A DNA stretch of 64,000 nt from Candidatus Deferrimicrobiaceae bacterium (GTDB lineage Bacteria; Desulfobacterota; Deferrimicrobia; Deferrimicrobiales; Deferrimicrobiaceae): NCBI GenBank assembly GCA_963792415.1, contig CAWBVY010000007.1, positions 64,001 to 128,000 of the forward strand. The letters are read 5' to 3'. Position 1 is the stretch's first letter, and every line of letters begins with the position of its first letter. This document shows positions 1 to 64,000 of the stretch, in pieces. The notes below the pieces were generated by a model that saw nothing but the letters and a program-made list of their open reading frames with translations, ran no database searches and was not told the origin of the DNA. The position numbers and the translations under genes were made by a program.

Positions 1-1122
<1,122 letters not shown>

Positions 1123-1134
1123 TAAAATCCCCCC

Positions 1135-1557
1135 ATGGAAGCTCCCGGGATGCGGCAGATCCACCCGATCTTCGTCGCTTTTCCCGCGGGCCTGTTCCCG
1201 ACGGCCTTCGCGGCGCTCTGCGTGTACACGGCGACCGGCGTGCGGGAGTTCGAGGCGGGAGCGTTCGTCTGCGCGCTCTTCGGGCTGCTGGCCACGCCCC
1301 CGACGGCGGCGACGGGGCTTCTCGACTGGTGGACGCATTACAAGGCGTACATGACGAGCGTCTTCCGGATCAAGATCGCGGGGGCCGTCGTCCTGCTTCT
1401 GCTGGCCGCTCCGGCGGTGCTGCTCCGCGCGTTCCACCCCGACCTTGCGCTCCTGCCGCTGGGGGGGCTCGGTTGGCTGTATTTCGGCCTTCTCGCCGCC
1501 TGCGCCGCCACGTGCGTGGTCCTCGGGTATTATGGAGGGAAGCTCGTTTTCCACTGA
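1135..1557 (+). CDS. DUF2231-like membrane protein
   Basis: Four hydrophobic segments, N-terminal HPIFVAFP, TGLLDW and C-terminal GYYGGKLVF pattern. Confidence 0.7.
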   Translation: MEAPGMRQIHPIFVAFPAGLFPTAFAALCVYTATGVREFEAGAFVCALFGLLATPPTAATGLLDWWTHYKAYMTSVFRIKIAGAVVLLLLAAPAVLLRAFHPDLALLPLGGLGWLYFGLLAACAATCVVLGYYGGKLVFH

Positions 1558-1608
1558 GTGCGTCGTAAGCGAATACCGGCACCGAAAATCCGCGAGGGGG
1601 GAAACACC

Positions 1609-2127
1609 ATGGGTTCACCGGAAATGGTTGCCATCGTGCACCGCGCCATCGACCGGGAGAGGGACGCGATCAACGTCTACCTCGGGCTGGCGAAGATCGT
1701 CACGGACGTGAAGGCGAAGAACGTCCTCATTCACCTCGCCTCCGACGAGGTCGGCCACATGACGAAGCTCGAGAAGCACCTGATCTCCGTCCTGCGCGGG
1801 AAAGACTGGGTGATCGAGCGGGCGGACCTGGTCGAGGCGATGTCCGAGCAGATCTCCCAGCCCTCGGTGCTCGAGAAGTTCGATGCGAAGAAGCTGGCCA
1901 CCGCCGATACGATCCAGATCCTCGGGGCCGCGATCGACCGGGAAATAGAGGCGAACCGGTTCTACCTCGAGATGGCGGAACGCTCGAAGAAGGATTCGGC
2001 GAGGGAGATGTTCCTCTCCCTGGCGAAGGAAGAGGAGTTGCACGCGATGATCCTGCGGGCCGAGGTGGACTCGATCGGGCAGAACGGGTTCTGGTGCGAC
2101 ATGCAGGAATTCACGATGGAACAGTAG
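1609..2127 (+). CDS. Ferritin-like (rubrerythrin-family) diiron protein
   Basis: Duplicated E...ExxH motifs (AIDRE...DEVGH; AIDRE...EEELH); GAGGGG RBS before ATG 1609. Confidence 0.85.
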   Translation: MGSPEMVAIVHRAIDRERDAINVYLGLAKIVTDVKAKNVLIHLASDEVGHMTKLEKHLISVLRGKDWVIERADLVEAMSEQISQPSVLEKFDAKKLATADTIQILGAAIDREIEANRFYLEMAERSKKDSAREMFLSLAKEEELHAMILRAEVDSIGQNGFWCDMQEFTMEQ

Positions 2128-2140
2128 GAAAGGGGTCGCG

Positions 2141-2617
2141 TTGCTTCGCGAGGTGAAACAGAAGCTCGAGGAAGAGATGCAGCGGATCGAGCACGAGCTG
2201 CGGGTGACCCTTCCCAAGGAGATCCAGACGGCGCTGGGCCAGGGCGACCTCTCCGAGAACGCCGAGTACGAGTCGGCCAAGAACCGGCAGTCGACGATTC
2301 AGGCGCGCTTCGCCCAGATCCAGAAGCGCCTGGCCGACCTTTCCCGCATCGACGTGTCGGGCGTGCCGAAGGACCGCGCGGGGCTCGGGAGCGAGGTCAC
2401 GGTGGAAAACCTCGAGAACGGGGAGGAGATCCTCTACACCCTCGTGATCCCGGAGCTTGCCGACGGGAACAAGTCGTTCGTCTCCATGGCGTCGCCGGTG
2501 GGAAAGGCGCTCATGAATCGCCGCGTGGGCGACGCGGTCACGATCACGATCCCCCGCGGGACGCTGGAGTACGAGGTCCGGCGGATCGTCACCCTGAGCG
2601 GGGACGTTCTCGAATAG
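2141..2617 (+). CDS. greA: Transcription elongation factor GreA
   Basis: GDLSENAEYESAK and SMASPVGKALM motifs. Confidence 0.93.
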   Translation: MLREVKQKLEEEMQRIEHELRVTLPKEIQTALGQGDLSENAEYESAKNRQSTIQARFAQIQKRLADLSRIDVSGVPKDRAGLGSEVTVENLENGEEILYTLVIPELADGNKSFVSMASPVGKALMNRRVGDAVTITIPRGTLEYEVRRIVTLSGDVLE

Positions 2618-2630
2618 GCTTGCGAGGAGG

Positions 2631-3692
2631 TCACGCCAGCGCGGGGAACCGCCGGCGGACCTCCTCCAGCACACTCTTCACTTCCTCCGAGCGGGCGCGC
2701 GGGCAGACCAGCACGGCGTCCCCGCTCCGAACCACCACCACGTCGTCCATCCCCAGCACCGCCGCCACGCCGCGGTCCGTGCGTACGAGAACGGACCGGC
2801 AGTCGGAGAGGATGACGTCGCCGAACGCGACGTTTTCCCCCATCCCCGAGAGGAACTCGTGCAGCGAGCTCCACGTCCCGAGGTCGCTCCACCCGACGTT
2901 CGCCGGGAGGACGAGGGTCCCCGTCTCCTTCTCCAGGATGCCGTAGTCGACCGAGATCGACGGCATCCGCCGGTATGCCCGCGCGAGCCGCTTCGGGAAA
3001 CCGGCGCGGTCTCCCAGGAAGGCGCGGCGGATCTCGCGATCGACGTCGGGGAGGAATTTCGCCAGCCGGTCGGCGAACGCCTCGACGCCGAAAAGGAACA
3101 GTCCGCTGTTCCAGTCGAACCGGCCCGAACGGAGGAACCGCTTCGCCGTCGGAAGGTCCGGTTTCTCGGCGAACCGGGCGACCACGAAGGCGCCCCGGAC
3201 CTTCCCGGGGAACGGTTTTCCTCTCTCGATGTACCCGTATCCCGTGGAGGGTTGGGTCGGCGGAACGCCGAGGGTCACGAACCGCCCCGTCTCCCGCGCC
3301 AGGCGGAGTCCCTTGCGGAGTATGGCCTGGAACGCCCGGACGTGGCCGATGGCGTGGTCGGCCGGAGTCGCCAGGACCACGGCGTCGGGATCCTCCCGGG
3401 CGATGGCCGCCGCCGCGTACGCCATTGCGGGGGCCGTGTTCTTCCCTTCCGGCTCCAGGAGGATGTGCCGTTTCGGGATGCCGAGACCGCGGTGGGAGAG
3501 GTGCGGCGCGTCCTTGACGCCGGCGACGATCCAGACGCGCTCCGGGGCGATGACGGGGAAGAGGCGCAGGAGGGTCTCCCGGATCATCGGTCCCCCGCCG
3601 GTGAGGTCCAGAAACTGCTTCGACCGCTTTGCCCGGCTCTCCGGCCAGAACCGCGTTCCCGAACCTCCCGCCATCACCACCGCGTGCTCCAT
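2631..3692 (-). CDS. manC: Mannose-1-phosphate guanylyltransferase
   Basis: MAGGSGTRFWPESR, EPEGKNTAPA, PADH, GYGYI, FAEKP, WSDLGTW. Confidence 0.93.
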   Translation of the reverse strand: MEHAVVMAGGSGTRFWPESRAKRSKQFLDLTGGGPMIRETLLRLFPVIAPERVWIVAGVKDAPHLSHRGLGIPKRHILLEPEGKNTAPAMAYAAAAIAREDPDAVVLATPADHAIGHVRAFQAILRKGLRLARETGRFVTLGVPPTQPSTGYGYIERGKPFPGKVRGAFVVARFAEKPDLPTAKRFLRSGRFDWNSGLFLFGVEAFADRLAKFLPDVDREIRRAFLGDRAGFPKRLARAYRRMPSISVDYGILEKETGTLVLPANVGWSDLGTWSSLHEFLSGMGENVAFGDVILSDCRSVLVRTDRGVAAVLGMDDVVVVRSGDAVLVCPRARSEEVKSVLEEVRRRFPALA

Positions 3693-3734
3693 GTGGGCGC
3701 CCTCCCGGGGAAGCATTTACGATAGAATACCCCG

Positions 3735-4346
3735 GTGCGCAGCAACGTGAAGAAAAGTTTCCTCACCGGGCTCCTGATCCTGATCCCCCTCGTGGTGTCG
3801 GGGACGCTCATCCTCTGGTTCTTCGAGAAGGTCGACGATCTCTTTTCCCCGGTGCTCGACGGGGTCTTCCAGACGTTGATCCCGGGAACGGATCACGTTC
3901 CCGGCACGGGGATCCTGGCCGGGCTCGTCATCATCCTGCTGATTGGAACGCTGGCCCGGAACGTGGCGGGGAAGCAGCTCCTCGACGCCCTCGACCGGCT
4001 GATCCAGCGGATTCCCGGCTACCGGACGGTGTACACCACGATCAAGCAGCTCACGAACGCCTTCTCCCCCGAGAATACGCAATCGTTCAAGGAGGTCCTC
4101 CTGGTGGAGTTCCCGAAGGAGGGGTCGTACGCCCTCGGGTTCCGGACGATGACGGTGGAGGAGGGGGAACGCCGGCTGGTCGTCGTGTACATCCCGACGA
4201 ACCATCTCTACCTGGGCGAAGTGCTCTTCATCCCCGAGGAGAAGGTGGTCCGGCTCGAGATGTCGATCGAGCAGGCGATCCGCCTGCTCGTATCGGGGGG
4301 GATCGCGGCGCCGCGGGAACTGCGGAGAGTGCGGGGCGGGGCTTGA
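3735..4346 (+). CDS. DUF502 family membrane protein
   Basis: FLTGLLILIP, RIPGYRTVY, VEFP, YIPT and MSIEQAIRLLVSGG pattern. Confidence 0.85.
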   Translation: MRSNVKKSFLTGLLILIPLVVSGTLILWFFEKVDDLFSPVLDGVFQTLIPGTDHVPGTGILAGLVIILLIGTLARNVAGKQLLDALDRLIQRIPGYRTVYTTIKQLTNAFSPENTQSFKEVLLVEFPKEGSYALGFRTMTVEEGERRLVVVYIPTNHLYLGEVLFIPEEKVVRLEMSIEQAIRLLVSGGIAAPRELRRVRGGA

Positions 4347-4372
4347 CAAGGGGATCGACGGCCCCGTATGCT
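4343..4372 (+). promoter_or_regulatory. Sigma70-type promoter for the leuA leader
   Basis: TTGACA (4343-4348), 18 nt spacer, TATGCT (4367-4372). Confidence 0.65.
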
Positions 4373-4381
4373 GAACCCATC

Positions 4382-4468
4382 ATGAGGAGCGCGATCGGAA
4401 ATCGTCGGGAAGCCGGGTTGCTTGGGCTCGCTCTACTTCGCCCCCGGAGGGGCCGGACCGGAGCCTGA
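4382..4468 (+). CDS. Putative leucine attenuator leader peptide MRSAIGNRREAGLLGLALLRPRRGRTGA
   Basis: 28-aa ORF with five Leu codons (TTG CTT, CTC, CTA CTT) within seven codons, lying between a promoter and terminator hairpins upstream of leuA. Confidence 0.75.
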   Translation: MRSAIGNRREAGLLGLALLRPRRGRTGA

Positions 4469-4536
4469 GCGCGTAGCGCAGCATTTACGTCGATTCGGGC
4501 CGCGGGGCCGGCAGGTTCCCGCGGTTTTTGATTTCC

Positions 4537-4573
4537 AGCCCCCGGGGACCAGGCCACCGGGGGCTTTTCATTT
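4537..4573 (+). terminator. Attenuator terminator hairpin upstream of leuA
   Basis: AGCCCCCGG...CCGGGGGCT followed by TTTCATTT; a second hairpin with a T-run lies at 4499-4529. Confidence 0.7.
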
Positions 4574-4619
4574 CGGGGGGAAGACCCAACCACAAATCAC
4601 AAGGGCGAAGGAGGATACG

Positions 4620-6200
4620 ATGGCGGACAAGGTTTTCATCTTCGACACGACGTTGCGGGACGGGGAGCAGGTGCCGGGGGCGAAGCTCGCCCGAGACCAG
4701 AAGGTCGAGATCGCGCGGCAGCTGGCGGTGCTGAACGTGGACATCATCGAGGCGGGGTTCCCGGCCTCCTCCCCCGGCGACTTCGAGTCGGTCCAGGCGG
4801 TGGCGAAAAGCGTCAAGGGGCCGGTCATCACCGGCCTCGCGCGGGCGGTGAAAAAGGACATCGACACGCTGTGGGACGCGGTGAAGGTGGCGAAGCGCCC
4901 GCGGATCCACACGTTCCTCGGCACCTCGGACATCCACATCCAGAAGAAGTTCCGCGCCGACCGGGAGAAGATCCTGCAGTGGTGCGTGGACACGGTGAAG
5001 TACGCCCGCTCCCTCTGCCGGGACGTCGAGTTCTCCACGGAGGACGCCTCGAGGACCGACTTCGAGTACCTCTGCCGGACCGTCGATGCGGTCGTGAAAG
5101 CGGGCGCGACGACGATCAACATCCCCGACACCGTCGGGTACGCCACGCCGATGGAGATGGCGGACCGGGTGCGACGCCTCAAGGAGAAGGTCCCGGGACT
5201 GGACCACGCGATCCTCTCGATGCATTGCCACGACGACCTCGGGATGGCCACGGCCAATACGCTCGCGGGGATCCTCGCGGGCGCGCGTCAGGCCGAGGTG
5301 ACGGTGAACGGCATCGGCGAGCGCGCGGGGAACGCGTCGCTCGAGGAGGTGGTGCTGGCCCTCAAGACGCGCAAGGACATCTTCGGGGGCCTGACCACCG
5401 GCGTGAACACGAAGGAGATCGCGAAGACGAGCCGGATGGTGTCCAAGCTGATGGGGCTGCCGATCCAGCGGAACAAGGCCATCGTCGGGACGAACGCATT
5501 CGCCCACTCCTCCGGCATCCACCAGGACGGGATCATCAAGGACCGCTCCACGTACGAGATCATCCGGCCGGAGGACGTGGGAGTGACGGCCCACACGTTC
5601 GCGCTCACCGCCCGCTCCGGCCGCGCGGCGCTCAAGCACCACATCTCCGGGATGGGGCACCGCCTTACCGACGCCCAGCTGGCGGAGATCTACGAGATGT
5701 TCCTCGTCCTGGCCGACAAGAAGAAGGAGGTCATGGTCGAGGACCTCGAGATCCTGGTGCAGGATACGCTGTTCAAGGTCCCGGAGACGTACAAGCTGGT
5801 CAACCTGCAGATCCTGTCGGGGACGAGCGCGACGCCGATGGCGGCGTTGAAGGTACAGCGGGGGAACGAGGTGATCGAGGAGGCGGCGACGGGGAACGGG
5901 CCGATCGAGGCGGCGTACAAGTGCATCGAACGGATCGTCGGGGCGAATTTCAAGCTGATCGATTTCGGCCTGAACGCGGTCACGTCGGGGAAGGACGCGA
6001 TCGGGGAGGCGCGGGTGCGGATCCGCTCCAACGGGACGATCTTCTCCGGCGGCGCGAGCTCGACCGACATCATCGAGGCGTCGATCAAGGCGTACCTCTC
6101 CGCGATCAACCGGTGGGTGGCCGCGGAGGCGAGGACGAAGGCCGGGAAAAAGGGCGCCTCGAAGAAGGCGCCCCCGCCGGCGCCCATCGAAGCACCTTAA
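4620..6200 (+). CDS. leuA: 2-isopropylmalate synthase
   Basis: IFDTTLRDGEQ, HCHDDLG, NGIGERAGNA, AFAHSSGIHQDG and a C-terminal regulatory domain; GGAGG RBS. Confidence 0.96.
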   Translation: MADKVFIFDTTLRDGEQVPGAKLARDQKVEIARQLAVLNVDIIEAGFPASSPGDFESVQAVAKSVKGPVITGLARAVKKDIDTLWDAVKVAKRPRIHTFLGTSDIHIQKKFRADREKILQWCVDTVKYARSLCRDVEFSTEDASRTDFEYLCRTVDAVVKAGATTINIPDTVGYATPMEMADRVRRLKEKVPGLDHAILSMHCHDDLGMATANTLAGILAGARQAEVTVNGIGERAGNASLEEVVLALKTRKDIFGGLTTGVNTKEIAKTSRMVSKLMGLPIQRNKAIVGTNAFAHSSGIHQDGIIKDRSTYEIIRPEDVGVTAHTFALTARSGRAALKHHISGMGHRLTDAQLAEIYEMFLVLADKKKEVMVEDLEILVQDTLFKVPETYKLVNLQILSGTSATPMAALKVQRGNEVIEEAATGNGPIEAAYKCIERIVGANFKLIDFGLNAVTSGKDAIGEARVRIRSNGTIFSGGASSTDIIEASIKAYLSAINRWVAAEARTKAGKKGASKKAPPPAPIEAP

Positions 6201-6254
6201 GCTGGCCGATCCGGGGGACATTCCTGCCAGGAGGGAAGGAGTGTCCTCCGCCGG

Positions 6255-6581
6255 CTAGCGGTACTCCTCCCGGGGGGGCGAGAAGACGTCCAACGCGACC
6301 GCTCCCCCGGGACCCCCCTTCGCCGCGTGGGGCACCCCCCCCGGGACGAAGTACATCTCGTTCCCGGAGAAAACGCGTGTTTCTCCCGCGATCGTGAACT
6401 CCATCGTCCCCGACATCATCGCTCCCATCTGCTCGTGCGGATGGGAGTGCGTCGGAACGACCGCGCCCGGCGCGAGGGTGACGAGGGAGAGCATCATCTT
6501 CTCCCCCGGGGCGACCTTCGCCGTCACCCCCGGCGCGAGCGGTTTGGGCGGGATCTCCTCCGGTTTCCAGAAACGGTGCAT
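6255..6581 (-). CDS. Cupin_2 domain protein
   Basis: HSHPHEQ, VPGGVPH and DVFSPPREEY motifs; AAAGGAGG RBS. Confidence 0.88.
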   Translation of the reverse strand: MHRFWKPEEIPPKPLAPGVTAKVAPGEKMMLSLVTLAPGAVVPTHSHPHEQMGAMMSGTMEFTIAGETRVFSGNEMYFVPGGVPHAAKGGPGGAVALDVFSPPREEYR

Positions 6582-6607
6582 GTGACCTCCTTTCGATCCG
6601 CTGTGCG

Positions 6608-7888
6608 TCACACCCCGGGGTCGGGAAGAACGTACCCCGCGTCGGGGATGACGAGCGGAACCGGCAGTTCGCCGAGAAACCGTTTCGCGGCGCGGATCGC
6701 TTCCGGCAGGGCGGGAGCCGGCGTCATCCCCATGGCCTCCACGTCTTCCGGCGGCAGGGAGGAAACGAGGATCACGCGGCACGCGCGGGTCTTGGTGAGG
6801 ACGGCGTGCGCGGTCTGCCCGTAGATCTGGTAGTTCACGCGCAGTTCCCGCTCCAGCGCGTCGGGGGCCTTGTGCCGGAACCAGGGGAAGAAGTGCGGGC
6901 TTCCGAAGCCGTCCGGGCACTCGGCGAGCAGGATCAGCACTCCGCCGGGCTGCGTCGCGAGGAACGCGTTGTCGAGCGCCTTGTGGGACTGGATCAGGTT
7001 GATGTCCTTCGGGAAACCTCCCGCGGAGGCGATCACCAGGGGGTACCGCTTCGCGATCCGCACCCGGAAATGCTTCGCGTACAGCGCGCACCCCTCCTCG
7101 TGGGCCTTCTGCCAGTGCCCGGCCACCAGGTCGAAGATCCGCTTTCCCGGGGTGAGCAGCGTGTTCACCAGGAAGGTCGGGGAGGCCATCGATACGGCTT
7201 CGACGATGTCCTCGTGGACCGGGTTCCCCGCAAGGACCCCCGCGCGTGCCATCGGGTGCTTCCCGGGGCCGTCGGTCAGGAAGATGCGGAAGTGCGTCCG
7301 GTGGGCCGTCTCCCGCCCCGCGCACCCCGGCACCAGCGCCTTCCGGCCGCCGCCGAACCCCGCGAAGTAGTGGAACGAGATCGTCCCCGTCAGGACGATC
7401 CGGTCGTGCTCCATCACCCGCCGGGAGACGAGAACGTTCGTGCCGCGCGAGGTCGTCCCGAGCGTCACGAGGTCCCCGTCCGGGTCGGACTGCTCCACGC
7501 GGATCCCCGAGTCGATCTCCGGACCGACCGCCTGCCGCACTTCGGCTTCCGTCATGGCGCGGTGGGTCCCCCGGGCGACGAAGAGGGTCACGCGGTCCCG
7601 CGGGATGCCCGCCGCGTCGGTTTCGCGCAGGAGGAACGGAAGAATGGTTTCGGTTGCGCTGTAGCGGGTGATGTCCGAAATGGCGATCGCGACGCGGTCT
7701 CCCCGGCGGACCAGCCGGGAGAGCAGGAGGGAGCCGGACGGTCGGGCGATCCGAAGCCCGATGTGCCCGTCTTCCGACGGGGGAAGCTGCGGGGACTTCG
7801 CGGCGAGGAGGTCCGTCCGGGGGAAGAATCCTGCCGGAAGCGGCAGGGACCCTCGTCCGTACTGGAGGACGATGCGTGGTTGCTTCAT
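6608..7888 (-). CDS. LarA-family (nickel-pincer-dependent) racemase/epimerase
   Basis: SDITR, ARGTHR, FHYFAGFGGGRKALVPG, GGFPKDINLIQSHKAL, ECPDGFG. Confidence 0.88.
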   Translation of the reverse strand: MKQPRIVLQYGRGSLPLPAGFFPRTDLLAAKSPQLPPSEDGHIGLRIARPSGSLLLSRLVRRGDRVAIAISDITRYSATETILPFLLRETDAAGIPRDRVTLFVARGTHRAMTEAEVRQAVGPEIDSGIRVEQSDPDGDLVTLGTTSRGTNVLVSRRVMEHDRIVLTGTISFHYFAGFGGGRKALVPGCAGRETAHRTHFRIFLTDGPGKHPMARAGVLAGNPVHEDIVEAVSMASPTFLVNTLLTPGKRIFDLVAGHWQKAHEEGCALYAKHFRVRIAKRYPLVIASAGGFPKDINLIQSHKALDNAFLATQPGGVLILLAECPDGFGSPHFFPWFRHKAPDALERELRVNYQIYGQTAHAVLTKTRACRVILVSSLPPEDVEAMGMTPAPALPEAIRAAKRFLGELPVPLVIPDAGYVLPDPGV

Positions 7889-7901
7889 GATCGAAGTGCG
7901 C

Positions 7902-8660
7902 TCATCGGCGCGCTCCTTCCCTGCCGGGACGCCCCTGGAGAGTCAGGGGAAGTTCCAGGTTGTTCTCTGCGAGCAGCGTCGCGTCGGAGAGGATTTCGGG
8001 TGCGGGGCCGTCGGCGACGATCGTGCCGTCCCGGATCACGAGGCATCGGGCGCAGACGTCCAGGATGAGGTCGAGGTCGTGCGAGGCGACGATCTTCGAG
8101 TGCGCGAAGGAGTTGAGCAGACCGATGACGGAGCGCCGGGATTTCGGGTCGAGGCTCGCGGCCGGTTCGTCCATGACGAGGATGTCGGGGTTCATCGCGA
8201 TGACCGTGGCGATCGCCACGGCGCTTTTCTGCCCCCCCGAAAGGTGGTGGGGCGGCTTGTCCTCGAGCGCGAGGGCGTTCACCGTGCGAAGCGCCTCGTG
8301 CACCCGCTCCCGGACCCGGTCGGGCGGCAGCCCGAGGTTCAGCGGGCCGAAGGCGACGTCATCGAAGACGGTCGGCATGAAGAGCTGGTCGTCGGGGTTC
8401 TGGAAGACGACGCCGACCTTCCCGCGGATTTCGGACCGGGTCTCCTTTCGAAGGGGGACCTCCCCGATGTTCACGGTGCCCGACGTCGGAAGGAGGTAGC
8501 CGTTCATGTGGAGGAGCAACGTCGACTTCCCCGCGCCGTTCGCGCCGACGATGCCGACCGACTCGCCATGGGTGATCAGGAACGATACCCCTTTCAGCGC
8601 CTCCGTGCCGTCCGGATACCGGAAACGGACGTCGCGGAACTCGAGGAGGTGATGGCTCAT
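7902..8660 (-). CDS. cbiO: ECF Co/Ni transporter ATPase
   Basis: GANGAGKS, FQNPDDQLF, LSGGQK, DEP. Confidence 0.88.
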   Translation of the reverse strand: MSHHLLEFRDVRFRYPDGTEALKGVSFLITHGESVGIVGANGAGKSTLLLHMNGYLLPTSGTVNIGEVPLRKETRSEIRGKVGVVFQNPDDQLFMPTVFDDVAFGPLNLGLPPDRVRERVHEALRTVNALALEDKPPHHLSGGQKSAVAIATVIAMNPDILVMDEPAASLDPKSRRSVIGLLNSFAHSKIVASHDLDLILDVCARCLVIRDGTIVADGPAPEILSDATLLAENNLELPLTLQGRPGREGARR

Positions 8661-9466
8661 CCGGTCCCTCCCCGGATCAGATGTCCGATCAGCAGCGGCA
8701 CGGGCACGAACCGGCACAGGGAGAAGAAGCAGCCCGCCACCAGCACGAAGAAGGCGTCGGAAGGCCGGAACGCCTCGTGCCGCATCGAAGGGGCATCTCC
8801 CCGGAATCCCCGCGCAAGCATCGCCCCGTAGATCCGCTCCGCCCGCTCCACCGTGCGCATAAAGAGAGTGCCCACGATGCGGACGAAGACCCGCATGCCG
8901 GCGCCCCGCTTCCCGAAGGAGCGCATGTCCCGCGCGCGGACGACGCGCATCGCCTCCTCCATGAGGACGAAGAGGTACCGGTACAGGAAGAGGAGCTGGG
9001 AAACGAAGAGCGCCGGGAACCCCAGACGGCGCAAACCGCGGCAGATGCCGGGGAAGGAGGTCGTCGCGATCAGCAGGAGGGCCGCGCTGATCGTCAGCGC
9101 GAACTTCACCAGGATCGACGCGAAGGAGACCCAGCCGGCGGAGATCGCGACGCCGGGAGCGACCGCGACCGTCAAGGGGTCGAAGAGGGGGTTGAAGATC
9201 CCGACGAACACCGCGAAGGGGGAGACGGCGACGACTTTTTTCGCGATGAATCCGGCCGGGATTTCGCCGAGGGCCGCCATCAGGATCGGGAACAGGAAGA
9301 ACGGGAAGAGGGAGAGGACCTCGTACCGCGGGAAGGAGACGACCGCGACCGCGAACAGGAACGTGGCGATCACCTTGGCGCGCGGGTCCAGCCGGTGCAC
9401 GACCGTGTCCCGGTAGGAGAGGAGGTCCAGCCGGCCGAGGCCGGAATATGCGGTTTCGAGGCTCAC
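8657..9466 (-). CDS. cbiQ: ECF Co/Ni transporter T component
   Basis: HRLDPRAK, FLYRYLFVL, RAERIYGAMLARGF. Confidence 0.9.
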   Translation of the reverse strand: MSLETAYSGLGRLDLLSYRDTVVHRLDPRAKVIATFLFAVAVVSFPRYEVLSLFPFFLFPILMAALGEIPAGFIAKKVVAVSPFAVFVGIFNPLFDPLTVAVAPGVAISAGWVSFASILVKFALTISAALLLIATTSFPGICRGLRRLGFPALFVSQLLFLYRYLFVLMEEAMRVVRARDMRSFGKRGAGMRVFVRIVGTLFMRTVERAERIYGAMLARGFRGDAPSMRHEAFRPSDAFFVLVAGCFFSLCRFVPVPLLIGHLIRGGTG

Positions 9467-9484
9467 GGGGAACCGGCCCGATCG

Positions 9485-9646
9485 TTATTTTCCGAGCTTT
9501 TCCGGGAGCGAGAACTCGCGTCCGCAGTGGGGGCAGATCACGGTGTCGCCCGGCTTCCATTCCTTCGCTGCCTTCGTGGAGGCGCAGGAGGAAAGCAGGA
9601 ACAGGGCGCAGAGCGGCAGGAGCAACAGCTTTCCGTATCGTCTCAT
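9485..9646 (-). CDS. Small lipoprotein with a CPHCG motif
   Basis: 53 aa, signal peptide with lipobox LLSSC, then CPHCG; AGGGAG RBS. Confidence 0.65.
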   Translation of the reverse strand: MRRYGKLLLLPLCALFLLSSCASTKAAKEWKPGDTVICPHCGREFSLPEKLGK

Positions 9647-9754
9647 CGCGGAGTCTCCCTGCGCCGTTCTTCCCTCGAGGAACTTTCCGGTACGCGGCGC
9701 GACCTGCATATTATAATCGGCGCTGGATCCATGAGGCGGAAAAAGGGGGGCGTG

Positions 9755-10582
9755 ATGGGAACCAGGGAACTGCTGGAGTTCGTCGAGGAACTGGCCCGCG
9801 GGGGCGGCGGGATCCTCCGGAAAAGCTACGGGCGCCAGCAGGCGATCCACTTCAAGGGAGAGATCAACCTGGTGACCGACGTGGACCGCGAATCGGAAGG
9901 GTACATCCTGGGACGGATCCGGGAGCGGTTCCCGGACCACGGGTTGCTGTCGGAGGAGAGCCCCGAGCGGCGTTCCCCGTCGCCGTACCGGTGGATCGTC
10001 GATCCCCTCGACGGGACCACGAATTACGCGCACGGCTACCCGTGTTTCTGCGTCTCCGTGGCGGTGGAGCAGGAAGGCGCGGTCGTGGCGGGGGCGGTGT
10101 ACGATCCCATGCTCGACGAATCGTTCACCGCGGCGAAAGGAGAGGGGGCGTTCCGGAACGGAGAACGGATCGCGGTCTCGAAGATCGCGGAACTGCGGAA
10201 ATCGCTCCTGGCCACCGGCTTCGCCTACGACGTGAATACGTCCACCGACAACAACTTCGACTACTTCCGGGCGTTCGTACTGACCGGTCAGGCGATCCGG
10301 CGGGACGGCTCCGCCGCGCTGGATCTCTGCTATCTGGCGTGCGGGCGGTTCGACGGGTTCTGGGAGTTGAAGCTGAAGCCCTGGGACACGGCGGCGGGGC
10401 TCCTCGTGTTGCACGAGGCGGGGGGGGTCGCGACACGGCTCGACGGCGGGCCGTACGACATCCATCAGCCGGACCTGCTCGCCTCCAACGGCCTCATCCA
10501 CGCGCAGATGGTGGAGGTGCTGCGGAAGGCGAAAAAACAGGGGGGCGGCCCGGGTGGCCGTCCCCCCATCGGCGTCGGGTGA
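9755..10582 (+). CDS. suhB: Inositol monophosphatase family protein
   Basis: LVTDVD, WIVDPLDGTTNYAHG, GSAALDLC, KPWDTAAG. Confidence 0.92.
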   Translation: MGTRELLEFVEELARGGGGILRKSYGRQQAIHFKGEINLVTDVDRESEGYILGRIRERFPDHGLLSEESPERRSPSPYRWIVDPLDGTTNYAHGYPCFCVSVAVEQEGAVVAGAVYDPMLDESFTAAKGEGAFRNGERIAVSKIAELRKSLLATGFAYDVNTSTDNNFDYFRAFVLTGQAIRRDGSAALDLCYLACGRFDGFWELKLKPWDTAAGLLVLHEAGGVATRLDGGPYDIHQPDLLASNGLIHAQMVEVLRKAKKQGGGPGGRPPIGVG

Positions 10583-10590
10583 AACGCGCG

Positions 10591-11112
10591 TTACTTCTTG
10601 ACCCCTTCGAGGAGCGCCACCCCGTACTTGTCGTGCGTGAACGGGTGCACCATCGGGTGCAGCGAGAACAGCCAGCCGTGGAAGATCTCCTTCCCTCCCT
10701 CGAACACCTCGAGCTGGGCGGCGGGATTCTCCGGGCCGTTCGTGTTCGACGTGATCTGGTCCGCCGCCATCGCGAAGTGCGGCAGGAAGTTCCCGATCTT
10801 CAGCGTGAGGTCCGTGTCGGGAACCTTGAACTCGGAGTTCAGCGGGATGGTGAACGCCTTCTTGCTCTTCTTCTCCTTGAATTCCACTTCGACCTTGACG
10901 GCTTTCCACCCGGCCTTCACGGCGTCGGGGACGACGACCTTCTTCTCGACCGGGGGCGCACCTGCATCGCCGTGCGGAGCGCCGGGCATGCCGGGCTGAC
11001 CGGGCGCGCCCTGCGGGGGCATCGGCGGCGGGGGAGGCTGCTGCTTCTTGCAGCCGGCACCCGCGAAAGCGACCATCATGAGAACAGTGACCAGAAGCGT
11101 GAATTTTTTCAT
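10591..11112 (-). CDS. DUF2155-like lipoprotein with a Pro-rich linker
   Basis: Lipobox GAGC, poly-Pro run, ENPAA...FHGWLFS...HP pattern. Confidence 0.7.
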   Translation of the reverse strand: MKKFTLLVTVLMMVAFAGAGCKKQQPPPPPMPPQGAPGQPGMPGAPHGDAGAPPVEKKVVVPDAVKAGWKAVKVEVEFKEKKSKKAFTIPLNSEFKVPDTDLTLKIGNFLPHFAMAADQITSNTNGPENPAAQLEVFEGGKEIFHGWLFSLHPMVHPFTHDKYGVALLEGVKK

Positions 11113-11206
11113 CGTTACCCGTTCCTCCTTCGATTTTGCGCGTGCTGCGGAGCACGCGGTGATTCGCAACGCGGGCTCGAATCCCGGGATCTCCGGGGAT
11201 CGATGT

Positions 11207-11323
11207 CATGCCCTTCTTCGCCGGCGGGCTGCAACGCAAACCCCGAATCCCACCGGCTACGCAGGGCACCCTCCGCAGCGCAAGGTTCTCATTTTTCCGT
11301 CACGAACCTTGTGCGAAGGAGGG
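11207..11323. repeat. 117-bp double-hairpin tRNA trailer repeat, copy 1
   Basis: 3 mismatches to copy 2; abuts the CCA end of tRNA-Ser(GGA). Confidence 0.92.
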
Positions 11324-11417
11324 TGGCGGAGAGGGAGGGATTCGAACCCTCGAGGCGGGTATAAGCCACCTACGCGATTTCCAGTCGCGTTCCTTCGGCC
11401 AGCTCGGACACCTCTCC
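11324..11417 (-). tRNA. tRNA-Ser(GGA)
   Basis: GGAGAGGTGTCCGAG...CT-GGA-AA, long variable arm, GGTTCGAATCC, encoded CCA. Confidence 0.96.
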
Positions 11418-11454
11418 GTACGGACAATCCTCATGTGAAACCGGTTCCAAAGAA

Positions 11455-11571
11455 CATGCCCTGCTTCGCCGGCGGGCTGCTACGCAAACCCCGAATCCCA
11501 CCGGCTTCGCAGGGCACCCTCCGCAGCGCAAGGTTCTCATTTTTCCGTCACGAACCTTGTGCGAAGGAGGG
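11455..11571. repeat. 117-bp double-hairpin tRNA trailer repeat, copy 2
   Basis: Abuts the CCA end of tRNA-Ser(GCT). Confidence 0.92.
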
Positions 11572-11664
<93 letters not shown>

Positions 11665-11700
11665 GTACGAACATCCTTCCCAAAAACCCGTTTAAAAGAA

Positions 11701-11817
11701 CAACCCCTGCTTCGCCGACGCGCTGCAACGCAAACCCCGAATCCCACCGGCTTCGCAGGGCACCCTCCGTAGCGCAAGGAACCCGTTCCTCCGTCACCAA
11801 CCTTGTGCGAAGGAGGG
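11701..11817. repeat. 117-bp double-hairpin tRNA trailer repeat, copy 3 (more diverged)
   Basis: About a dozen differences from the other copies; abuts the CCA end of tRNA-Ser(TGA). Confidence 0.9.
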
Positions 11818-11905
11818 TGGCGGAGGGAGCAGGATTCGAACCTGCGGGGCGTCGCCGCCCAGCGGTTTTCAAGACCGCCGCCTTCAGCCGCTCGGCCATC
11901 CCTCC
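11818..11905 (-). tRNA. tRNA-Ser(TGA)
   Basis: GGAGGGATGGCCGAGCGG...CT-TGA-AA, variable arm, GGTTCGAATCC, CCA. Confidence 0.96.
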
Positions 11906-11999
11906 GGGAAACATATACTTATACCAGATCCGGTCGTCGCGAGGGAGCAAAAAAGGGGGGGAGGGACGGCCGCGGACGCCGATGATATGATAGGCGATC

Positions 12000-13058
12000 A
12001 TGGGATTCCACGATCCACCGGCGTCGTTGCTGGTCCGGGCGACGAACTGGCTGGGTGACGCGGTGATGACGACGCCCGCGCTGGCAGCCGTTCGCGAAGG
12101 GCTTCCGGACGCCCGGATCGCCCTTCTCGCCAAGCCGCTGGTGGCGGAACTGTTCCGCCATCATCCGGACGTCGACGAGGTGATCGTCTACGAGCGGCCC
12201 GGTCGTCACGAGGGGGCCCTCGGCCGGCTCCGGCTCGGCGCGGAACTCCGGCGCCGCCGGTTCGACGGGGCGTTGCTTCTGCAAAACGCGTTCGACGCGG
12301 CGTTGCTCGCCTTCCTCGGCCGGATCCCGGAACGGGCGGGGTATCCCACCGATGGACGGAGGATCCTCCTCACCCTGCCCGTTCCGTTGACTCCCGGGAT
12401 CCTCGAACGCCACGAGGTGGAATATTATCTGTGCCTGCTCGACGGGCTGGGGATCCCTCGCCCCGAGCCGGCGGTGTTGAAACTCGCCGTGACGGAGGAG
12501 GAGAGGGAGGCGATGGCGACGCGTCTCGCGTCCCTCGGCATCGGGCGGGGCGCTCCGATCGTGACGATCAACCCGGGCGCGACGTACGGTTCCGCGAAGC
12601 GGTGGTACCCGGACCGGTTCGCCGCCGTCGCGGACGCCCTTTCCTCGGAGTGGGGCGCGGCGATCGTCGTCGTCGGTTCGACCGCGGAGGCCCCCCTGTC
12701 CGGCGAGATCGAAGCCGCGACGCGAAACCCCCCGGTCAACCTCGCGGGGAAGACGACGGTGCGGGAAATGATGGCGCTTCTCTCCCTCTCCTCCTTTCTG
12801 GTCACCAACGACTCCGGGCCGATGCACATCGGGGCCGCCCTCGGCGTCCCGCTCGTTGCGATCTTCGGCCCCACCGATTGGCGGCGAACCTCGCCGTGGT
12901 CCGGGCGCGCGAAGGTCGTCCGGGTGGAGGTCGACTGCTCGCCCTGCAGGCTGCGGGTCTGCGACCGGGGGCACGAGTGCATGCTCGGGGTGACCCCCGG
13001 AATGGTGCTCGACGCCGCGCGGCAGCTGCTGCCGGAGGGGCCAAGCAAAGGTGCCTGA
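12000..13058 (+). CDS. waaF: ADP-heptose:LPS heptosyltransferase II
   Basis: NWLGDAVM, NPGATYGSAKRW, TNDSGPMH. Confidence 0.88.
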   Translation: MGFHDPPASLLVRATNWLGDAVMTTPALAAVREGLPDARIALLAKPLVAELFRHHPDVDEVIVYERPGRHEGALGRLRLGAELRRRRFDGALLLQNAFDAALLAFLGRIPERAGYPTDGRRILLTLPVPLTPGILERHEVEYYLCLLDGLGIPRPEPAVLKLAVTEEEREAMATRLASLGIGRGAPIVTINPGATYGSAKRWYPDRFAAVADALSSEWGAAIVVVGSTAEAPLSGEIEAATRNPPVNLAGKTTVREMMALLSLSSFLVTNDSGPMHIGAALGVPLVAIFGPTDWRRTSPWSGRAKVVRVEVDCSPCRLRVCDRGHECMLGVTPGMVLDAARQLLPEGPSKGA

Positions 13059-14154
13059 CGTCCGAAGGATCCTGATCGTCAAGCTCTCCGCGATGGGGGA
13101 CGTGGTGCACGCGCTCCCGGCGGTGACGTATCTTCGCGGAGCGGCTCCGGCGGCGGAGATCCACTGGGCCGTCGACACCCGGTTCACGGAACTTCTCGAG
13201 GGGAACCCGGGAATCGCGAAGGTGGTTTCCCTGCCGATCCGGGAGTGGAAGGGGCGCCTGGGATCCCCCGCCGCGTGGCGGGAAGCGCGGATTGCCGCGG
13301 AGGCGTTGCGTGGAGAAAAGTATGACCTCGCCATCGACCTCCAGGGGAACATAAAGAGCGGCGTGGTGACGTACCTTTCCGGCGCCCCGCTGCGGTACGG
13401 TTTTCCCCGGGAGACCGCGCGGGAGCGCCAGAATCTCTGGTTCACGAACCGCCACCCGCCGGCGGTGGAGGAGGACCGGCACGTCACGCGGAAGATCCTG
13501 CGGCTCGCGAGCGCCCCGTTCGACGGGACGTTCCCGACGGAGGAACTCCGCGGGGAGGTCGTCACCACCGCGGCGGAGTTCGAAGCGGCTTCGTCGCTTC
13601 TCGCCGCGGCGTTGCCCGGAGCCTCTCCGCGCCTGGCCGTCCACCCCGGCACCACGTGGAACACGAAGCGGATGGACGTCGCCTTCTGGGCGGACACGGT
13701 GCGGAACGTCCGGAACGCTTTCCCCCGCCTGGGGGTGTTCCTCTCCTGGGGGACGGAGAAGGAGCGGGAGGAGTGCCTTGCGATCCGGTATCTTGCGGGC
13801 CAGGGCGTGGCGCTGCTGCCGCGCCTCGGGTACAAGGCCCTCGCGGCCGTATACCGCGCCTGCGGCCACATGATCGGCCCCGACACGGGGCCGCTGCACC
13901 TCGCGGCGGCCGTCGGTGCGAAGACCGTTTCGGTCTTTCGGGGGAGCGACGGCCGGTACGCGGCGCCGGTGGGGCCGGGCCATCGCTTCTTCCAGGCGCC
14001 GCTGCCGTGCACGGCGTGCCAGATCAAGGGGGACAAGGTGTGCCCGCGGGACGCGGAGTGCCGCGCCACCATCAAGGCCGCTGAGGTCGCGGCGGCGATG
14101 GCGGAGTTTTTCGCGGAATCGGGCGCGGCGTCCACCGGGGGGATGGCTCCATGA
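13051..14154 (+). CDS. waaC: GT9 heptosyltransferase I-like
   Basis: VKLSAMGDVVH, IDLQGNIKS, GPDTGPLHLA. Confidence 0.82.
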   Translation: MPDVRRILIVKLSAMGDVVHALPAVTYLRGAAPAAEIHWAVDTRFTELLEGNPGIAKVVSLPIREWKGRLGSPAAWREARIAAEALRGEKYDLAIDLQGNIKSGVVTYLSGAPLRYGFPRETARERQNLWFTNRHPPAVEEDRHVTRKILRLASAPFDGTFPTEELRGEVVTTAAEFEAASSLLAAALPGASPRLAVHPGTTWNTKRMDVAFWADTVRNVRNAFPRLGVFLSWGTEKEREECLAIRYLAGQGVALLPRLGYKALAAVYRACGHMIGPDTGPLHLAAAVGAKTVSVFRGSDGRYAAPVGPGHRFFQAPLPCTACQIKGDKVCPRDAECRATIKAAEVAAAMAEFFAESGAASTGGMAP

Positions 14155-14897
14155 AGATCACCGCCATCGTCATCACGAGGAACGAGGAAAGGAACATCGG
14201 CGACTGCCTGGCGTCGATCCCGTTCGCCGACGAGGTGGTCGTCGTCGACTCGGGCAGCGTCGACCGGACGGAGGAGATCTGCCGCAGGGACCCGAGGGTC
14301 CGATGGTTCCCCGAGCCGTGGAAGGGATTCGGCCCGCAGAAGAACAGCGCTCTCGACAAGGCGGGGAACGAATGGGTCCTGAGCATCGACGCCGACGAGC
14401 GGGTCACGCCGGAACTGGCGGAGGAGATCGCCTCCCTCCCGCTGTTCGAGCCCGGGGTGGACGGGTACCGGATCCCCAGGAAAAGCTTCTTCGGGAAGGA
14501 GTGGGTTCGCCACGGGGGATGGTATCCCGACTACACGATCCGGCTGTGGCGGCGGGGGGCGGGCCGCTTCGTGGACCGCTCGGTGCACGAGGTGGTCCGG
14601 GTTGAAGGGACGGTGGGCACCCTCCGGGGCGACCTGCTGCACCACACCTACATGGACACCGCCGACTTCGTCGAACGGATGAACCGCTATTCGACGCTTG
14701 GATCCGCGGAACTCCGGAGGAAAGGGGTCCGGTGCACGACGCTCGACCTTCTCTTCCGGCCCCCGTTCACCTTCTTCCGGATGTACGTCCTCCGCCTGGG
14801 TTTCCTCGACGGAACGCTCGGGTTCCGCCTGGCGGTTCTTTACGCAATGTACACGTTCCTGAAATACGCCAAGGTGAGGGATGGCGATGGCGGGTAG
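14151..14897 (+). CDS. GT2 LPS core glycosyltransferase (KdtX/WaaE-like)
   Basis: ITRNEE, VDSGSVDRT, SIDADE, GWYPDY, VHE, GFLDG. Confidence 0.88.
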   Translation: MKITAIVITRNEERNIGDCLASIPFADEVVVVDSGSVDRTEEICRRDPRVRWFPEPWKGFGPQKNSALDKAGNEWVLSIDADERVTPELAEEIASLPLFEPGVDGYRIPRKSFFGKEWVRHGGWYPDYTIRLWRRGAGRFVDRSVHEVVRVEGTVGTLRGDLLHHTYMDTADFVERMNRYSTLGSAELRRKGVRCTTLDLLFRPPFTFFRMYVLRLGFLDGTLGFRLAVLYAMYTFLKYAKVRDGDGG

Positions 14898-16023
14898 CCT
14901 GCTCGGGCGGGATATCCGGTCGATTCTCGTCTTCAAGCAGAGGAACATCGGGGACGTTCTCCTGTCCACCCCGGCGATTCACGCATTGCGGAGCGCATGG
15001 CCCCAGGCCCGGATCGCCGTGGCCGTCAATTCCGGGACCGAAGCGATGATCGAGGGGAACCCCGACATCGACCGCGTGATCGTGTTCGACCGGTCGGCGC
15101 GGGACGCCGGCGGAGCGGGGCGATGGAGGGAGGAGGCCCGGTTCCTCGGGGAGATCCGTGCGTGGCGCCCCGACCTCGCCGTCCAGCTCACCGAGGGGGA
15201 CCGGGGGGCCATCCTCGCGTTCCTGTCCGGGGCAAGGTTCCGGGCCGGCCTGGTTCCGGGCCGGCGGGGGTTGTGGGGGAAGGAGAAGCTGTTCACCCAC
15301 CTGTCTCCGCTTCCCTCCCTGTACCGCCACGCCGTCCTTCGGGACCTCGATGTGGTCGGCGTCGCGGGTATCCCCCCGGCGGACCCCGGGCTGCGCTTCT
15401 TCTTCACGGAGGAGGATCGGTCGCGGGCCGCGGCGCTCCTCTCCGGGGCCGGGGTTCCCGACGGCGCGCCGTACGCGGTCGTGCAGCCCGGGTCGCGGTG
15501 GAAATTCAAATGCTGGACCGATGCGGGGAACGCGGGTCTCCTCGCCCACCTCGCCCGGCGGGGTCTCCTCCCGGTAATCACCTCCGGCCCGGACCCGGAG
15601 GAGGTGGCGCAGGTGGAGCGGATCCGGGGGTTGTGCCCGGTGTCCGTCGCGTCCCTGGCCGGGCGTCTCTCGTTCCGGGAGCTGGGCGCGCTGATCTCCA
15701 CGGCGCGCCTGTACGTCGGCGTCGACTCCGCGCCGATGCACCTCGCCGCCGCCGTGGGGACCCCGACCGTGGCGATCTTCGGTCCCACCGGTGCCTTCAA
15801 CTGGGCTCCGTGGGAAGGGATCGACTGGGGGTACACCGCCCAGATGAAAGGAGGCACCCGGTTCGTCGGGCGCCACGCGGTCGTCCAGCAGGCGTGGGAT
15901 TGCGTGCCGTGCGGGAAGGACGGGTGCGGGGGGACGAAGCGGAGCCGCTGCATGGAGGAGATCTCCCTCGACGAGGTGGCGGAGGCGGTCGATCGGATGC
16001 TCGCGAGGGCGGAGGGGGCATGA
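14881..16023 (+). CDS. GT9 putative heptosyltransferase III (RfaQ-like)
   Basis: KQRNIGDVLL, LTEGDRGA, PGSRWKFKCW, GVDSAPMH. Confidence 0.82.
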   Translation: MAMAGSLLGRDIRSILVFKQRNIGDVLLSTPAIHALRSAWPQARIAVAVNSGTEAMIEGNPDIDRVIVFDRSARDAGGAGRWREEARFLGEIRAWRPDLAVQLTEGDRGAILAFLSGARFRAGLVPGRRGLWGKEKLFTHLSPLPSLYRHAVLRDLDVVGVAGIPPADPGLRFFFTEEDRSRAAALLSGAGVPDGAPYAVVQPGSRWKFKCWTDAGNAGLLAHLARRGLLPVITSGPDPEEVAQVERIRGLCPVSVASLAGRLSFRELGALISTARLYVGVDSAPMHLAAAVGTPTVAIFGPTGAFNWAPWEGIDWGYTAQMKGGTRFVGRHAVVQQAWDCVPCGKDGCGGTKRSRCMEEISLDEVAEAVDRMLARAEGA

Positions 16024-17126
16024 CGGATCGGGTGACCGTCCTGCATACGGAGTCCTCCCACGGCTGGGGGGGGCAGGAACAGCGCACCTTGCGGGAGTGT
16101 CTCGGGATCCGGGAACTGGGGATGCGCCCGGCCGTCCTCTGTCCCCCGGAGGCGGAACTGGGCCGGCGGGCGTCGTCCGAGGGGATCGAAGTCTTTTCGT
16201 GCCGGATGCGCAAGAGCTACGACCTGGCCGCCATCCGGACCCTCCTCCGCGTTCTCCGCGAGCAGGACGTCGACGTCGTGAACACCCACAGCGGGCGGGA
16301 CAGCTTTCTGGCGGGGGTGGCCGCCCGCCTTTCGCGCCGGCGTCCCGCGGTGGTCCGCACCCGTCACCTCGCCATGCCGATCACCTCCCGGATCTCCTAC
16401 TCCTACCTCCCCCACCGTGTGGTTACGGTGAGCGGGTACGTCAAGGAGTACCTGGCCCGGGAAGGGGTGCCCCGGGAGCGGATCGTCGTGGTCCCGACGG
16501 GGATCGACCTGGGCAGATTCGCGGGGGACCGGGCGCCCGGGAACTTGCGGGAGGAGTTGGGCCTCCCGCCGGACGCCCTGCTTGTTGGGTCCGTCTCGGT
16601 CCTCCGGGGCAAGAAGGGCCACCGGTCCCTTCTTGAGGCTGCTCCGTCGATACTCGCGGCGTTTCCCGGCACGGTGTTCGTGATCGCCGGGACGGGTCCC
16701 CAGGAGAAGAACCTGCGGAAAGCGATCGATGGGATGGGGCTGTCCGGATCGGTCCGCATGCTGGGCCACCGCGAGGACGTGCCCAACGTGCTGCGGTCGC
16801 TGGACCTCTTCGTCCTGCCCACGGAGGAGGAGGCGTTGGGCACCGCCTTCGTCGAGGCGATGGCCGCGGAGCGGGCGGTGGTCGGGTGTCGCGTGGGGGG
16901 TGTCCCGGAGGTGGTGGAGGAGGGGAGGACCGGCGTGCTGGTGCCGCCCGGGGATCCCGCCGTCCTTGGTGAGGCGATCCGCTCCATCCTGGCCGACGGG
17001 GAGTTGCGGCGCAGGATGGGGGCGGCGGGACGGAAGGCGGTCATGACGCGATACTCCGTGGAGGGGATGTGCCGGGGGATGTTTGAACTGTATCGCTCCC
17101 TCCTTGCGGAGAGGGGCAGGGGGTGA
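16020..17126 (+). CDS. GT4 glycosyltransferase
   Basis: ESSHGWGGQE, KKGH, EALGTAFVEAMAA. Confidence 0.9.
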   Translation: MTDRVTVLHTESSHGWGGQEQRTLRECLGIRELGMRPAVLCPPEAELGRRASSEGIEVFSCRMRKSYDLAAIRTLLRVLREQDVDVVNTHSGRDSFLAGVAARLSRRRPAVVRTRHLAMPITSRISYSYLPHRVVTVSGYVKEYLAREGVPRERIVVVPTGIDLGRFAGDRAPGNLREELGLPPDALLVGSVSVLRGKKGHRSLLEAAPSILAAFPGTVFVIAGTGPQEKNLRKAIDGMGLSGSVRMLGHREDVPNVLRSLDLFVLPTEEEALGTAFVEAMAAERAVVGCRVGGVPEVVEEGRTGVLVPPGDPAVLGEAIRSILADGELRRRMGAAGRKAVMTRYSVEGMCRGMFELYRSLLAERGRG

Positions 17127-17133
17127 ACCCGCC

Positions 17134-18312
17134 TTGAAGATCGCCCTCGCGCGATACCGCTATTCGCCGCATGGCGGGGCGGAACGGTACCTGGACGGTC
17201 TTCTCGCGTCCCTTCGCGCCGCGGGAATCCCCGTGCGCCTCCTGTGCGCCTCCTGGGAAGGGGAGGGAGCCTCGGGCGTCCCTCTCGTGAAGGTTTCCGT
17301 CCCCCGGAAGCCGGTCCCGCTGCGTCTCCTCCTCTTTGCGCGGGCCGTCCGGGAGTGGGGGCGGGCCCACCCGGACTGGCTCCTCTTCTCCCTGGAACGG
17401 GTCCCGGGGGCGGAGGTCTACCGGGCGGGCGACGGGTGCCACGCCGAGTGGCTCGAGCGGAAGCGCCCCCTGCGTCCCCTCTCGTGGCCCCTGGACGCCT
17501 TGCGCCCCCTGAACCGCGTTTACCTGCACCTCGAGAAGGGGATGTTCGCCTCGGGGCGCCTCCGGGCGGTCATCGCGAATTCCGAGCGGGGCCGGGAAGA
17601 GATCGTCCGCCGGTTCGGGCTTCCCCCGGAGCGGATCGCCGTGGTGCGGAACGGCGTCGACGCCTCCCTTTTCCCCCCCGGGCGGCGGGAGGCGGCCGTT
17701 GCTGCGCTCCGCGGGAGGCTGGGGATCGCGGCGGAGGAGCCGGTGTTCCTCTTCGTCGGCTCCGGCTTCGCCCGCAAGGGGTTGGAGGTTCTTGCGAGGG
17801 CCGCGGTCCGGCTGGCCCGCAGGGGGCGAACGTTCCGGGTCGTCGTCGTCGGGAAGGGAGATCCCGCCCCCTACCTCCGCCTGCTCCGGGGCGGCGGGGC
17901 GGAGGACCGCTTCGTCTTCACGGGCCCGGTGGCGGGGGCCGTCGACTTCTATCTCGGGGGCGATGCCTTCGTCTTCCCGACGGTGTACGAGCCGTTCAGC
18001 AACGCCTGCCTCGAGGCGATGGCCGCGGGTCTCCCGGTCATTACCACGGCGGTCAACGGGGCCGCGGAAGTGCTGCGGGACGGGGAGTCGGGGTTTCTCC
18101 TCCCCGACCCGCAGGACGACACCCTCCTCGCGTTGCGGATGGAGGATCTGCTCGACGGGGAGCTCCGCCGCCGGATGGGCGCAGAGGCTCGTCGTGCCGC
18201 CGGGCCGCTGACGCCGGAGCGCAACGCGGCGGAGACCCTGGCCGTCCTTTCCCGCGCGTGGGCGGAGAAGTCGGGGGCCGACGGACGGTCTCCCGGGGGG
18301 ACGGGATCGTGA
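17134..18312 (+). CDS. GT4 glycosyltransferase (WaaG-like)
   Basis: YSPHGGAERY, YRAGDGCH, GSGFARKG, YEPFSNACLEAMA; start uncertain. Confidence 0.85.
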   Translation: MKIALARYRYSPHGGAERYLDGLLASLRAAGIPVRLLCASWEGEGASGVPLVKVSVPRKPVPLRLLLFARAVREWGRAHPDWLLFSLERVPGAEVYRAGDGCHAEWLERKRPLRPLSWPLDALRPLNRVYLHLEKGMFASGRLRAVIANSERGREEIVRRFGLPPERIAVVRNGVDASLFPPGRREAAVAALRGRLGIAAEEPVFLFVGSGFARKGLEVLARAAVRLARRGRTFRVVVVGKGDPAPYLRLLRGGGAEDRFVFTGPVAGAVDFYLGGDAFVFPTVYEPFSNACLEAMAAGLPVITTAVNGAAEVLRDGESGFLLPDPQDDTLLALRMEDLLDGELRRRMGAEARRAAGPLTPERNAAETLAVLSRAWAEKSGADGRSPGGTGS

Positions 18313-19097
18313 GGCCGATCCCGGTGCTCATGTACCACCACGTCGCCCCGCACCCGGGGGACATGGTGACGGTCACGCCGGAAACCTTCGAGGGGCAGAT
18401 GCGCCACCTCGCGAAGAACGGATACGCGGCCCTCTCCCTCGATGAACTGCTCTCCGCGATCCGGAGGGAATGGACGCCGCCGAAGAAGGCGGTGGCGATC
18501 ACCTTCGACGACGGGTGGCTGGACAACTGGGCCTGCGCCTTCCCGGTGCTCGTGAAATACCGGCTTCGGGCCGCCGTCTTCGTCGCGACGGGGTGGGTGG
18601 ACCGGGCGTCGGCGGAAGGCCCCCCCGTTTCCCCGGCCGCATTCCCTCCCCACCGCGAAGCGCGCCGGATGGTCGAACGAGGCGAGTGCCGCGGGGTGGT
18701 CATCGACTGGGCCCGCATCGCGGAGATGCGCGCCTCCGGCCTCGTCGACTTCTACTCCCACACGGCGAGCCACGCCGATTGCGACCGGCTCGACGCGGAT
18801 ACGGTGGCGGAGGAACTCCGGGGTTCGAAGCGGGTCCTCGAGGAGCGGCTGGGGAGCCCGTGCCCGTACCTGTGCTGGCCGTTCGGGAAGTTTTCGGAGG
18901 GGGCCGTCGCGCTGGCGAGGGAGACCGGGTACCGCGCCCTCTTCACCACGCGTCCCGGCGTCGTCCGGGAGGGGACGGACCCGTTCGACATCCCCCGGGT
19001 CGTGGTGAAGGACCGGGTCGACTGGTTCCGCAGCCGCGCACGGCTCTATACCCGTCCGTGGCTCTCCTCCCTCTACCTTGCGGCGAAGAAGCCGTAA
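18309..19097 (+). CDS. Polysaccharide deacetylase
   Basis: PVLMYHHV, ITFDDGW, SHTASH, WPFG. Confidence 0.9.
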   Translation: MRPIPVLMYHHVAPHPGDMVTVTPETFEGQMRHLAKNGYAALSLDELLSAIRREWTPPKKAVAITFDDGWLDNWACAFPVLVKYRLRAAVFVATGWVDRASAEGPPVSPAAFPPHREARRMVERGECRGVVIDWARIAEMRASGLVDFYSHTASHADCDRLDADTVAEELRGSKRVLEERLGSPCPYLCWPFGKFSEGAVALARETGYRALFTTRPGVVREGTDPFDIPRVVVKDRVDWFRSRARLYTRPWLSSLYLAAKKP

Positions 19098-19168
19098 GAT
19101 GCCGGCCGCCCGTTGTCGCGAACCGATTGCGGAATGGATTTCATCCCAATGTCCGGAGCCTTTCCGAT

Positions 19169-20116
19169 ATGCGTGATCTGAAAAATTTCTCCGCCGGTGA
19201 ATGGTTGCGGTTCGTCCCGCTCGAGGTTGCCTTCAAGCAAGTGCGGAACGACGCGTGGCTCGCGATCTATAAAAAGATCCGGCCGAAAGCGCTGGACTCC
19301 TTCCTTGTCGAGACGCAGCGGTTCGGAAACCAATCCGTTGCCCTGGTCATTGCGTTCGAGCAGCCCCGGGCGCTGGACTGGCTGCTGCGGATGGCGCAGC
19401 GCAACCTCACGGATACCGCCGTGCTGGTTTTCGACAATTCACGGAGGGCTGCCGCGAGACTCGATATCGAGCGGGTGTGCCGCGACCGCGGAGCTCCCTA
19501 TCTCGCGTTGCCGGTGAACCGCACCCGGCACGTGAACCGGTCGCACGGCATGGCCATGACGTGGGTCTTTCACAACGTGGTCCGTGCCATCCGGCCCCGC
19601 CTGTTCGCTTTCATCGACCACGACCTGATTCCGGTCCGGACGTCCGGGCTGTCGGAAAGACTCGCGGAGCAACCGTTCTATGGCAAGCTGCGGGCAAGTG
19701 CGTGGGCATGGCAGCTCTGGGCCGGCTACTGCCTGTTCGATTTTTCGACCGTGGCGGGGCTGCCGATGAATTTTCTCTACGATTTTTCGCAGAAGCTGGA
19801 CACGGGAGGCCGCAACTGGGACTGTCTTTACCGGAACTACGATCGGGAGCGGCTCCGTTTCGCCGGCAGCCGCTACGCCGACGTCAGGGACCCGGTGACG
19901 GGAGTTTCCCAGCCGGTCGAGATCGTCGATGATCGGTGGCTGCATATCGGAAGCATCGGCTACAACGACAACTTCCGCTCGAAATCGCAGTTTTGCGAGA
20001 ATCTGGCGCACGCCCTGGACGGAGGGGCACCCTGGACGGAGCTGTGCGACGACGCGAATGCGCGCCCCCCGGAGCCGCAGGCCCCGGAATTCCCGCAACC
20101 AACCCGCACGGAATGA
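19169..20116 (+). CDS. Hypothetical glycosyltransferase-like protein
   Basis: Clean ORF in the LPS cluster with VFDNS, SHG, FIDHD (DxD-like) and DTGG motifs; more AT-rich than neighbours. Confidence 0.6.
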   Translation: MRDLKNFSAGEWLRFVPLEVAFKQVRNDAWLAIYKKIRPKALDSFLVETQRFGNQSVALVIAFEQPRALDWLLRMAQRNLTDTAVLVFDNSRRAAARLDIERVCRDRGAPYLALPVNRTRHVNRSHGMAMTWVFHNVVRAIRPRLFAFIDHDLIPVRTSGLSERLAEQPFYGKLRASAWAWQLWAGYCLFDFSTVAGLPMNFLYDFSQKLDTGGRNWDCLYRNYDRERLRFAGSRYADVRDPVTGVSQPVEIVDDRWLHIGSIGYNDNFRSKSQFCENLAHALDGGAPWTELCDDANARPPEPQAPEFPQPTRTE

Positions 20117-20277
20117 CCGGACCGGAACAAATCGGGTCGGGCTTCGCCAGGCAGTATCGTAAGATGTGATGGCATGACCCGCGACGGACGGCGGGAGGCT
20201 GGGGCGGAGGAGGACCGGATGAGGGTGGTGTGCGCGATTCCCGCTCGGATCGGCGCCGGCGGTGCGGTGAAGGTGCC

Positions 20278-21459
20278 GTGAAAATCGTCTACTCCATCGG
20301 CACGACCGTGGGTGCGGGGGGTCTCGGGGTGGACAGTCTCGAGGCGTTGCGGGCCATCCACGCGAAGGGATATCTCGCGAAGGTCGTCGCCTACGGAAAT
20401 CGCCAGTCGGAGATCCCCGCCTCCCTGTTTCGCTGCGTGGGGTTCCTCAATCCGACCCGGATCTTCGCGAACCTCCCTGCCAGGTACTACTACCCGATCA
20501 AGCGAAAGTACCTCGACCGCCTCGCCCGGGAGGAGCTTGCGCGGGGAGCGGACCTCTTCCACGGGTGGAGCAGCAGCTCCCTGGAGTCCCTCCGCTTCTG
20601 CCGGGACCGCGGCATCGTCTCGATCCTGGAGAACCCCGGCCCCTACTGCACGGTGGCGGAGAGCCTCATCGAAGCGGAGTACACCGCCCTGGGCGTGCGC
20701 CGAAAGAGCCGACCCGCCGTCTTCCGGTCGTTCTTCGAACAGGACGAGGCGTACCACCTCGCGGAGTACGCCCATGCGGACTACATCCTCTGCGAGTCGT
20801 CCTACACCCTGGAGACGTTCGCGGAACACGGTGTCTCGCGGGACCGGCTTCTCCTGGTTCCCCGCGGGGTGGACCTCGACCGCTTCTCTCCGGGTCCGGC
20901 AAAGGACCGGGCGCCGTTCCGCGCGCTGTTCGTGGGGGCCCTGAGAGTCCGCAAGGGAATCCGGTACCTGCTGGAGGCGTGGAATTCCCTCCGCCTGCCG
21001 GGGGCCGAGCTCATCCTGGCCGGAACGGTCTCCGACGACGTGGCGTCCCTCCTGGAGAGCTGCATCTCCCGGAATCCTTCGATCCGTCTCGCGGGCCACG
21101 TCAAGGACCCCGTGGACCTCTACCGGAGCGCGAGCGTCTTCGTCTTTCCGTCGCTCTCCGAGGGGAGCGCCAAGGTATGCTACGAGGCCATGGCGTGCGG
21201 GCTTCCCGTCGTGGTCACCCCAAACGCAGGTTCCGTCGTCCGCGACGGAGTGGAAGGATTCCTTGTGCCGCCGCACGACGCGGAGACTCTCGCGGGCAGG
21301 ATCGAGCAGCTTTACCGGGACGGGGAGACCCGGGAGACGATGGGACGCGCAGCCCGGGTGCGGATGCGGGAATTCACCTGGGATGTCCACCGGGAGTACC
21401 TCCTGGAACTCTACGGGAAGGTGTATCGTCGTGAACCCGCGCCGGATCGCCCTTTATAA
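20278..21459 (+). CDS. GT4 glycosyltransferase
   Basis: RKGIRYL, PSLSEGSAKVCYEAMACGLP. Confidence 0.9.
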   Translation: MKIVYSIGTTVGAGGLGVDSLEALRAIHAKGYLAKVVAYGNRQSEIPASLFRCVGFLNPTRIFANLPARYYYPIKRKYLDRLAREELARGADLFHGWSSSSLESLRFCRDRGIVSILENPGPYCTVAESLIEAEYTALGVRRKSRPAVFRSFFEQDEAYHLAEYAHADYILCESSYTLETFAEHGVSRDRLLLVPRGVDLDRFSPGPAKDRAPFRALFVGALRVRKGIRYLLEAWNSLRLPGAELILAGTVSDDVASLLESCISRNPSIRLAGHVKDPVDLYRSASVFVFPSLSEGSAKVCYEAMACGLPVVVTPNAGSVVRDGVEGFLVPPHDAETLAGRIEQLYRDGETRETMGRAARVRMREFTWDVHREYLLELYGKVYRREPAPDRPL

Positions 21460-22567
21460 CCTCACGACCACGGTCAAGGCGGGGGGGGTTGAAATCTTCA
21501 ATTGGGAACTGGGGCGCTTCCTCGCGGCCCGTGGACACGAGGTCCACATCTATGGAGGGGAAGGCCCCCTGGCCGCGGGCGGTCCCGGATCCGTTCCGGT
21601 CTACACCTACCCGTACACGGACCGTTCGCGGTTTCCCGACCTGGGCACGCGGTTCCGCAAGTTCCTGGAGCGCTTGTCCTTCTCCCGGCATGCCCTTCCG
21701 GACCTGATCGGGCGACGGTACGACGTCATCGTCCTGTCCAAGCCGTACGACATCCCGGCGGCCCTGGTCGCCGCGCGGAGGACGGGGGCGAAGGTGGTGT
21801 ACGATTCGGGGGGCACGGAGTTCTTTCCGGGATACGGGTTCCTCGTCCGCCGCCTGGACTTCCTCCTGGCGTGCAGCGCGTTCAATGCGGAGCAGATCCG
21901 GCGGTATTGCGGCGAATCCCCACGGGTTCTCTGGAACGGCGTGGACACGGGGCGGTTCCGGCCGTCCCCTGCCAGCGAGCGGATCCTGCGGCGGTTCGGA
22001 CTTTCGGGTGGCGAACCGGTGGTCGTCACCACGGGGCGGCTGGTGGGGCTGAAAGGGGTCCGCCACGGGATGCTTGCCGTTGCCCGGCTCCGGCGGGACG
22101 GCATCCCGGCGCGGCATCTGATCGTGGGAGACGGGGAGGAGCGGAGCCGGCTGGAGGCTCTCGCGCGGGAACTGGGCGACGGAGGGGCTTTCCTCTTCGC
22201 GGGGGAGGTGCGGAACGCCGACCTGCCGGAGGTTTATTCGGTCGCCCGGGCCGGGCTCTTTCCGACCGTGGGAGAGGAGGCGTTCGGCATCGCCGTCGCG
22301 GAGGCGATGGCGTGCGGGGTCCCCGTTGTGGCCAGCCGCGTGGGAGGGATCCCGGAGGTGGTCCTGGAGGGGGGCGGCCTTCTCGTTCCTCCCCGCGACG
22401 AAGGCGCCATCGCGGGTGCGCTTCACGCGATCCTGTCCGATCCGGCCAAGGGCCGGGAGATGGGGGAAAGCGCCCGCGTGTCGGTCAATGAGCGGTTCTC
22501 GTGGGAAAAGGTGGCCGGGCGGTTCGAGGAGTGGGTCCTGTCGGGGCCGGGGGGGGGCGCGCCGTGA
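21431..22567 (+). CDS. GT4 glycosyltransferase
   Basis: AGGVE, GRLVGLKG, EAFGIAVAEAMACG. Confidence 0.9.
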   Translation: MNPRRIALYNLTTTVKAGGVEIFNWELGRFLAARGHEVHIYGGEGPLAAGGPGSVPVYTYPYTDRSRFPDLGTRFRKFLERLSFSRHALPDLIGRRYDVIVLSKPYDIPAALVAARRTGAKVVYDSGGTEFFPGYGFLVRRLDFLLACSAFNAEQIRRYCGESPRVLWNGVDTGRFRPSPASERILRRFGLSGGEPVVVTTGRLVGLKGVRHGMLAVARLRRDGIPARHLIVGDGEERSRLEALARELGDGGAFLFAGEVRNADLPEVYSVARAGLFPTVGEEAFGIAVAEAMACGVPVVASRVGGIPEVVLEGGGLLVPPRDEGAIAGALHAILSDPAKGREMGESARVSVNERFSWEKVAGRFEEWVLSGPGGGAP

Positions 22568-23688
22568 CCCTCCTCTATCCGGTCCCCGAGATCCTTCCGG
22601 ATCCCCGGGCACGGTTCATCCAGATCGTTCACACCTGCCACGCCATGGCCGCCCGCGGGATGCGGGTTCATCTCCTGACGGGCATCCGGCGCGGGTGCGA
22701 CGGAGAAGATCTGCTGCGGGCCTACGGCCTTTCGCCTACACCGTTCCTCCGGATCGTCCCGATGCCGGTTTTGCGCGGCAGGATCTCCTGGCACGCGCCC
22801 TTCCACGCGGCGCTCCTTCCGCGCGCGAGGAGGGAACCCGGCGGGGTGATCTTCGCCCGGTACCTGAAGCTCGCAAGGTTCCTCCTCCGCTGGCGCCGGA
22901 TCCATCGTCTCCCCGTGATCTTCGAGGCCCACGAGATCTTCCACAAGACCACGGAGAAACCCGGGAAGGCCGCTGCCCTGAAGGCGATGGAGTCCTTCGT
23001 CTACCGGGAGGCCGACCGACTGATCACGATCTCGGACGTCCTGTCGGAGGACCTGCGGGAGCTGTTCGGGCGTCCCGCGGACGCGGTCATACCGGACGGT
23101 GTTCCATCGGATTTCCTGGAGATCCGCAGGGAAGTACCCGGGAACGGGATTCTTTACGTGGGGCAGCTTTACCCCTGGAAGGGTGTGGATGTGCTCCTCC
23201 GCGCGTTGCCCCGCATCCCGGAGGAACGTCTTATCGTCGTGGGCGGGAGCGGGGAGTCACTCGAAAGGGCGAAACGGATCGCCGGAGAAGAGGGGGTCGC
23301 GGAACGGGTCGATTTCCGGGGCAACGTCCCTCACGTGGAAGTCCGCGGCTTCCTGGCCACCGCACGGGTTGCCGTTGTCCCCAACCGCGCGGAAGGCGTG
23401 TCGAAGTACACCTCTCCCCTCAAACTTTTTGAAGCCATGGCGGCAGGTGTCCCGGTAGTGGCCTCGGACCTCCCCTCGCTGCGGGAGGTGTTGCGGGACG
23501 GGGAGAATGCTCTCCTGGTCCCCCCCGGGGAACCGGAGGCGCTGGCAGGAGCCATCCGTCGGATCCTGAAGGATGACGCCCTTGCCTCCCGGATCGCTGC
23601 CTGCGCCCGCCGGGATGCGCGGAGGTTCACCTGGGCCGGGCGGGCCGAAAAAATCGCTTCGTTGCTCCACGGGACAGCATCGGGATAG
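22564..23688 (+). CDS. GT4 glycosyltransferase
   Basis: FEAHE, GQLYPWKG, TSPLKLFEAMAAG. Confidence 0.9.
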   Translation: MTLLYPVPEILPDPRARFIQIVHTCHAMAARGMRVHLLTGIRRGCDGEDLLRAYGLSPTPFLRIVPMPVLRGRISWHAPFHAALLPRARREPGGVIFARYLKLARFLLRWRRIHRLPVIFEAHEIFHKTTEKPGKAAALKAMESFVYREADRLITISDVLSEDLRELFGRPADAVIPDGVPSDFLEIRREVPGNGILYVGQLYPWKGVDVLLRALPRIPEERLIVVGGSGESLERAKRIAGEEGVAERVDFRGNVPHVEVRGFLATARVAVVPNRAEGVSKYTSPLKLFEAMAAGVPVVASDLPSLREVLRDGENALLVPPGEPEALAGAIRRILKDDALASRIAACARRDARRFTWAGRAEKIASLLHGTASG

Positions 23689-23776
23689 CGGATGGGGGGG
23701 GGAACATGAGGGGAGGGATTTCTTGTGGATTCGGTCCGGTACCTGAAGGATCCCGGGAGCCGGCAGGGAGGGCATC

Positions 23777-24430
23777 GTGACCGTGACGGGAGGCTACTAC
23801 TCGTTCCTGCGGGACGAGATCCGTCCCCTGCTGCCGCCCGTTCGGGGCGCGCGCGTCCTCGAGATCGGTTGCGGAACGGGAGAGACGTCGGCCTGGCTCA
23901 AGACGATGGGGGTGGCGGGATTTGTCCTCGGCCTGGAGATCGAGCCGCGCGTCGCGGAGGAGGCGCGGCGGAAGCTGGACGAAGTCGTCGTGGGGAACGC
24001 CGAGACGGTGGATTTCGGGGAGAGGAGGTTCGACCTGATCCTCTGCCTGGACGTCCTGGAGCACATGGTGGACCCGTGGGGGTTCCTCGAGCGCGTCCAG
24101 AAGCATCTCGACGCCGGCGGGACCGTGATCGCGTCGATTCCCAACCTGCGCAACTACCGGGTGCTGAAATCCCTCGTGCTGAAGGGCCGCTTCGATTACC
24201 AGGATGGGGGGATCCTCGACCGGACCCACCTGAGGTTCTTCACGCGGAGCTCGGCGTGCCGCCTGATGGAGACGGGGGGATTGCGCCTCCGGACGGTAAT
24301 CGGGAAGACGATGCGGAAGAAGAAATACCGGAGGATCGACCGGATGACCTTCGGCCTGCTCCACGATTTCTTCGTGTACCAGTTCCTCATCGCCTCGACG
24401 GTCGACCTCCCTCCCGGTGGGGAGATGTGA
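23777..24430 (+). CDS. Class I SAM-dependent methyltransferase
   Basis: LEIGCGTG, DVLEHMVDPW, GILDRTHLRFFT. Confidence 0.9.
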   Translation: MTVTGGYYSFLRDEIRPLLPPVRGARVLEIGCGTGETSAWLKTMGVAGFVLGLEIEPRVAEEARRKLDEVVVGNAETVDFGERRFDLILCLDVLEHMVDPWGFLERVQKHLDAGGTVIASIPNLRNYRVLKSLVLKGRFDYQDGGILDRTHLRFFTRSSACRLMETGGLRLRTVIGKTMRKKKYRRIDRMTFGLLHDFFVYQFLIASTVDLPPGGEM

Positions 24431-24437
24431 GGACGAG

Positions 24438-25496
24438 ATGAAGGCGCCGCTCCGGAGGGTCCTCCTCTATTACGTCACCCGTCCCCCCATCATGGAGCAC
24501 CTGCGGAAGGCGTTCGGCCGCCGGGGTGTCGAGGCGGCGTGCGTGGACGAACACGTCAACACCCGGATCGATCGGTTCGTATTCCACACCATCAACAAGC
24601 AGGCGCACAACTTCCGGATCCTCCCCAAGGACCGCGTCTGGTTCGCCGACCACCCGCTCACCCAGCGGATCTACCGCGAAAAGGTCCTGCTGGACACGTT
24701 CCGGGATTTCCGGCCGGACATGGCCCTCATGCTCCGGGGCCTGTTCGGGATCCGGGCGGCGACGCTCGAGACGATCCGGCGGGAGGCCAGGCTCTTCGGG
24801 TGGTGGATCGAGTCGGACGACCGGAGGGAGTCCGCCCTGGAGCAGGCGCCTCTCTACGACCGGTTCTATTTCATGAACTCCTCCCTCCATCGGGAGGCCG
24901 TGGAGAGGGGACTCGACCACACGGCAATCCTTCACCACGCGGTCGACTCCGAGGCCTTCTTCCCGGTCGACGGGATCCGGAAGGACATCGACCTCTGTTT
25001 CGTCGGGTCCTGGTCGGAGAGCCGCCAAGCGGCGCTGCTCAAGGCGTACACGGTTACCCGGAACATCGCCATCTGCGGCCGGAACTGGCGGAAACGCCTC
25101 CGGGGGCATCCCCTCGGGCGGAGCATGGTGGGGGAGTATCTCTCCGGGCACGCGCTGGTGATGCTCTACAACCGGAGCAAAATCGTCCTGAACCACACCG
25201 GGTGGGGAGATCTCGGAACGCGGAGCGGTTTCACGATGCGGATCCTCGAGGTGCCGGCGTGCGGCTCGCTTCTCCTGACCGACTTCTCCGAGGACATGAC
25301 CCCGTTCGTGACTCCCGGCGAGCACGTCGTGGTGTACCGTACGCCGGAGGAGATGGCCGCGCGGATCGGGGAACTGCTCGCAAACCCCGTCCTGCGGGCC
25401 GGGATCGAGCGGGCGGGGAGGGACCGGGTCCGGAACCATTTCGGGTACGGCGCCGTGGTGGAGCGGCTGGCGGAAGACTACTCGGCCCTTCGCTGA
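24438..25496 (+). CDS. CgeB/YkvP-like glycosyltransferase
   Basis: DLCFVGS, YNRSKIVLN, MRILEVPACG. Confidence 0.82.
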   Translation: MKAPLRRVLLYYVTRPPIMEHLRKAFGRRGVEAACVDEHVNTRIDRFVFHTINKQAHNFRILPKDRVWFADHPLTQRIYREKVLLDTFRDFRPDMALMLRGLFGIRAATLETIRREARLFGWWIESDDRRESALEQAPLYDRFYFMNSSLHREAVERGLDHTAILHHAVDSEAFFPVDGIRKDIDLCFVGSWSESRQAALLKAYTVTRNIAICGRNWRKRLRGHPLGRSMVGEYLSGHALVMLYNRSKIVLNHTGWGDLGTRSGFTMRILEVPACGSLLLTDFSEDMTPFVTPGEHVVVYRTPEEMAARIGELLANPVLRAGIERAGRDRVRNHFGYGAVVERLAEDYSALR

Positions 25497-25531
25497 GCCC
25501 GCACGGAGGGAAGCGACCCGGCTCCCGCGAA

Positions 25532-26362
25532 CTACTCCCAGTCTCCCAGGGATTGCGTGAACGACCGTTTGAACGACTTCCACCGCTTCCGGATCAGCTT
25601 CCTCCGGAGGCGGAACGACTGCCGCAGCGCCTCCTCTTCCCGGCCGTGCTCGAACCGGGGAAAGACATCCCGGGACGTCATCTCCGGGAATCCGCTCGGC
25701 GCCCGGCGGTCCGGAACCGGGGACGGGGGTGCCGCGAGGTACCCTTCCTCCCCCGCTCCGGCAAGGACGCGCTTCTGCATCTCGGCCCTCTCGTGGAAAC
25801 TCCTCCGTGCCCCGTCCGCGAGCCGGGGCTTCTGCAGGACCACGCAGCTGTCCCGCCAGATTTCGGAGCCGTCCTCGTAGTACAGCCCCTTCCACTGGGT
25901 GTAGACCTCGACGGTACGGGCTCCCGCGAATTCGCAAAGGGCGGCCATGCCGTCCCTGTAGAACCGCCAGCAGTCGACGGGGAAGCGATGCTCGACGCCG
26001 GCACCCGGGGCGATGAGGCAGGCCAGCCCTCCCTCCTTCAGCGCCCGTACGATCTCGAACGCCGTAACCCAGAAAAACTTCACGTGCTCCAGGGTCTGCC
26101 CGCTCACGACGACGTCGAAAGACTCGGAGGCGATCTCCTTCCAGTCGTAGGGATTTCGTACGACCACGTCCACGTTCTCGCCGGGCTCGATGTCCATCCC
26201 CGTGTATTTCCACCCCGCGGCGTCGAAGAGGGGACGGTAGTTCAACTGGCGCCGGGTGGCGACCTGGCTGCCGATGTCCAGGATTTCCAGAGGGGTATTC
26301 CGGTACTCCGCGAGGTACCCGTCGCGGAACGCCTCCATCTTGTCGAACGAACTTTGGTGCAC
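25532..26362 (-). CDS. SAM-dependent methyltransferase (type 11-like)
   Basis: LDIGS, GENVD, SGQTLEH, HRFPVDCWRF. Confidence 0.85.
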   Translation of the reverse strand: MHQSSFDKMEAFRDGYLAEYRNTPLEILDIGSQVATRRQLNYRPLFDAAGWKYTGMDIEPGENVDVVVRNPYDWKEIASESFDVVVSGQTLEHVKFFWVTAFEIVRALKEGGLACLIAPGAGVEHRFPVDCWRFYRDGMAALCEFAGARTVEVYTQWKGLYYEDGSEIWRDSCVVLQKPRLADGARRSFHERAEMQKRVLAGAGEEGYLAAPPSPVPDRRAPSGFPEMTSRDVFPRFEHGREEEALRQSFRLRRKLIRKRWKSFKRSFTQSLGDWE

Positions 26363-26502
26363 GGATCCTCCCGGAAGGCCCCCCGAAGGGTTTCGGTCCC
26401 TTCTGATCATAGTGCAAGCCCTCCGGATTCTCCACAGAGTCCACCCCGCCCTCCTCGTGAATCCCGTTGCAGGGGGTCCCTTCCCGTTGAGATAATCTCC
26501 GA

Positions 26503-26985
26503 ATGGCGGGGACCGATTATCATTGTCCCCACTGCGGCGCGGAGCTGCGGGGCGACATGCGGAAGGGCGGCTCCCGCCCCGGCGGGACACCGGGATGTCC
26601 CTACGACGGGCTGGCGTACGCGGCGTTGCGGGCCGGGCACGACGCGATCTACTTCGGGCCGTGGCGCCGCATCGACGCCCCCCCGACGGAGATCCGCCGG
26701 GGATACCACCGGATCGACCGGCATCTCGGCACGATCGGGGCCGAGCTCGCGAATCACGACCTCCCCGCCGCCGCCCGGGACCTCGACGCGGCGCTCGCGG
26801 CGCTCCACGCCGCCGATCCGCGGGAGGATGCCCCGGACACGCTTCGCCTCATGGACAACGCCCTCTCCTACGCCCACCGGGCGATCGACGACCTCCTCCA
26901 CGAAAAAGGGCTGCCGCCGCACGCGCCGATGGACTTCGCGGAGTGGTACGATGTCGTCGAGGTCCCGTTCCGGGACGAGTGGTAG
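26503..26985 (+). CDS. Hypothetical protein with N-terminal CPHC motif
   Basis: Coding-like GC3 bias; HCPHCG...GCPY followed by a helical region. Confidence 0.65.
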   Translation: MAGTDYHCPHCGAELRGDMRKGGSRPGGTPGCPYDGLAYAALRAGHDAIYFGPWRRIDAPPTEIRRGYHRIDRHLGTIGAELANHDLPAAARDLDAALAALHAADPREDAPDTLRLMDNALSYAHRAIDDLLHEKGLPPHAPMDFAEWYDVVEVPFRDEW

Positions 26986-27009
26986 GCCGAATCCGCGGGG
27001 GGCGCTGAG

Positions 27010-27567
27010 ATGATCGATCTCGAGCGGTATCCCAGGCAGATCACCCTGCGCAACGGGGTGACGCTGGTTTTCCGGCCGATGTGTCGGGACGACGTCGACC
27101 GGCTGTGGGTCTTCTTCCAGCAGGTCCCCCCCGAGGACAAGATGTTCTTCCGCCAGGACGTGAGCCGCCGCGAGGTGGTGCAGCATTGGGCGGACACACT
27201 CGACTACGGCCTCGTCCTCCCGATCCTCGCGCTCGAAGGGGACCGCGTCGTGGGGGACGCTACCCTGCACCGCCAGAGGACGGGGTGGAAGCAGCGGGTG
27301 GGGGTGGTGCGCGTCCAGATCGCCCCCGATTACCGGCACCTGGGGCTCGGGACCGCGATGGTCCGGGAATTGCGCCACCTCGGGGAGAAGTCCGCCCTTC
27401 ATTACCTCATGGCCGAGGTGATCGAGGAGCAGGCGGCCGCGGTGCGCGCTTTCGAGAAGATGGGATTCGACCGCGCGGTGACGTACCGGAGCTTCGTCAA
27501 TGACCAGAAGGGGGGGATACACAACCTGGTGGTCCTCCTGTACCGGATGTCCGACCCCATCGCCTGA
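27010..27567 (+). CDS. GNAT acetyltransferase
   Basis: APDYRHLGLGT motif A; AVRAFEKMGF. Confidence 0.88.
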   Translation: MIDLERYPRQITLRNGVTLVFRPMCRDDVDRLWVFFQQVPPEDKMFFRQDVSRREVVQHWADTLDYGLVLPILALEGDRVVGDATLHRQRTGWKQRVGVVRVQIAPDYRHLGLGTAMVRELRHLGEKSALHYLMAEVIEEQAAAVRAFEKMGFDRAVTYRSFVNDQKGGIHNLVVLLYRMSDPIA

Positions 27568-27585
27568 CGTGTGCCTCCAGCGGCA

Positions 27586-27600
27586 GGTGGTATAATCCGC
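27586..27600 (+). promoter_or_regulatory. Extended -10 promoter of the first KimA-like gene
   Basis: GGTGGTATAATCCGC (TGnTATAAT), identical to the copy at 29661-29675. Confidence 0.6.
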
Positions 27601-27644
27601 ACGGCAAACGCTCCCTATAACAACGTCGGAGACCGGCACGGCCG

Positions 27645-29621
27645 ATGCCCAACGGATCCATTTATCAGCGCATCAAGAGGGTCCTGCTGGGCGCTCCGCG
27701 CGACCTGTTCGACCCGAAGATCTTCCACAACATCTCCCTGATCGCCTTCTTCGCCTGGGTGGGGCTGGGCGCCGACGGGATCTCCTCCTCCTCGTACGGC
27801 CCGGAGGAGGCGTACCTCGCCCTGGGGAGCCACTCGGTGCTGGCGATCTTCGTCGCCGTGATGACGGTGGGGACGATCTTCATCATTTCCGGGAGCTACG
27901 CGCAGATCATCGAGGCGTTCCCGTCGGGCGGCGGCGGGTACATCGTGGCGTCGAAGCTGCTGGGCGAGAAGGCGGGCGTGGTCTCCGGCTCCGCGCTGGT
28001 CATCGACTACGTCCTGACGATCACCATCTCCATCGCGGCCGGCGCGGACGCCATCTTCAGCTTCCTGCCGCTCCATCTGATGCCGTACAAGATATGGTTC
28101 ACCTCCTTCGTCATCCTGCTGCTGATCTGGCTCAACCTGCGGGGGGTCAAGGAGTCGGTGATGGTGCTCACCCCGATCTTCCTCGCCTTTCTGCTGACCC
28201 ACGTCCCGCTGATCCTGTACGCGGTCCTTCGCCACCTTCCGGAACTGCCGTCCGTGGGCGCGCGGGTCTCCGCCGACCTCGGCTCCGCCTCCCGGGAAAT
28301 CGGATGGCTGGGCGTCGGAGCGCTGCTGCTGCGCGCCTACTCGATGGGGGCGGGCACGTATACCGGGATCGAGGCGGTCTCCAACTCGATGCAGACGCTG
28401 CGTGAGCCGCGCGTGCACACGGGCAAGAAGGCGATGGCCTACATGGCCCTGTCCCTGTCGTTCCTGGCCGGAGGGATCATCCTCGGGTACGTTCTGAACG
28501 ACGTGGTCCCGGTCCGCGGCAAGACGCTCAACGCCGTCCTTTTCAGCGGCCTGATGCACAATCTCTGGAACTCTGGGACGGCGAAGTACCTGGTCGCCAT
28601 CGTCCTGTTCACCGAGGCGGCCCTGCTCTTCGTGGCGGCGCAGACCGGCTTCCTCGGCGGGCCGCAGGTCCTCTCCAACATGGCCAACGACTCCTACATG
28701 CCCCACCGGTTCGCAAACCTCTCCGAGCGGCTGGTGACCAAGTACGGCGTCTACTTCATGGGCGGGATGGCGTTCCTGATGCTCTTCATCACGGGCGGCT
28801 CCGTCCGGTACCTCGTCATCATGTACTCGATCAACGTGTTCCTGACCTTCACCCTGTCGCAGTTCGGCATGGTGCTGCACTGGTGGAAGGACCGGGTGTC
28901 CGGGAAGAAGTGGAGGTTCGGTCTGGCGATGAACGGTGTCGGCTGCACCCTCACCGCCTCGATCCTGTGCGGCACCGTGTACATGAAGTTTCCGGAGGGA
29001 GGCTGGATCACCCTGCTGATCACGGGGTCCTTCATCGCGATGAGCTTCCTCGTCCGACGCCATTATCAACAGTCGCAGGAGAACATGCGGCGGCTGGACG
29101 AGCTGCTCCTCGCTCTTCCATCCGTCTCCGGTCGTTCCGCGGAAATGCCGCCGGCGCAGCCGCAGGCGCCCACCGCGGTCATCATGGTGTCGGGGTACAA
29201 CGGGTTGGGGATGCACGTCTTCTTCTCGATCATCCGCTCCTTCCCCGGGATGTTCCGGAACTTCATCTTCATCTCCGCGGGCGTCGTGGACACCAGCCGG
29301 TTCAAGGGGGTGGCGGAGATCGAGAACCTCTCGGAGGATCTGCGGGGCCAGCTGGAGAACTACGTCGAGTTCGTGAAGAACCACGGCTACTATGCGGAGG
29401 CCCGCCACCTGGTGGGCACCGACGTGATCGAGATCGTCGCCCGCCTCACCGAGGAGACGGCGAAGGACTTCAGCAACATCAGCGTCTTCGCGGGGAAGCT
29501 GGTGTTCAAGGAGGAAAATCTGCTCACCCGCCTGCTGCACAACCATACCGCGTTCCTGGCCCAGAAACGGCTGGTGTTCGCGGGTCATCCGATGATCATC
29601 CTCCCCGTGCGGGTGTTGTAG
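27645..29621 (+). CDS. APC-superfamily KimA/YdaO-like K+ transporter, copy 1
   Basis: ADGISSSSYGPEE, GGGGY, IDYVLT, TGIEAVSN, multiple TMs and a C-terminal cytosolic domain. Confidence 0.8.
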   Translation: MPNGSIYQRIKRVLLGAPRDLFDPKIFHNISLIAFFAWVGLGADGISSSSYGPEEAYLALGSHSVLAIFVAVMTVGTIFIISGSYAQIIEAFPSGGGGYIVASKLLGEKAGVVSGSALVIDYVLTITISIAAGADAIFSFLPLHLMPYKIWFTSFVILLLIWLNLRGVKESVMVLTPIFLAFLLTHVPLILYAVLRHLPELPSVGARVSADLGSASREIGWLGVGALLLRAYSMGAGTYTGIEAVSNSMQTLREPRVHTGKKAMAYMALSLSFLAGGIILGYVLNDVVPVRGKTLNAVLFSGLMHNLWNSGTAKYLVAIVLFTEAALLFVAAQTGFLGGPQVLSNMANDSYMPHRFANLSERLVTKYGVYFMGGMAFLMLFITGGSVRYLVIMYSINVFLTFTLSQFGMVLHWWKDRVSGKKWRFGLAMNGVGCTLTASILCGTVYMKFPEGGWITLLITGSFIAMSFLVRRHYQQSQENMRRLDELLLALPSVSGRSAEMPPAQPQAPTAVIMVSGYNGLGMHVFFSIIRSFPGMFRNFIFISAGVVDTSRFKGVAEIENLSEDLRGQLENYVEFVKNHGYYAEARHLVGTDVIEIVARLTEETAKDFSNISVFAGKLVFKEENLLTRLLHNHTAFLAQKRLVFAGHPMIILPVRVL

Positions 29622-29660
29622 CCGCCCCCGGGAACCCGTTTTCCCCCCCCTGCGACGGCG

Positions 29661-29675
29661 GGTGGTATAATCCGC
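29661..29675 (+). promoter_or_regulatory. Extended -10 promoter of the second KimA-like gene
   Basis: GGTGGTATAATCCGC duplicated with the gene. Confidence 0.6.
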
Positions 29676-29721
29676 CGGTCAAGCGCCATCATTCCACACG
29701 GACGGCGGGATCATCGGAGAC

Positions 29722-31701
29722 ATGCCCCCGGGTTCCAGGTACCAGCGAGCGAAACGGTTCCTGCTGGGCGCTCCGCGCGACCTGTTCGACCCGAAGATCT
29801 TCCACAACATCTCCCTGATCGCCTTCTTCGCCTGGGTGGGGCTGGGCGCCGACGGGATCTCCTCCTCCTCGTACGGCCCGGAGGAGGCGTACCTCGCCCT
29901 GGGGAGCCACTCGGTGCTGGCGATCTTCGTCGCCGTGATGACGGTGGGGACGATCTTCATCATTTCCGGGAGCTACGCGCAGATCATCGAGGCGTTCCCG
30001 TCGGGCGGCGGCGGGTACATCGTCGCGTCGAAGCTCCTCGGCGAGAAGGCGGGCGTGGTGACCGGATCGGCGCTGGTCATCGATTACGCGCTGACGATCA
30101 CGGTGTCCATTGCCGCCGGCGCGGACGCCATCTCCAGCTTCCTTCCGCCCATCTGGCTCCCGTACAAGTTCGAGTTCATCGCCCTGGTCCTCGGATTCCT
30201 CGTCTGGATCAACCTGCGGGGGGCCAAGGAGTCGGTGATGGTGCTCACCCCGATCTTCCTCGCTTTCCTGCTGACCCACGTCCCGCTGATCCTGTACGCG
30301 GTCCTTCGCCACCTGCCCGAACTGCCGTCCGTGGGCGCGCGGGTCTCCGCCGACCTCGGCTCCGCCTCCCGGGAAATCGGATGGCTGGGGATCGGGGCGC
30401 TGCTGGTGCGGGCGTACTCGATGGGGGCGGGGACGTACACCGGGATGGAGGCGGTCTCCAACTCGATGCAGACGCTGCGGGAACCCCGCGTGCACACGGG
30501 CAAGCGGGCGATGCTGTACCTGTCGTGCACCCTCGGCTTCATGGCGGGCGGGATCCTCCTCGGGTACGTCCTGAACGACGTATCCCCCGTTCCGGGGAAG
30601 ACGCTGAACGCCGTCCTGTTCGGCGGCCTGGTGGGGTCCCTATGGGATGCGGGCACCGCGAAGTACCTGACCGCCTTCGTTCTCCTCACCGAGGCGGTCC
30701 TGCTGTTCGTGGCGGCGCAGACCGGCTTCCTCGGCGGGCCGCAGGTCCTCTCCAACATGGCGGTCGACTCCTACATGCCCCACCGGTTCGCCCACCTCTC
30801 CGAGCGGCTGGTGACCAAGTACGGCGTCTACTTCATGGGCGGGATGGCGTTTTTGATGCTCTTCATCACGGGGGGATCCGTCCGGCTTCTTGTCATCATC
30901 TACTCCATCAACGTGTTCCTGACCTTCAGCATGTCGCAGTTCGGCATGGTGGTGCACTGGTGGAGGGATCGAAAGTCCGTGGAGGGGTGGAAGCACGGGC
31001 TGGCGGTCAACGGGATCGGCTTCTGTCTCACTGCGTCGATCCTGTGCGTCATCGTGGTCATGAAGTTTCTCGAGGGCGGGTGGATCACCCTGCTGGTCAC
31101 CAGCACCTTCGTGGCGGCGAGCTTTTTCGTGCGCCGCCATTACCGGAAGGCCGCCTACCACCTGCGCCGCCTCGACGACCTGCTCCTGAACCTCCCCCCC
31201 CCGACGACGCCCACCGCCCAGGAGCCGATGGTAAGGCGCCAGGCGCCCACCGCGGTCATCATGGTGTCGGGGTACAACGGGTTGGGGATGCACGTGTTCT
31301 TCTCGATCATCCGCTCCTTTCCCGGGACGTTCCGGAACTTCGTCTTCCTGTCCGTGGGCGTGATCGACACCAGCCGGTTCAAGGGGGTGGCGGAGATCGA
31401 GAACCTCTCGAAAAACCTGCAGGGGCAGCTCGTGAACTACGTCGAGTTCGTGAAGGGGCACGGCTACTACGCGGAGGCGCGGCACCGCGTGGGCACGGAC
31501 GTGATCGAAGTGCTCGACGGGATGGCGACGGACGTGTCGGTCGATTTCCCCAACGCCGTCTTCTTCGCCGGGCAGATCGTCTTCCAGGAGGAGAACTTCT
31601 TCAACAGGCTGCTCCACAACCAGACGGCGTTCCTCGCGCAGAAAAAGCTCGTGTTTTCCGGGCACCCGATGATCGTGATCCCGATCCGCGTCCTCGAATG
31701 A
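29722..31701 (+). CDS. APC-superfamily KimA/YdaO-like K+ transporter, copy 2
   Basis: Paralog of 27645-29621 with the same motifs. Confidence 0.8.
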   Translation: MPPGSRYQRAKRFLLGAPRDLFDPKIFHNISLIAFFAWVGLGADGISSSSYGPEEAYLALGSHSVLAIFVAVMTVGTIFIISGSYAQIIEAFPSGGGGYIVASKLLGEKAGVVTGSALVIDYALTITVSIAAGADAISSFLPPIWLPYKFEFIALVLGFLVWINLRGAKESVMVLTPIFLAFLLTHVPLILYAVLRHLPELPSVGARVSADLGSASREIGWLGIGALLVRAYSMGAGTYTGMEAVSNSMQTLREPRVHTGKRAMLYLSCTLGFMAGGILLGYVLNDVSPVPGKTLNAVLFGGLVGSLWDAGTAKYLTAFVLLTEAVLLFVAAQTGFLGGPQVLSNMAVDSYMPHRFAHLSERLVTKYGVYFMGGMAFLMLFITGGSVRLLVIIYSINVFLTFSMSQFGMVVHWWRDRKSVEGWKHGLAVNGIGFCLTASILCVIVVMKFLEGGWITLLVTSTFVAASFFVRRHYRKAAYHLRRLDDLLLNLPPPTTPTAQEPMVRRQAPTAVIMVSGYNGLGMHVFFSIIRSFPGTFRNFVFLSVGVIDTSRFKGVAEIENLSKNLQGQLVNYVEFVKGHGYYAEARHRVGTDVIEVLDGMATDVSVDFPNAVFFAGQIVFQEENFFNRLLHNQTAFLAQKKLVFSGHPMIVIPIRVLE

Positions 31702-31809
31702 ACGTGCGTGCCTCTTTCGTCGCGGGTTGACCGGAACCCGCCGGATCTGCAAGAATGAAAAGTTGGAGAACAACGTCCTTTCTCACGATCACACGCTAGG
31801 GGGTCCGGG

Positions 31810-32211
31810 ATGGCGATGATGCGCAAGGCAGGCTGGTTCGTGATGGTGGCCGTGATGATGGCCGGGTGGATGGGCGTTCTCGGCTCGATCCGGGGGGTCG
31901 CCGAGGCGGGCGTGATCGCCTCCAGCATCGGAGACGCGGGGAGCCGGGTCGAGGACATGGCCAAGGTCCAGGCGTTTCTCGAGAACAAGGTCGTCGTCCA
32001 GAAGCTGGTCGACTACGGGGTGTCGCCCGCGGAGGCGATGGCGAAGGTCAAGGATATGAGCGCGCAGGACCTGCACCGGCTGGCGTCGCTGACCGACCGG
32101 GCGGCGGCGGGGACCAGCGACGCCCTCGGGTTCCTGATCGGCCTGGCGATCCTCATCATCCTCATCATCGTGATCATGAAGCTCATGAACAAGGAAGTGA
32201 TCATCCGCTGA
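31810..32211 (+). CDS. PA2779-family small membrane/secreted protein
   Basis: Signal peptide, QKLVDYGVS..EA..KV..MS..DL, and a C-terminal TM after AAG. Confidence 0.7.
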   Translation: MAMMRKAGWFVMVAVMMAGWMGVLGSIRGVAEAGVIASSIGDAGSRVEDMAKVQAFLENKVVVQKLVDYGVSPAEAMAKVKDMSAQDLHRLASLTDRAAAGTSDALGFLIGLAILIILIIVIMKLMNKEVIIR

Positions 32212-32362
32212 CGACGGCGCAGGCCGGTTTCGGACGGCAATTTTATTTTATGCTTGACATGACGGGGACCTCGCGCCGGATAATGTCAGGCTTGGAAGGA
32301 ACCGGCACGCGGATCCATCGTTTTTCATGGATATCGCCCGGGAGAAAAAAAGGGGGAGGAGC

Positions 32363-32854
32363 ATGTATACCAACATCCTGTTGCCGACGGACGGGCTGGG
32401 GAAGTGCCAGTTCGGTACCTGTCACGGAATCCTGCTCGCCAAAGACCTCGGCGCCAAAGTGACGGCGGTTTGCGTCACGGAGAAACTTTCCGGTCAGGAA
32501 ATCCTGAAGATCTACAATCCCGACATGCTGTTCGGGGCTACCGATGCGAAGAACGCGAAAGAGTCGATGAAGCGCGCCGAGGACCTGCACAAGGATTTTG
32601 CGGAAAAGGCGCTCGACGTTGCGGAGAAGATGTGCGCGAACAACGGCGTGAAGTGCGACAAGGTGTATCTCACCGGGGAAAACCCCACGGACGGAATCCT
32701 GAAGGTTGCGAAGGAAAAGAACTGCGACCTCATCTTCATATCGACCCACGGCAACCCGGGGTTGATGGGCACGCTGTTCGGGACCGTCGCGACGAAGATC
32801 CTCTCGAGGTCGAAGACTCCCGTCCTCGTGCATCATTGCGGGGGACCCGGCTGA
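32363..32854 (+). CDS. Universal stress protein (Cys-rich)
   Basis: MYTNILLPTDG, DLIFISTHG...LFGTVATKIL...PVLV. Confidence 0.9.
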   Translation: MYTNILLPTDGLGKCQFGTCHGILLAKDLGAKVTAVCVTEKLSGQEILKIYNPDMLFGATDAKNAKESMKRAEDLHKDFAEKALDVAEKMCANNGVKCDKVYLTGENPTDGILKVAKEKNCDLIFISTHGNPGLMGTLFGTVATKILSRSKTPVLVHHCGGPG

Positions 32855-33032
32855 GCGTTCGGTAGGCGTTTTCCGCGGGACCCGGACGCCGCGGGGAGGG
32901 CGATTCGCGGGATATCGTGACCCGTGGCGGGGAGACGTATCCCCGTCACGGGTCATGTCCCTTCCGGAGCCTTTCCCCCGGGCTCCGGGCCGTCGTGTCC
33001 CTTCCCCGGAAAACGTTTTCAAAGGAGGCCGC

Positions 33033-34823
33033 ATGACCACCGGTGAACCCAGGGACATGCTCGCCATCCTCGCCGGTCCCGGACCGGAGGTGTTCACCAC
33101 CCGCCCCGTCATCATGGGCACCCACGGCATGGTCACTTCCGGACATTACCTCGCCAGCAGGATCGGTCTTCACATCCTCGAGGAGGGAGGGAACGCGGTC
33201 GATGCCGGGGTGGCGATGGGATTCGCCCTGGCCGTGCTGGAGCCGTACATCTACGGCATCGGCGGCGAAGTGCCCATCCTCGTCTACCTCTCGGACGAGA
33301 AACGGGTCGTGAGCCTCTCCGGCCAGGGGCCGGCTCCCCAGAGGGCGACCATCGAGTGGTTCGGAAAGAACGGGATCGACGCCATTCCCGGCGACGGGCT
33401 GCTGGCCGCCGTCGTCCCCGACGCCGTCTCGACCTGGATCTCCGCGCTGTCGCGCTTCGGAAGCATGACCCTCTCCCAGGTCCTTTCCCCCTCCGTGGAG
33501 CTCGCGGGGCGGGGCTTCCCCATGTACGAGAGGCTCCGGTCCGCACTCGAGAGGAGTTCTCCGCAATTCCTGGAGATGTGGCCCTCCTCGGCGCACGCCT
33601 ATCTTCCCGGCGGCCGGATTCCGGCCGTGGGCGAAATCTATGTGCAGCGCGACCTTGCGGGATTCTTTACCATGCTCATCGACGCGGAATACCGGGAAAG
33701 GGGAAGGGGGCGCAGGGGTGCGCTGGCAGCGGCCCACGACGCGTTCTACAAGGGGGAAATAGGGGAACGGATCGTGAAATTCGTTCAGGAGCGCCGCCTC
33801 CCCGATTCGACGGGGAAGAGAAACGGCGGGCTGATCACGAAGGAAGACCTGCAGCGCTACGCGGCCCGGGTCGAGGAACCCGTGACGGCGAACTACCGGG
33901 GGTACGACGTCTTCAAGTGCGGCCCCTGGTCCCAGGGGCCGGTCTTTCTCCAGCAGATCAACCTGCTGGAAGGGTACGACCTGGCGGCGATGAAGCACAA
34001 CTCCCCGGAGTACATCCACCTCCTGATCGAGGTCGCCAAACTCGCGTTCGCGGACCGGGAAACCTGGTACGGCGACCCGGACTTCGCCGAAGTGCCCCTC
34101 GACGTTCTTCTGTCCAAGGAATACGCCGCGGCGCGCCGGAAGCTCATCGACCCGGGCACCGCTTCCATGGAGCTGCGCCCCGGCAATGCGCGCGCGTACA
34201 GGCCCCTGGAGAGGCACGGCGGCTCGGACATCCACAAGGGCGACACCACGCATCTGGACGCCATGGACCGGTGGGGGAACATGCTGTCCGCGACCCCCTC
34301 CGGCGGCTGGTTCCGCAGTTCGCCGGTCATCGAGGGGTTGGGCTTCCCCCTCGGAACCCGCCTGCAGATGTTCTCCCTGGATCCCGGCCACCCCAATGGC
34401 CTCCGGCCGGGGAAGCGTCCCCGCACGACCCTGACCCCCTCCCTGGCGCTGAAGGACGGCAGGCCGTACATGGCGTTCGGCACTCCGGGCGCGGACCAGC
34501 AGGACCAGTGGTCGCTCCAGTTCTTCCTGAACTGCGTGGACTTCGGCATGAACCTGCAGGTCGCGGTCGACGCCCCCACCTTCCACACGGGCCATTTCCC
34601 GTCTTCCTTCCACCCGCACGGCGCGGAGCCCGGGGCGCTTTACCTGGAGGGCCGCATCCCGGGGGAGACGATCGCATCCCTCCGGGAAAAGGGGCACGGG
34701 GTGCGGGTGGGGGGGGATTGGAGCCACGGCCGGGTTCTCGGCATCCGATTCGATGCCGGCAGCGGCACGATCTCCGGCGCGGCGACGGCACGGATGGAGA
34801 CCGGGTACGCCATGGGTTGGTAA
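33033..34823 (+). CDS. Gamma-glutamyltransferase-family Ntn hydrolase (candidate oxamate amidohydrolase, HpxW-like)
   Basis: GGNAVDA, KLAFADRE, autocleavage site GD/TTH, DRWGN, PGKRPRTTLTP, FGTPGADQQ; AAAGGAGG RBS. Confidence 0.88.
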   Translation: MTTGEPRDMLAILAGPGPEVFTTRPVIMGTHGMVTSGHYLASRIGLHILEEGGNAVDAGVAMGFALAVLEPYIYGIGGEVPILVYLSDEKRVVSLSGQGPAPQRATIEWFGKNGIDAIPGDGLLAAVVPDAVSTWISALSRFGSMTLSQVLSPSVELAGRGFPMYERLRSALERSSPQFLEMWPSSAHAYLPGGRIPAVGEIYVQRDLAGFFTMLIDAEYRERGRGRRGALAAAHDAFYKGEIGERIVKFVQERRLPDSTGKRNGGLITKEDLQRYAARVEEPVTANYRGYDVFKCGPWSQGPVFLQQINLLEGYDLAAMKHNSPEYIHLLIEVAKLAFADRETWYGDPDFAEVPLDVLLSKEYAAARRKLIDPGTASMELRPGNARAYRPLERHGGSDIHKGDTTHLDAMDRWGNMLSATPSGGWFRSSPVIEGLGFPLGTRLQMFSLDPGHPNGLRPGKRPRTTLTPSLALKDGRPYMAFGTPGADQQDQWSLQFFLNCVDFGMNLQVAVDAPTFHTGHFPSSFHPHGAEPGALYLEGRIPGETIASLREKGHGVRVGGDWSHGRVLGIRFDAGSGTISGAATARMETGYAMGW

Positions 34824-34854
34824 TTCCAGCGGTTTTTCCTGTCCATTTTTCTCC

Positions 34855-34932
34855 TTGACAGCAGCCCCCCCTCTGGCTATCCTGCATTGGTCTGACAATC
34901 AGTCTGTATACAGTATTCGGTCGGGCCACCAT
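34855..34932 (+). promoter_or_regulatory. Sigma70 promoter with FadR/GntR-type operator(s)
   Basis: TTGACA-17-TATCCT, then ATTGGTCTGACAAT (34886-34899), palindrome CTGTATACAG (34904-34913) and a degenerate TCGGTCGGGCCA. Confidence 0.7.
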
Positions 34933-34960
34933 ACCTGTGCGTTAAACACAACGGAGAGGC

Positions 34961-37129
34961 ATGAAGACACCGGTCGTACGGTCAGAGGATCTCTCGCTTC
35001 GCGTCGCGAAGGCCTTCATCGAGGATGAGGGGAAGGGCCTCGCCCGCGTGGATGCCGATCAGCTGAAGGCCCTGGGGGCGGTGCCCGGCGACTGCCTGCT
35101 GATCACCGGCCGCCGGTCCACGGTGGCCCGCGCCGGCCATCTCACCCAGCATTACGAAGGCAAGGGCCTGGTGCAGATCGACAGCGTCACCCGGGACAAC
35201 GCGCAGATCTCCGTGGACGAGACCTGCACCGTCCAGAAGGTCCCCTCCAAGCTGGCCGACAGCATCATTCTCTCCCCCGTCGACGTGCGAAGCCAGCCCC
35301 CGAAGGAACAGGAAATCCCCCACATCCTCCAGCTGCTGTCCGGGCTCCACGTGGTGATCGGCGACCGCGTGCAGATCGTCCTGTTCGGAACCCGTCCGCA
35401 ATTCTTCATGGTGGAGGGGGCAAGCCCGCGGGGGGCCCTCCGGATCACCGCCCACACGGCCATCACCTTCCGGAGCGCCGATTTTGCAAGCGAAAAGGCC
35501 TTCAGGACCTCCTACGAGGACATCGGCGGCCTGGATAAAGAGTTGGGCCACATCCGGGAGATGATCGAGCTTCCCCTGAAATTCCCCGATCTGTTCACCG
35601 AGCTCGGCATCGATCCGCCCAAGGGGGTTCTCCTCTCCGGGCCGCCGGGAACGGGAAAGACCCTCATCGCGCGTGCCATATCGAACGAGGTGCGGGCCCA
35701 TTTCATCCACGTCAACGGACCCGAGCTCATCCACAAGTTCTACGGGGAGAGCGAGGCCAAGCTTCGTCAGGTCTTCGACGAGGCCCGGAAGAACTCCCCC
35801 AGCATCATCTTCTTCGACGAGATGGACGCCCTCGCCCCGAAACGGGCCAACGTCGTCGGAGACGTGGAAAAGCGCGTCGTGGCGCAGCTCCTGGCGCTGA
35901 TGGACGGCCTCGTCTCCCGCGGGGAGGTCGTGATCATCGGCGCCACGAACATGCCGGAACTCGTCGACCCGGCCCTGCGCCGCCCGGGGCGTTTCGACCG
36001 CGAAATCACGATCGGCGTGCCGAAGCGGGCCGACCGCCTCCAGATCCTCAAGATCCATTCCCGCAAGATGCCGCTCGCGGAGGATGTCGACCTGAAGCAT
36101 CTGGCCGAGATCACCCACGGATACGTCGGCGCGGACATTGCCGCTCTGTGCACCGAGGCGGGCATGGCGACGCTTCGGCGCATCCTCCCCTCGGTCAAGT
36201 TCCAGGTGGATGCCAAGCCCGTCCTGGAGGAAGGGTCGAAGATCCAGGTCACCGCCGGGGATTTCGTGTCCGCCTTCAAGGCGGTCGAGCCCACCTCGAC
36301 GCGGGAGTTCATGAGCGAGCGGCCGAACATCTCCTTCAAGGACGTCGGGGGGCTGCGCGGGATCAAGGAGAACCTCCTTTCCCTGATGCGGCTTCCCCTC
36401 CAAGGTTTTCCCCTCTTCGTCAATTCCCGCCTGAGCCCCCCAAGGGGCGTCCTCTTCTCGGGTCCCTCCGGAACGGGGAAAACCTTGATGGCCAAGGCGC
36501 TCGCGGGGGAGATGGGGATGACCCTCTTCATCGTCGACCCTCCAACCCTCCTTTCGAAGTGGGTCGGGGAGTCGGAAAAGGGGCTGAGGGAGGTCTTCAA
36601 GCGGGCGAAGCAGGCCTCTCCCTGCATCCTGTTCTTCGACGAGATCGAAGCCATGGCGCCGGCGCGGACCGCGGAAGATTCCGGCCAGGTCTCCCAGCGG
36701 ATCGTCAGCCAGCTGTTCCGGGAGCTCGACGGGCTGCCGAGTTCGCTGGGGATCGCGGTCGTCGCCGCGACGAACCGGATCGACCTGATGGAGCCGGCGC
36801 TGCTCCGGGCGGGACGCTTCGATTCCATCATCGAATTCCCCCTCCCCGGAAAGGAGGAGAGGGGCGAGATCCTGGAGTTGTACATGCAATCGCTGCCGTT
36901 CCGGACCGAGGTCGACATCGAGCTCCTCGCCGGCATGAGCGAGGGATGGACCGGGGCCGAACTCGAGGCCCTCTGCAAGAAGGCGGTCGTCGTGGTTCTG
37001 GAAGAGAGCCTCGCAAGGGGGGAGAAACTCGATTACATGCTCCTCAAGATCACGACGAAGCATTTCGACCAGGCGATCGAAAGGAACGGGACCTCTTCGG
37101 CGATCCGACCCCGCGCAATGAAGCATTGA
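34961..37129 (+). CDS. CDC48/VAT/p97-family double-AAA+ ATPase
   Basis: N-domain plus YEDIGGL; two AAA modules (GPPGTGKT/FFDEMD and GPSGTGKT/FFDEIE); KFYGESE, KWVGESE and RPGRFD/RAGRFD. Confidence 0.93.
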   Translation: MKTPVVRSEDLSLRVAKAFIEDEGKGLARVDADQLKALGAVPGDCLLITGRRSTVARAGHLTQHYEGKGLVQIDSVTRDNAQISVDETCTVQKVPSKLADSIILSPVDVRSQPPKEQEIPHILQLLSGLHVVIGDRVQIVLFGTRPQFFMVEGASPRGALRITAHTAITFRSADFASEKAFRTSYEDIGGLDKELGHIREMIELPLKFPDLFTELGIDPPKGVLLSGPPGTGKTLIARAISNEVRAHFIHVNGPELIHKFYGESEAKLRQVFDEARKNSPSIIFFDEMDALAPKRANVVGDVEKRVVAQLLALMDGLVSRGEVVIIGATNMPELVDPALRRPGRFDREITIGVPKRADRLQILKIHSRKMPLAEDVDLKHLAEITHGYVGADIAALCTEAGMATLRRILPSVKFQVDAKPVLEEGSKIQVTAGDFVSAFKAVEPTSTREFMSERPNISFKDVGGLRGIKENLLSLMRLPLQGFPLFVNSRLSPPRGVLFSGPSGTGKTLMAKALAGEMGMTLFIVDPPTLLSKWVGESEKGLREVFKRAKQASPCILFFDEIEAMAPARTAEDSGQVSQRIVSQLFRELDGLPSSLGIAVVAATNRIDLMEPALLRAGRFDSIIEFPLPGKEERGEILELYMQSLPFRTEVDIELLAGMSEGWTGAELEALCKKAVVVVLEESLARGEKLDYMLLKITTKHFDQAIERNGTSSAIRPRAMKH

Positions 37130-37156
37130 TCGCGTTTCTCGATTGAAGGAGCGGAA

Positions 37157-37915
37157 GTGAAGCATAAGTCGCAGATGTTCAAGCCGATCAAGAAGGCGAA
37201 GGTATACGAGGAGATTGTGACCAAGATCAAGGACATGGTCGAAAAAGGCCGGTTCAAGTCGGGAGACCAGCTTCCGGTGGAGCGGGAGCTGGCCGAGGTC
37301 TTCCGGGTGAGCCGATCCTCCGTCCGGGAAGCTCTCCGCTCCCTGGAGACCCAGGGATTCATCGAGAGCCGCCAGGGAGACGGGACGTACATCGCGAGCC
37401 AGCCCGTCGAGTCCCTGGTCCGCCCCCTTGCCTCCGTCATCCTCACGGAGAAGGACGATCAGATGGAGCTATTCGAAATGCGCCGGATGATCGAGCCGGA
37501 TCTCGCCTATCTCGCGGCGGAACGGGCCACCGAGGAAGAGATCGCCATGATGGAGAAGGTCCTCGCCCTTCAGGAAGAACAGATCGCCCGGGGAGAATTC
37601 GGGACGGACGTGGACAGGAATTTCCATTACATCATGGTGAGGGCGGCGAAAAACAAGGCCATCCTGCGCATCACCGACAACATCATCGACCTGCTCGCGG
37701 AGAGCCGCGAGCAGTACCTCCAGGTGGATGGAAGACCCCAGAAATCCATTTTACGCCACAGGGAAGTGCTCGATGCGATCCGTGCCAGGGATCCTGAGCG
37801 GGCCGAGAAATGCATGCTCGAGCACTTGGTGGATATCGAGACCAGTCTTTTCGGGACATCCGGGAGACGGAGGTCGAAGAGGGAATCGTCACCAGACTCT
37901 AACGAAAGGAGGTGA
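37157..37915 (+). CDS. FadR/GntR-family regulator (PdhR/LldR-like)
   Basis: GDQLPVERELAEVFRVSRSSVREAL wHTH and an FCD domain with D..FH...H...H. Confidence 0.93.
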   Translation: MKHKSQMFKPIKKAKVYEEIVTKIKDMVEKGRFKSGDQLPVERELAEVFRVSRSSVREALRSLETQGFIESRQGDGTYIASQPVESLVRPLASVILTEKDDQMELFEMRRMIEPDLAYLAAERATEEEIAMMEKVLALQEEQIARGEFGTDVDRNFHYIMVRAAKNKAILRITDNIIDLLAESREQYLQVDGRPQKSILRHREVLDAIRARDPERAEKCMLEHLVDIETSLFGTSGRRRSKRESSPDSNERR

Positions 37916-37978
37916 ACCGGAGTTCGCCGGGCAGTTCGTATCGATTCGTATCGTAGACAAAAGAAGGAGGAAAGCACA

Positions 37979-38593
37979 ATGGCAGATGTATTTGAAGTAA
38001 CGATCTGGGCCCGCGGTGTGACCCAGGACATGGAAGGAAGGCACCTGTCGCTCGTGATCGCAAACGCGGCATCGAAAGGCGGCAAGCACACCCAGGCCTG
38101 GGACAACTACGCGGACCTTCCGGACCGCGTCCAGGTTCCGCTGCGCAAGTACGCCCGCATCAGCGACGAAGAGATCGAAATGCGCTACGTGTACGAGAAC
38201 AACAACCCGGAGCTCGTCTTCGTCATGGACGACACGATCATCAAGGGGATCGACATCCTTCGCGGGATGAAGAAGGGCGGAACGCTGGTCGTCAACAGCA
38301 AGCGGTCGGCCGATGAACTCCTCGCGCTGATCCCCAACAAGGACCTGTTGAAGGCCTTCGTCACCGTGGACGCCACCGGGATCATCGGCGGCAGCGGTCT
38401 CGACAGCGTCGACTTCATGGGTTCGGAAGGCGGCACGGAAGCCGTCTCCGTGGCCGTCGGCATGGCCGCACCGTTGATCGGCGCGGCGACCAAGGTCTGC
38501 GACAAGTTCACCCTGGCAAACGCCGTCGAATGCGCCGGGAACAAGGGCGCCGTGAAAGAAGGGGCCAAGACCGCCGTAGTGAAATCCTTATAA
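37979..38593 (+). CDS. Oxalate oxidoreductase gamma-domain subunit
   Basis: TIWARGV, QAWDNYADLPDRVQVP and GSEGGT match the N-terminal part of Moorella OorD as recalled. Confidence 0.82.
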   Translation: MADVFEVTIWARGVTQDMEGRHLSLVIANAASKGGKHTQAWDNYADLPDRVQVPLRKYARISDEEIEMRYVYENNNPELVFVMDDTIIKGIDILRGMKKGGTLVVNSKRSADELLALIPNKDLLKAFVTVDATGIIGGSGLDSVDFMGSEGGTEAVSVAVGMAAPLIGAATKVCDKFTLANAVECAGNKGAVKEGAKTAVVKSL

Positions 38594-38616
38594 GGCAAAG
38601 GAAGGAGAAGAAAAAA

Positions 38617-38964
38617 ATGAGTCCAATGTACTGTGAAAAGTTCCGGATCCCCAAGCACCTCGAAATCGCCGACGGCGCGGTGGTCCCGGCCCCCGTGGGC
38701 GAGCAGCCGATGATGAAGACCGGGAACTGGCGGACCGAGCGTCCGGTCATCGACCATGAAAAGTGCACGGCCTGCCTGAACTGCTTCGCCTTCTGCCCGG
38801 ACTCCAGCTGGCACTTCGACGAGAAGTCCGAAAAGATGGTCTGGAACCCGATCTACTGCAAGGGTTGCAGGATGTGTGTCGAGGTTTGCCCGGTGGATGC
38901 GCTCCGGCTCGAGAACGAACTGAATTTCAAAGGCGGCGTCGCCCGTCTTGACAAGCCTTACTAG
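38617..38964 (+). CDS. Oxalate oxidoreductase delta (2[4Fe-4S] ferredoxin) subunit
   Basis: TGNWRTERP, CTACLNCFAFCP, CKGCRMCVEVCP. Confidence 0.85.
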   Translation: MSPMYCEKFRIPKHLEIADGAVVPAPVGEQPMMKTGNWRTERPVIDHEKCTACLNCFAFCPDSSWHFDEKSEKMVWNPIYCKGCRMCVEVCPVDALRLENELNFKGGVARLDKPY

Positions 38965-38984
38965 ATTCCAAGGAGGAGAAACAC

Positions 38985-40178
38985 ATGCCGAGAGAAACTG
39001 TAATGGCGGGTTGTTCCGCCGCTGCGAATGGCGCCAAGTTGGCAAGAGTAGAGGTCATCAGTTCGTACCCGATCCGCCCGTACACGGGCATCATGATGGA
39101 GCTTTCCAGGATGGTGGCCGACGGGGAGCTCGAAGCGGAATTCGTTCACGGTGAAGGCGAACACGCACAGGTCTCCATCGCCCAGGGCGCGTCCGCGTCC
39201 GGTGCGAGGGCGTACACGGGATCCTCGGGCGTCGGCGTCGCCTACGCGATGGAGGTCTACTCCCCCATCTCGGGCGGCCGCTATCCGGTCCAGATGGCCA
39301 TCGCCGATCGCGCGTACGATCCCCCCGGGGACTTCGGTTCCGAGCACACGGACGTCATGAGCTGCAACGACCAGGGATGGATCCTGGGCTGGGCCGAGAC
39401 GCCGCAGGAAATCCTCGACAACACCATCATGTATTACAAGATCGGCGAAGACCCGAAAGTCATGCTGCCGCAGTGGTCGGCGCAGGACGGCTACTTCGTC
39501 TCCCACATCCCCGGCAAGGTCAGCATTCCGGACCAGAAGGCGGTCGATGAATTCCTTCCGCCGTACAATTGCCCGCACGCACTGAATCCGAAGAACCCGA
39601 CGAACCACGGTCCCCAGATCTACCCGGACCAGGGCCCGGCGATCGACCTGCAGAGGGCGCAGGCGTTCCTGAACGTGCCGAAGGTCATCGAGAAGGTCGT
39701 TGCCGACTACAACAAGCAGTTCGGCCGCAACTATTCCCCGTTCCTCGAAGAGTACAAGACCGAGGGCGCCGACTACGTGTTCTTCCTCCAGGGCGGGCAT
39801 TGCCGTACCGCCCGGTTCGCGGTCGACCACCTCCGGAAGAAGGGAGCCAAGGTCGGAATGGTGAAGCTCCGCTTCGTCCGTCCCTGGCCGACCGAGAAGA
39901 TCGTCGAATCCCTTTCCAAGTTCAAGGCCGTCGGTGTCGTCGAGTCCAGCACCTCGTACGGCGGCTGCATGAAGGGCGGGAAGCTCATGGAAGAGGTCCG
40001 CGCCTCCCTGTACGATTCGCCGACCCGGCCCGCCGTCACGTCGTTCATGGCCGGCCTTGGCGGCGAAGTCATCACCCTCGAGGAGTTCTACAACATGGCG
40101 AAGATCCTCGACGGGGCCGCGAAGAAGGGGAAGGTCGATCAGTACGTCTACTGGGTCGGGTTCGACAACGGAATCTAG
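38985..40178 (+). CDS. oorA: Oxalate oxidoreductase alpha subunit
   Basis: YPIRP instead of the PFOR YPITP; EGEHAQ, DRAYDPPGDFG, GPQI. Confidence 0.88.
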   Translation: MPRETVMAGCSAAANGAKLARVEVISSYPIRPYTGIMMELSRMVADGELEAEFVHGEGEHAQVSIAQGASASGARAYTGSSGVGVAYAMEVYSPISGGRYPVQMAIADRAYDPPGDFGSEHTDVMSCNDQGWILGWAETPQEILDNTIMYYKIGEDPKVMLPQWSAQDGYFVSHIPGKVSIPDQKAVDEFLPPYNCPHALNPKNPTNHGPQIYPDQGPAIDLQRAQAFLNVPKVIEKVVADYNKQFGRNYSPFLEEYKTEGADYVFFLQGGHCRTARFAVDHLRKKGAKVGMVKLRFVRPWPTEKIVESLSKFKAVGVVESSTSYGGCMKGGKLMEEVRASLYDSPTRPAVTSFMAGLGGEVITLEEFYNMAKILDGAAKKGKVDQYVYWVGFDNGI

Positions 40179-40210
40179 TAAAAAACTGCTGAGAAGCATA
40201 CAAGGAGTGA

Positions 40211-41194
<984 letters not shown>

Positions 41195-41220
41195 GCGGCA
41201 GAGCAGCACGTCGGTGCGGT

Positions 41221-41260
41221 CGGGGAGGGGCACGGGAGTGCCTGTGCTCCTCCCCGGTTT
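41221..41260 (+). terminator. Hairpin after oorB
   Basis: CGGGGAGGGGCAC...GTGCTCCTCCCCG followed by GTTT. Confidence 0.55.
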
Positions 41261-41452
41261 AAAAAAATATTGAGTGCCACGCATCAATAAAACGGTTATT
41301 CTCAAGAAGTAGGTCAAATCGGCGTCGGACGCGACTGCGTGAAAAAATGGCCAGGGGATAATCGAAAAGGAAGGAGGTGTCCGCGCAGGCGGAGTCGCTC
41401 TTATGCGACCCTAGATGCTGATTTGAAAAATATTGCACGGGAGGATTCATCC

Positions 41453-42445
41453 ATGGGGAAAAGGTATTCAGGTCTGAAGATCGGTCTGGTCGTCGCATGC
41501 TCTTTGGCGTTGGCGTTCACTTCCATCGGTACGGCAAACGCCTGGGTGCCTGACAGGCCGGTAGAGTTCATCGTTCCGGCGGGCGCCGGCGGCGGCGCGG
41601 ATGTCATGGCAAGGTTCATCTCCCCCCTCGTTTCCAAGTACAAACTGTCGCCGAAGCCTTGGGTCGTCATCAACAAGTCCGCAGGCGCCGGGGCGGAAGG
41701 CTTCATGTACGTGAAGGGCCAGAAGGGCAACGCGAACCTCATCATCATCACCCTCGACAACCTGTTCACGACCCCCCTGGCTACCGGGGTTCCCTTCAAC
41801 TGGAAGGACCTGACCCCGGCTTCCCGCCTGGCGCTCGACTACTTCTGCCTCTGGGTCAACAAGGCTGAGGGCTACAAGACCGCCACGGAGTATCTTGACG
41901 CCGTCAAGAAAGCGCCGGGCAAATTCGTCATGGGCGGCACCGGAGCGAAGCAGGAAGACCAGATCATCACCGTCCTGCTCGAGCAGGCCTTCGGACTGAA
42001 ATTCAATTACGTGCCGTTCAAGGGCGGCGGAACGGTGGCCGTCGAGCTCGTCGGCAAGCACATCAACTCGTCCGTCAACAACCCGGCCGAGGCGAGGAGC
42101 CACTGGAAGAACGGGACCCTGGTGCCGCTGGCGACGATCGATTCCGCGCGGATCGCCCTGCCGGACTGGGATCAGATCCCCACGATGAAAGAGGCCACCG
42201 GCAAGGACCTCAGCTACCTGATGCTGCGCGGCATCTTCCTGGCGCCCGGGGTGAAGCCGGAAGTCGTGGCTTACTACGTCGATACGTTGAAGAAGGTGAC
42301 GGAAACCCCGGAATGGAAGAAGTACATCGCCGACAACGGGCTGAAGGATGCCTACCTGACGGGGCCGGAATTCGTGAAATGGCTCGAGGATAAGGAATCC
42401 ACGACCAAGGACCTCATGGCGAAAGGCAACCTGTTGAAGAAGTAG
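41453..42445 (+). CDS. tctC: Tripartite tricarboxylate transporter substrate-binding protein
   Basis: Signal peptide; PVEFIVPAGAGGGADVMAR, NKSAGAG, YVPFKGGG. Confidence 0.9.
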   Translation: MGKRYSGLKIGLVVACSLALAFTSIGTANAWVPDRPVEFIVPAGAGGGADVMARFISPLVSKYKLSPKPWVVINKSAGAGAEGFMYVKGQKGNANLIIITLDNLFTTPLATGVPFNWKDLTPASRLALDYFCLWVNKAEGYKTATEYLDAVKKAPGKFVMGGTGAKQEDQIITVLLEQAFGLKFNYVPFKGGGTVAVELVGKHINSSVNNPAEARSHWKNGTLVPLATIDSARIALPDWDQIPTMKEATGKDLSYLMLRGIFLAPGVKPEVVAYYVDTLKKVTETPEWKKYIADNGLKDAYLTGPEFVKWLEDKESTTKDLMAKGNLLKK

Positions 42446-42468
42446 CAAAGGATACGCAGTTCGCACCG

Positions 42469-42504
42469 GGAGGAAGCGGGGTTCACTCCCCGCTTCCTCT
42501 CTTT
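42469..42504 (+). terminator. Hairpin between tctC and tctB
   Basis: GAGGAAGCGGGG...CCCCGCTTCCTC followed by TCTTT. Confidence 0.6.
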
Positions 42505-42542
42505 GTGCGGCATTTTCATATCGATTAGATTGGGGAGGAAAG

Positions 42543-43031
42543 ATGCGAAAGGCCAATCTTGGGGTGGCCATTTTCCTGTTTTTGATCGGCGCGATCGTCA
42601 TGTACGACGCGGTGCGCCTCGGATGGCACTATGACCCGGCGTCCGGTCCGGGAGCCGGCTTCCTGCCGTTTTATCTGTCCCTGGGCGTGCTCCTCTGCAC
42701 CAGCGTTTTCATCGTCAAGCAGGTCATGCAACTGTCGAAGATCGGGGTCGTGGGAGACACGCCGTTGATCCAGGAGGGGGGGCTGAAGCCGATCCTCTGG
42801 GTGCTGATTCCATCGACGGCCATGGTAGTCCTCATTCCCCTCATCGGGCTCCACTTCGCGGCCTGCATTTATCTCCTGTTCTACATGCGGGTGGTCGGAA
42901 AGATCGGATGGCTCGAGTGCATCCTGGTGAGCGTCCTGTTCCCTATCGGGTTGTACATCGTTTTCGACCGGCTGTTCCTGATTCCATTGCCGGACGGGAT
43001 GCTCGGAAATTATATCAAGCTTCCATTTTGA
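42543..43031 (+). CDS. tctB: TTT small membrane subunit
   Basis: GPGAGFLP, four TMs, VFDRLFLIPLPDG. Confidence 0.88.
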   Translation: MRKANLGVAIFLFLIGAIVMYDAVRLGWHYDPASGPGAGFLPFYLSLGVLLCTSVFIVKQVMQLSKIGVVGDTPLIQEGGLKPILWVLIPSTAMVVLIPLIGLHFAACIYLLFYMRVVGKIGWLECILVSVLFPIGLYIVFDRLFLIPLPDGMLGNYIKLPF

Positions 43032-43050
43032 TATCGGAGGGAGATCAACC

Positions 43051-44562
43051 GTGGCGGAGAATTTTCACCAGCTGATGATGGGCATCAGCGTCTCGATGCA
43101 GCCGTACAATTTCATGATCGCCATGATCGGGCTGGTGCTCGGGGTCATCGTGGGCGTCCTTCCGGGATTGGGGGGAGCCAACGGGGTCGCCATCCTCATC
43201 CCCCTCACGGTGGCTATGCAACCCATCTCGGGCATCATCCTGCTGGCGAGCATCTACTGGGGAGCGCTCTACGGCGGGAGCATCACGTCCATCCTGTTCA
43301 ACATCCCCGGGGAACCGTGGTCCGTTGCGACCACGTTCGACGGCTACCCGATGGCAAAGAAGGGGAATGCCGGAAAAGCGCTCGTTCTGTCGTTCTTTTC
43401 CCACTTCGTCGGCGCGGTGCTCGGCGTCATCATGTTGAGCTTCTTCGCGCCTCTCATCGCGGCCTTTGCGTTGCGGTTCGGTCCCGCCGAGATCTTTTCC
43501 GTGATGGTGCTCACATTCAGCGCGTTCGTGGGCTTAAGCGGGAAGGATCCTTATAAAACGCTCGTCTCCATCTTTCTCGGGTTCATCCTGGCCGCGGTCG
43601 GGATGGACATCGTCACTGGACAGTTGCGAATGACGTTCGGTTCGATCGACCTGATGGGCGGGTTCAACTTCATCGTCGCGGTCATCGGCCTGTTCGGGTT
43701 GGGGGAGATCTTCCTCACGGTCGAGGAAGGCCTCAAGCTCGAGTCGACGGAGGGCGGCAGGGTCACGTTCAAGGATATGGCGTGGGGAGTAAAGGAACTG
43801 ATTATTGAATGGAGGGCGCTTCTGCTGGGCTGCCTCATCGGGTGCTGGATGGGTCTCAAGCCCGGCGGCGCGACCCCCGCCTCCTTCATGGCGTACGGGT
43901 TCGCCAAGCAGAGCAGCAAGAAAGGCGACGAATTCGGGAAAGGGGCTTCCGCGGGGATCATCGCCCCCGAAGCGGCCGCCCACGGCGCGGGAACGTCCGC
44001 CGCGCTTCCCATGATCACCCTGGGAATCCCCGGATCGCCTACCATGGCCGTCATCATGGGCGGTCTCATGATCTTCGGGCTGCTGCCCGGACCGATGCTC
44101 TTTGTGGAACACCCCAGTTTCGTATGGGGCTTCATCGGCAGTTGCTGGATCGGAAACTTCATCGGCCTTCTGGTCGTGCTGGCGTTCGCGCCGGTGTTCG
44201 CAGCGGTCCTCAAGATCCGGTTCGCCATCATCATGCCGATCATCGTTTACGTCTGCTCCATCGGCGCCTACGCCGTGAACAACCGGATGATCGACATCTA
44301 CTACATGATCGGGTTCGGCGTCATCGGATATCTCTTCAAGAAACTCGACTATCCTCTCGCGCCGTTGGTCCTGGCGCTGGTGCTGGGAGACATGGCGGAG
44401 TCCGCGTTGCGGCAGGCGCTCCTCATTTCCGGGGGCAGCCCTCTCGTCCTGGTCCAACCCCCCATCGCGCTGCCGATCATGGTCGCGGCGGGGCTCATCT
44501 TCTTCTGGCCGTCGATCTCTGGTATAATAAAGAAAAGGCGCGTAAAGGTCGGACCCGGCTGA
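43051..44562 (+). CDS. tctA: TTT large membrane subunit
   Basis: GVLPGLG, YGGSITSILFNIPG, FDGYPMA, APEAA, TLGIPGS. Confidence 0.93.
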   Translation: MAENFHQLMMGISVSMQPYNFMIAMIGLVLGVIVGVLPGLGGANGVAILIPLTVAMQPISGIILLASIYWGALYGGSITSILFNIPGEPWSVATTFDGYPMAKKGNAGKALVLSFFSHFVGAVLGVIMLSFFAPLIAAFALRFGPAEIFSVMVLTFSAFVGLSGKDPYKTLVSIFLGFILAAVGMDIVTGQLRMTFGSIDLMGGFNFIVAVIGLFGLGEIFLTVEEGLKLESTEGGRVTFKDMAWGVKELIIEWRALLLGCLIGCWMGLKPGGATPASFMAYGFAKQSSKKGDEFGKGASAGIIAPEAAAHGAGTSAALPMITLGIPGSPTMAVIMGGLMIFGLLPGPMLFVEHPSFVWGFIGSCWIGNFIGLLVVLAFAPVFAAVLKIRFAIIMPIIVYVCSIGAYAVNNRMIDIYYMIGFGVIGYLFKKLDYPLAPLVLALVLGDMAESALRQALLISGGSPLVLVQPPIALPIMVAAGLIFFWPSISGIIKKRRVKVGPG

Positions 44563-44651
44563 GCCAAGCGGGCCGAAGCCATTTTTATCGGAACTTGTTG
44601 GATATAAAGGCGAAATGCATCTGTGACCGTACGTCCGGTACTTGGAACTGA

Positions 44652-44709
44652 GAAGAAGCGGCCTGGGGGAAGGGCACCGTACCCCATCCTTGGCCGCTTC
44701 TCTTTTTTT
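44652..44709 (+). terminator. Intrinsic terminator after tctA
   Basis: GAAGCGGCC...GGCCGCTTC followed by TCTTTTTTT. Confidence 0.6.
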
Positions 44710-44723
44710 CCGGGGATCCGGCG

Positions 44724-45665
44724 ATGACGTCGCCGGGAAAGATCCTCATCACCGGCGGCGCAGGGTCGTGCGGGAGGCATCTGACCGCATCGCTCCTGGG
44801 GCGGGGGTACGAGGTGCGGGTGATCGACAAGGACGTGGAGCCCCTCCGCTCCGTCGCGAACAAGGGGCTTGCGCTCTTCCGGGCCGGGGTGGAAGACAGG
44901 GACGCCCTGAAGTCGGCGGTGGATGGGGTGGACGCCGTCCTCCACCTCGCCTGGTCTTTTTCCGAAGATCCCCTGGTCGTCCTGGAGCAGGACCTGAGAG
45001 GCCACATCTACCTGCTCGAGGAGATGGCCTCCCGGAAAGTACGGCACCTGATCTACGCGAGCACGGCGGTGGTGTACGGGAAACCTCGGTATTCCCCCAT
45101 CGACGAACAGCATCCCCTTCTCGTGGAAGAGGCGAGAAAACCCCTCTACGGGATCGCGAAGGCCGCCGCCGAGAAACTGTGCCTGATGTACGGAAAGACC
45201 AAGGGACCGCCGGCCACCGTCGTCCGTTTCTGGTGGGCGTACGGGGACGATATCGGCGGCAAACATCTGCGAGAGATGCTCAAGACCGCCTCGGCGGGAA
45301 CCCCCCTGGAGGTCCCCGGCGATTCCGGCGGATCATTCCTCCACATGGCGGACCTGGCGCAGGGGATGGAACGATGTCTTTTCAACCCCAAGGCGTACGG
45401 GCGGACCTGGAATTTCTCCACCGTCTACGTCACCTGGGAAGAGGTGGCGGAAATGGTCCGCGACGTGACCGGCTCGCGCTCCGGGATCCGGAGCATCCCC
45501 AGGGAGGAATGGACGGGCGCTGCGTTTCTTTCCGACCGTTGGGAATTGTCCGATTCCGCGGCCAGGGAATTCCTCGGTTTCCGTCCCATGGACGCCGCTG
45601 CGGCGAAGGCATCCCTGAAAGTCGCGATCACCAACTGCTGGGAGGCGATGCGCAGGAATACGTAA
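44724..45665 (+). CDS. NAD-dependent epimerase/dehydratase (extended SDR)
   Basis: ITGGAGSCG, ASTAVVYG, YGIAK (YxxxK). Confidence 0.88.
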   Translation: MTSPGKILITGGAGSCGRHLTASLLGRGYEVRVIDKDVEPLRSVANKGLALFRAGVEDRDALKSAVDGVDAVLHLAWSFSEDPLVVLEQDLRGHIYLLEEMASRKVRHLIYASTAVVYGKPRYSPIDEQHPLLVEEARKPLYGIAKAAAEKLCLMYGKTKGPPATVVRFWWAYGDDIGGKHLREMLKTASAGTPLEVPGDSGGSFLHMADLAQGMERCLFNPKAYGRTWNFSTVYVTWEEVAEMVRDVTGSRSGIRSIPREEWTGAAFLSDRWELSDSAAREFLGFRPMDAAAAKASLKVAITNCWEAMRRNT

Positions 45666-45719
45666 TCCCTCCGTAACGATAAGATCCCAATCCCCTGGTA
45701 AGAGAAACGATGGAGGTAT

Positions 45720-46559
45720 GTGATGTTTGATTTGAGCTGGCTGGGTTCGATTTCCCTGGATTCGTTCATACCTGCGGTGCTCGGCGCCGTCCGGCACGAC
45801 TTCGGTTGGTTGGGGTGGATCTCCTTCGACTACCAGTTCTTATCCGCATTGGGGGCCATCATCCTGATCGACCTGGTCCTGGCGGGCGACAACGCCGTCG
45901 TCATCGCCCTGGCCGTCCGGAACCTTCCCGGGAAACAGAAGATGTGGGGCATCATCCTGGGGTCCGGCGCCGCCGTCCTGCTGCGGGTCATCTGCACCAT
46001 GTTCGTGGCGCAGATGCTGATGATCCCTCTGCTGAAATTCGTCGGAGGGGCGTTGATCCTCTGGATCGCGGTGAAACTCCTGACGCAGGAGCACGAGGAC
46101 GAAAAGGTCGACCAGGCGAAGAACCTGATCCAGGCGATCAAGTTGATCGTCATCGCGGACATCGTCATGAGCCTCGACAACATGCTGGCGGTCGGGGGCG
46201 CGTCCAAGGGGAACATGTTCCTGCTTCTCTTCGGGCTGGGGTTGAGCATCCCTCTCGTCGTCGGGACCAGTTCCCTCCTTTCCATGCTGATGGGCAAGTA
46301 CCCGATCATCGTCGTCATCGGCGCCGCCGTCCTGGGGAAGGTCGCGGGCGAGATGATGACGACCGATGCACTGGTCCAGAAGTGGTTCGCCCTCCCGCAC
46401 TATGTGACCATAATCGCCGAGATCACGTTCGCCATCGGGGTCGTCGTGGTCGGGAAACTGATCATGAAGCGCAGGAAGGCGCAGAGGGAATCGGTCGAGG
46501 CGGCGGGTTTGCCGGTGTCGGAGAGCGAACCGGAAAAAGCGCCCGTGAAAGACAAATAA
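45720..46559 (+). CDS. TerC-family (YjbE-like) membrane protein
   Basis: IDLVLAGDNAVVIALA, ADIVMSLDNMLAV, GLGLSIPL. Confidence 0.92.
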   Translation: MMFDLSWLGSISLDSFIPAVLGAVRHDFGWLGWISFDYQFLSALGAIILIDLVLAGDNAVVIALAVRNLPGKQKMWGIILGSGAAVLLRVICTMFVAQMLMIPLLKFVGGALILWIAVKLLTQEHEDEKVDQAKNLIQAIKLIVIADIVMSLDNMLAVGGASKGNMFLLLFGLGLSIPLVVGTSSLLSMLMGKYPIIVVIGAAVLGKVAGEMMTTDALVQKWFALPHYVTIIAEITFAIGVVVVGKLIMKRRKAQRESVEAAGLPVSESEPEKAPVKDK

Positions 46560-46684
46560 CCCCCCCTGCGGGGGCGATTTCGCCGGTTACGATTCCCATG
46601 AAGTGCGGCCGTCCGTTGTATTCCGGACGGCCGTTTCATTATAATGACGGGTACGTCTGAAACCATGCCTCGTGGAGGGTGCTG

Positions 46685-49345
46685 ATGGCCAGAAGCGCGA
46701 AAAAGTATGTGTATTTTTTCGGGAAGGGCAAAGCCGACGGAACCGGGAAGATGAAGGACCTGCTGGGCGGAAAAGGGGCGGGACTGGCCAACATGACGAA
46801 CCTGAAGATCCCGGTGCCCGCCGGGTTCACCATCACCACGGAAGCGTGCAACGCGTACTTCGAGAGCCGGAAGAAGTACCCCGCCGGCATGTGGGAACAG
46901 GTGCTCGCCAACCTGAAGAAGGTGGAGACGGCGATGGGGATGAAGTTCGGGGACGCGAAAAACCCCCTCCTCGTGTCCGTCCGTTCCGGCTCGAAATTCT
47001 CCATGCCCGGGATGATGGACACGATTCTCAACCTCGGGCTCAACGACACGACCCTCAAGGCCCTCGCCGACAAGGCCGGGGACCGGTTCGCGTTCGACAC
47101 CTACCGCCGGCTGATCACCATGTTCGGAAGCACTGCCATGGGGATCGATCGCCAGCTGTTCGAAAAGGCGCTGGAGCGGATGAAGGAAGCCAGGGGGGTC
47201 CACCTCGACACGGAGCTTGCGACGGAAGATCTCCGGGAACTGGTCGGGATCTTCAAAGGCATCTACGCGAAGGAGACGGGAAAGGGTTTTCCGGCGGACC
47301 CGCTCCAGCAGCTGAAGCTGGCAATCGATGCCGTCTTCAGTTCCTGGTTCTCCGACCGGGCGGTCACGTACCGGAGGCTCAATAACATCCCGAACGATCT
47401 CGGGACGGCGTGCAACGTCCAGGCGATGGTCTTCGGGAACATGGGCGAGAACTCGGGAACCGGTGTCGGCTTCACCCGGGACCCCTCCACCGGCGAGAAG
47501 AAGTTCTTTGCCGAATATCTCACGAACGCGCAGGGCGAGGACGTCGTGGCCGGCATCCGGACCCCCCTGCACATAGACGAGCTGAAGAAGCAGCAGCCCG
47601 CCGTGTACGGAGAGCTCGAAAAGATCTACCGGAAACTGGAAACCCACTACAAGGACATGCTGGACATCGAATTCACCGTCCAGGACGGCAAGCTCTACAT
47701 GCTGCAGACCCGGGTCGGGAAACGGACCGCCGCCGCGTCCCTGAAGATCGCCATCGACATGGTCCGGGAGAAGCTGATCGACAAGAAGACGGCGGTCATG
47801 CGGATCGACCCCGTGCAGCTCGAATGGCTCATGCATCCCTCCTTCGACCCGAAGGCGTCCGTTCAGGTCATCGGGAAGGGGCTGCCGGCCTCGCCCGGCG
47901 CCGCGGTCGGCAAAGTCGTTTTCTCGGCGGAGGACGCGGAAGCGTGGGCCGCCAGGGGGGAAAACGTGGTCCTGGTCCGGACCGAGACCTCCCCGGAGGA
48001 TATCGGCGGGATGCACGCGGCCCAGGGGATCCTCACGGCCCGGGGCGGGATGACGTCCCATGCGGCCGTGGTGGCGAGGGGGATGGGCAAATGCTGCGTC
48101 GCGGGGTGCGGCGCGCTCCACATCGATGAGGGAACGAAGACGATGACCCTCGGGTCGCGCGACCTGAAGGAGGGCGATTTCATCACCCTGAACGGCACCA
48201 CGGGGGAAGTCATCCTCGGGCAGGTTCCCCTCGTCCCCGCCGATCTCAGCGGCGATTTCCACTTGATCCTGAAGTGGGCCGACGAGATCCGGGAGCTGGG
48301 AGTCCGCGCCAACGCCGACACGCCGGCCGACGCCCGCATGGCGCTCAAGTTCGGGGCCGAGGGGATCGGGCTCGTCCGCACGGAGCACATGTTCTTCGAG
48401 GGCATACGGGTGCAGGCGGTGCGCGAGATGATCCTGGCCGACGACACGGAAGGGCGCAAAAAGGCCCTCGCGAAGATCCTCCCCATGCAGCGGGAGGATT
48501 TCATCGGAATCTTCAAGGTGATGAACGGGCTGCCGGTGACGATCCGGCTTCTCGACCCTCCGCTGCACGAGTTCCTTCCGAAGACCCGTGAGGAACTCGA
48601 GGATATCGCCCGCGACCTGGGCGTGCCGTTCCAGAAACTGCAGGCGCGGAACAAGGCGTTGCACGAGTTCAACCCCATGCTGGGCCACCGGGGGTGCCGG
48701 CTGGGGATCACCTATCCGGAAATCTTCGAGATGCAGGTCCAGGCGATCATGGAAGCCGCCTGCGAGGTGGTCAAGCATAAGGTGAAGGCCATTCCCGAGA
48801 TCATGATCCCGCTCATCGCCGACGTGAACGAGCTGCGCGTGATGCGCGAGATGACCGTGCGGATCGCCGAGAAGGTGCTGAAAGCGCACAAGGTACGCGT
48901 GCACTACGAAGTGGGGACCATGATCGAGATCGCGCGGGCGGCGCTGCTGGCCCACGAGATCGCGCCGGAGGCCGATTTCTACTCCTTCGGCACCAACGAC
49001 CTGACCCAGACGACGTACGGCCTGTCGCGGGACGACGCGGGAAGGTTCCTGCCGTACTACGTCGAGAAGGGGATCTTCGAGCACGACCCGTTCATCACCA
49101 TCGACCGCAAGGGCGTCGGCATGCTGATGAAGATGGCGATCGCGAACAGCCGGAAAATCAAGAAGGGGATGAAGATGGGGATCTGCGGGGAGCAGGTGGA
49201 TCCGTTGTCGGTCGAGTTCTGCTACGAGATCGGGCTCACCTACGTGAGCGGCTCGCCGTTCCGGCTGCCGGTCGCCCGACTTGCCGCCGCGCAGGCGACG
49301 CTCAAGAGAAAGATGAAAAAAGGGCTGTCCAAGGCATCGCTGTAA
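46685..49345 (+). CDS. ppdK: Pyruvate, phosphate dikinase
   Basis: LGGKGAGL, SVRSG..SMPGMMDT, GGMTSHAAVVARG, GTNDLTQ, GICGE. Confidence 0.97.
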   Translation: MARSAKKYVYFFGKGKADGTGKMKDLLGGKGAGLANMTNLKIPVPAGFTITTEACNAYFESRKKYPAGMWEQVLANLKKVETAMGMKFGDAKNPLLVSVRSGSKFSMPGMMDTILNLGLNDTTLKALADKAGDRFAFDTYRRLITMFGSTAMGIDRQLFEKALERMKEARGVHLDTELATEDLRELVGIFKGIYAKETGKGFPADPLQQLKLAIDAVFSSWFSDRAVTYRRLNNIPNDLGTACNVQAMVFGNMGENSGTGVGFTRDPSTGEKKFFAEYLTNAQGEDVVAGIRTPLHIDELKKQQPAVYGELEKIYRKLETHYKDMLDIEFTVQDGKLYMLQTRVGKRTAAASLKIAIDMVREKLIDKKTAVMRIDPVQLEWLMHPSFDPKASVQVIGKGLPASPGAAVGKVVFSAEDAEAWAARGENVVLVRTETSPEDIGGMHAAQGILTARGGMTSHAAVVARGMGKCCVAGCGALHIDEGTKTMTLGSRDLKEGDFITLNGTTGEVILGQVPLVPADLSGDFHLILKWADEIRELGVRANADTPADARMALKFGAEGIGLVRTEHMFFEGIRVQAVREMILADDTEGRKKALAKILPMQREDFIGIFKVMNGLPVTIRLLDPPLHEFLPKTREELEDIARDLGVPFQKLQARNKALHEFNPMLGHRGCRLGITYPEIFEMQVQAIMEAACEVVKHKVKAIPEIMIPLIADVNELRVMREMTVRIAEKVLKAHKVRVHYEVGTMIEIARAALLAHEIAPEADFYSFGTNDLTQTTYGLSRDDAGRFLPYYVEKGIFEHDPFITIDRKGVGMLMKMAIANSRKIKKGMKMGICGEQVDPLSVEFCYEIGLTYVSGSPFRLPVARLAAAQATLKRKMKKGLSKASL

Positions 49346-49358
49346 CCGCGTCGCAACC

Positions 49359-49395
49359 GAGGGGCCCCCTCCCGCCCCGAGAGGGGGCCCCTCTT
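49359..49395 (+). terminator. Hairpin after ppdK
   Basis: GAGGGGCCCCCTC...GAGGGGGCCCCTC inverted repeat. Confidence 0.55.
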
Positions 49396-49494
49396 CCGAT
49401 TCCTTCTGGCGCCCCACTCCCGTAAGAAATGCGCTCCCTGGGGTACCCCCGCAGTAGGAAGAACGGGGGGGCATGCCTCTGGTAAGATAACAAG

Positions 49495-50010
49495 ATGCAT
49501 CGGAATCCATTCGAGCGGGAATACCTGCCGCACTCCTCGGGATGTTTCCTCTGCGGGGAAGAGAACCGCTCCGGCGTCCAGGCGCGGTTCTTCGTGGAGG
49601 GGAACGAGGTCCTGGGAAGGGTGGTCCTCCCCCTCCACCTCAACGGGTACAAGAACGTCGCCCACGGCGGGGTCGTCTCCGCGCTCCTCGACGAGACGAT
49701 GGGGTGGGCCGCCACCGTGTTCGGGAAGACGCACCCCATGTACGTCACGGGCGAGCTCACGGTGAAGTTCCTTTCCCCCGTGCCGGTCGGCGCCGAGATC
49801 GAGGTCCGCAGCCGGCTCGTCGAGGATGCGGGAAGGCTCGCCTACTGCGAGGGGGAAATCCGTTGCGGCGGGAAGGTGTGCGCCCGCGCCCGGGGGAAGT
49901 TCGTCCCGATGAGCCCGGAAGGGACGGCGGAAGTGATCCCGTACCTGCGGTTCGAGGGATGCCGACGCTTCCGGGAGATCTTCGACGCGTACCGGGGGGC
50001 GAAGGGATGA
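49495..50010 (+). CDS. PaaI-family thioesterase
   Basis: CFLCGEEN, HGGVVSALLDE. Confidence 0.9.
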   Translation: MHRNPFEREYLPHSSGCFLCGEENRSGVQARFFVEGNEVLGRVVLPLHLNGYKNVAHGGVVSALLDETMGWAATVFGKTHPMYVTGELTVKFLSPVPVGAEIEVRSRLVEDAGRLAYCEGEIRCGGKVCARARGKFVPMSPEGTAEVIPYLRFEGCRRFREIFDAYRGAKG

Positions 50011-50011
50011 G

Positions 50012-50980
50012 TCAGCGGACGCGGACCGTGTAGGCGACGGTTCCGGGCCGTGGGCCCGGGGGGATGTCGATCGCCGCCGGTGGACTTTCGGGCGGCACGG
50101 TCCCGATCCGCCGCAGTTCATCGAGGAACCCGGCCGCCGCGGCTTCCGGCAGGATCACCCGGACCGAGCCCGCCGCGCCTTTCCCCGTCGATGCGCTTTC
50201 GCGCTCGATCCGTTCGACGATACCGCCCAATCGCGACGCCGTCTCGGCGATCCGCTCCTCCGCCCCTTCACGATTCTCCGGGTTCACCTCCACCACGAGG
50301 TCCCGTCCATACGACAGTGCGGGAAGGGGACGGGGCGGGGCGACCGGCACGATCCGTTCGGAGTCCGTGCTCGCGAGAGATACCGGCACCGACGGGAGGC
50401 TTTCCGCGGTCCAGGTTCGCGGCATCGGCAAGGAAGGGACCGCTTCCTTTGCCGTCTTCGGTTTCCCGTCCGCAAGACGGATCCCCGGGGTCGAGCTTTT
50501 GGCGGCTTCCTTCTTCGCCAACGGCGGACGGGAAGGGGACACCTTGCCGTCTTCGGAGGAGATGCCGGAAGAGACGCCGGAGGAGATGCCGGGCGGGGGG
50601 CGGACGGCGGGCGTGGAGGCTTGCTGGTACCAGTAGACGGAGGCGATCAGCAGGACGGCCGCGGCCGCCTCGAAGGGGACCCGGAACCGGGAAAGAAACG
50701 ACCGGGTCGCGCCCGCCCCCCCGGAGGTCGAACCCGGACGGGCATTCCGATCCTCCGCCTCGAGCGCCGCGAGGACCCTCGAGAGCAGTTCCGGGGGCGC
50801 CGGATCGGGGGGAAGGCCCCGGAGGAACTCCCGCACCGCGAGGAGGGAAGCGTCCGCGCCGGCGCATTCGCCGCATCCCCGAAGATGGGCGGCCAGCGCC
50901 GCTTCCCCGGCCGTGTCCAGCGTGCGGTCCTGGTGCTCGGACAACAGATTCCTGGCTTGCGTGCACTCCATCGTGTCCAT
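50012..50980 (-). CDS. Zinc-finger (zf-HC2) anti-sigma factor
   Basis: MECTQARNLLS...HLRGCGEC (HxxxCxxC) followed by a single TM. Confidence 0.85.
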   Translation of the reverse strand: MDTMECTQARNLLSEHQDRTLDTAGEAALAAHLRGCGECAGADASLLAVREFLRGLPPDPAPPELLSRVLAALEAEDRNARPGSTSGGAGATRSFLSRFRVPFEAAAAVLLIASVYWYQQASTPAVRPPPGISSGVSSGISSEDGKVSPSRPPLAKKEAAKSSTPGIRLADGKPKTAKEAVPSLPMPRTWTAESLPSVPVSLASTDSERIVPVAPPRPLPALSYGRDLVVEVNPENREGAEERIAETASRLGGIVERIERESASTGKGAAGSVRVILPEAAAAGFLDELRRIGTVPPESPPAAIDIPPGPRPGTVAYTVRVR

Positions 50981-50983
50981 CCT

Positions 50984-51586
50984 TCAAGCCACCGGAGAGA
51001 GCAGCCGGCGCATCGCCATCCGCGCGCGGTGCAGCCGGGACTTCACGGTACCCACCGGCACCTCCGCGAGGGAGGCGATTTCCTCGTACGAGAACCCCTC
51101 CACATCGGAGAGGAGCACCATCCATCTCGATCCCGGATCGAGACGGGAGAGGGCTTCCGTCAGGATCTCCCTCATTTCGCAGGTCTCCGCGAGCCGGTCC
51201 GGGCGGTCGGCCTCTCCGCCCGCCGGCTGGAAAATGATTCCTTCATCCGCCTCCCCCGACGGCTCCGGCCAGGGAGCCTCGCGCTCCGAAAGGGACTTGC
51301 GGCGCCGGATCCGGTTCAGGCAGCGATTCGCTGCGATCCGCAACAGCCACGTCGACAGAGCGGCTTCCCCGCGGAACTCCGAGAGGTTTCGCCAGGCGGA
51401 CAGAAACACTTCCTGTGCCGCATCGAGCGCATCCTCCCGGTCGGAAAGCATCCGGGCGCAGAAGGAGTAGACCCGATCCTGGTGTGCGCGAACGATCGCC
51501 TCGAAGGATCCCGGCGTCCCCTTCCGGAACCCCTCAACGAGCAGGTCGACGGGTCGTCCTTTTCCAACCGGCCTTTCCAAATCCAT
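50984..51586 (-). CDS. ECF sigma factor
   Basis: DAAQEVF, FRGEAALSTWLLRIA, SYEEIA...GTVKSRLHRAR. Confidence 0.93.
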   Translation of the reverse strand: MDLERPVGKGRPVDLLVEGFRKGTPGSFEAIVRAHQDRVYSFCARMLSDREDALDAAQEVFLSAWRNLSEFRGEAALSTWLLRIAANRCLNRIRRRKSLSEREAPWPEPSGEADEGIIFQPAGGEADRPDRLAETCEMREILTEALSRLDPGSRWMVLLSDVEGFSYEEIASLAEVPVGTVKSRLHRARMAMRRLLSPVA

Positions 51587-51595
51587 CTCCCCCTG

Positions 51596-51624
51596 TTTGA
51601 CACGGGTACCCGCGATCCGGTTCC
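51596..51624 (-). promoter_or_regulatory. Putative autoregulatory ECF promoter
   Basis: GGAACC-17-GTCAAA on the minus strand directly upstream of the ECF gene. Confidence 0.6.
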
Positions 51625-51734
51625 ATTCCCATTCTACTCTTCCGCCGGACCGATTGCAGTTTCCTGCCGGTTTAAGGTATTTTAGAGGCGGATCCAACAT
51701 CCCCGATCCCACGCATCGGCAAGGGAGGTTCCCC

Positions 51735-52133
51735 TTGGAGACACAGGTGCTGCTCCTGATCATCCTCACCGTCGCCGCGGTGGCGCTCGTGGTGGTCCTT
51801 TCGATCGTGCTCCTGTCGATCCGAAGGAACATGAACCGGATCACGCAGCGGCTCGACGAGTCGCTCCGGCAGTTCGAGATGACCGCCGAGGAGTGTCGTA
51901 AGACGAACGCGTCCGTCCAGGAGATCCTCTACGACGTCGAGCGGGGCGTTTCCAACGTGACGCAATTCACCGATGGCGTCCGCGCGCTCCGGGGGACGGT
52001 GGACGTGGTGACAAAGGTGTTCGATCACGCCGTGTCTCCCGCTCTCGTGAACGTCTCATCGGTTCTGGTGGGCTTCAAGGCGGCGACGTCCCACATTCTC
52101 GAGAGGTTCGTTCGAAAGGAGGAAAGGAAATGA
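51735..52133 (+). CDS. DUF948/YtxG-like protein
   Basis: N-terminal TM plus coiled coil; GGAGG RBS before TTG; overlaps the YtxH-like gene. Confidence 0.65.
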   Translation: METQVLLLIILTVAAVALVVVLSIVLLSIRRNMNRITQRLDESLRQFEMTAEECRKTNASVQEILYDVERGVSNVTQFTDGVRALRGTVDVVTKVFDHAVSPALVNVSSVLVGFKAATSHILERFVRKEERK

Positions 52134-52432
52134 GCGACGAAAGATGCTGTTGCGGTTCCGGCGGGGTCCTGCTGGCGTTCCTCGCCGGCGGATTGGTCGG
52201 CGCGGGGCTTGCCCTGCTGTACGCCCCCGTTTCCGGGCGCGAGACCCGGGACCGGATCGGCGGACTGGCGGAGGATCTCAAGAAGAAGACCGATTCGTGG
52301 ACCGGCGACATGAAGCAGAAGGTGGAAGGGTTTATCGACGAGGAGCGGTCCGTGATCAAGGCCGCGTACGATGCCGGTCGCGAGGCGATGTCGCGGGAGA
52401 AGACCCGCCTCGAGAACCCGAACCCGGAGTAA
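52130..52432 (+). CDS. YtxH-domain protein
   Basis: FLAGGLVGAGLALLYAPVSGRETR. Confidence 0.9.
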   Translation: MSDERCCCGSGGVLLAFLAGGLVGAGLALLYAPVSGRETRDRIGGLAEDLKKKTDSWTGDMKQKVEGFIDEERSVIKAAYDAGREAMSREKTRLENPNPE

Positions 52433-52457
52433 GCGGGGGGCTCCCCCCGGAAGAATC

Positions 52458-52495
52458 CAGGGCGGCAACCCCGGTGTGTCGGGGTTGCCGCCCTG
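52458..52495. terminator. Hairpin between convergent genes (bidirectional terminator candidate)
   Basis: Perfect 15-bp stem CAGGGCGGCAACCCC/GGGGTTGCCGCCCTG. Confidence 0.65.
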
Positions 52496-52505
52496 ATTCG
52501 TTGGA

Positions 52506-53078
52506 TCAGTAGTTCGCCTCGACGGGGATGAACCACCCCTTCGGATGTGCGCAGGTGGCGCATCGCTCCGGCGCCTCGGTCCCCTCGTGGACCCGGCCGC
52601 ATTTCGCGCACTTCCACCGGATCGGCTTCTCCCGCTTGTAGAGCGTGCCGTTCTTCATGTGGTCGAGGAGGCGCAGGTACCTCTTCTCGTGCTCCACCTC
52701 GACTTCGGCGACCCGGCGGAACATCGCGGCGGGGGCGGCAAACCCTTCCTCCTCGGCGATCTTCCCGAACGTCGGGTAGATGTTCGTCCACTCCTCGTGC
52801 TCTCCCGCGGCGGCGGCCTCGAGATTCACGAGGGTTCCCCCGATCTTGCTCGGGTACCCCGCCTTGATCTCCACGTCCAGTCCCTCGAGAAGCTCGAAAT
52901 ACCGCTTGGCGTGCATCTTCTCGTGTTCCGCCGTCTCAAGGAAACTGGCGGCGATCCCCTCGTGCCCCTCCTTCGAGGCGATCCCCGCGTAGAAGGTGTA
53001 CCGGTTCCGCGCCTGCGACTCGCCGGCGAACGCGGCCATCAGGTTGTGCTCCGTGCGCGATCCCTTCAGCGTTTTCAT
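52506..53078 (-). CDS. rbr: Rubrerythrin
   Basis: [12 protein letters not shown], ExxH pairs, WKCAKCG...CATCAHP. Confidence 0.95.
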
Positions 53079-53178
53079 GCATCCTCCGATCCGGTTGCAA
53101 TGTTAAAGCGAACGATTGTCGACAACCAATTATAAGGAGGTGCCGGGCGGCGGCGCAACGGAAAAGATCGACGGCCGT

Positions 53179-54036
53179 TTATTCTCTCGGGCGGGCGCCC
53201 CGGTACAGTGCGGTGACGACGAAACAGGCCGCGGCGGCCAGGACGACGGTCGCGCCGGTCGCGGTGTCGAGATACCAGGAGGCGACGATCCCGGCGAACC
53301 CCGACAGCGCGGCGACCCCCACGGAGACCCAGAGGGCCGCGGCGGCCCCCCGGGCGACGTTGCGGGCGGCGGCGGCGGGGATGACGAGCAGGGCGGTGAC
53401 CAGGAGGATTCCCACGGCGTGGATCGCCGCGGTTACGACGAGGGCGACGACCAGCGCGAAGGAGATCTCCACGGCCGGCGCACGGGCTCCCTTCGTCCGG
53501 GCGAATCCCTCGTGGATCCCCAGCAGCAGGATGCGGTTGTAGAGGAGGGAGAGGAAGACGCATACGAGCAGGAAGAGACCGGCCATCCACAGAAGTTCGG
53601 CGTCGGTGACGGCGAGCGGGTCGCCGTACAGGAACGCCTGCAGGTTCCGCGTCAACCCCTTCTCCCTGCTGATGATCGCGATCCCGAGGGCGACGACGGT
53701 CGAGAAGAAGACCCCGATGACCGTATCCGAGGAGAGTTCGGTGCGTCCCCTGACCAGGGTAATGGCGACGGCGACGACGGCGCCGAAGGCGACCATCGTC
53801 CAGGAGGGGGAGATGCCGAGGAGGACCCCGAGGGCCACGCCGGTGAAGGCGGAATGACCGATCGCGTCGGAGAAGAAGGCCATCCGGTGCTGGACCAGGG
53901 GGACGCCGAGCGCGGCCGCGGCGGGGGCCGTGAGGAGCAGCGCGAGGAGCGCGCGCTTCATGAACGCCGGTTCCGCGAAGGCGAACGGGAGCAGCCGGTC
54001 CATCAGGGCGAACACGCCGGAGAGGACCGTTTCCAC
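53179..54036 (-). CDS. Zn/Mn ABC transporter permease (ZnuB-like)
   Basis: MAFFSDAIGHSAF, FLYGD, VGILLVTALLVIPA. Confidence 0.9.
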   Translation of the reverse strand: METVLSGVFALMDRLLPFAFAEPAFMKRALLALLLTAPAAAALGVPLVQHRMAFFSDAIGHSAFTGVALGVLLGISPSWTMVAFGAVVAVAITLVRGRTELSSDTVIGVFFSTVVALGIAIISREKGLTRNLQAFLYGDPLAVTDAELLWMAGLFLLVCVFLSLLYNRILLLGIHEGFARTKGARAPAVEISFALVVALVVTAAIHAVGILLVTALLVIPAAAARNVARGAAAALWVSVGVAALSGFAGIVASWYLDTATGATVVLAAAACFVVTALYRGARPRE

Positions 54037-54042
54037 CGGACC

Positions 54043-54831
54043 TTATCTCCCCTCGTTGTCGTGCAGGTGCCCGTGTCCGTCCGCGTGGGAGTGGCGGAAC
54101 AGGTGGGCGTCGGCCCCGTACATCGCGGCCAGGCTCGAAGGGGTGAGCACCTCCGTGGTCGCGCCGCTGCATACGAGGCGACGATTCAGGCAGATCACCC
54201 GGTCGGCGTGGCGCGTCACGACCGACAGGTCGTGGCTCACCAGCAGCAGACTGAAGCGGGAGTCGCGGTGGACCTTGGAGAGGAAGTCGCAGAACTGCTC
54301 TTCCCCGGCGACGTCGACGCCCGAGACCGGCTCGTCGAGCAGCAGGATGTCGGGGGCGTCCCGCAGCGCGAGGGCGAACAGGACCCGCTGGAGCTCGCCG
54401 CCGGAGAGCCGACCCATGGGGCGTTGGAGGAGGTGAGCGACGCCGGCCCGCTCGAGGCTTTCCCGGGCGATCTCCCGGGTGCGGCGGGAGGCGCCGAGGA
54501 AGACGGGGCGGCGCTGGGCGGAGAGCGCGAAGAAGTCGAGCACCGTGATCGGCACGTCCGGATCCAGGGGGAGGCGCTGCGGGACGTACCCGATGCGGGG
54601 GGCGCCTTCGCCGTGCTCCACCGCGCGGCAGAAACGGATTTTTCCCGTGTATGGCACCTGGCCCAGGATCGCGAGGAGCAGGGTGGTCTTTCCCGCGCCG
54701 TTGGGGCCGATCAGGGCGGTGACCTCCCCGCACCGGAGGTCGGCGTCGATCCCCGAAAGGATCTCCACCCCTCCCTTCCGGACGGTCAGGTTGCGGATCT
54801 CGAGCGTGTGGGAATGTTCGCTTGCGGTCAT
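54043..54831 (-). CDS. Zn/Mn ABC transporter ATPase (ZnuC-like)
   Basis: GPNGAGKT, YVPQ, LSGGELQR, His-rich tail. Confidence 0.9.
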   Translation of the reverse strand: MTASEHSHTLEIRNLTVRKGGVEILSGIDADLRCGEVTALIGPNGAGKTTLLLAILGQVPYTGKIRFCRAVEHGEGAPRIGYVPQRLPLDPDVPITVLDFFALSAQRRPVFLGASRRTREIARESLERAGVAHLLQRPMGRLSGGELQRVLFALALRDAPDILLLDEPVSGVDVAGEEQFCDFLSKVHRDSRFSLLLVSHDLSVVTRHADRVICLNRRLVCSGATTEVLTPSSLAAMYGADAHLFRHSHADGHGHLHDNEGR

Positions 54832-55712
54832 CGGGCCGACAGCGCCTCCTTGAGCGTGGAAAGGTTCCGCCGCATCGCGTCTTCGTACGCCGTGGTGGCC
54901 GGGGAACCGGTTGCGACGGGTTCCAGCATCCGCACGGGGACCCCCGCCTCCCTCGCCAGCGCCTCGGCGAGCTTGGGGGAGTATTGAGGCTCGGAGAAGA
55001 CCGCCGGGACCTTCCTCTCCCGGATCGTCCGCGCCAGATTCCTGATCTCCCCCGCCGACGGCTCCTGCCCCGGGGCCGTCTCGATCTCCCCGACCACGGT
55101 CAGGTCAAGGTCCCTCGCGAGATAGTCGAAAACGTTATGGAAGGTGACGATGTTCCTCCGCTGGAACGTCTTCGCCGCCGCCTCGAACTCCGCCGCCAGC
55201 GCCGACAGGCGGGAAACGTACGCATCGGCGTTGCGCCGGAAGGTGCCCGCGGCGGCGGGTCGCGCCGCGGAGAGCGCCTTCTCGATCTCCCGCACCTGGA
55301 GGATCGCGTTCCGGGGGGAGACCCAGGTGTGCGGGTTGACGTCCCCGGAACCGTCGTGTCCCCCGCGGATGGGGCGGACCCCGCGCGCGGTTTCCACGAT
55401 CCGGATCCCCGGGTTCGCCCGCCGGACCGGTTCCCCGAGGAACTCCTCCATCCCGAACCCGTTCGCCACGAAGAGATCGGCGGAGGCGATCTTCTTCATG
55501 TCGCCGGGGGTGAGGGCGTAGTCGTGCGGACACCCCATCGATGCGGGGAGCATCGATTCGACGGTGACGCCCGGCGTGTCACCGACCACGTTCCGGGTGA
55601 AGATCTCCATCGGCAGGAAGGAGGTCAGGACGCGCAACGGGTCGCCGGCCCCGGCGGAAGGGGCGGACGCGAGCAGGAAGACGATGGAAAAACCGACGGC
55701 GAGCCGCTGCAC
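54828..55712 (-). CDS. Zn/Mn ABC transporter substrate-binding protein (ZnuA-like)
   Basis: CPHDYALTP, NPHTWVSP, FHNVFDY, FSEPQ. Confidence 0.9.
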   Translation of the reverse strand: MQRLAVGFSIVFLLASAPSAGAGDPLRVLTSFLPMEIFTRNVVGDTPGVTVESMLPASMGCPHDYALTPGDMKKIASADLFVANGFGMEEFLGEPVRRANPGIRIVETARGVRPIRGGHDGSGDVNPHTWVSPRNAILQVREIEKALSAARPAAAGTFRRNADAYVSRLSALAAEFEAAAKTFQRRNIVTFHNVFDYLARDLDLTVVGEIETAPGQEPSAGEIRNLARTIRERKVPAVFSEPQYSPKLAEALAREAGVPVRMLEPVATGSPATTAYEDAMRRNLSTLKEALSAR

Positions 55713-55745
55713 CAGGATCGGATTCCTTTCTCGATGCGTCCTTAT

Positions 55746-55762
55746 GGAATATATTGTATTCC
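55746..55762. promoter_or_regulatory. Candidate metal-regulator operator upstream of the znuA-like gene
   Basis: AT-rich inverted repeat GGAATA-N5-TATTCC in otherwise GC-rich DNA. Confidence 0.4.
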
Positions 55763-55859
55763 CACGGCATTCGCAATTTTCGGGTAAAAACGTTTTCCGG
55801 GGTCCCCGCATCTAAGGGGAACAGGGCGGAAGGTAAAAGCCCGTCAGGAGGAAGAAGCG

Positions 55860-56417
55860 ATGCTCGGTTCGAGTCGGATGTTTTGGCTTGCGATCGGGGT
55901 TCTGGTGACGATCGCCGTTCCCGGGGGAGCGGCGATTGGTGGGACGGCGGGACCGGTTCTGCTGGCGGAGATGGATGGGGGAGGAAACGGCGACACGAAT
56001 ATCGACCTGGCCGTCCGGCAGGTGACGGTCACGCCGGTGCGCGCCCATGTCGGCGACATCATCCACGTCGAAGTGCTGATCGAGAACAAGTTCGAGGGTT
56101 CACGGACCACGCCCGCCGAACTGCTGGTCAACGGGAAGGTGGTGGCGTCGCATCTCTTCACCTGGGGGAGGTCCGCCGGAGATCGGCTGCACCAGGTGTC
56201 GTTCGACTGGGACACCCGGAAGGTCCCCCCCGGCGAGTACCGGATCGGGGGCCAGGCCTTCGTCTGGGAGGATTCGTCCCCCTTCGATAACCGGTTGGAT
56301 GTGAAGCAACCGGTGCAGATCGCGCCGGCCGGCGGCGCATTCCCCGGGGGGGAAGCGGCGGGCGGCAGCGCGACGGAGACGGATCCACGGTTCGGGAAAC
56401 CGGGCGCCGGCGGATAA
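55860..56417 (+). CDS. Exported CARDB/Ig-like domain protein
   Basis: Signal-like N-terminus; DLAV..V.V.P, V.V...N, F.WDT...PGEY.I pattern. Confidence 0.6.
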   Translation: MLGSSRMFWLAIGVLVTIAVPGGAAIGGTAGPVLLAEMDGGGNGDTNIDLAVRQVTVTPVRAHVGDIIHVEVLIENKFEGSRTTPAELLVNGKVVASHLFTWGRSAGDRLHQVSFDWDTRKVPPGEYRIGGQAFVWEDSSPFDNRLDVKQPVQIAPAGGAFPGGEAAGGSATETDPRFGKPGAGG

Positions 56418-56542
56418 CGTCGTTTCCTTTTCGGCACCCCTCTTGCGTTTGATCCGGCTGCAGAAGGCTACCCGATGCTTTCGGATAGCCTTCTGCATTT
56501 CGGGCGAGGTTTTTTTCTTCACGAAGGAACCTTCCTGCTACA

Positions 56543-57295
56543 ATGGCGCGGGGAGGGTTCTTGGCGTTCTACACGGATATCAGCCTGGTCTACGACGATC
56601 TGTTCCCGGTGTCTTCGGAGCAGCGCGCCCTTTTCGACTCCCTGATGGATGACGGCGGGGCGCGCTCCGTCGTCGACTGCGGGTGCGGGACGGGATCGCA
56701 GCTCCAGCCGTTCGCCGTCGCGGGTCTTTCCTGCTTCGGGTTCGACCCCGATCCGTCGCTGGTCGCCATCGCCCGGCGAAAACTCGCCGCGTACCCGAAA
56801 ACCCGGGTCGAGACGGGATCGTTCGCGGACCTGCCGGGGAATATCCCGTTTCCCCCGGATCTCCTGATGTGTCTCGGCAACTCGCTGGTCCACGTTCCGC
56901 AGGACGAGACGTTGCGATTCTTCGCGGACGCCGCCGCGGCGCTTTCCCGTTCCGGCACGCTGCTGCTCCAGATCCTGAACTACGAGCGGCTCCTGCGCGA
57001 GGGAGTGACCGAACTGCCGATGATTTGCGCGTCCGAAGGGACGGTGGAGTTCCGGCGGAAGTACGAGTGGGAGGGCGACCGCAGGGTCCTCTTCCGGACC
57101 TCCCTCCGGTTCGCCGGCGCGGACGGGCCGCGGATCGTACGAAACGAGATCCCCCTGTACCCGGTCTACCCCGAAGAGCTCTGGGAGATGCTGGCGAACG
57201 CCGGGTTCGGGGACATCCGTTTCTACGGGGATTTCGCGCGGTCCGAATTTTCCCCCGGGTCCGAGGCGCTGGTATGCCTGGCGAGGAAAGCGTGA
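56543..57295 (+). CDS. Class I SAM-dependent methyltransferase
   Basis: VDCGCGTG, CLGNSLVH, QILNY. Confidence 0.88.
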   Translation: MARGGFLAFYTDISLVYDDLFPVSSEQRALFDSLMDDGGARSVVDCGCGTGSQLQPFAVAGLSCFGFDPDPSLVAIARRKLAAYPKTRVETGSFADLPGNIPFPPDLLMCLGNSLVHVPQDETLRFFADAAAALSRSGTLLLQILNYERLLREGVTELPMICASEGTVEFRRKYEWEGDRRVLFRTSLRFAGADGPRIVRNEIPLYPVYPEELWEMLANAGFGDIRFYGDFARSEFSPGSEALVCLARKA

Positions 57296-58731
57296 CCCGG
57301 CGCGAGGGCCGGAAGGCACTCCGCCGGATCGCGGCGGCCGGTATCGTCCTGATCGCCGGTTGGGCGCTGGCAACGGCGGTCGTGGCCGCGAACCGCCACG
57401 AGCTTCCCCCCCCGACCCGCTCCGCGCCCGATTCCGGCGGGAACGCGTTCGACCACGGGTTCACCCCGGCGGATCTCCACACGCTCCTGCAGGCCGGGCG
57501 GCCGGACGGCCTCCTTCCGAACGGGAACCGCGTGGCGCTCTCCCTGAGCGAGGAACTCCAGGCGCAGATCTTCGACCTGTTCCGGCGGTTCGACCCCCTG
57601 TTCGGCGTGTTCGCCGCGATGGAGCCGGACACCGGGCGCGTGGTCGCACTCGTCGGGTACCGCCGGGGGGGCGAGTCCGACCCGTGGCTGCCGTTGAAGG
57701 CGATCTACCCCGCCGCCTCCCTGATCAAGGTGATCACCGCTTCCGCCGCCATCGAGCGGGGGAACGTTTCCCCCCAGGACGAGATCAGCTACCGCGGCGG
57801 GATCTACGGAATCTCCCGCCGCGGGATCCACGCACGGGACGGCAGGGGGTTCCCGAAGATGACCCTCGAGGAGGCGATCGCCCGCTCCGCCAACGCCGTG
57901 TTCGGGAAGGTCGCGGTCAATGACGTCGGCGGGGCGGTGCTCGAGGAGTACCTGGCCAAGTTCGGATTCGGCGCGAGGATCCCCTTCGACCTCCCTGTGG
58001 AGACGAGCCATGGGCAGGTGCCGAGGGAGGAATTCGAGCTCGCCCGCACCGGCGCGGGGTTCGGCGAGGTGTACATCTCCCCGCTCCACATGGCGATGAT
58101 CATGTCCGCGATCGCTTCGGGCGGCGCCATGCCTCGTCCCGTCCTGATCGACCGGATCGAGGACAGCGACGGGATGCCGTTGTACGAGTCCTCCCCGATG
58201 AAATGGCGGGACACGGTTCTCCCCGAGACGGCGAACGCCGTCGTCCGGATGATGGTGAAAACCGTCGAGATGGGGACGTCGCGCCGGACGTTCGGGACCC
58301 CCGAGGCGACCCCGCTCCTGCATGACATGGACGTCGCTGCGAAGACCGGGTCGCTCTCCGGGTGGACGCCGAGCGTCCACTTCGAATGGTTTGCCGGGGT
58401 CGCGCCCGTCGGGTCGCCGCGGCTGGCGCTGGCGGCCCTGGTGGTCAACGACGGCCGCTGGAAGATCAAGGGAAGCTACGTCGGGAAGGAGGCGTTCAAC
58501 TCCTACTTCGGGTACCCCTCGTCGATGCCACCCGTTTACTCGAAGGCGCGAGGGACCCGGAAGTGGACCCGGCCGGCCCGCACGAGGAAGAAGGGGGCGC
58601 CGACGGTCAAGGCGAAGTCGAAGAAGGGCGGGAAAGCGGCGAGGACCCGGAAGCGCGCCCCCGCGAAGACCACGCTGAAGGGCAGGGGGAAGCCCACGGC
58701 CGTCAGCTCTTCCTCAGGGTCCGGCGGGTAG
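57292..58731 (+). CDS. Penicillin-binding transpeptidase-domain protein with a basic tail
   Basis: SxxK (SLIK), SxN (SAN) and KTG motifs; N-terminal TM; Lys/Arg-rich C-terminus. Confidence 0.85.
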   Translation: MTRREGRKALRRIAAAGIVLIAGWALATAVVAANRHELPPPTRSAPDSGGNAFDHGFTPADLHTLLQAGRPDGLLPNGNRVALSLSEELQAQIFDLFRRFDPLFGVFAAMEPDTGRVVALVGYRRGGESDPWLPLKAIYPAASLIKVITASAAIERGNVSPQDEISYRGGIYGISRRGIHARDGRGFPKMTLEEAIARSANAVFGKVAVNDVGGAVLEEYLAKFGFGARIPFDLPVETSHGQVPREEFELARTGAGFGEVYISPLHMAMIMSAIASGGAMPRPVLIDRIEDSDGMPLYESSPMKWRDTVLPETANAVVRMMVKTVEMGTSRRTFGTPEATPLLHDMDVAAKTGSLSGWTPSVHFEWFAGVAPVGSPRLALAALVVNDGRWKIKGSYVGKEAFNSYFGYPSSMPPVYSKARGTRKWTRPARTRKKGAPTVKAKSKKGGKAARTRKRAPAKTTLKGRGKPTAVSSSSGSGG

Positions 58732-58744
58732 CGCCCCGGGATCG

Positions 58745-59731
58745 ATGGAATTCCACCGCGTCATCGCCGCGCGGCAAAGCCTGCGCGCGTTCTCCCAACG
58801 TCCCGTCGAGACGGAAAAGATCGAGCGGATGCTCGACGCGGCGCGCTGGTCCCCCTCGTGCGCCAACCGACAGCCGTGGCGGTTCGTCGTGGTGGGGGTG
58901 GACGCACCGTCCCGCTCGGCGGTCGAGGAGGCCCTCGACCCGGGCAACGCCTGGGCGAGACGCGCCCCGGTACTGATCGCGGCGGGAGCGCGGCGGGAGG
59001 ACGCCGCCGCCGTCGAGTCCAGGGACTACTTTCTTCTCGACACCGGAATGGCGCTCATGTCCCTTCTCTATCGCGCGGTCGACCAGGGGTTGCTGGTCCA
59101 CCCGATGGCGGGGTGGAAGGAGGGACCGCTGCGGGCCGCCCTCGGGCTTCCTGAGGATTTTACCCCGGCGGCCGTCGTCGCCGTCGGCTACGCCGGGAAG
59201 AGCGGGGACCTCGACGAGGCGGCGCGGACGAAGGACGGGAAGCCCCGGACGCGCAAGTCCCTCGGGGAGATCGCCTTCCGTTCGCGGTGGGGGGAGCCGA
59301 TCGGGGCGACGCTGCCTTCCCTGCCCGCGAAGGTGTACGAGACCGAGCTGCAGCTTCGCTTCGGCGACACCGACGCGATGGGTCACGTGAACAACGCGAA
59401 GGTCCTCACCTACCTCGAGCTGGGCCGGATGCGGTTCTTCGCGGAGGTGATGAGGGCGGAGCGGGTGGAGGATATCCGGTTCATCCTCGCCGAGGTCACC
59501 TGCCGCTATCGGATCCCCATCCTGCTTCACGATCGCGTCTTCGTGCGGATGCACATCACCGACGTCCACCGGTCCTCCTTCCGGTTCCGCTGCGCCCTGT
59601 ACGATCCCCGGGACGGCCGCGTTTTCGTCGAGGCGGAGACCGTCCAGGTGACGTACGACTACACGACGGGGCGGCCCGTCCCCATCGACGCCGACTTCCT
59701 CGCCAGGGTCCGGGATTATATCGGGGGCTGA
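58745..59731 (+). CDS. Nitroreductase - acyl-CoA thioesterase (4HBT-like) fusion
   Basis: RQSLRAF...SPSCANRQPW followed in frame by LRFGDTDAMGHVNN. Confidence 0.85.
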   Translation: MEFHRVIAARQSLRAFSQRPVETEKIERMLDAARWSPSCANRQPWRFVVVGVDAPSRSAVEEALDPGNAWARRAPVLIAAGARREDAAAVESRDYFLLDTGMALMSLLYRAVDQGLLVHPMAGWKEGPLRAALGLPEDFTPAAVVAVGYAGKSGDLDEAARTKDGKPRTRKSLGEIAFRSRWGEPIGATLPSLPAKVYETELQLRFGDTDAMGHVNNAKVLTYLELGRMRFFAEVMRAERVEDIRFILAEVTCRYRIPILLHDRVFVRMHITDVHRSSFRFRCALYDPRDGRVFVEAETVQVTYDYTTGRPVPIDADFLARVRDYIGG

Positions 59732-59736
59732 GCGGC

Positions 59737-60300
59737 TCAGCCCCCCGTGTGTCCGCGCGAGTTGCTCGGGAGGCGGCCGAGCAGGTCAAGCGTCACGGCG
59801 AGGTTGACATGCGACTCCACGTGGCCGGGGAGCAGGGGCGTGGCCCGTCGGAAGGCGTCCGCCGCATCGGCGTACCGGCGGCACTGCGCGAACGCCATCC
59901 CGAGATTGAACCTCGGAAGGGAGAAATCCTCGCGCAGCCGGGCGGCGACGGAAAGCGCCTCGATCCCTTCGTCGTGCCGGCCCAGGCGGAACAGGGCCAC
60001 CCCGAGACTGTTGTGCGCCCTCGCGTATCCCGGCCGGGCCTTCGTCGCTCCCCGGAGCGCCTCGGCCGCCGCCTCGTTGCTCCCCTGCCGAAGGAGGAGG
60101 ACCCCGAGAGAGAAGAGGGACGCCGCGTGTTCCGGATCGTGGGAGGCCGCCTCCCGGAACGTCCCGGCCGCCTGTTGTTCCCGCCCGAGGGCAAGAAAAG
60201 CGATCCCGAGATTGAAGTGGGTCCGCGCGTGTCCCGGCTCCCGCCGGACGACTTCGCGGAACGTGCGCGCCGCCTCCTCGATGGGAAGGTTCTCCGGCAT
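59737..60300 (-). CDS. TPR-repeat protein
   Basis: Repeated (H/F)xNLG..A...G..A motifs. Confidence 0.8.
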   Translation of the reverse strand: MPENLPIEEAARTFREVVRREPGHARTHFNLGIAFLALGREQQAAGTFREAASHDPEHAASLFSLGVLLLRQGSNEAAAEALRGATKARPGYARAHNSLGVALFRLGRHDEGIEALSVAARLREDFSLPRFNLGMAFAQCRRYADAADAFRRATPLLPGHVESHVNLAVTLDLLGRLPSNSRGHTGG

Positions 60301-60361
60301 TCCGTGATTCGTAGTTTACCCCGTGGAGGTGCCTCCCGCCAGAAGGTGCGATAATCGGAAG

Positions 60362-61258
60362 ATGCGATCTCCGAGCCGCTTCCGCTTGGTTCTTGCCGGT
60401 CTCGCCGTTTTTACGCTCGCCCTCGCGGCATGGGTCGGCGTGTCGATCCTCACCCTTCCGTCCGTCGCACCCCTTGCGAAGCCGGGCGTTTCGATGACGA
60501 TCACCGTGAAAGACTGGCATCGGAAGGATCACCCTTTCGTGGTCGGGCCGAGGAATCCGCGGTGGACGCCGTACGGGGCGATCCCCGCCGCACTGAAGAA
60601 GGCGGTCGTCGCCTCGGAGGACGCCAACTTCTACAGGCACGAGGGGGTGGACTACGAGGCGATCCGGGAGGCGATCAAGGCCGACTGGCGGAAGGGGAAG
60701 TTCGTCCACGGCGGGAGCACGATCACGCAGCAGCTGGCGAAAAACCTCTTCCTGACCCGGGAGAAGACGTTGATCCGGAAGGTCAAGGAGCTGGTGCTTG
60801 CGCGGCGACTCGACGACGCCTTGTCGAAATCGCGAATCCTCGAGCTGTACCTCAACGTGGTGGAACTCGGGCCGATGGTGTACGGGATCGGCCACGCGGC
60901 GCACTACTACTACGGGAAGCCTCCCTCCGCGATGACCGTGCGGGAGTGCGCGTTCCTCGCCGCGATGCTCCCCGGCCCGAAAATCTACAACCCGTACCGG
61001 AAGATGGACCGGGTGGTGCGGCGGTCCGACCGGATCCTGCGCCGGATGGTCTCCGCGCGGATGATCTCGCGGGAGGAGTACGACGCGGCGATGGCGGAGG
61101 TCCCGAACCTCGAGGGGCTCGCGCGGAAGGTGGAGAAGACGCTCGATACCCCGCCCCCCGAGGAGAATCCCCCCGGGGAGACTTCCGGCGGCGGACCCGC
61201 GATCCTCGAGGAATCGCCGGCTCCCCCGCCGGGGGAGTCCCCGAAAAACATATATTGA
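60362..61258 (+). CDS. mtgA: Monofunctional peptidoglycan transglycosylase
   Basis: SEDANFYRHEGVD, GGSTITQQLAKNL, RKVKE, ELYLN. Confidence 0.85.
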   Translation: MRSPSRFRLVLAGLAVFTLALAAWVGVSILTLPSVAPLAKPGVSMTITVKDWHRKDHPFVVGPRNPRWTPYGAIPAALKKAVVASEDANFYRHEGVDYEAIREAIKADWRKGKFVHGGSTITQQLAKNLFLTREKTLIRKVKELVLARRLDDALSKSRILELYLNVVELGPMVYGIGHAAHYYYGKPPSAMTVRECAFLAAMLPGPKIYNPYRKMDRVVRRSDRILRRMVSARMISREEYDAAMAEVPNLEGLARKVEKTLDTPPPEENPPGETSGGGPAILEESPAPPPGESPKNIY

Positions 61259-61308
61259 CATCGGTCGATTGATTTATATAATTGTTTCATAGTAGTGAAA
61301 TAATGAAA
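61255..61308 (+). promoter_or_regulatory. Sigma70 promoter and probable ArsR operator
   Basis: TTGACA-16-TATAAT followed by the inverted repeat TTTCAT-N12-ATGAAA. Confidence 0.6.
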
Positions 61309-61337
61309 TAAAGCGCTGGCGACCGAAAGAGGGAAAA

Positions 61338-61685
61338 ATGGAAAAGACGAACGTTTTCGAACTGCATGCGGATCTCTGCAAGACGCTGTCGAACCCGAAG
61401 CGCCTCATGATCCTCGCTCTCCTCGCGAGGAAGGAGATGAGCGTCGGCGAAATCGCGGAGGTCATCTCGGTCCCCCTTTCCAACGTGAGCCAGCACCTGT
61501 CGCTGTTGAAGGCGCAGGGCCTGGTGCACGGGCGAAAGGAGGGGCAGGTCGTCCACTACAACATCACCGATCGCAGGATCATCCAGGCCTGCACGCTCAT
61601 CCGGTCCGTACTGCTGGACAGGATGAAGGAGCGTGGGCAGGTCGCGCAGGAAATCGACCCCCGGTACGTCGTGGCCTCCGCATAG
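61338..61685 (+). CDS. ArsR/SmtB-family repressor
   Basis: LSNPKRLMIL, SVGEIA...SNVSQHLSLLK. Confidence 0.92.
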   Translation: MEKTNVFELHADLCKTLSNPKRLMILALLARKEMSVGEIAEVISVPLSNVSQHLSLLKAQGLVHGRKEGQVVHYNITDRRIIQACTLIRSVLLDRMKERGQVAQEIDPRYVVASA

Positions 61686-61731
61686 GCGGCCACCGGATCC
61701 CATCCCGAGCGAAGAAGAAGGAGGGAACATC

Positions 61732-61983
61732 ATGGCTCTGGACCTATCGACCCTGAAAGTGGACAAGACGATCGACGCGCGGGCCACCGCCTGCCCCGGA
61801 CCGCTTCTCGATGCCAAGCGGGCCATCGCGGCGATTCCGGTGGGCGGCGTTCTCGAAGTGATGTCCTCCGACGAGGGGACCAAGGAGGACATCCCCCTCT
61901 GGGCGAAGAAGGTGGGGCACGACTTCCTCGGCGACGTCGAGGAGGCCGGCTACTGGCGGCTGTTCGTGAAGCGGGGCAAGTAG
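61732..61983 (+). CDS. TusA-family sulfur carrier
   Basis: IDARATACPGPLL...DIPLWAKKVGH. Confidence 0.9.
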   Translation: MALDLSTLKVDKTIDARATACPGPLLDAKRAIAAIPVGGVLEVMSSDEGTKEDIPLWAKKVGHDFLGDVEEAGYWRLFVKRGK

Positions 61984-62391
61984 GTGGCCGTGGCCGCGCC
62001 CCTCGGGGGGACCCGTCCGAAGATACTGGTCTTCTCGACGAACAACATCTCCGACCCGGGGATCGACCTGGCGGGGAGTCAGCACATGAACTACTCCCCC
62101 TCCGTCAAGGTAATCAGCGTACCGTGCTCCGCAGGCATCAACCCGAGCTGGGTTCTCCACGCGCTGGAGGCCGGGTTCGACGGGGTCTTCATCGCCGCGG
62201 ACGGGGGCGACTGCGCCTACCTCCCCGACTGCACGACCCGGACCGCCCGGATCGCCGAAAGGGCGCAGGGGATGGTGAAGGAGCGCGGGAAGGACCCGCG
62301 GCGGGTGAAGATGGCCGCGATCTGCTCCGTCTGCTCCGAACCGTTCGTGTCGCACATGCGGCAGTTCACCGAGGCATTGAGCAAACTGTAA
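61984..62391 (+). CDS. Atypical MvhD/FlpD-family Fe-S subunit
   Basis: KILVFS...DLAG...Y...V.VI.VPCS...GFDGVFIA...DC fold pattern with non-canonical Cys set. Confidence 0.78.
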   Translation: MAVAAPLGGTRPKILVFSTNNISDPGIDLAGSQHMNYSPSVKVISVPCSAGINPSWVLHALEAGFDGVFIAADGGDCAYLPDCTTRTARIAERAQGMVKERGKDPRRVKMAAICSVCSEPFVSHMRQFTEALSKL

Positions 62392-62403
62392 AGCGGAGAT
62401 CTC

Positions 62404-64000
62404 ATGGAGTACGACGTTCTCGTCGTCGGCGGCGGCATCGCCGGGATGGAATCCGGCCTGACCCTGGGCGACATGGGGTACAAGGTTCTTCTCGTGGAGA
62501 AGGAGGTCTCCATCGGGGGGAAGATGATCCTGCTCAGCAAGGTCTTCCCGACCCTGGACTGCTCCAGCTGCATCTCCACCCCGAAGATGGCCGCCACCGC
62601 GCATCACCCCAACCTGACCGTCCTGACCTACAGCGAGGTGGAGGGGATCGTCGGGAAGGAAGACGGCACGTTCGCCGTCCGGCTCCTCAAAAAGCCGACC
62701 TTCGTGGATCCCTCGGCCTGCACCGGCTGCGGGGATTGCGAGCTGGCGTGCACGGTGGCGATCCCCGACAAGTTCAACGCCGGCCTGGTGGCGACGCGGG
62801 CCGCCCACATCGCGTTCCCCCAGGCGGTCCCGAAGAAGGCGGTCATCGAGCGGGCCGGCTCCTCCCCCTGCAACGCCACGTGCCCGGCGGGCGTGAAGGC
62901 GCACGGGTACGTGTCCCTCGTCCGCAGCGGCAAGTACGAGGAGGCGTTCCGACTGCACATGGAGGACGCCCCCCTTCCCGGGGCCTTGAGCCGCGCGTGC
63001 TACGCACCGTGCGAGGGGCAGTGCACCCGGGACGAGGTCGAGGGGAAGGTGCCCATCCGCGGGATCAAGCGGTTCATGGTCGATACCTACTATGAGCGGC
63101 ACCCGGAGCCCGAGTACGGGCCGCCGGAAGCCCGGAACGGGAAAACGGTCGCCGTCGTCGGATCCGGGCCGGCGGGGCTGTCCGCCGCGTATTTCCTCGC
63201 GCGTAGGGGGTACGGCGTCACGGTGTTCGAGGGCGGGCCCGAGGCCGGCGGGATGCTGCGCCACGGCATCCCCCCGTTCCGGCTCCCCAAGGAGCTTGTG
63301 GACCGGGACATCCGGAACGTCACCGCCCTGGGAGTGGAGATCCGGACCGGCACACCCGTCGGGTCCATCGCCTCGCTGAAGAGCCAGGGGTTCGACGCGT
63401 CGTTCCTCGCCCTGGGCACGATGGAAGGGCAGGGGACGGACGTGCCGGGGCGCGAGCTCCCGGGCGTCCTGGAGTCGATGGAGCTGCTGGCGACCGGAAA
63501 CGCCGGCGGGAAGCTGGAATTTTCCGGGAAGCGGGTCGCCGTCATCGGCGGCGGGAACGTGGCGATCGACTCGGCCCGGATGGCTCTGCGGATGGGCGCC
63601 GCGACGGTCGCCATCTACTATCGCAGGAGCCGCGCGGAGATGCCGGCCCACGACTTCGAGGTCCGGTCCGCCCTCGACGAGGGGGTCGAACTCCACGAAC
63701 TCCGGGCCCCGAGCCGGTTCCTCGGGGAGAACGGGAAGCTCGTCGCGGTGGAGTGGCTTTCCATGAAGCTGGGAGAACCCGACGCCAGCGGCCGGCGGCG
63801 ACCGGTCCCCGTCAAGGGGTCCGGCGCCACACGCCCCGCGGACATCGCGGTGCTGGCCGTCGGGCTGAGACCGAGCACCCGCCCGTTCGCGAGCGAACTC
63901 GGATTGAACCGGGACGGGACGATCCAGGCGGATCCCGAGACGCTCGCGACCTCCCTTCCGGACGTCTTCGCCGGCGGGGACGACGTGACCGGCCCCTCCA
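62404..64000 (+). CDS. HdrA/HdrL-like flavo-Fe-S protein with inserted GltD-like domain (3' end outside the window)
   Basis: Translated by hand: MEYDVLVVGGGIAG, KVFPTLDCSSC, CTGCGDCELAC, PCNATCPAG, CYAPCEGQC, VGSGPAGL, VIGGGNVAID, VFAGGD. Confidence 0.88.
   Translation, partial: MEYDVLVVGGGIAGMESGLTLGDMGYKVLLVEKEVSIGGKMILLSKVFPTLDCSSCISTPKMAATAHHPNLTVLTYSEVEGIVGKEDGTFAVRLLKKPTFVDPSACTGCGDCELACTVAIPDKFNAGLVATRAAHIAFPQAVPKKAVIERAGSSPCNATCPAGVKAHGYVSLVRSGKYEEAFRLHMEDAPLPGALSRACYAPCEGQCTRDEVEGKVPIRGIKRFMVDTYYERHPEPEYGPPEARNGKTVAVVGSGPAGLSAAYFLARRGYGVTVFEGGPEAGGMLRHGIPPFRLPKELVDRDIRNVTALGVEIRTGTPVGSIASLKSQGFDASFLALGTMEGQGTDVPGRELPGVLESMELLATGNAGGKLEFSGKRVAVIGGGNVAIDSARMALRMGAATVAIYYRRSRAEMPAHDFEVRSALDEGVELHELRAPSRFLGENGKLVAVEWLSMKLGEPDASGRRRPVPVKGSGATRPADIAVLAVGLRPSTRPFASELGLNRDGTIQADPETLATSLPDVFAGGDDVTGPS

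Follow-up and report, generated by a model that had tools for sequence, protein, structure and literature searches.

Oxalate oxidoreductase (OOR) uses thiamine diphosphate and three [4Fe-4S] clusters to convert oxalate to two molecules of CO2 without CoA, handing two low-potential electrons to ferredoxin. The closest described enzyme is that of Moorella thermoacetica (PDB 5C4I, 5EXD and 5EXE), and PMC5020499 names Arg31, Arg109 and Asp116 as residues of its oxalate site and states their roles. The four-subunit pyruvate and 2-ketoisovalerate:ferredoxin oxidoreductases, PorCDAB and VorCDAB, provide a second point of reference. The locus described here lies in a 64,000-nucleotide stretch of DNA (the window) and consists of ten co-oriented genes, all on the forward strand (Table 1). 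We consider it probable that these encode an oxalate-catabolic module, in which OorGDAB would be supplied by TctCBA import, controlled by an FCD-type regulator and attended by a Cdc48-like remodeller dedicated to OOR, with no demonstrated place in it for the GGT-like protein. As an operon for anaerobic oxalate breakdown it contains an enzyme of a known kind; the near-constant Cdc48-type ATPase partner is the new part.

Table 1. Features of the OOR locus and its surroundings, in window coordinates.
Feature	Position	Strand	Basis or remark
GGT-family Ntn amidohydrolase, cytoplasmic, 596 aa	33033..34823	+	ORF opens 32955; likely start ATG 33033
Promoter-like site and operator-like inverted repeats	34855..34929	+	Promoter scan, conservation in relatives
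Cdc48/VAT-type double-ring AAA+ unfoldase, 722 aa	34961..37129	+	N domain, D1, D2
GntR-family regulator, FCD effector domain (FadR subfamily)	37157..37915	+	PF00392 and PF07729
OOR gamma subunit (domain III), 204 aa	37979..38593	+	NF045790, PDB 5c4i_B
OOR delta subunit (two [4Fe-4S], ferredoxin domain V), 115 aa	38617..38964	+	NF045790, PDB 5c4i_B
OOR alpha subunit, 397 aa; YPIRP (Arg31), Arg109, Asp116 plug loop	38985..40178	+	NF045791, 5c4i_A
OOR beta subunit, 325 aa; thiamine diphosphate, proximal cluster	40217..41194	+	NF045792, 5c4i_C
17-bp hairpin after oorB, then GGTTTAAAAAAA	41220..41257	+	Folding energy versus shuffles
TctC periplasmic binding protein, TTT importer	41453..42445	+	PF03401; ORF opens 41339
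TctB small membrane subunit	42543..43031	+	PF07331
TctA large membrane subunit	43051..44562	+	PF01970, 464 bits
17.3-kb segment missing from two same-genus genomes	32232..49512		Flank comparison with L111 (G284) and L112 (G136)

The assignment of the four subunits to OOR, first proposed from active-site motifs, is borne out by profile and structure comparisons. Alpha and beta score 597.8 and 602.3 bits against the NCBIfam OOR equivalogs NF045791 and NF045792, above the respective cut-offs of 500 and 590, while gamma (positions 14-206, 202.8 bits) and delta (positions 226-315) each match one half of NF045790, the model of the fused OOR delta protein, and each stay under its 230-bit cut-off because the protein is split into two genes. 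A Moorella OOR chain is the best PDB enzyme match for all four subunits: alpha matches 5c4i_A with an E-value of 2.3e-154, beta scores 480.5 bits against 5c4i_C compared with 254.6 against the PFOR beta chain 9bt4_C, and gamma and delta align with residues 13-207 (164.4 bits) and 232-314 (80.4 bits) of 5c4i_B. The delta subunit starts at the ATG of MSPMY..., the ORF start at 38530 being an over-extension. PorCDAB and VorCDAB share the gamma-delta-alpha-beta order, the subunit split and the thiamine diphosphate and Fe-S motifs, but the PorA and PorB models give about half the scores of the OOR models (for alpha, 309 versus 598 bits), and enzymes of that type have YPITP instead of YPIRP and lack the DRxxDPPGDFG loop.

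Every motif quoted in the preliminary description is present in the window, namely SSYPIRPYTG (with Arg31), DRAYDPPGDFG and HGPQI in alpha, YANTG in beta and MGSEGG in gamma, and the alignment with Moorella OOR alpha (5c4i_A) runs column for column. Among full-length alpha ORFs drawn from 89 related loci, [Y/F]PIRP occurs in 85/85 OOR-like alphas and D[RK]xxDxPGDFG in 83/85, while all three paralogous OFOR alphas recovered by the same search have [Y/F]PITP and no D[RK]xxDxPGDFG motif; at the sequence level, the quoted motifs are not chance matches. The attribution of oxalate binding to Arg31, Arg109 and Asp116 agrees with PMC5020499, and all three residues are conserved here. Judged by homology and by these three residues, OorGDAB, with its four subunits, is orthologous to Moorella OOR, belongs to a known, curated family and is predicted to be specific for oxalate. 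The split of gamma and delta, the different type of transporter and an identity of 59-65% to Moorella-group proteins (59% for alpha and 65% for beta against Neomoorella) would allow for a change in specificity towards another small 2-oxoacid, such as glyoxylate, oxamate itself or mesoxalate. However, we regard such a physiological substrate as very improbable, given that every reported oxalate-binding residue is retained and that alpha and beta exceed curated equivalog thresholds. No protein in the genome passed the cut-off for oxalyl-CoA decarboxylase (best score 198.5 versus 739.4). The expectation that automated annotation would call this enzyme a pyruvate synthase fits only the older NCBI names, but JGI names many homologues OOR and NCBIfam holds OOR equivalogs. 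Description of the host as a non-acetogen is unproven, since its genome encodes a CdhC/AcsB (acetyl-CoA synthase) homologue.

OOR is widespread and patchy among anaerobic MAGs, occurring in at least 219 species genomes. Our survey comprised 89 OOR loci, of which 66 were informative (at least 4.3 kb upstream of oorA) and 36 were fully flanked (at least 9 kb on either side). A CDC48 gene lies upstream on the same strand at 62 of the 66 informative loci and anywhere in the locus at 63, a linkage that spans six or more phyla, Moorella/Neomoorella among them; it was likewise directly upstream in 4/4 OOR-positive genomes of a 301-genome phylum sample. No nearby CDC48 gene was found at loci L041 and L069, and at L065 it is about 18 kb from OOR. 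The fully flanked loci contain CDC48 in 35 cases, the regulator in 35 and TctA in 21. The TTT importer and the FCD regulator of FadR type, both named in the preliminary description, share a conserved module with OOR. Hosts combining oor, cdc48 and the regulator belong to Bacillota (Moorella, Neomoorella and Thermosediminibacter), Deferrimicrobiaceae, Thermodesulfobacteriota, Nitrospirota, Myxococcota, Methylomirabilota and Betaproteobacteria. In Firmicutes the order is GntR, CDC48, fused gamma-delta, alpha and beta; gamma and delta are fused (315 aa) in 4/4 Firmicutes loci and split in 79/79 others. The Cdc48-like ATPase and the GntR/FCD regulator are thus near-universal partners of OOR, which is the strongest new result of this analysis. 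The preliminary description had listed the CDC48 gene correctly but left it without a role, yet it is the most constant OOR partner, in Moorella/Neomoorella as well.

The ATPase carries PF02359, two copies of PF00004 and a lid domain, and scores 760.9 against TIGR01243, below the cut-off of 802.65. Walker A (GPPGTGKT and GPSGTGKT) and Walker B are intact in both rings, and both rings have aromatic pore loops (KFYGESE and KWVGESE), as in VAT, which suggests substrate threading. OOR-linked ATPases form a clade of their own, apart from paralogues in gas-vesicle clusters, with a single branch (SH-aLRT 99.6) splitting 48 OOR-linked sequences from 15 others. Gene linkage and clade structure point to an unfoldase putatively dedicated to OOR, which might assist OOR assembly, remove damaged Fe-S subunits or reactivate enzyme carrying a dead-end thiamine adduct.

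Alternatively, the ATPase would not act on OOR but would strip the GntR repressor, or serve general proteostasis under oxalate or metal-chelation stress, with the operon linkage being regulatory. This is unlikely in our view, even though the regulator gene always adjoins the ATPase gene, in either order. The gas-vesicle paralogues serve a quite different structure, so that the family is a versatile remodeller, and the N domain, with 38% conservation within the OOR-linked clade and 33% against the gas-vesicle paralogues, is no better conserved in the former and points to no particular client. On the other hand, retention of the OOR-linked clade over six or more phyla argues for a role tied to the OOR system and not to general stress, and we know of no precedent for an unfoldase removing a GntR repressor. 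The alternative is further disfavored by the lack of any partner protease gene near that of the ATPase, by a single proteasome-family hit in the genome, which is of HslV size (184 aa), and by the C-terminus (...RAMKH), which is not of the HbYX type. As for how an OOR-dedicated remodeller would act, Moorella OOR may have been made active in E. coli without the Cdc48-like ATPase; if so, the ATPase is dispensable for basic assembly.

Upstream of cdc48, a promoter scan identified a promoter-like site (TTGACA-17-TATCCT, 34855-34883) followed by the operator-like inverted repeats TTGGTCTGACAA (34887-34898), CTGTATACAG (34904-34913) and CGGTCGGGCCAC (34918-34929), and this block is kept in 6/6 aligned close relatives. 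The repeats resemble the E. coli FadR site, and the putative operator is assigned on that basis. The GntR/FCD regulator, which is also found at Firmicutes OOR loci, is presumed to be an oxalate-responsive repressor: it would repress the promoter before cdc48 through these FadR-like repeats, and repression would be lifted once oxalate or a close metabolite binds the regulator. RNA-library contigs from four libraries of four studies (at least 95% identity) cover cdc48, oorGDAB and tctC; they also span the junctions fadR-oorG-oorD and oorA-oorB. This is a hint of expression only, as the contigs could stem from contaminating DNA and cannot demonstrate a single transcript.

The hairpin after oorB (-41.4 kcal/mol, z-score -5.63, with 0/200 shuffles as good) precedes an AT-rich 190-bp spacer and is likely an operon end or attenuator. 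Beyond it, all three components of a TctCBA importer of the TTT family are present, and TctC, from its likely start (MGKRYSG...), has a signal peptide ending in ...TANA. A TctA homologue occurs at 28 of the 50 OOR loci with at least 6.5 kb downstream, and the TctC/TctA proteins found with OOR are of two lineages, depending on the clade (67-77% versus 36-51% identity). TctCBA would mediate dicarboxylate uptake, and its substrate is presumably oxalate and not citrate. The variable segment contains genes for Usp, the GGT-like protein, CDC48, the regulator, oorGDAB, tctCBA, an epimerase, TerC and PPDK. In G284 and G136 a spacer of 1.1-1.2 kb separates its flanks, which in the window end at about 32231 and resume at about 49513; in G284 this spacer contains a moaA-like gene, and no tRNA was found in window positions 30000-52000. 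Since the whole block sits in this segment, oxalate use is an accessory trait in the genus.

The GGT-like protein had been proposed to be an HpxW-type oxamate amidohydrolase, and the route built on it, in which an oxamate or N-oxalyl-amide amidohydrolase releases oxalate and ammonia in the cytoplasm for use by OOR, now appears decidedly unlikely. The protein scores 427 bits against PF01019 and 330.6 against TIGR00066, under the cut-off of 357.85. It belongs to the same GGT/Ntn-hydrolase superfamily as Klebsiella HpxW (PDB 5HFT), with a Thr at the position where the processed small chains begin, but the likeness to HpxW is distant (85.7 and 55.9 bits for the 5hft chains); it is far nearer to 6j3a (489.9, the best PDB score) and to the true GGTs of Bacillus (236.7) and E. 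coli (215.2). Where H. pylori GGT has LLNNEMDDFS, this protein has PLGTRLQMFS, so that the acidic and amide residues binding the gamma-glutamyl alpha-amino group are lost and an Arg stands in their place, which would suit a carboxylate-bearing acyl group; no signal peptide was found, and a cytoplasmic location would also accord with the oxamate route.

Here and in 7 close relatives, the GGT-like gene is a direct neighbor in the same orientation. Within the family sample, G103 is the single further genome with this GGT-like gene and likewise the single further one with OOR. According to the GGT tree, the gene became a neighbor of OOR clusters on at least two separate occasions, in the Deferrimicrobiaceae-like clade and in Desulfobaccales; at L065, a 68%-identical copy is located 8 kb downstream and follows a FadR paralogue of its own. 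However, shared ancestry of a syntenic block that includes Usp, PPDK and PEPCK could account for much of the proximity within the family. Over all fully flanked loci, the gene occurs within 10 kb of OOR in 13/36, compared with 35/36 for CDC48, and it is missing from the other 23 and from 5/5 Firmicutes loci. G246 and G262 are OOR-positive without it, while 8 OOR-negative genomes have homologues, 4 beside a TRAP transporter and an aromatic/histidine ammonia-lyase and 4 beside unrelated genes. The transcription signals also count against the oxamate arm: the GGT-like gene has its own start, preceded by a ribosome-binding site (AAAGGAGG), the exact operator-like motif of cdc48 occurs once in the window and is not repeated before it, and the gene seems to be transcribed on its own, from a separate promoter region. 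No purine, allantoin or oxamate-forming genes were found in the window, which thus lacks the hpx-type purine-catabolic context of HpxW. We regard the GGT-like amidohydrolase as a lineage-specific, loosely associated neighbor with no demonstrated place in the pathway.

Compared with Moorella thermoacetica OOR, then, all subunits are orthologous and YPIRP with Arg31, Arg109 and the Asp116 plug loop are kept, and Moorella-type loci (Neomoorella carbonis, N. stamsii, Moorella mulderi and Thermosediminibacter) have GntR/FCD and Cdc48-like genes directly upstream, as here. They differ in that gamma and delta form a single 315-aa protein in Bacillota but are separate genes here, in that two Moorella loci have a downstream permease of the LctP family or MFS in place of the TctCBA found here, and in the host, a Deferrimicrobiaceae-like Gram-negative with the cluster in a variable 17-kb segment. 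The ATPase shares an N domain and two AAA rings with archaeal VAT/Cdc48 and actinobacterial Cpa, but it has neither a 20S proteasome partner in the genome nor an HbYX-like C-terminus, falls under the TIGR01243 cut-off and is locked to a metabolic enzyme operon. A 2017 paper by Pierce et al. is said to report, in its title, suicide inactivation of OOR by pyruvate. Rubisco activase and CbbX, AAA+ remodellers beside an enzyme prone to dead-end inactivation, would offer a functional analogy only: they belong to another AAA+ clade and architecture, and the likeness concerns how the system may work, not the family.

The alpha and beta subunits of the oxidoreductase encoded in this cluster score above the cut-offs of the NCBIfam equivalog models for oxalate oxidoreductase (OOR), with 597.8 bits against NF045791 (cut-off 500) and 602.3 bits against NF045792 (cut-off 590) respectively, while the PorA, PorB and Vor models give scores of about half these values. 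The gamma and delta genes match the two halves of a fused 316-residue NCBIfam OOR 'delta' model at 202.8 and 86.1 bits, each below the model's cut-off of 230. Among PDB entries, the best enzyme match of alpha is the Moorella thermoacetica OOR chain (E 2.3e-154), that of beta is likewise an M. thermoacetica OOR chain, at 480.5 bits versus 254.6 for a PFOR beta subunit, and chain B of the same enzyme (5c4i_B) is the best enzyme match of both gamma (164.4 bits) and delta (80.4 bits). When aligned, YPIRP (Arg31), Arg109 and the DPPGDFG loop with Asp116 fall in register with the Moorella alpha subunit. The structural literature (PMC5020499) describes Arg31 of the 'unique YPIRP motif', Arg109 and Asp116 as underlying oxalate binding and the plug-loop mechanism. 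At the position of Arg31, PFOR-type alpha subunits instead have the Thr of YPITP. Among the full-length alpha ORFs of related loci, [Y/F]PIRP is present in 85 of 85 OOR-like proteins (70 with Y, 15 with F) and D[RK]xxDxPGDFG in 83 of 85, whereas [Y/F]PITP, without the loop motif, is seen in three paralogous 2-oxoacid:ferredoxin oxidoreductase (OFOR) alphas, one of them from the second OFOR of the window genome itself.

Equivalog cut-offs, PDB matches and the three active-site residues therefore agree with the preliminary description, which had read the cluster as an OOR with a regulator and a TTT importer; its gene run and every motif that it quoted were also found in the sequence. Judged from sequence, the four oxidoreductase genes encode an OOR, for which a CoA-independent conversion of oxalate to 2 CO2, with reduction of ferredoxin or viologen, is predicted. 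This is the only recognizable route of oxalate use in the genome, since no oxalyl-CoA decarboxylase was found there above its cut-off.

The cluster comprises ten co-oriented genes on the plus strand, within 33033-44562. The regulator combines an N-terminal GntR winged helix (PF00392, 75.7 bits) with a C-terminal FCD domain (PF07729, 103.7 bits), and all three components of the TTT transporter are present together (PF03401 TctC, PF07331 TctB and PF01970 TctA).

Genes of the oxalate oxidoreductase cluster, in window coordinates
Gene or product	Position	Strand	Remarks
GGT-family Ntn hydrolase	ORF opens 32955, likely ATG 33033	+	AAAGGAGG ribosome-binding site before 33033; start corresponds to the N-terminus of the closest solved homologue
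Cdc48-type AAA+ ATPase	34961-37129	+	
GntR regulator with FCD domain	37157-37915	+	
oor gamma	37979-38593	+	
oor delta	38617-38964	+	
oor alpha	38985-40178	+	
oor beta	40217-41194	+	
tctC, then tctB, tctA	tctC likely start 41453	+	tctC product with signal peptide

A promoter-like TTGACA-17-TATCCT (34855-34883) lies ahead of cdc48 and is followed by the inverted repeats TTGGTCTGACAA, CTGTATACAG and CGGTCGGGCCAC (GGTCGGACC in relatives), which we take to resemble the E. coli FadR operator. This block of promoter and repeats is kept in all six close relatives that were aligned. The exact first operator-like motif is unique in the 64-kb window; allowing up to 2 mismatches yields 4 matches, compared to 11.2 expected by chance, and none of these is ahead of the GGT-like gene or tctC. 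At the other end, a 17-bp hairpin 3' of oorB (-41.4 kcal/mol, z -5.6) is followed by a 190-bp AT-rich spacer that extends to tctC. From these features we infer three transcription units: the GGT-like gene on its own, cdc48-gntR-oorGDAB, and tctCBA. Four RNA libraries of four studies (estuary or sediment according to their records) contain contigs of at least 95% identity that cover cdc48, oorGDAB and tctC as well as parts of the GGT-like gene, and that span the junctions regulator-oorG-oorD and oorA-oorB; little or none of this cover falls in a bin of the regulator (37167-37663), a gap that carries no weight either way. These contigs are a hint, not proof, of in situ expression, since DNA may be present in libraries of this kind and transcripts cannot be delimited from contigs.

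DNA comparison with two genomes of the same genus (G284 and G136) showed that 26.4-32.23 kb and 49.51-60 kb of the window are contiguous in both, with about 1.1-1.2 kb, which in G284 encodes a moaA-like protein, in place of 32232-49512. The resulting 17.3-kb variable segment carries Usp, the GGT-like gene, the OOR module, tctCBA, an epimerase, TerC and PPDK, and has no tRNA at its borders. Since the OOR module lies within this segment, oxalate use would be an accessory trait in this genus. Next to the segment, at 27645-29621 and 29722-31701, are tandem paralogous APC-family permeases of ~658 aa with long C-terminal extensions, which are kept in congeners without the OOR segment. Two other ORFs in the window, at 53116-54987 and 8681-10582 (~620-630 aa), have a very high first-position GC (0.87 and 0.79), and the former has no Pfam match at E <= 1e-5. 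Elsewhere in the genome, a 725-aa ORF contains a homologue of the acetyl-CoA synthase CdhC/AcsB (G000:C1:256984-257445, 201 bits). The host had been described as a non-acetogen, a label that is not established given this homologue. The organism may run a Wood-Ljungdahl-type pathway, and CO2 and reduced ferredoxin from OOR could feed into it, as in Moorella.

The genes that accompany OOR were surveyed by tblastn of the ten window proteins against 89 OOR loci (84 plus 5 from Firmicutes). Where at least 4.3 kb upstream of oorA could be inspected (66 loci), a CDC48 gene was upstream on the same strand in 62 and somewhere in the locus in 63. The 36 loci with at least 9 kb on both sides contained CDC48 in 35 instances, the regulator in 35, TctA in 21 and the GGT-like gene in 13. 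The genes that accompany OOR constantly are thus those of the Cdc48-like ATPase and the regulator, and the GGT-like gene is not among them. The loci that depart from this pattern for CDC48 are L041, L065 and L069, together with L043, where it lies downstream. A CDC48 homologue is located ~18 kb away in L065, apparently on the same contig, and a 47%-identical one elsewhere in the genome of L069, while none was found in that of L041. Loci from Firmicutes have the order GntR/FCD, CDC48, fused gamma-delta, alpha, beta, and CDC48 is immediately upstream of oor in all four OOR-positive genomes of a 301-genome sample of the window's phylum.

The preliminary description had further proposed that the GGT-like gene encodes an oxamate amidohydrolase of the HpxW type, supplying oxalate to OOR. 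The protein belongs to the GGT family (PF01019, 427 bits), and among solved structures it is by a wide margin most similar to 6j3a/6j3i (489.9 bits), a 'gamma-glutamyltranspeptidase' of 617 residues. True GGTs from Bacillus (B. licheniformis) and E. coli follow at 236.7 and 215.2 bits, ahead of the Klebsiella oxamate amidohydrolase HpxW (5hft; large chain 85.7 bits, small chain 55.9 bits), a ranking that speaks against an HpxW-type identity. Nor does the protein resemble a classical GGT, given scores below the GGT equivalog cut-offs (330.6 versus 357.85 for TIGR00066 and 232 versus 990 for NF007187), the lack of a signal peptide and replacement of the gamma-glutamyl-binding residues. While the nucleophile Thr is present (GDTTHLD), alignment with H. 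pylori GGT shows PLGTRLQMFS for LLNNEMDDFS, TT for SS and GA for GG. In GGTs, the alpha-amino group of the gamma-glutamyl substrate is bound by acidic and amide residues of the first of these segments, further residues bind the alpha-carboxylate and a Gly-Gly pair forms the oxyanion hole; removing that acidic charge shifts these enzymes towards glutaryl-type acyl groups. With the residues that hold the alpha-amino group replaced, an acyl group bearing a carboxylate is a plausible substrate, and oxalyl would be one of several possibilities.

That the protein hydrolyzes oxamate or an N-oxalyl amide is nevertheless improbable. Some linkage to OOR does exist. In one family (f1, 7 genomes searched), G103 alone carries the GGT-like gene apart from the window's own genome, and no others than these two have OOR; OOR-adjacent copies fall into two separate clades of a GGT tree, one Deferrimicrobiaceae-like and one of Desulfobaccales; and in the Nitrospirota locus L065 a copy 68% identical to the window's follows a FadR paralogue of its own. 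However, the gene is absent from 23 of the 36 fully flanked OOR loci, from all five Firmicutes loci and from the OOR-positive genomes G246 and G262, while eight OOR-negative genomes have homologues, four of which adjoin a TRAP transporter, mostly with an ammonia-lyase, and four NUDIX, DsbA, Usp and Fur genes. The neighbors of the window gene are Usp, permeases, an epimerase, TerC and PPDK, and no purine, allantoin or oxamate-forming genes were found beside it in the window or in related loci. Within the Deferrimicrobiaceae, Usp, PPDK and PEPCK accompany it as well, though in a changed order, so that inherited synteny probably accounts for part of its proximity to OOR. The oxamate arm of the proposed route is left with loose linkage as its support and should not be annotated.

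Several of these loci have arrangements of their own. In the Deferrimicrobiaceae-like L019, L020 and L024, the gene set is that of the window in rearranged order, with the GGT-like gene inverted and separated from the OOR module by GTP-dependent PEPCK and Usp, upstream of CDC48, and PPDK beyond. In L065 (18838-21182), without an upstream CDC48, the FadR-type regulator before the GGT-like gene is 45% identical to the OOR regulator. The OOR-less loci L118, L119, L120 and L121 have GGT-like homologues (44-48% identity) beside TRAP transporter genes, and three of the four contain a gene of the aromatic/histidine ammonia-lyase family (assigned by Pfam in L119 and by clustering in the others).

What merits follow-up is a presumably dedicated Cdc48/VAT-type unfoldase beside OOR almost everywhere, including the genus in which OOR was characterized, a gene that the preliminary description listed but did not interpret. 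The window ATPase consists of a CDC48 N domain (PF02359), two AAA+ modules (PF00004) and a lid domain (PF17862), with Walker A motifs GPPGTGKT and GPSGTGKT and an intact Walker B DE pair in both rings. Its aromatic pore loops, KFYGESE in D1 and KWVGESE in D2, resemble those of the archaeal unfoldase VAT more than those of p97. It matches TIGR01243 over its full length at 760.9 bits, below the cut-off of 802.65. The C-terminus (...RAMKH) has no HbYX-like tail, and the genome has a single proteasome-family match, of HslV size, which makes a 20S partner unlikely.

Cdc48-like genes (45-50% identity) occur in 40 of the 301 phylum genomes, far more than carry OOR. Of 16 such loci without OOR, three are in unrelated contexts and 13 share a conserved cluster. 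In a representative (L091), Pfam identifies two GvpL/GvpF proteins, an Hsp20/GvpH-like protein, an AAA_5 (GvpN-like) ATPase, a sigma-54 activator, a PAS histidine kinase and a response regulator, a content that marks the shared cluster as a gas-vesicle cluster. In these loci (L090-L100, L104 and L105) the Cdc48-like gene is located between the Hsp20/GvpH-like gene and the two GvpL/GvpF genes. The gas-vesicle-linked ATPases are the sister group of the OOR-linked clade in an unrooted tree. An IQ-TREE quick tree (LG+G4) of 61 proteins, from which 14 near-identical rows were left out, places 45 OOR-linked ATPases on one side of a branch with an SH-aLRT of 100; a second tree of 63 rows, which includes three Firmicutes proteins and omits one long-branch row, separates 48 OOR-linked from 15 other ATPases with a support of 99.6. 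Both trees are unrooted, with OOR-linked rows picked for lying beside OOR and a comparison set from one phylum. The split indicates that the OOR-linked ATPases form a distinct lineage, which, on this phylogenetic evidence, has been kept with the oor genes in Bacillota as well as in six or more phyla of Gram-negative bacteria. Per-domain conservation, that of the N domain included, did not separate OOR-linked from gas-vesicle-linked proteins, and the N domain points to no client. Complex prediction for the N domain (residues 1-190), with each pair supplied as a 24-row alignment, gave run scores of 0.40, 0.00 and 0.00 with OorA, OorG and OorD relative to a mark of 0.32, values that speak neither for nor against binding.

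Most likely, we infer, the ATPase threads or remodels OOR itself, potentially in assembly, in extraction of damaged Fe-S subunits or in release of a dead-end cofactor adduct. A rationale for this may lie in the suicide inactivation of OOR by pyruvate, which Pierce et al. reportedly described in 2017. A stronger form of this proposal, which we put forward tentatively and consider rather less likely than its opposite, is that OOR in every lineage, Moorella included, depends in vivo on its own VAT-like double-ring unfoldase, an 'OOR activase'. Such an activase would use ATP to pull apart or thread OOR subunits, and would thereby free dead-end thiamine adducts (e.g. those of pyruvate suicide inactivation) or swap damaged Fe-S subunits. 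If true, no activase of a 2-oxoacid:ferredoxin oxidoreductase would have been described before it, bacterial Cdc48 homologues would gain their first defined metabolic client, and the sister clade would act comparably on gas-vesicle proteins. No published explanation for the OOR-linked ATPase was found in the literature searched, a search that the primary OOR papers lay outside. The near-invariant linkage gives bacterial Cdc48 homologues a testable client, and raises the question of whether an Fe-S and thiamine enzyme needs ATP-driven maintenance, which would matter for OOR expression in CO2 or oxalate biocatalysis.

OOR is widespread yet patchy. A pattern scan of one genome per species confirmed at least 219 relatives, and a protein search returned 1010 proteins at E <= 1e-100. 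However, in an even sample of the window's phylum, alpha exceeds its cut-off in only 4 of 301 genomes, the window's own included, and in none of four same-genus genomes. According to record titles, the closest related loci are from Deferrimicrobiaceae (alpha identity 92-95%), and others are from Syntrophales, Syntrophobacter, Syntrophorhabdus, Desulfobaccales, Desulfomonilaceae, Nitrospirota/Thermodesulfovibrio, Anaeromyxobacter and other Myxococcota, Methylomirabilota, Betaproteobacteria and one Opitutaceae. JGI names many of the alpha homologues 'oxalate oxidoreductase subunit alpha', and NCBI names for homologues in MAGs are 'pyruvate ferredoxin oxidoreductase' or 'transketolase C-terminal domain-containing protein'. 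Two betaproteobacterial OOR loci (L043 13226-15502 and L053 3791-6112) contain, within a few kb on the downstream side of oorB, a beta-like gene together with a further OFOR alpha-like gene that is fused (758-773 aa) and has the motif FPITP. To our knowledge, no other enzyme carries out CoA-independent anaerobic oxidation of oxalate, and studies of OOR have been confined to one acetogen. Oxalate is a common product of plants, fungi and mineral weathering, and OOR could couple it to low-potential ferredoxin in uncultured sediment and groundwater anaerobes, including Deferrimicrobiaceae, Syntrophales, Nitrospirota, Anaeromyxobacter, Methylomirabilota and Betaproteobacteria.

Comparison with the Moorella group, whose loci were reached by a short degenerate motif (Moorella naiadis, M. 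mulderi, Neomoorella carbonis, N. stamsii and Thermosediminibacter litoriperuensis), shows where the known system and that of the window diverge. A 395-aa protein (P0068) considered as the Moorella alpha subunit was ruled out, as it is not identical to 5c4i_A. Gamma and delta form one 315-aa ORF in all four Moorella-group loci that cover the region, whereas they are separate genes in all 79 non-Firmicutes loci with a gamma match. Downstream of oorB, two Moorella loci have an LctP-family or MFS permease, while tctCBA is frequent in Gram-negative loci (28 of the 50 with at least 6.5 kb downstream), with two TTT lineages, at 67-77% and 36-51% identity to the window proteins, in different OOR clades. 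The enzyme of the window thus belongs to a family that is known and has curated models, and represents a variant with four subunits and a TTT importer.

Follow-up and report, generated by a model that had tools for sequence, protein, structure and literature searches.

The closest described relatives of the protein analysed here are the archaeal Cdc48/VAT proteins (Thermoplasma VCP-like ATPase; PDB entries 5g4f, 5g4g and 5vc7), with which it has in common the domain order N-D1-D2, an aromatic pore loop in each ring and complete Walker and arginine-finger sets. A bacterial homolog of Cdc48, Cpa, forms an actinobacterial cluster of its own and interacts with the bacterial proteasome; like the present protein it is without a classical HbYX motif (PMC6017811). 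The 'sporadic' homologs of other bacteria were placed inside the archaeal cluster and regarded as horizontal acquisitions, and no function is assigned to them (PMC6017811). An ATPase that is encoded with one enzyme and releases it from dead-end states of the active site is known from the Rubisco activases (Rca, CbbX and CbbQ/O), and the same logic is represented by the reactivases that exchange the cofactor of diol/glycerol dehydratase and of ethanolamine ammonia-lyase; these are single-ring AAA+/MoxR or Hsp70-like proteins of demonstrated activity. Enzymes in the OFOR (2-oxoacid:ferredoxin oxidoreductase) family appear to have no known dedicated chaperone, since the words AAA, chaperone, maturation and reactivat- are absent from a 2026 PFOR review (PMC13768988).

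The window, a stretch of 64000 nucleotides from a Candidatus Deferrimicrobiaceae bacterium (contig CAWBVY010000007.1, forward strand), encodes a CDC48-type ATPase beside the genes for an oxalate oxidoreductase (OOR). In contrast to archaeal Cdc48/VAT, the ATPase has no HbYX motif, its genome has no 20S proteasome, its score lies below the TIGR01243 cut-off and it belongs to a bacterial clade of its own, linked to a single enzyme. By the terms of PMC6017811 this clade is of the 'sporadic' kind, now with a specific genomic partner. The logic proposed below is shared with the Rubisco activases and dehydratase reactivases, whereas the machine would here be a double-ring CDC48 with a TPP/[4Fe-4S] client.

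Locus organization and the OOR genes

The CDC48 gene is followed by a GntR/FCD regulator gene, oorG-oorD-oorA-oorB and tctCBA (Table 1), in agreement with the initial annotation, which had placed the ATPase ahead of the OOR genes.

Table 1. Features of the CDC48-OOR locus, numbered from the first nucleotide of the window.
Feature	Position	Strand	Basis or remark
Promoter-like site, TTGACA	34855-34860	+	Upstream of CDC48; 17-nt spacer to TATCCT
Promoter-like site, TATCCT	34878-34883	+	
Putative operator block	34887-34930	+	Near-invariant in related loci
TGGTCTGAC	34888-34896	+	Inside putative operator block
CTGTATACAG	34904-34913	+	Palindrome inside putative operator block
GGTCGGGCC	34919-34927	+	Inside putative operator block
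CDC48-type double-ring AAA+ ATPase, OOR-linked clade	34961-37129	+	722 aa, ATG start; ORF, domains and trees
GntR-family regulator with FCD ligand domain	37157-37915	+	252 aa; Pfam GntR 75.7 bits, FCD 103.7 bits
oorG, OOR domain-III subunit	37979-38593	+	204 aa; Pfam POR; NF045790 202.8 bits over positions 14-206 of the 316-position profile
oorD, 2x[4Fe-4S] ferredoxin-domain subunit	38617-38964	+	~115 aa; NF045790 86.1 bits, profile positions 226-315
oorA, OOR alpha subunit	38985-40178	+	397 aa; NF045791 597.8 bits (cut-off 500)
oorB, OOR beta (TPP-binding) subunit	40217-41194	+	325 aa; NF045792 602.3 bits (cut-off 590)
tctC	41339-42445	+	Pfam TctC
tctB	42543-43031	+	Pfam TctB
tctA	43051-44562	+	Pfam TctA

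The promoter and terminator scan as a whole performed at chance level, and the TTGACA-17-TATCCT pattern alone was likewise found at the chance rate (two sites against 1.9 expected). On alignment of nine related loci the -35 hexamer and the downstream block were invariant or nearly so, with a variable spacer between them, and it is on this conservation that the block is assigned as a putative operator. The motif TGGTCnGAC presumably resembles FadR-type operators; TGGTCNGAC occurred once in the window (3.2 expected).

The CDC48 stop codon (ending at 37129) and the GTG start of the regulator (37157) are separated by 27 nt. This spacing was given correctly in the initial annotation but the gene name, fadR, did not hold: the product is a GntR protein of the FadR subfamily with an FCD domain, not FadR itself, and its best NCBIfam matches (NanR, PdhR and LldR) all fall under the cut-off. 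A GntR regulator adjoins CDC48 and OOR in most related loci.

The alpha and beta subunits score above the equivalog cut-offs and OorA is close to the crystallized enzyme (517.7 bits over its full length against PDB entry 5c4i_A), which identifies the enzyme as an OOR. The delta subunit is split into two genes in the window: the oorG product covers the N-terminal two thirds of what is a fused delta subunit in the Moorella type, and oorD is a separate gene with its own ribosome-binding site (GGAAGGAG), each half scoring less than 230 bits alone on NF045790. The tripartite carboxylate transporter encoded by tctCBA is probably the uptake system of the OOR module; its genes are syntenic in close relatives and are missing or located elsewhere in other lineages.

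RNA-library contigs from X16 and X18 span CDC48 and the oor genes, and a contig from X15 bridges gntR and oorG, with DNA carry-over possible in each case. Parts of the locus that the RNA-library contigs leave uncovered (e.g. CDC48 in X15, gntR in X16) are no sign of silence.

Domain structure and motifs of the ATPase

The 722-residue protein comprises an N domain (residues ~1-180), D1 (~181-455) and D2 (~456-722). A Pfam scan identified the N-terminal double-psi barrel as CDC48_N (PF02359; residues 13-94, 62.7 bits against a cut-off of 35.1) together with two PF00004 AAA stretches (290.8 bits) and two AAA_lid_3 domains; the domains and motif positions describe a tandem classic-clade AAA protein with Walker A and B, sensor-1 and SRH arginines. 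In D1 these are Walker A GPPGTGKT (227), the aromatic pore loop KFYGESE (259), Walker B IIFFDE (282) and the Arg-finger segment PALRRPGRFD (337); their D2 counterparts are GPSGTGKT (501), KWVGESE (533), ILFFDE (556) and PALLRAGRFD (612). The intact N-D1-D2 protein without HbYX that was described in the initial annotation is thereby confirmed. These conserved pore loops and Arg fingers suggest a hexameric double ring that would thread its substrate.

A PDB search returned VAT as the closest solved structure (5g4f_A, 620 bits), followed by p97. The match to TIGR01243 extends over the full length (residues 12-708 against profile positions 3-709 of 733), with a score of 760.9 bits, under the curated cut-off of 802.65; the protein is therefore named CDC48-type and treated as a divergent subclade rather than as a model-level member. 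A CDC48_2 domain was found in an OOR-linked homolog (L173) and was not among the best 25 of 30 Pfam families listed for the window protein.

The C-terminus (...RPRAMKH) is without the penultimate Tyr of an HbYX tail, and no Hb-Y-X ending was present among the bacterial CDC48s listed from Desulfobacterota or among the OOR-linked homologs; many archaeal relatives end in ..YFG, ..YVG or ..FYR. The genome contains no 20S proteasome, its sole PF00227 match being hslV adjoining hslU. Both marks of a proteasome-activating Cdc48, the HbYX tail and a 20S partner, are thus missing.

Alignment of 21 OOR-linked homologs showed complete or at least 90% conservation of the D1 Walker A/B motifs, the pore loop KFYGESE and the Arg fingers in all 21. 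Only 12 residues are clade-specific, and they are scattered over N, D1 and D2 with no concentration in the N domain, a small N-domain insertion around P114/E118 being the exception. No docking surface stands out among these residues.

Linkage to OOR and phylogeny

The check proposed in the initial annotation, whether this CDC48 clade and oorA occur together across the phylogeny, was strongly positive among genomes of the phylum, in a census of the class and in metagenome loci. Starting from CDC48, 13 genome-contig loci with at least 71% identity were compared; the order CDC48-GntR-oorGDAB was kept in all 11 that had enough flanking sequence, and none of 67 more distant CDC48 loci had an OOR nearby. 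The closest homologs are thus not found in unrelated contexts: every CDC48 of the clade with enough flank adjoins OOR. Starting from OOR, OorA above the NCBIfam cut-off was present in ten of 401 genomes of the same phylum, with CDC48 beside OOR in all ten (eight intact on a single contig, G262 interrupted by a contig end and G364 on two contigs); two genomes with partial OorA matches (G388 and G203) likewise have CDC48 beside OOR. In the census of the class (77 genomes), both genes were present in 22 and neither in 51; four had CDC48 at the end of a contig, and none had OOR but not the clade CDC48. Within the genus of the window the OOR module is present in nine of 28 genomes, and those without OOR are also without the clade CDC48.

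Of 80 metagenome OOR loci, 43 had CDC48; among the 21 whose flanks reach 3 kb or more on each side the figure was 20. The placement of CDC48 varies: upstream in some loci, between the GntR and oor genes in others, and downstream or convergent in still others. The link extends to Moorella-type OOR with a fused delta subunit (L173 and L161), L173 having the order GntR-CDC48-OOR delta/alpha/beta and an OOR alpha subunit that scores 773.7 bits against the crystallized Moorella alpha subunit. This order matches the suggestion in the initial annotation that the Moorella oor genes, too, may have a GntR gene and one for an AAA ATPase beside them. The link is also present in a genome from another phylum sample (G595); no OorA was found in 301 genomes sampled from the phylum of G464. 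Co-phylogeny gave r = 0.87, a value that plain linkage alone would give.

OOR-linked CDC48s (13, 42 and 21 rows) formed a single group in four trees, with SH-aLRT supports of 100, 98 and 99 and, in the fourth tree, UFBoot 100/SH-aLRT 98, the group being recovered in 100% of 200 bootstrap trees. It holds together regardless of gene order or regulator, and the window protein is placed inside the archaeal-type radiation. Other bacterial CDC48 clades have other genomic surroundings, the largest being located in gas-vesicle clusters. These Desulfobacterota paralogs are alike in being bacterial, archaeal-type, free of HbYX and located within one specific gene cluster, but belong to a different clade, have HSP20-like, GvpL/F, GvpG, GvpA and GvpN-like neighbours and have no OOR nearby. 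One genome (G373) encodes two CDC48 paralogs, one of the OOR clade beside OOR and the other in a clade otherwise of gas-vesicle clusters; the gas-vesicle label of the latter is taken from its clade, its neighbours lying outside the Pfam scan. This pair points to paralog specialization.

Two metagenome OOR loci are exceptions: L159 (OorA 616 bits) has no CDC48 in its 2.8 kb of upstream or 7 kb of downstream sequence, and L213 (OorA 535 bits, with a flavoprotein-fused delta subunit) has none within at least 4.8 kb on each side. OorA is also present in G647, on a contig of just 2.3 kb, and CDC48 was not found in that assembly. CDC48 lies in two frames in G431 and L018 and is truncated in G203, damage that could stem from misassembly or could indicate a dispensable gene. 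In L161, three features of the D2 ring have been lost: the Walker B Glu, the aromatic residue of the pore loop and one Arg. The variable Pro/Ala/Val-rich C-terminal tail of OorB was considered as a correlate of CDC48; it does not discriminate, being present also in L159.

Proposed role and significance

Gene neighbourhood and phylogeny, on which the pairing is based, make it very probable that the window CDC48 is a dedicated component of the OOR module. It is proposed to act as a client-dedicated unfoldase or 'segregase' of this module, a reading to which, with its mechanism included, a probability of roughly 0.5 is given. CDC48, gntR and oorGDAB would probably share one transcript from an oxalate-responsive promoter, and the ATPase would likely spend ATP on pulling at an OOR subunit or unfolding part of it. 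Either the buried TPP/Fe-S active site would become assemblable in this way or, after the formation of dead-end cofactor adducts or damage to a cluster, the site would be opened, emptied and reloaded. The favoured reading is thus an ATP-driven remodelling of OOR, as assembly or as reactivation of a suicide-prone TPP/Fe-S enzyme, in which the effect would be activation or repair and not removal. This corresponds to the suggestion in the initial annotation of a maturase or a reactivase, by analogy with Rubisco activase. More tentatively, and with doubt, the clade may be a repair motor which recognizes OOR carrying a dead-end acyl- or hydroxyethyl-TPP adduct (e.g. from pyruvate) or damaged clusters, extracts a subunit and permits cofactor exchange. 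OOR reportedly suffers suicide inactivation by pyruvate (Pierce et al. 2017, by its title). As a point against the proposed role, native Moorella OOR was reportedly purified in active form with no mention of a helper.

The linkage data would fit equally well with a disposal factor, an unfoldase that clears O2-damaged OOR, or OOR that is surplus once oxalate is gone, and passes it on to a protease (e.g. HslV, ClpP, Lon or FtsH). CDC48/VAT proteins classically supply proteases and OFOR-type Fe-S enzymes are generally known to be oxygen-labile; however, besides the missing HbYX tail and 20S proteasome, no conserved protease gene was seen in the modules examined, and it would be unusual for an enzyme and its own destroyer to be co-induced from a single promoter. 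Disposal is considered unlikely. Alternatively, the ATPase could act on a regulator (the neighbouring GntR/FCD repressor or a different one) and switch the operon by stripping it from DNA or unfolding it. Of the 43 metagenome loci with CDC48, 36 do have a GntR-like gene, and in the window such a gene lies directly 3' of CDC48, but CDC48 stays where the regulator changes (L223-type loci have a divergent LysR in place of GntR), there is no GntR match in L196, L202, L209, L223 or L224, the GntR genes of L161 lie over 2 kb downstream of oorB, and an OOR-like paralog in G291 has GntR without CDC48; regulatory remodelling is accordingly judged quite improbable.

The patchy occurrence of the module in the genus and its presence in another phylum sample suggest transfer as a block, in which a general proteostasis or stress unfoldase might have hitch-hiked with a mobile OOR island. 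This would leave unexplained the proximity of the two across at least four gene orders and at ~45-50% CDC48 identity, the clade is missing from genomes without OOR, and G373 retains its second paralog elsewhere, which together leave hitch-hiking with very little likelihood. The claim of the initial annotation that the ATPase is not a general proteostasis factor is supported by this distribution, including the lack of the gene in same-genus genomes without OOR. That a transporter or other envelope component of the oxalate module is the assembly or insertion client, as the position of tctCBA behind oorB in the window's clade might suggest, is highly improbable, because the transporter varies by lineage (Tct, lactate-permease family or MFS) or is missing while CDC48-OOR is constant.

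No report of a CDC48-OOR link was found in a full-text literature search, outside which lay Pierce et al. (2010), a paper that possibly covers the Moorella neighbours. By following a single enzyme through different lineages, the CDC48 clade offers the CDC48 and OFOR fields a concrete, testable pairing. Dedicated remodelling of OOR suggests a possible reason why an enzyme that does not use CoA and is reportedly suicide-inactivated by pyruvate works in pyruvate-rich cells, and co-expression of the ATPase may be needed for heterologous production of OOR in CO2/oxalate biocatalysis. Should the clade prove to be a repair motor, the 2-oxoacid:ferredoxin oxidoreductases would have their first known reactivase and the 'sporadic' bacterial CDC48s their first assigned function. 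Taken with the gas-vesicle clade, it would then mean that archaeal CDC48 has been repeatedly domesticated by bacteria as single-client machines, in parallel to Pex1/6, Rix7 or Afg2 of eukaryotes.

CDC48 and the layout of the oxalate oxidoreductase locus

The genome (G000, 2.84 Mb in 11 contigs; the window is G000:C7:64001-128000) carries one copy of OOR and, in a search of all but 72,000 of its bases, one CDC48 gene. The 722-residue product contains a CDC48_N domain, two AAA modules and two lids (Pfam), with Walker A motifs at residues 227 and 501, Walker B motifs at 282 and 556, pore loops KFYGESE (259) and KWVGESE (533) and Arg-finger segments beginning at 337 and 612, as expected of the intact N-D1-D2 protein described in the initial annotation. 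TIGR01243 matched it over its full length at 760.9 bits, below the curated cut-off of 802.65; the closest solved relative was VAT (5g4f_A, 620 bits), followed by p97. The chain ends in ...AMKH and, as had been noted, has no HbYX motif; Tyr-X ends were seen in many of the archaeal relatives compared. A proteasome-family search of the same bases returned hslV alone, directly adjoining hslU. The unfoldase is intact, and no proteasome was found as its partner. Two further open frames (632-636 residues) match one AAA module only and, judged from their size, are probably FtsH-like.

Features of the window around the CDC48 gene
Feature	Positions	Strand
Two tandem paralogous amino-acid permease genes	27645-31701	
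Gamma-glutamyltranspeptidase (GGT) gene	32955-34823	+
Terminator-like site	34816	+
TTGACA-17-TATCCT	34855-34883	
44 bp block	34887-34930	
CDC48 gene	34961-37129	+
GntR/FCD regulator gene	37157-37915	+
Direct repeat TTCGTATCGA / TTCGTATCG	37935-37953	
oorG, oorD, oorA, oorB	37979-38593, 38617-38964, 38985-40178, 40217-41194	+
Split delta subunit (domain III / ferredoxin)	37979-38964	
tctC, tctB, tctA	41339-44562	+
344-residue ORF	44642-45676	

OorA (597.8 bits) and OorB (602.3 bits) scored above their NCBIfam equivalog cut-offs of 500 and 590, and the Moorella enzyme (5c4i_A) aligned over the full length of OorA at 517.7 bits. Two genes share what the delta-subunit model (316 positions) covers: one encodes domain III, and the other, which has its own ribosome-binding site, encodes the ferredoxin domain. 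This split is that of the Desulfobacterota-type modules; the subunit is fused (316-328 residues) in Moorella-like contigs (L161:7002-7988; L173:7029-7979).

The sequence upstream of CDC48 is promoter-like, in a scan that overall performed at chance level. Its −35 hexamer and the 44 bp block are nearly invariant across nine related loci, and the C-rich spacer separating them is variable. The block, a candidate operator, contains TGGTCTGAC, CTGTATACAG and GGTCGGGCC; its TGGTCnGAC we take to resemble FadR-type operators. From CDC48 through oorB the intergenic gaps are 27 (the spacing to the regulator originally annotated), 63, 23, 20 and 38 nt. On the plus strand the terminator-like sites from the scan fall at 34816 and downstream of oorB, with none from the start of CDC48 to the end of oorB. 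RNA-library contigs span the gntR-oorG junction (run X15) or cover CDC48 plus oor genes (X16 and X18); they carry no expression levels and may reflect DNA carry-over. The X16 contigs show 1 nt indels at 38596-38597, within the short oorG/oorD spacer, and the direct repeat, within the 63 nt that separate gntR from oorG, immediately precedes the ribosome-binding site of oorG. Neither Pfam nor NCBIfam gave a match for the ORF that follows tctA, and its position is kept in close relatives (47-80% identity), followed by TerC-family genes. Upstream, the permeases (∼658 residues each) and GGT are syntenic in the closest relatives only.

Co-occurrence of CDC48 and OOR

Thirteen of the 80 genome-contig loci listed encode a CDC48 at least 71% identical to that of the window. 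The order CDC48-GntR-oorG-oorD-oorA(-oorB-tct) was found in all 11 with enough flanking sequence; the remaining two stop at CDC48 (L015) or after GntR (L019). As GGT is missing in three loci (L016, L017 and L057), the conserved block begins, on its 5' side, with the CDC48 gene. OOR lies near CDC48 in none of the remaining 67 loci listed (39-51% identity, mostly archaeal).

Among 401 evenly drawn genomes of the same phylum, OorA exceeded the cut-off in ten and CDC48 was detected at E ≤ 1e-120 in 49; module genes were mapped at all 54 non-window CDC48 places and three OOR places. CDC48 adjoins OOR in 10/10 OorA-positive genomes, eight being intact on a single contig; the contig of G262 begins within CDC48, and in G364 two contigs share the module, CDC48-GntR-oorG lying at the end of the first and oorD-A-B-tct on the second. 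Two genomes with partial OorA matches (G388 and G203) likewise have CDC48 beside OOR. Identity to the window in these modules is only 48-52% for CDC48 and 60-66% for OorA, and in G375 the order is GntR-CDC48-oor. An OOR-like paralog in G291 (428.9 bits, below the cut-off) has a GntR gene and no CDC48 in the 19 kb examined. No OOR link was seen in 38 of the 49 CDC48-bearing genomes; the CDC48 of G036 (62-63% identity) lies on a contig of 3.6 kb, too short for a link to be decided.

In a census of 77 genomes of the class, OorA was found in 21 at E ≤ 1e-100 and, counting G410, where it lies in two frames (L226:10594-11785), in 22. All 22 encode CDC48 at 74% identity or more, which adjoins OOR wherever one contig carries both; the genes lie on separate contigs in G407 and G411, and CDC48 is at a contig end in four more (G455, G463, G402 and G404). 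OOR without this CDC48 occurred in none of the 77. Both genes are absent in 51, three of which (G412, G418 and G437) have a CDC48 of another kind (47-49%). The module is present in 9/28 genomes of the window's genus. Since the census genomes are kin, no statistical test was applied. CDC48 lies in two frames at G431:C1:117340-119506 and L018:10001-12167, and in G203 (L134) it is cut at about residue 465 with OorA in two frames; these defects and that of G410 reflect errors of assembly or else modules in decay.

Outside the phylum, OOR was absent from five bacteria with out-of-clade CDC48 (the genomes of L064, L054, L024, L065 and L027). OorA exceeded the cut-off in 2/301 genomes of the 'Nitrospirae' (the phylum of G466), and no OorA was found in 301 genomes of the phylum of G464. 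One of the two, G595, has CDC48-GntR-oorGDAB, its CDC48 being identical to that of metagenome locus L217; the other, G647, has OorA on a 2.3 kb contig, and CDC48 was not found in its assembly.

Scanning metagenomes with OorA alignment A1, whose first row is G375, yielded 80 loci, 43 of them with CDC48, including 20/21 with at least 3 kb and 21/23 with at least 2.5 kb on both sides of the oor genes; five (L161, L163, L165, L167 and L169) are low-GC near-duplicates. The tie between this CDC48 clade and oorA envisaged initially thus holds in phylum, class and metagenomes. CDC48 was not found in L213 (GntR and an MFS transporter at the locus), L159 (OorA 616 bits; MFS-MarR-oorGDAB-GntR-OmpA) and L150 (a Fic gene in 2.7 kb upstream, the only side covered); the other 34 are cut off too near the oor genes, on one side or both, for a call. 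L213:6160-7965, like L177, encodes an OOR variant (OorA 535 bits, above the cut-off) in which a 601-residue GltD-like flavoprotein (Pyr_redox_2 and Fer4_20), with a 4Fe-4S dicluster domain fused to it, takes the place of the ferredoxin subunit; this variant may link oxalate oxidation to NAD(P), and CDC48 is absent within about 5 kb either side.

The commonest arrangement is CDC48-GntR-oor; others are GntR-CDC48-oor, CDC48-oor with no regulator between, oor-GntR-CDC48 (L158 and L175) and oor followed by convergent CDC48 (L202, L209, L223 and L224), the regulator in L223 being a divergent LysR. CDC48-OOR proximity therefore outlasts rearrangements and regulator swaps; rival readings have CDC48 remodel the regulator or serve the transporter. 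In the lineage with convergent CDC48, between oorB and CDC48, L223:10247-11245 encodes an extra fused POR-gamma and 2×[4Fe-4S] protein, and L196 and L201 contain a second, distant OFOR gene set (31-34% identity).

Two loci carry a Moorella-type enzyme. L173 (GC 0.60) encodes GntR/FCD, CDC48 (735 residues), fused delta (316 residues), alpha, beta and a transporter of the lactate-permease family; a gene for an SLH-domain protein is close by. Against 5c4i_A the L173 alpha scored 773.7 bits across 388 residues. L161 (GC 0.44) encodes a permease, CDC48 (703 residues), fused delta (547.5 bits), alpha and beta, followed by NifS and two GntR genes; here alpha reached 817.4 bits on NF045791 and 673.8 bits against 5c4i_A. 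The AAA ATPase and GntR gene that the initial annotation set beside the Moorella oor genes thus have counterparts in close relatives.

Phylogeny and conservation of the motor

Every tree united the OOR-linked CDC48s in one group with no unlinked sequence inside: 13 sequences in 85 rows × 725 columns (LG+C20 PMSF, quick; SH-aLRT 100); 42 (12 genome, 30 metagenome) in 77 rows, five near-duplicates omitted (LG+G4, quick; SH-aLRT 98); and 21 in 45 rows under LG+G4 (careful; UFBoot 100, SH-aLRT 98; 100% of 200 bootstrap trees) or PMSF (SH-aLRT 99). Sequences shorter than about 590-640 residues were excluded, and the trees are unrooted, so that 'clade' presumes a root outside the group. The major groups recur in the OorA+OorB tree, and between the two trees the patristic distances are correlated at r = 0.87 (0/2000 permutations as high), CDC48 evolving about 1.8 times as fast. 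The clade has been inherited, lost and transferred jointly with OOR. Such tree agreement would be expected from linkage alone; one rival reading is that CDC48 merely hitch-hikes with the module.

Across an alignment of 21 OOR-linked proteins, conservation of the D1 Walker A/B motifs, pore loop and Arg fingers is complete or at least 90%, and the D2 motifs are kept in most. The D2 ring of L161 lacks its Walker B Glu, one Arg and the aromatic residue of the pore loop, and L173 and L170 have an altered D2 pore loop; because of these changes D1 may be the essential ring.

Proposed client of CDC48 and the gas-vesicle clade

CDC48 is taken to be a dedicated component of the OOR module (probability about 0.85), and we infer that OOR is its client. 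That it acts on OOR as the assembly or reactivation factor proposed initially is about as likely as not. Remodelling for assembly or repair is favoured because in OFORs the alpha and beta subunits bury TPP between them, because OOR has no CoA-dependent release step and is reportedly suicide-inactivated by pyruvate, and because co-induction with the enzyme suits a helper better than a destroyer. The last point weighs against the rival reading that CDC48 disposes of OOR.

No report pairing OOR with CDC48 or an AAA protein was found in the full texts of non-subscription papers; subscription literature may hold an earlier remark on the Moorella oor neighbours. The words AAA, chaperone, maturation and reactivat- are absent from a 2026 PFOR review (PMC13768988). 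Ziemski et al. (2018; PMC6017811) place sporadic bacterial Cdc48 homologs inside an archaeal cluster, credit them to horizontal transfer and give them no function.

When the neighbours of 43 non-OOR CDC48 loci were clustered into families, one family lay just upstream of CDC48 in 19 loci, and in 20 a different family directly followed it. From members in L104 and L102, Pfam identified these families as HSP20 and GvpL/GvpF, and GvpG, GvpA, an AAA_5 (GvpN-like) protein and a sigma-54 two-component pair are also there; given these families, the largest clade of bacterial CDC48 has its home in gas-vesicle clusters. In the Desulfobacterota sample such loci are L095-L119 (e.g. L104:8473-14298 and L102:4619-14113), with an HSP20-like gene just upstream and GvpL/F copies, a sigma-54 response regulator and a PAS kinase near. 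Among the literature matches listed for gas vesicles together with Cdc48, all were haloarchaeal or unrelated. One genome, G373, has two CDC48 paralogs, one of the OOR and one of the gas-vesicle kind. The contrast between the two clades, as read from gene neighbourhoods, argues for client-specific bacterial CDC48 paralogs.
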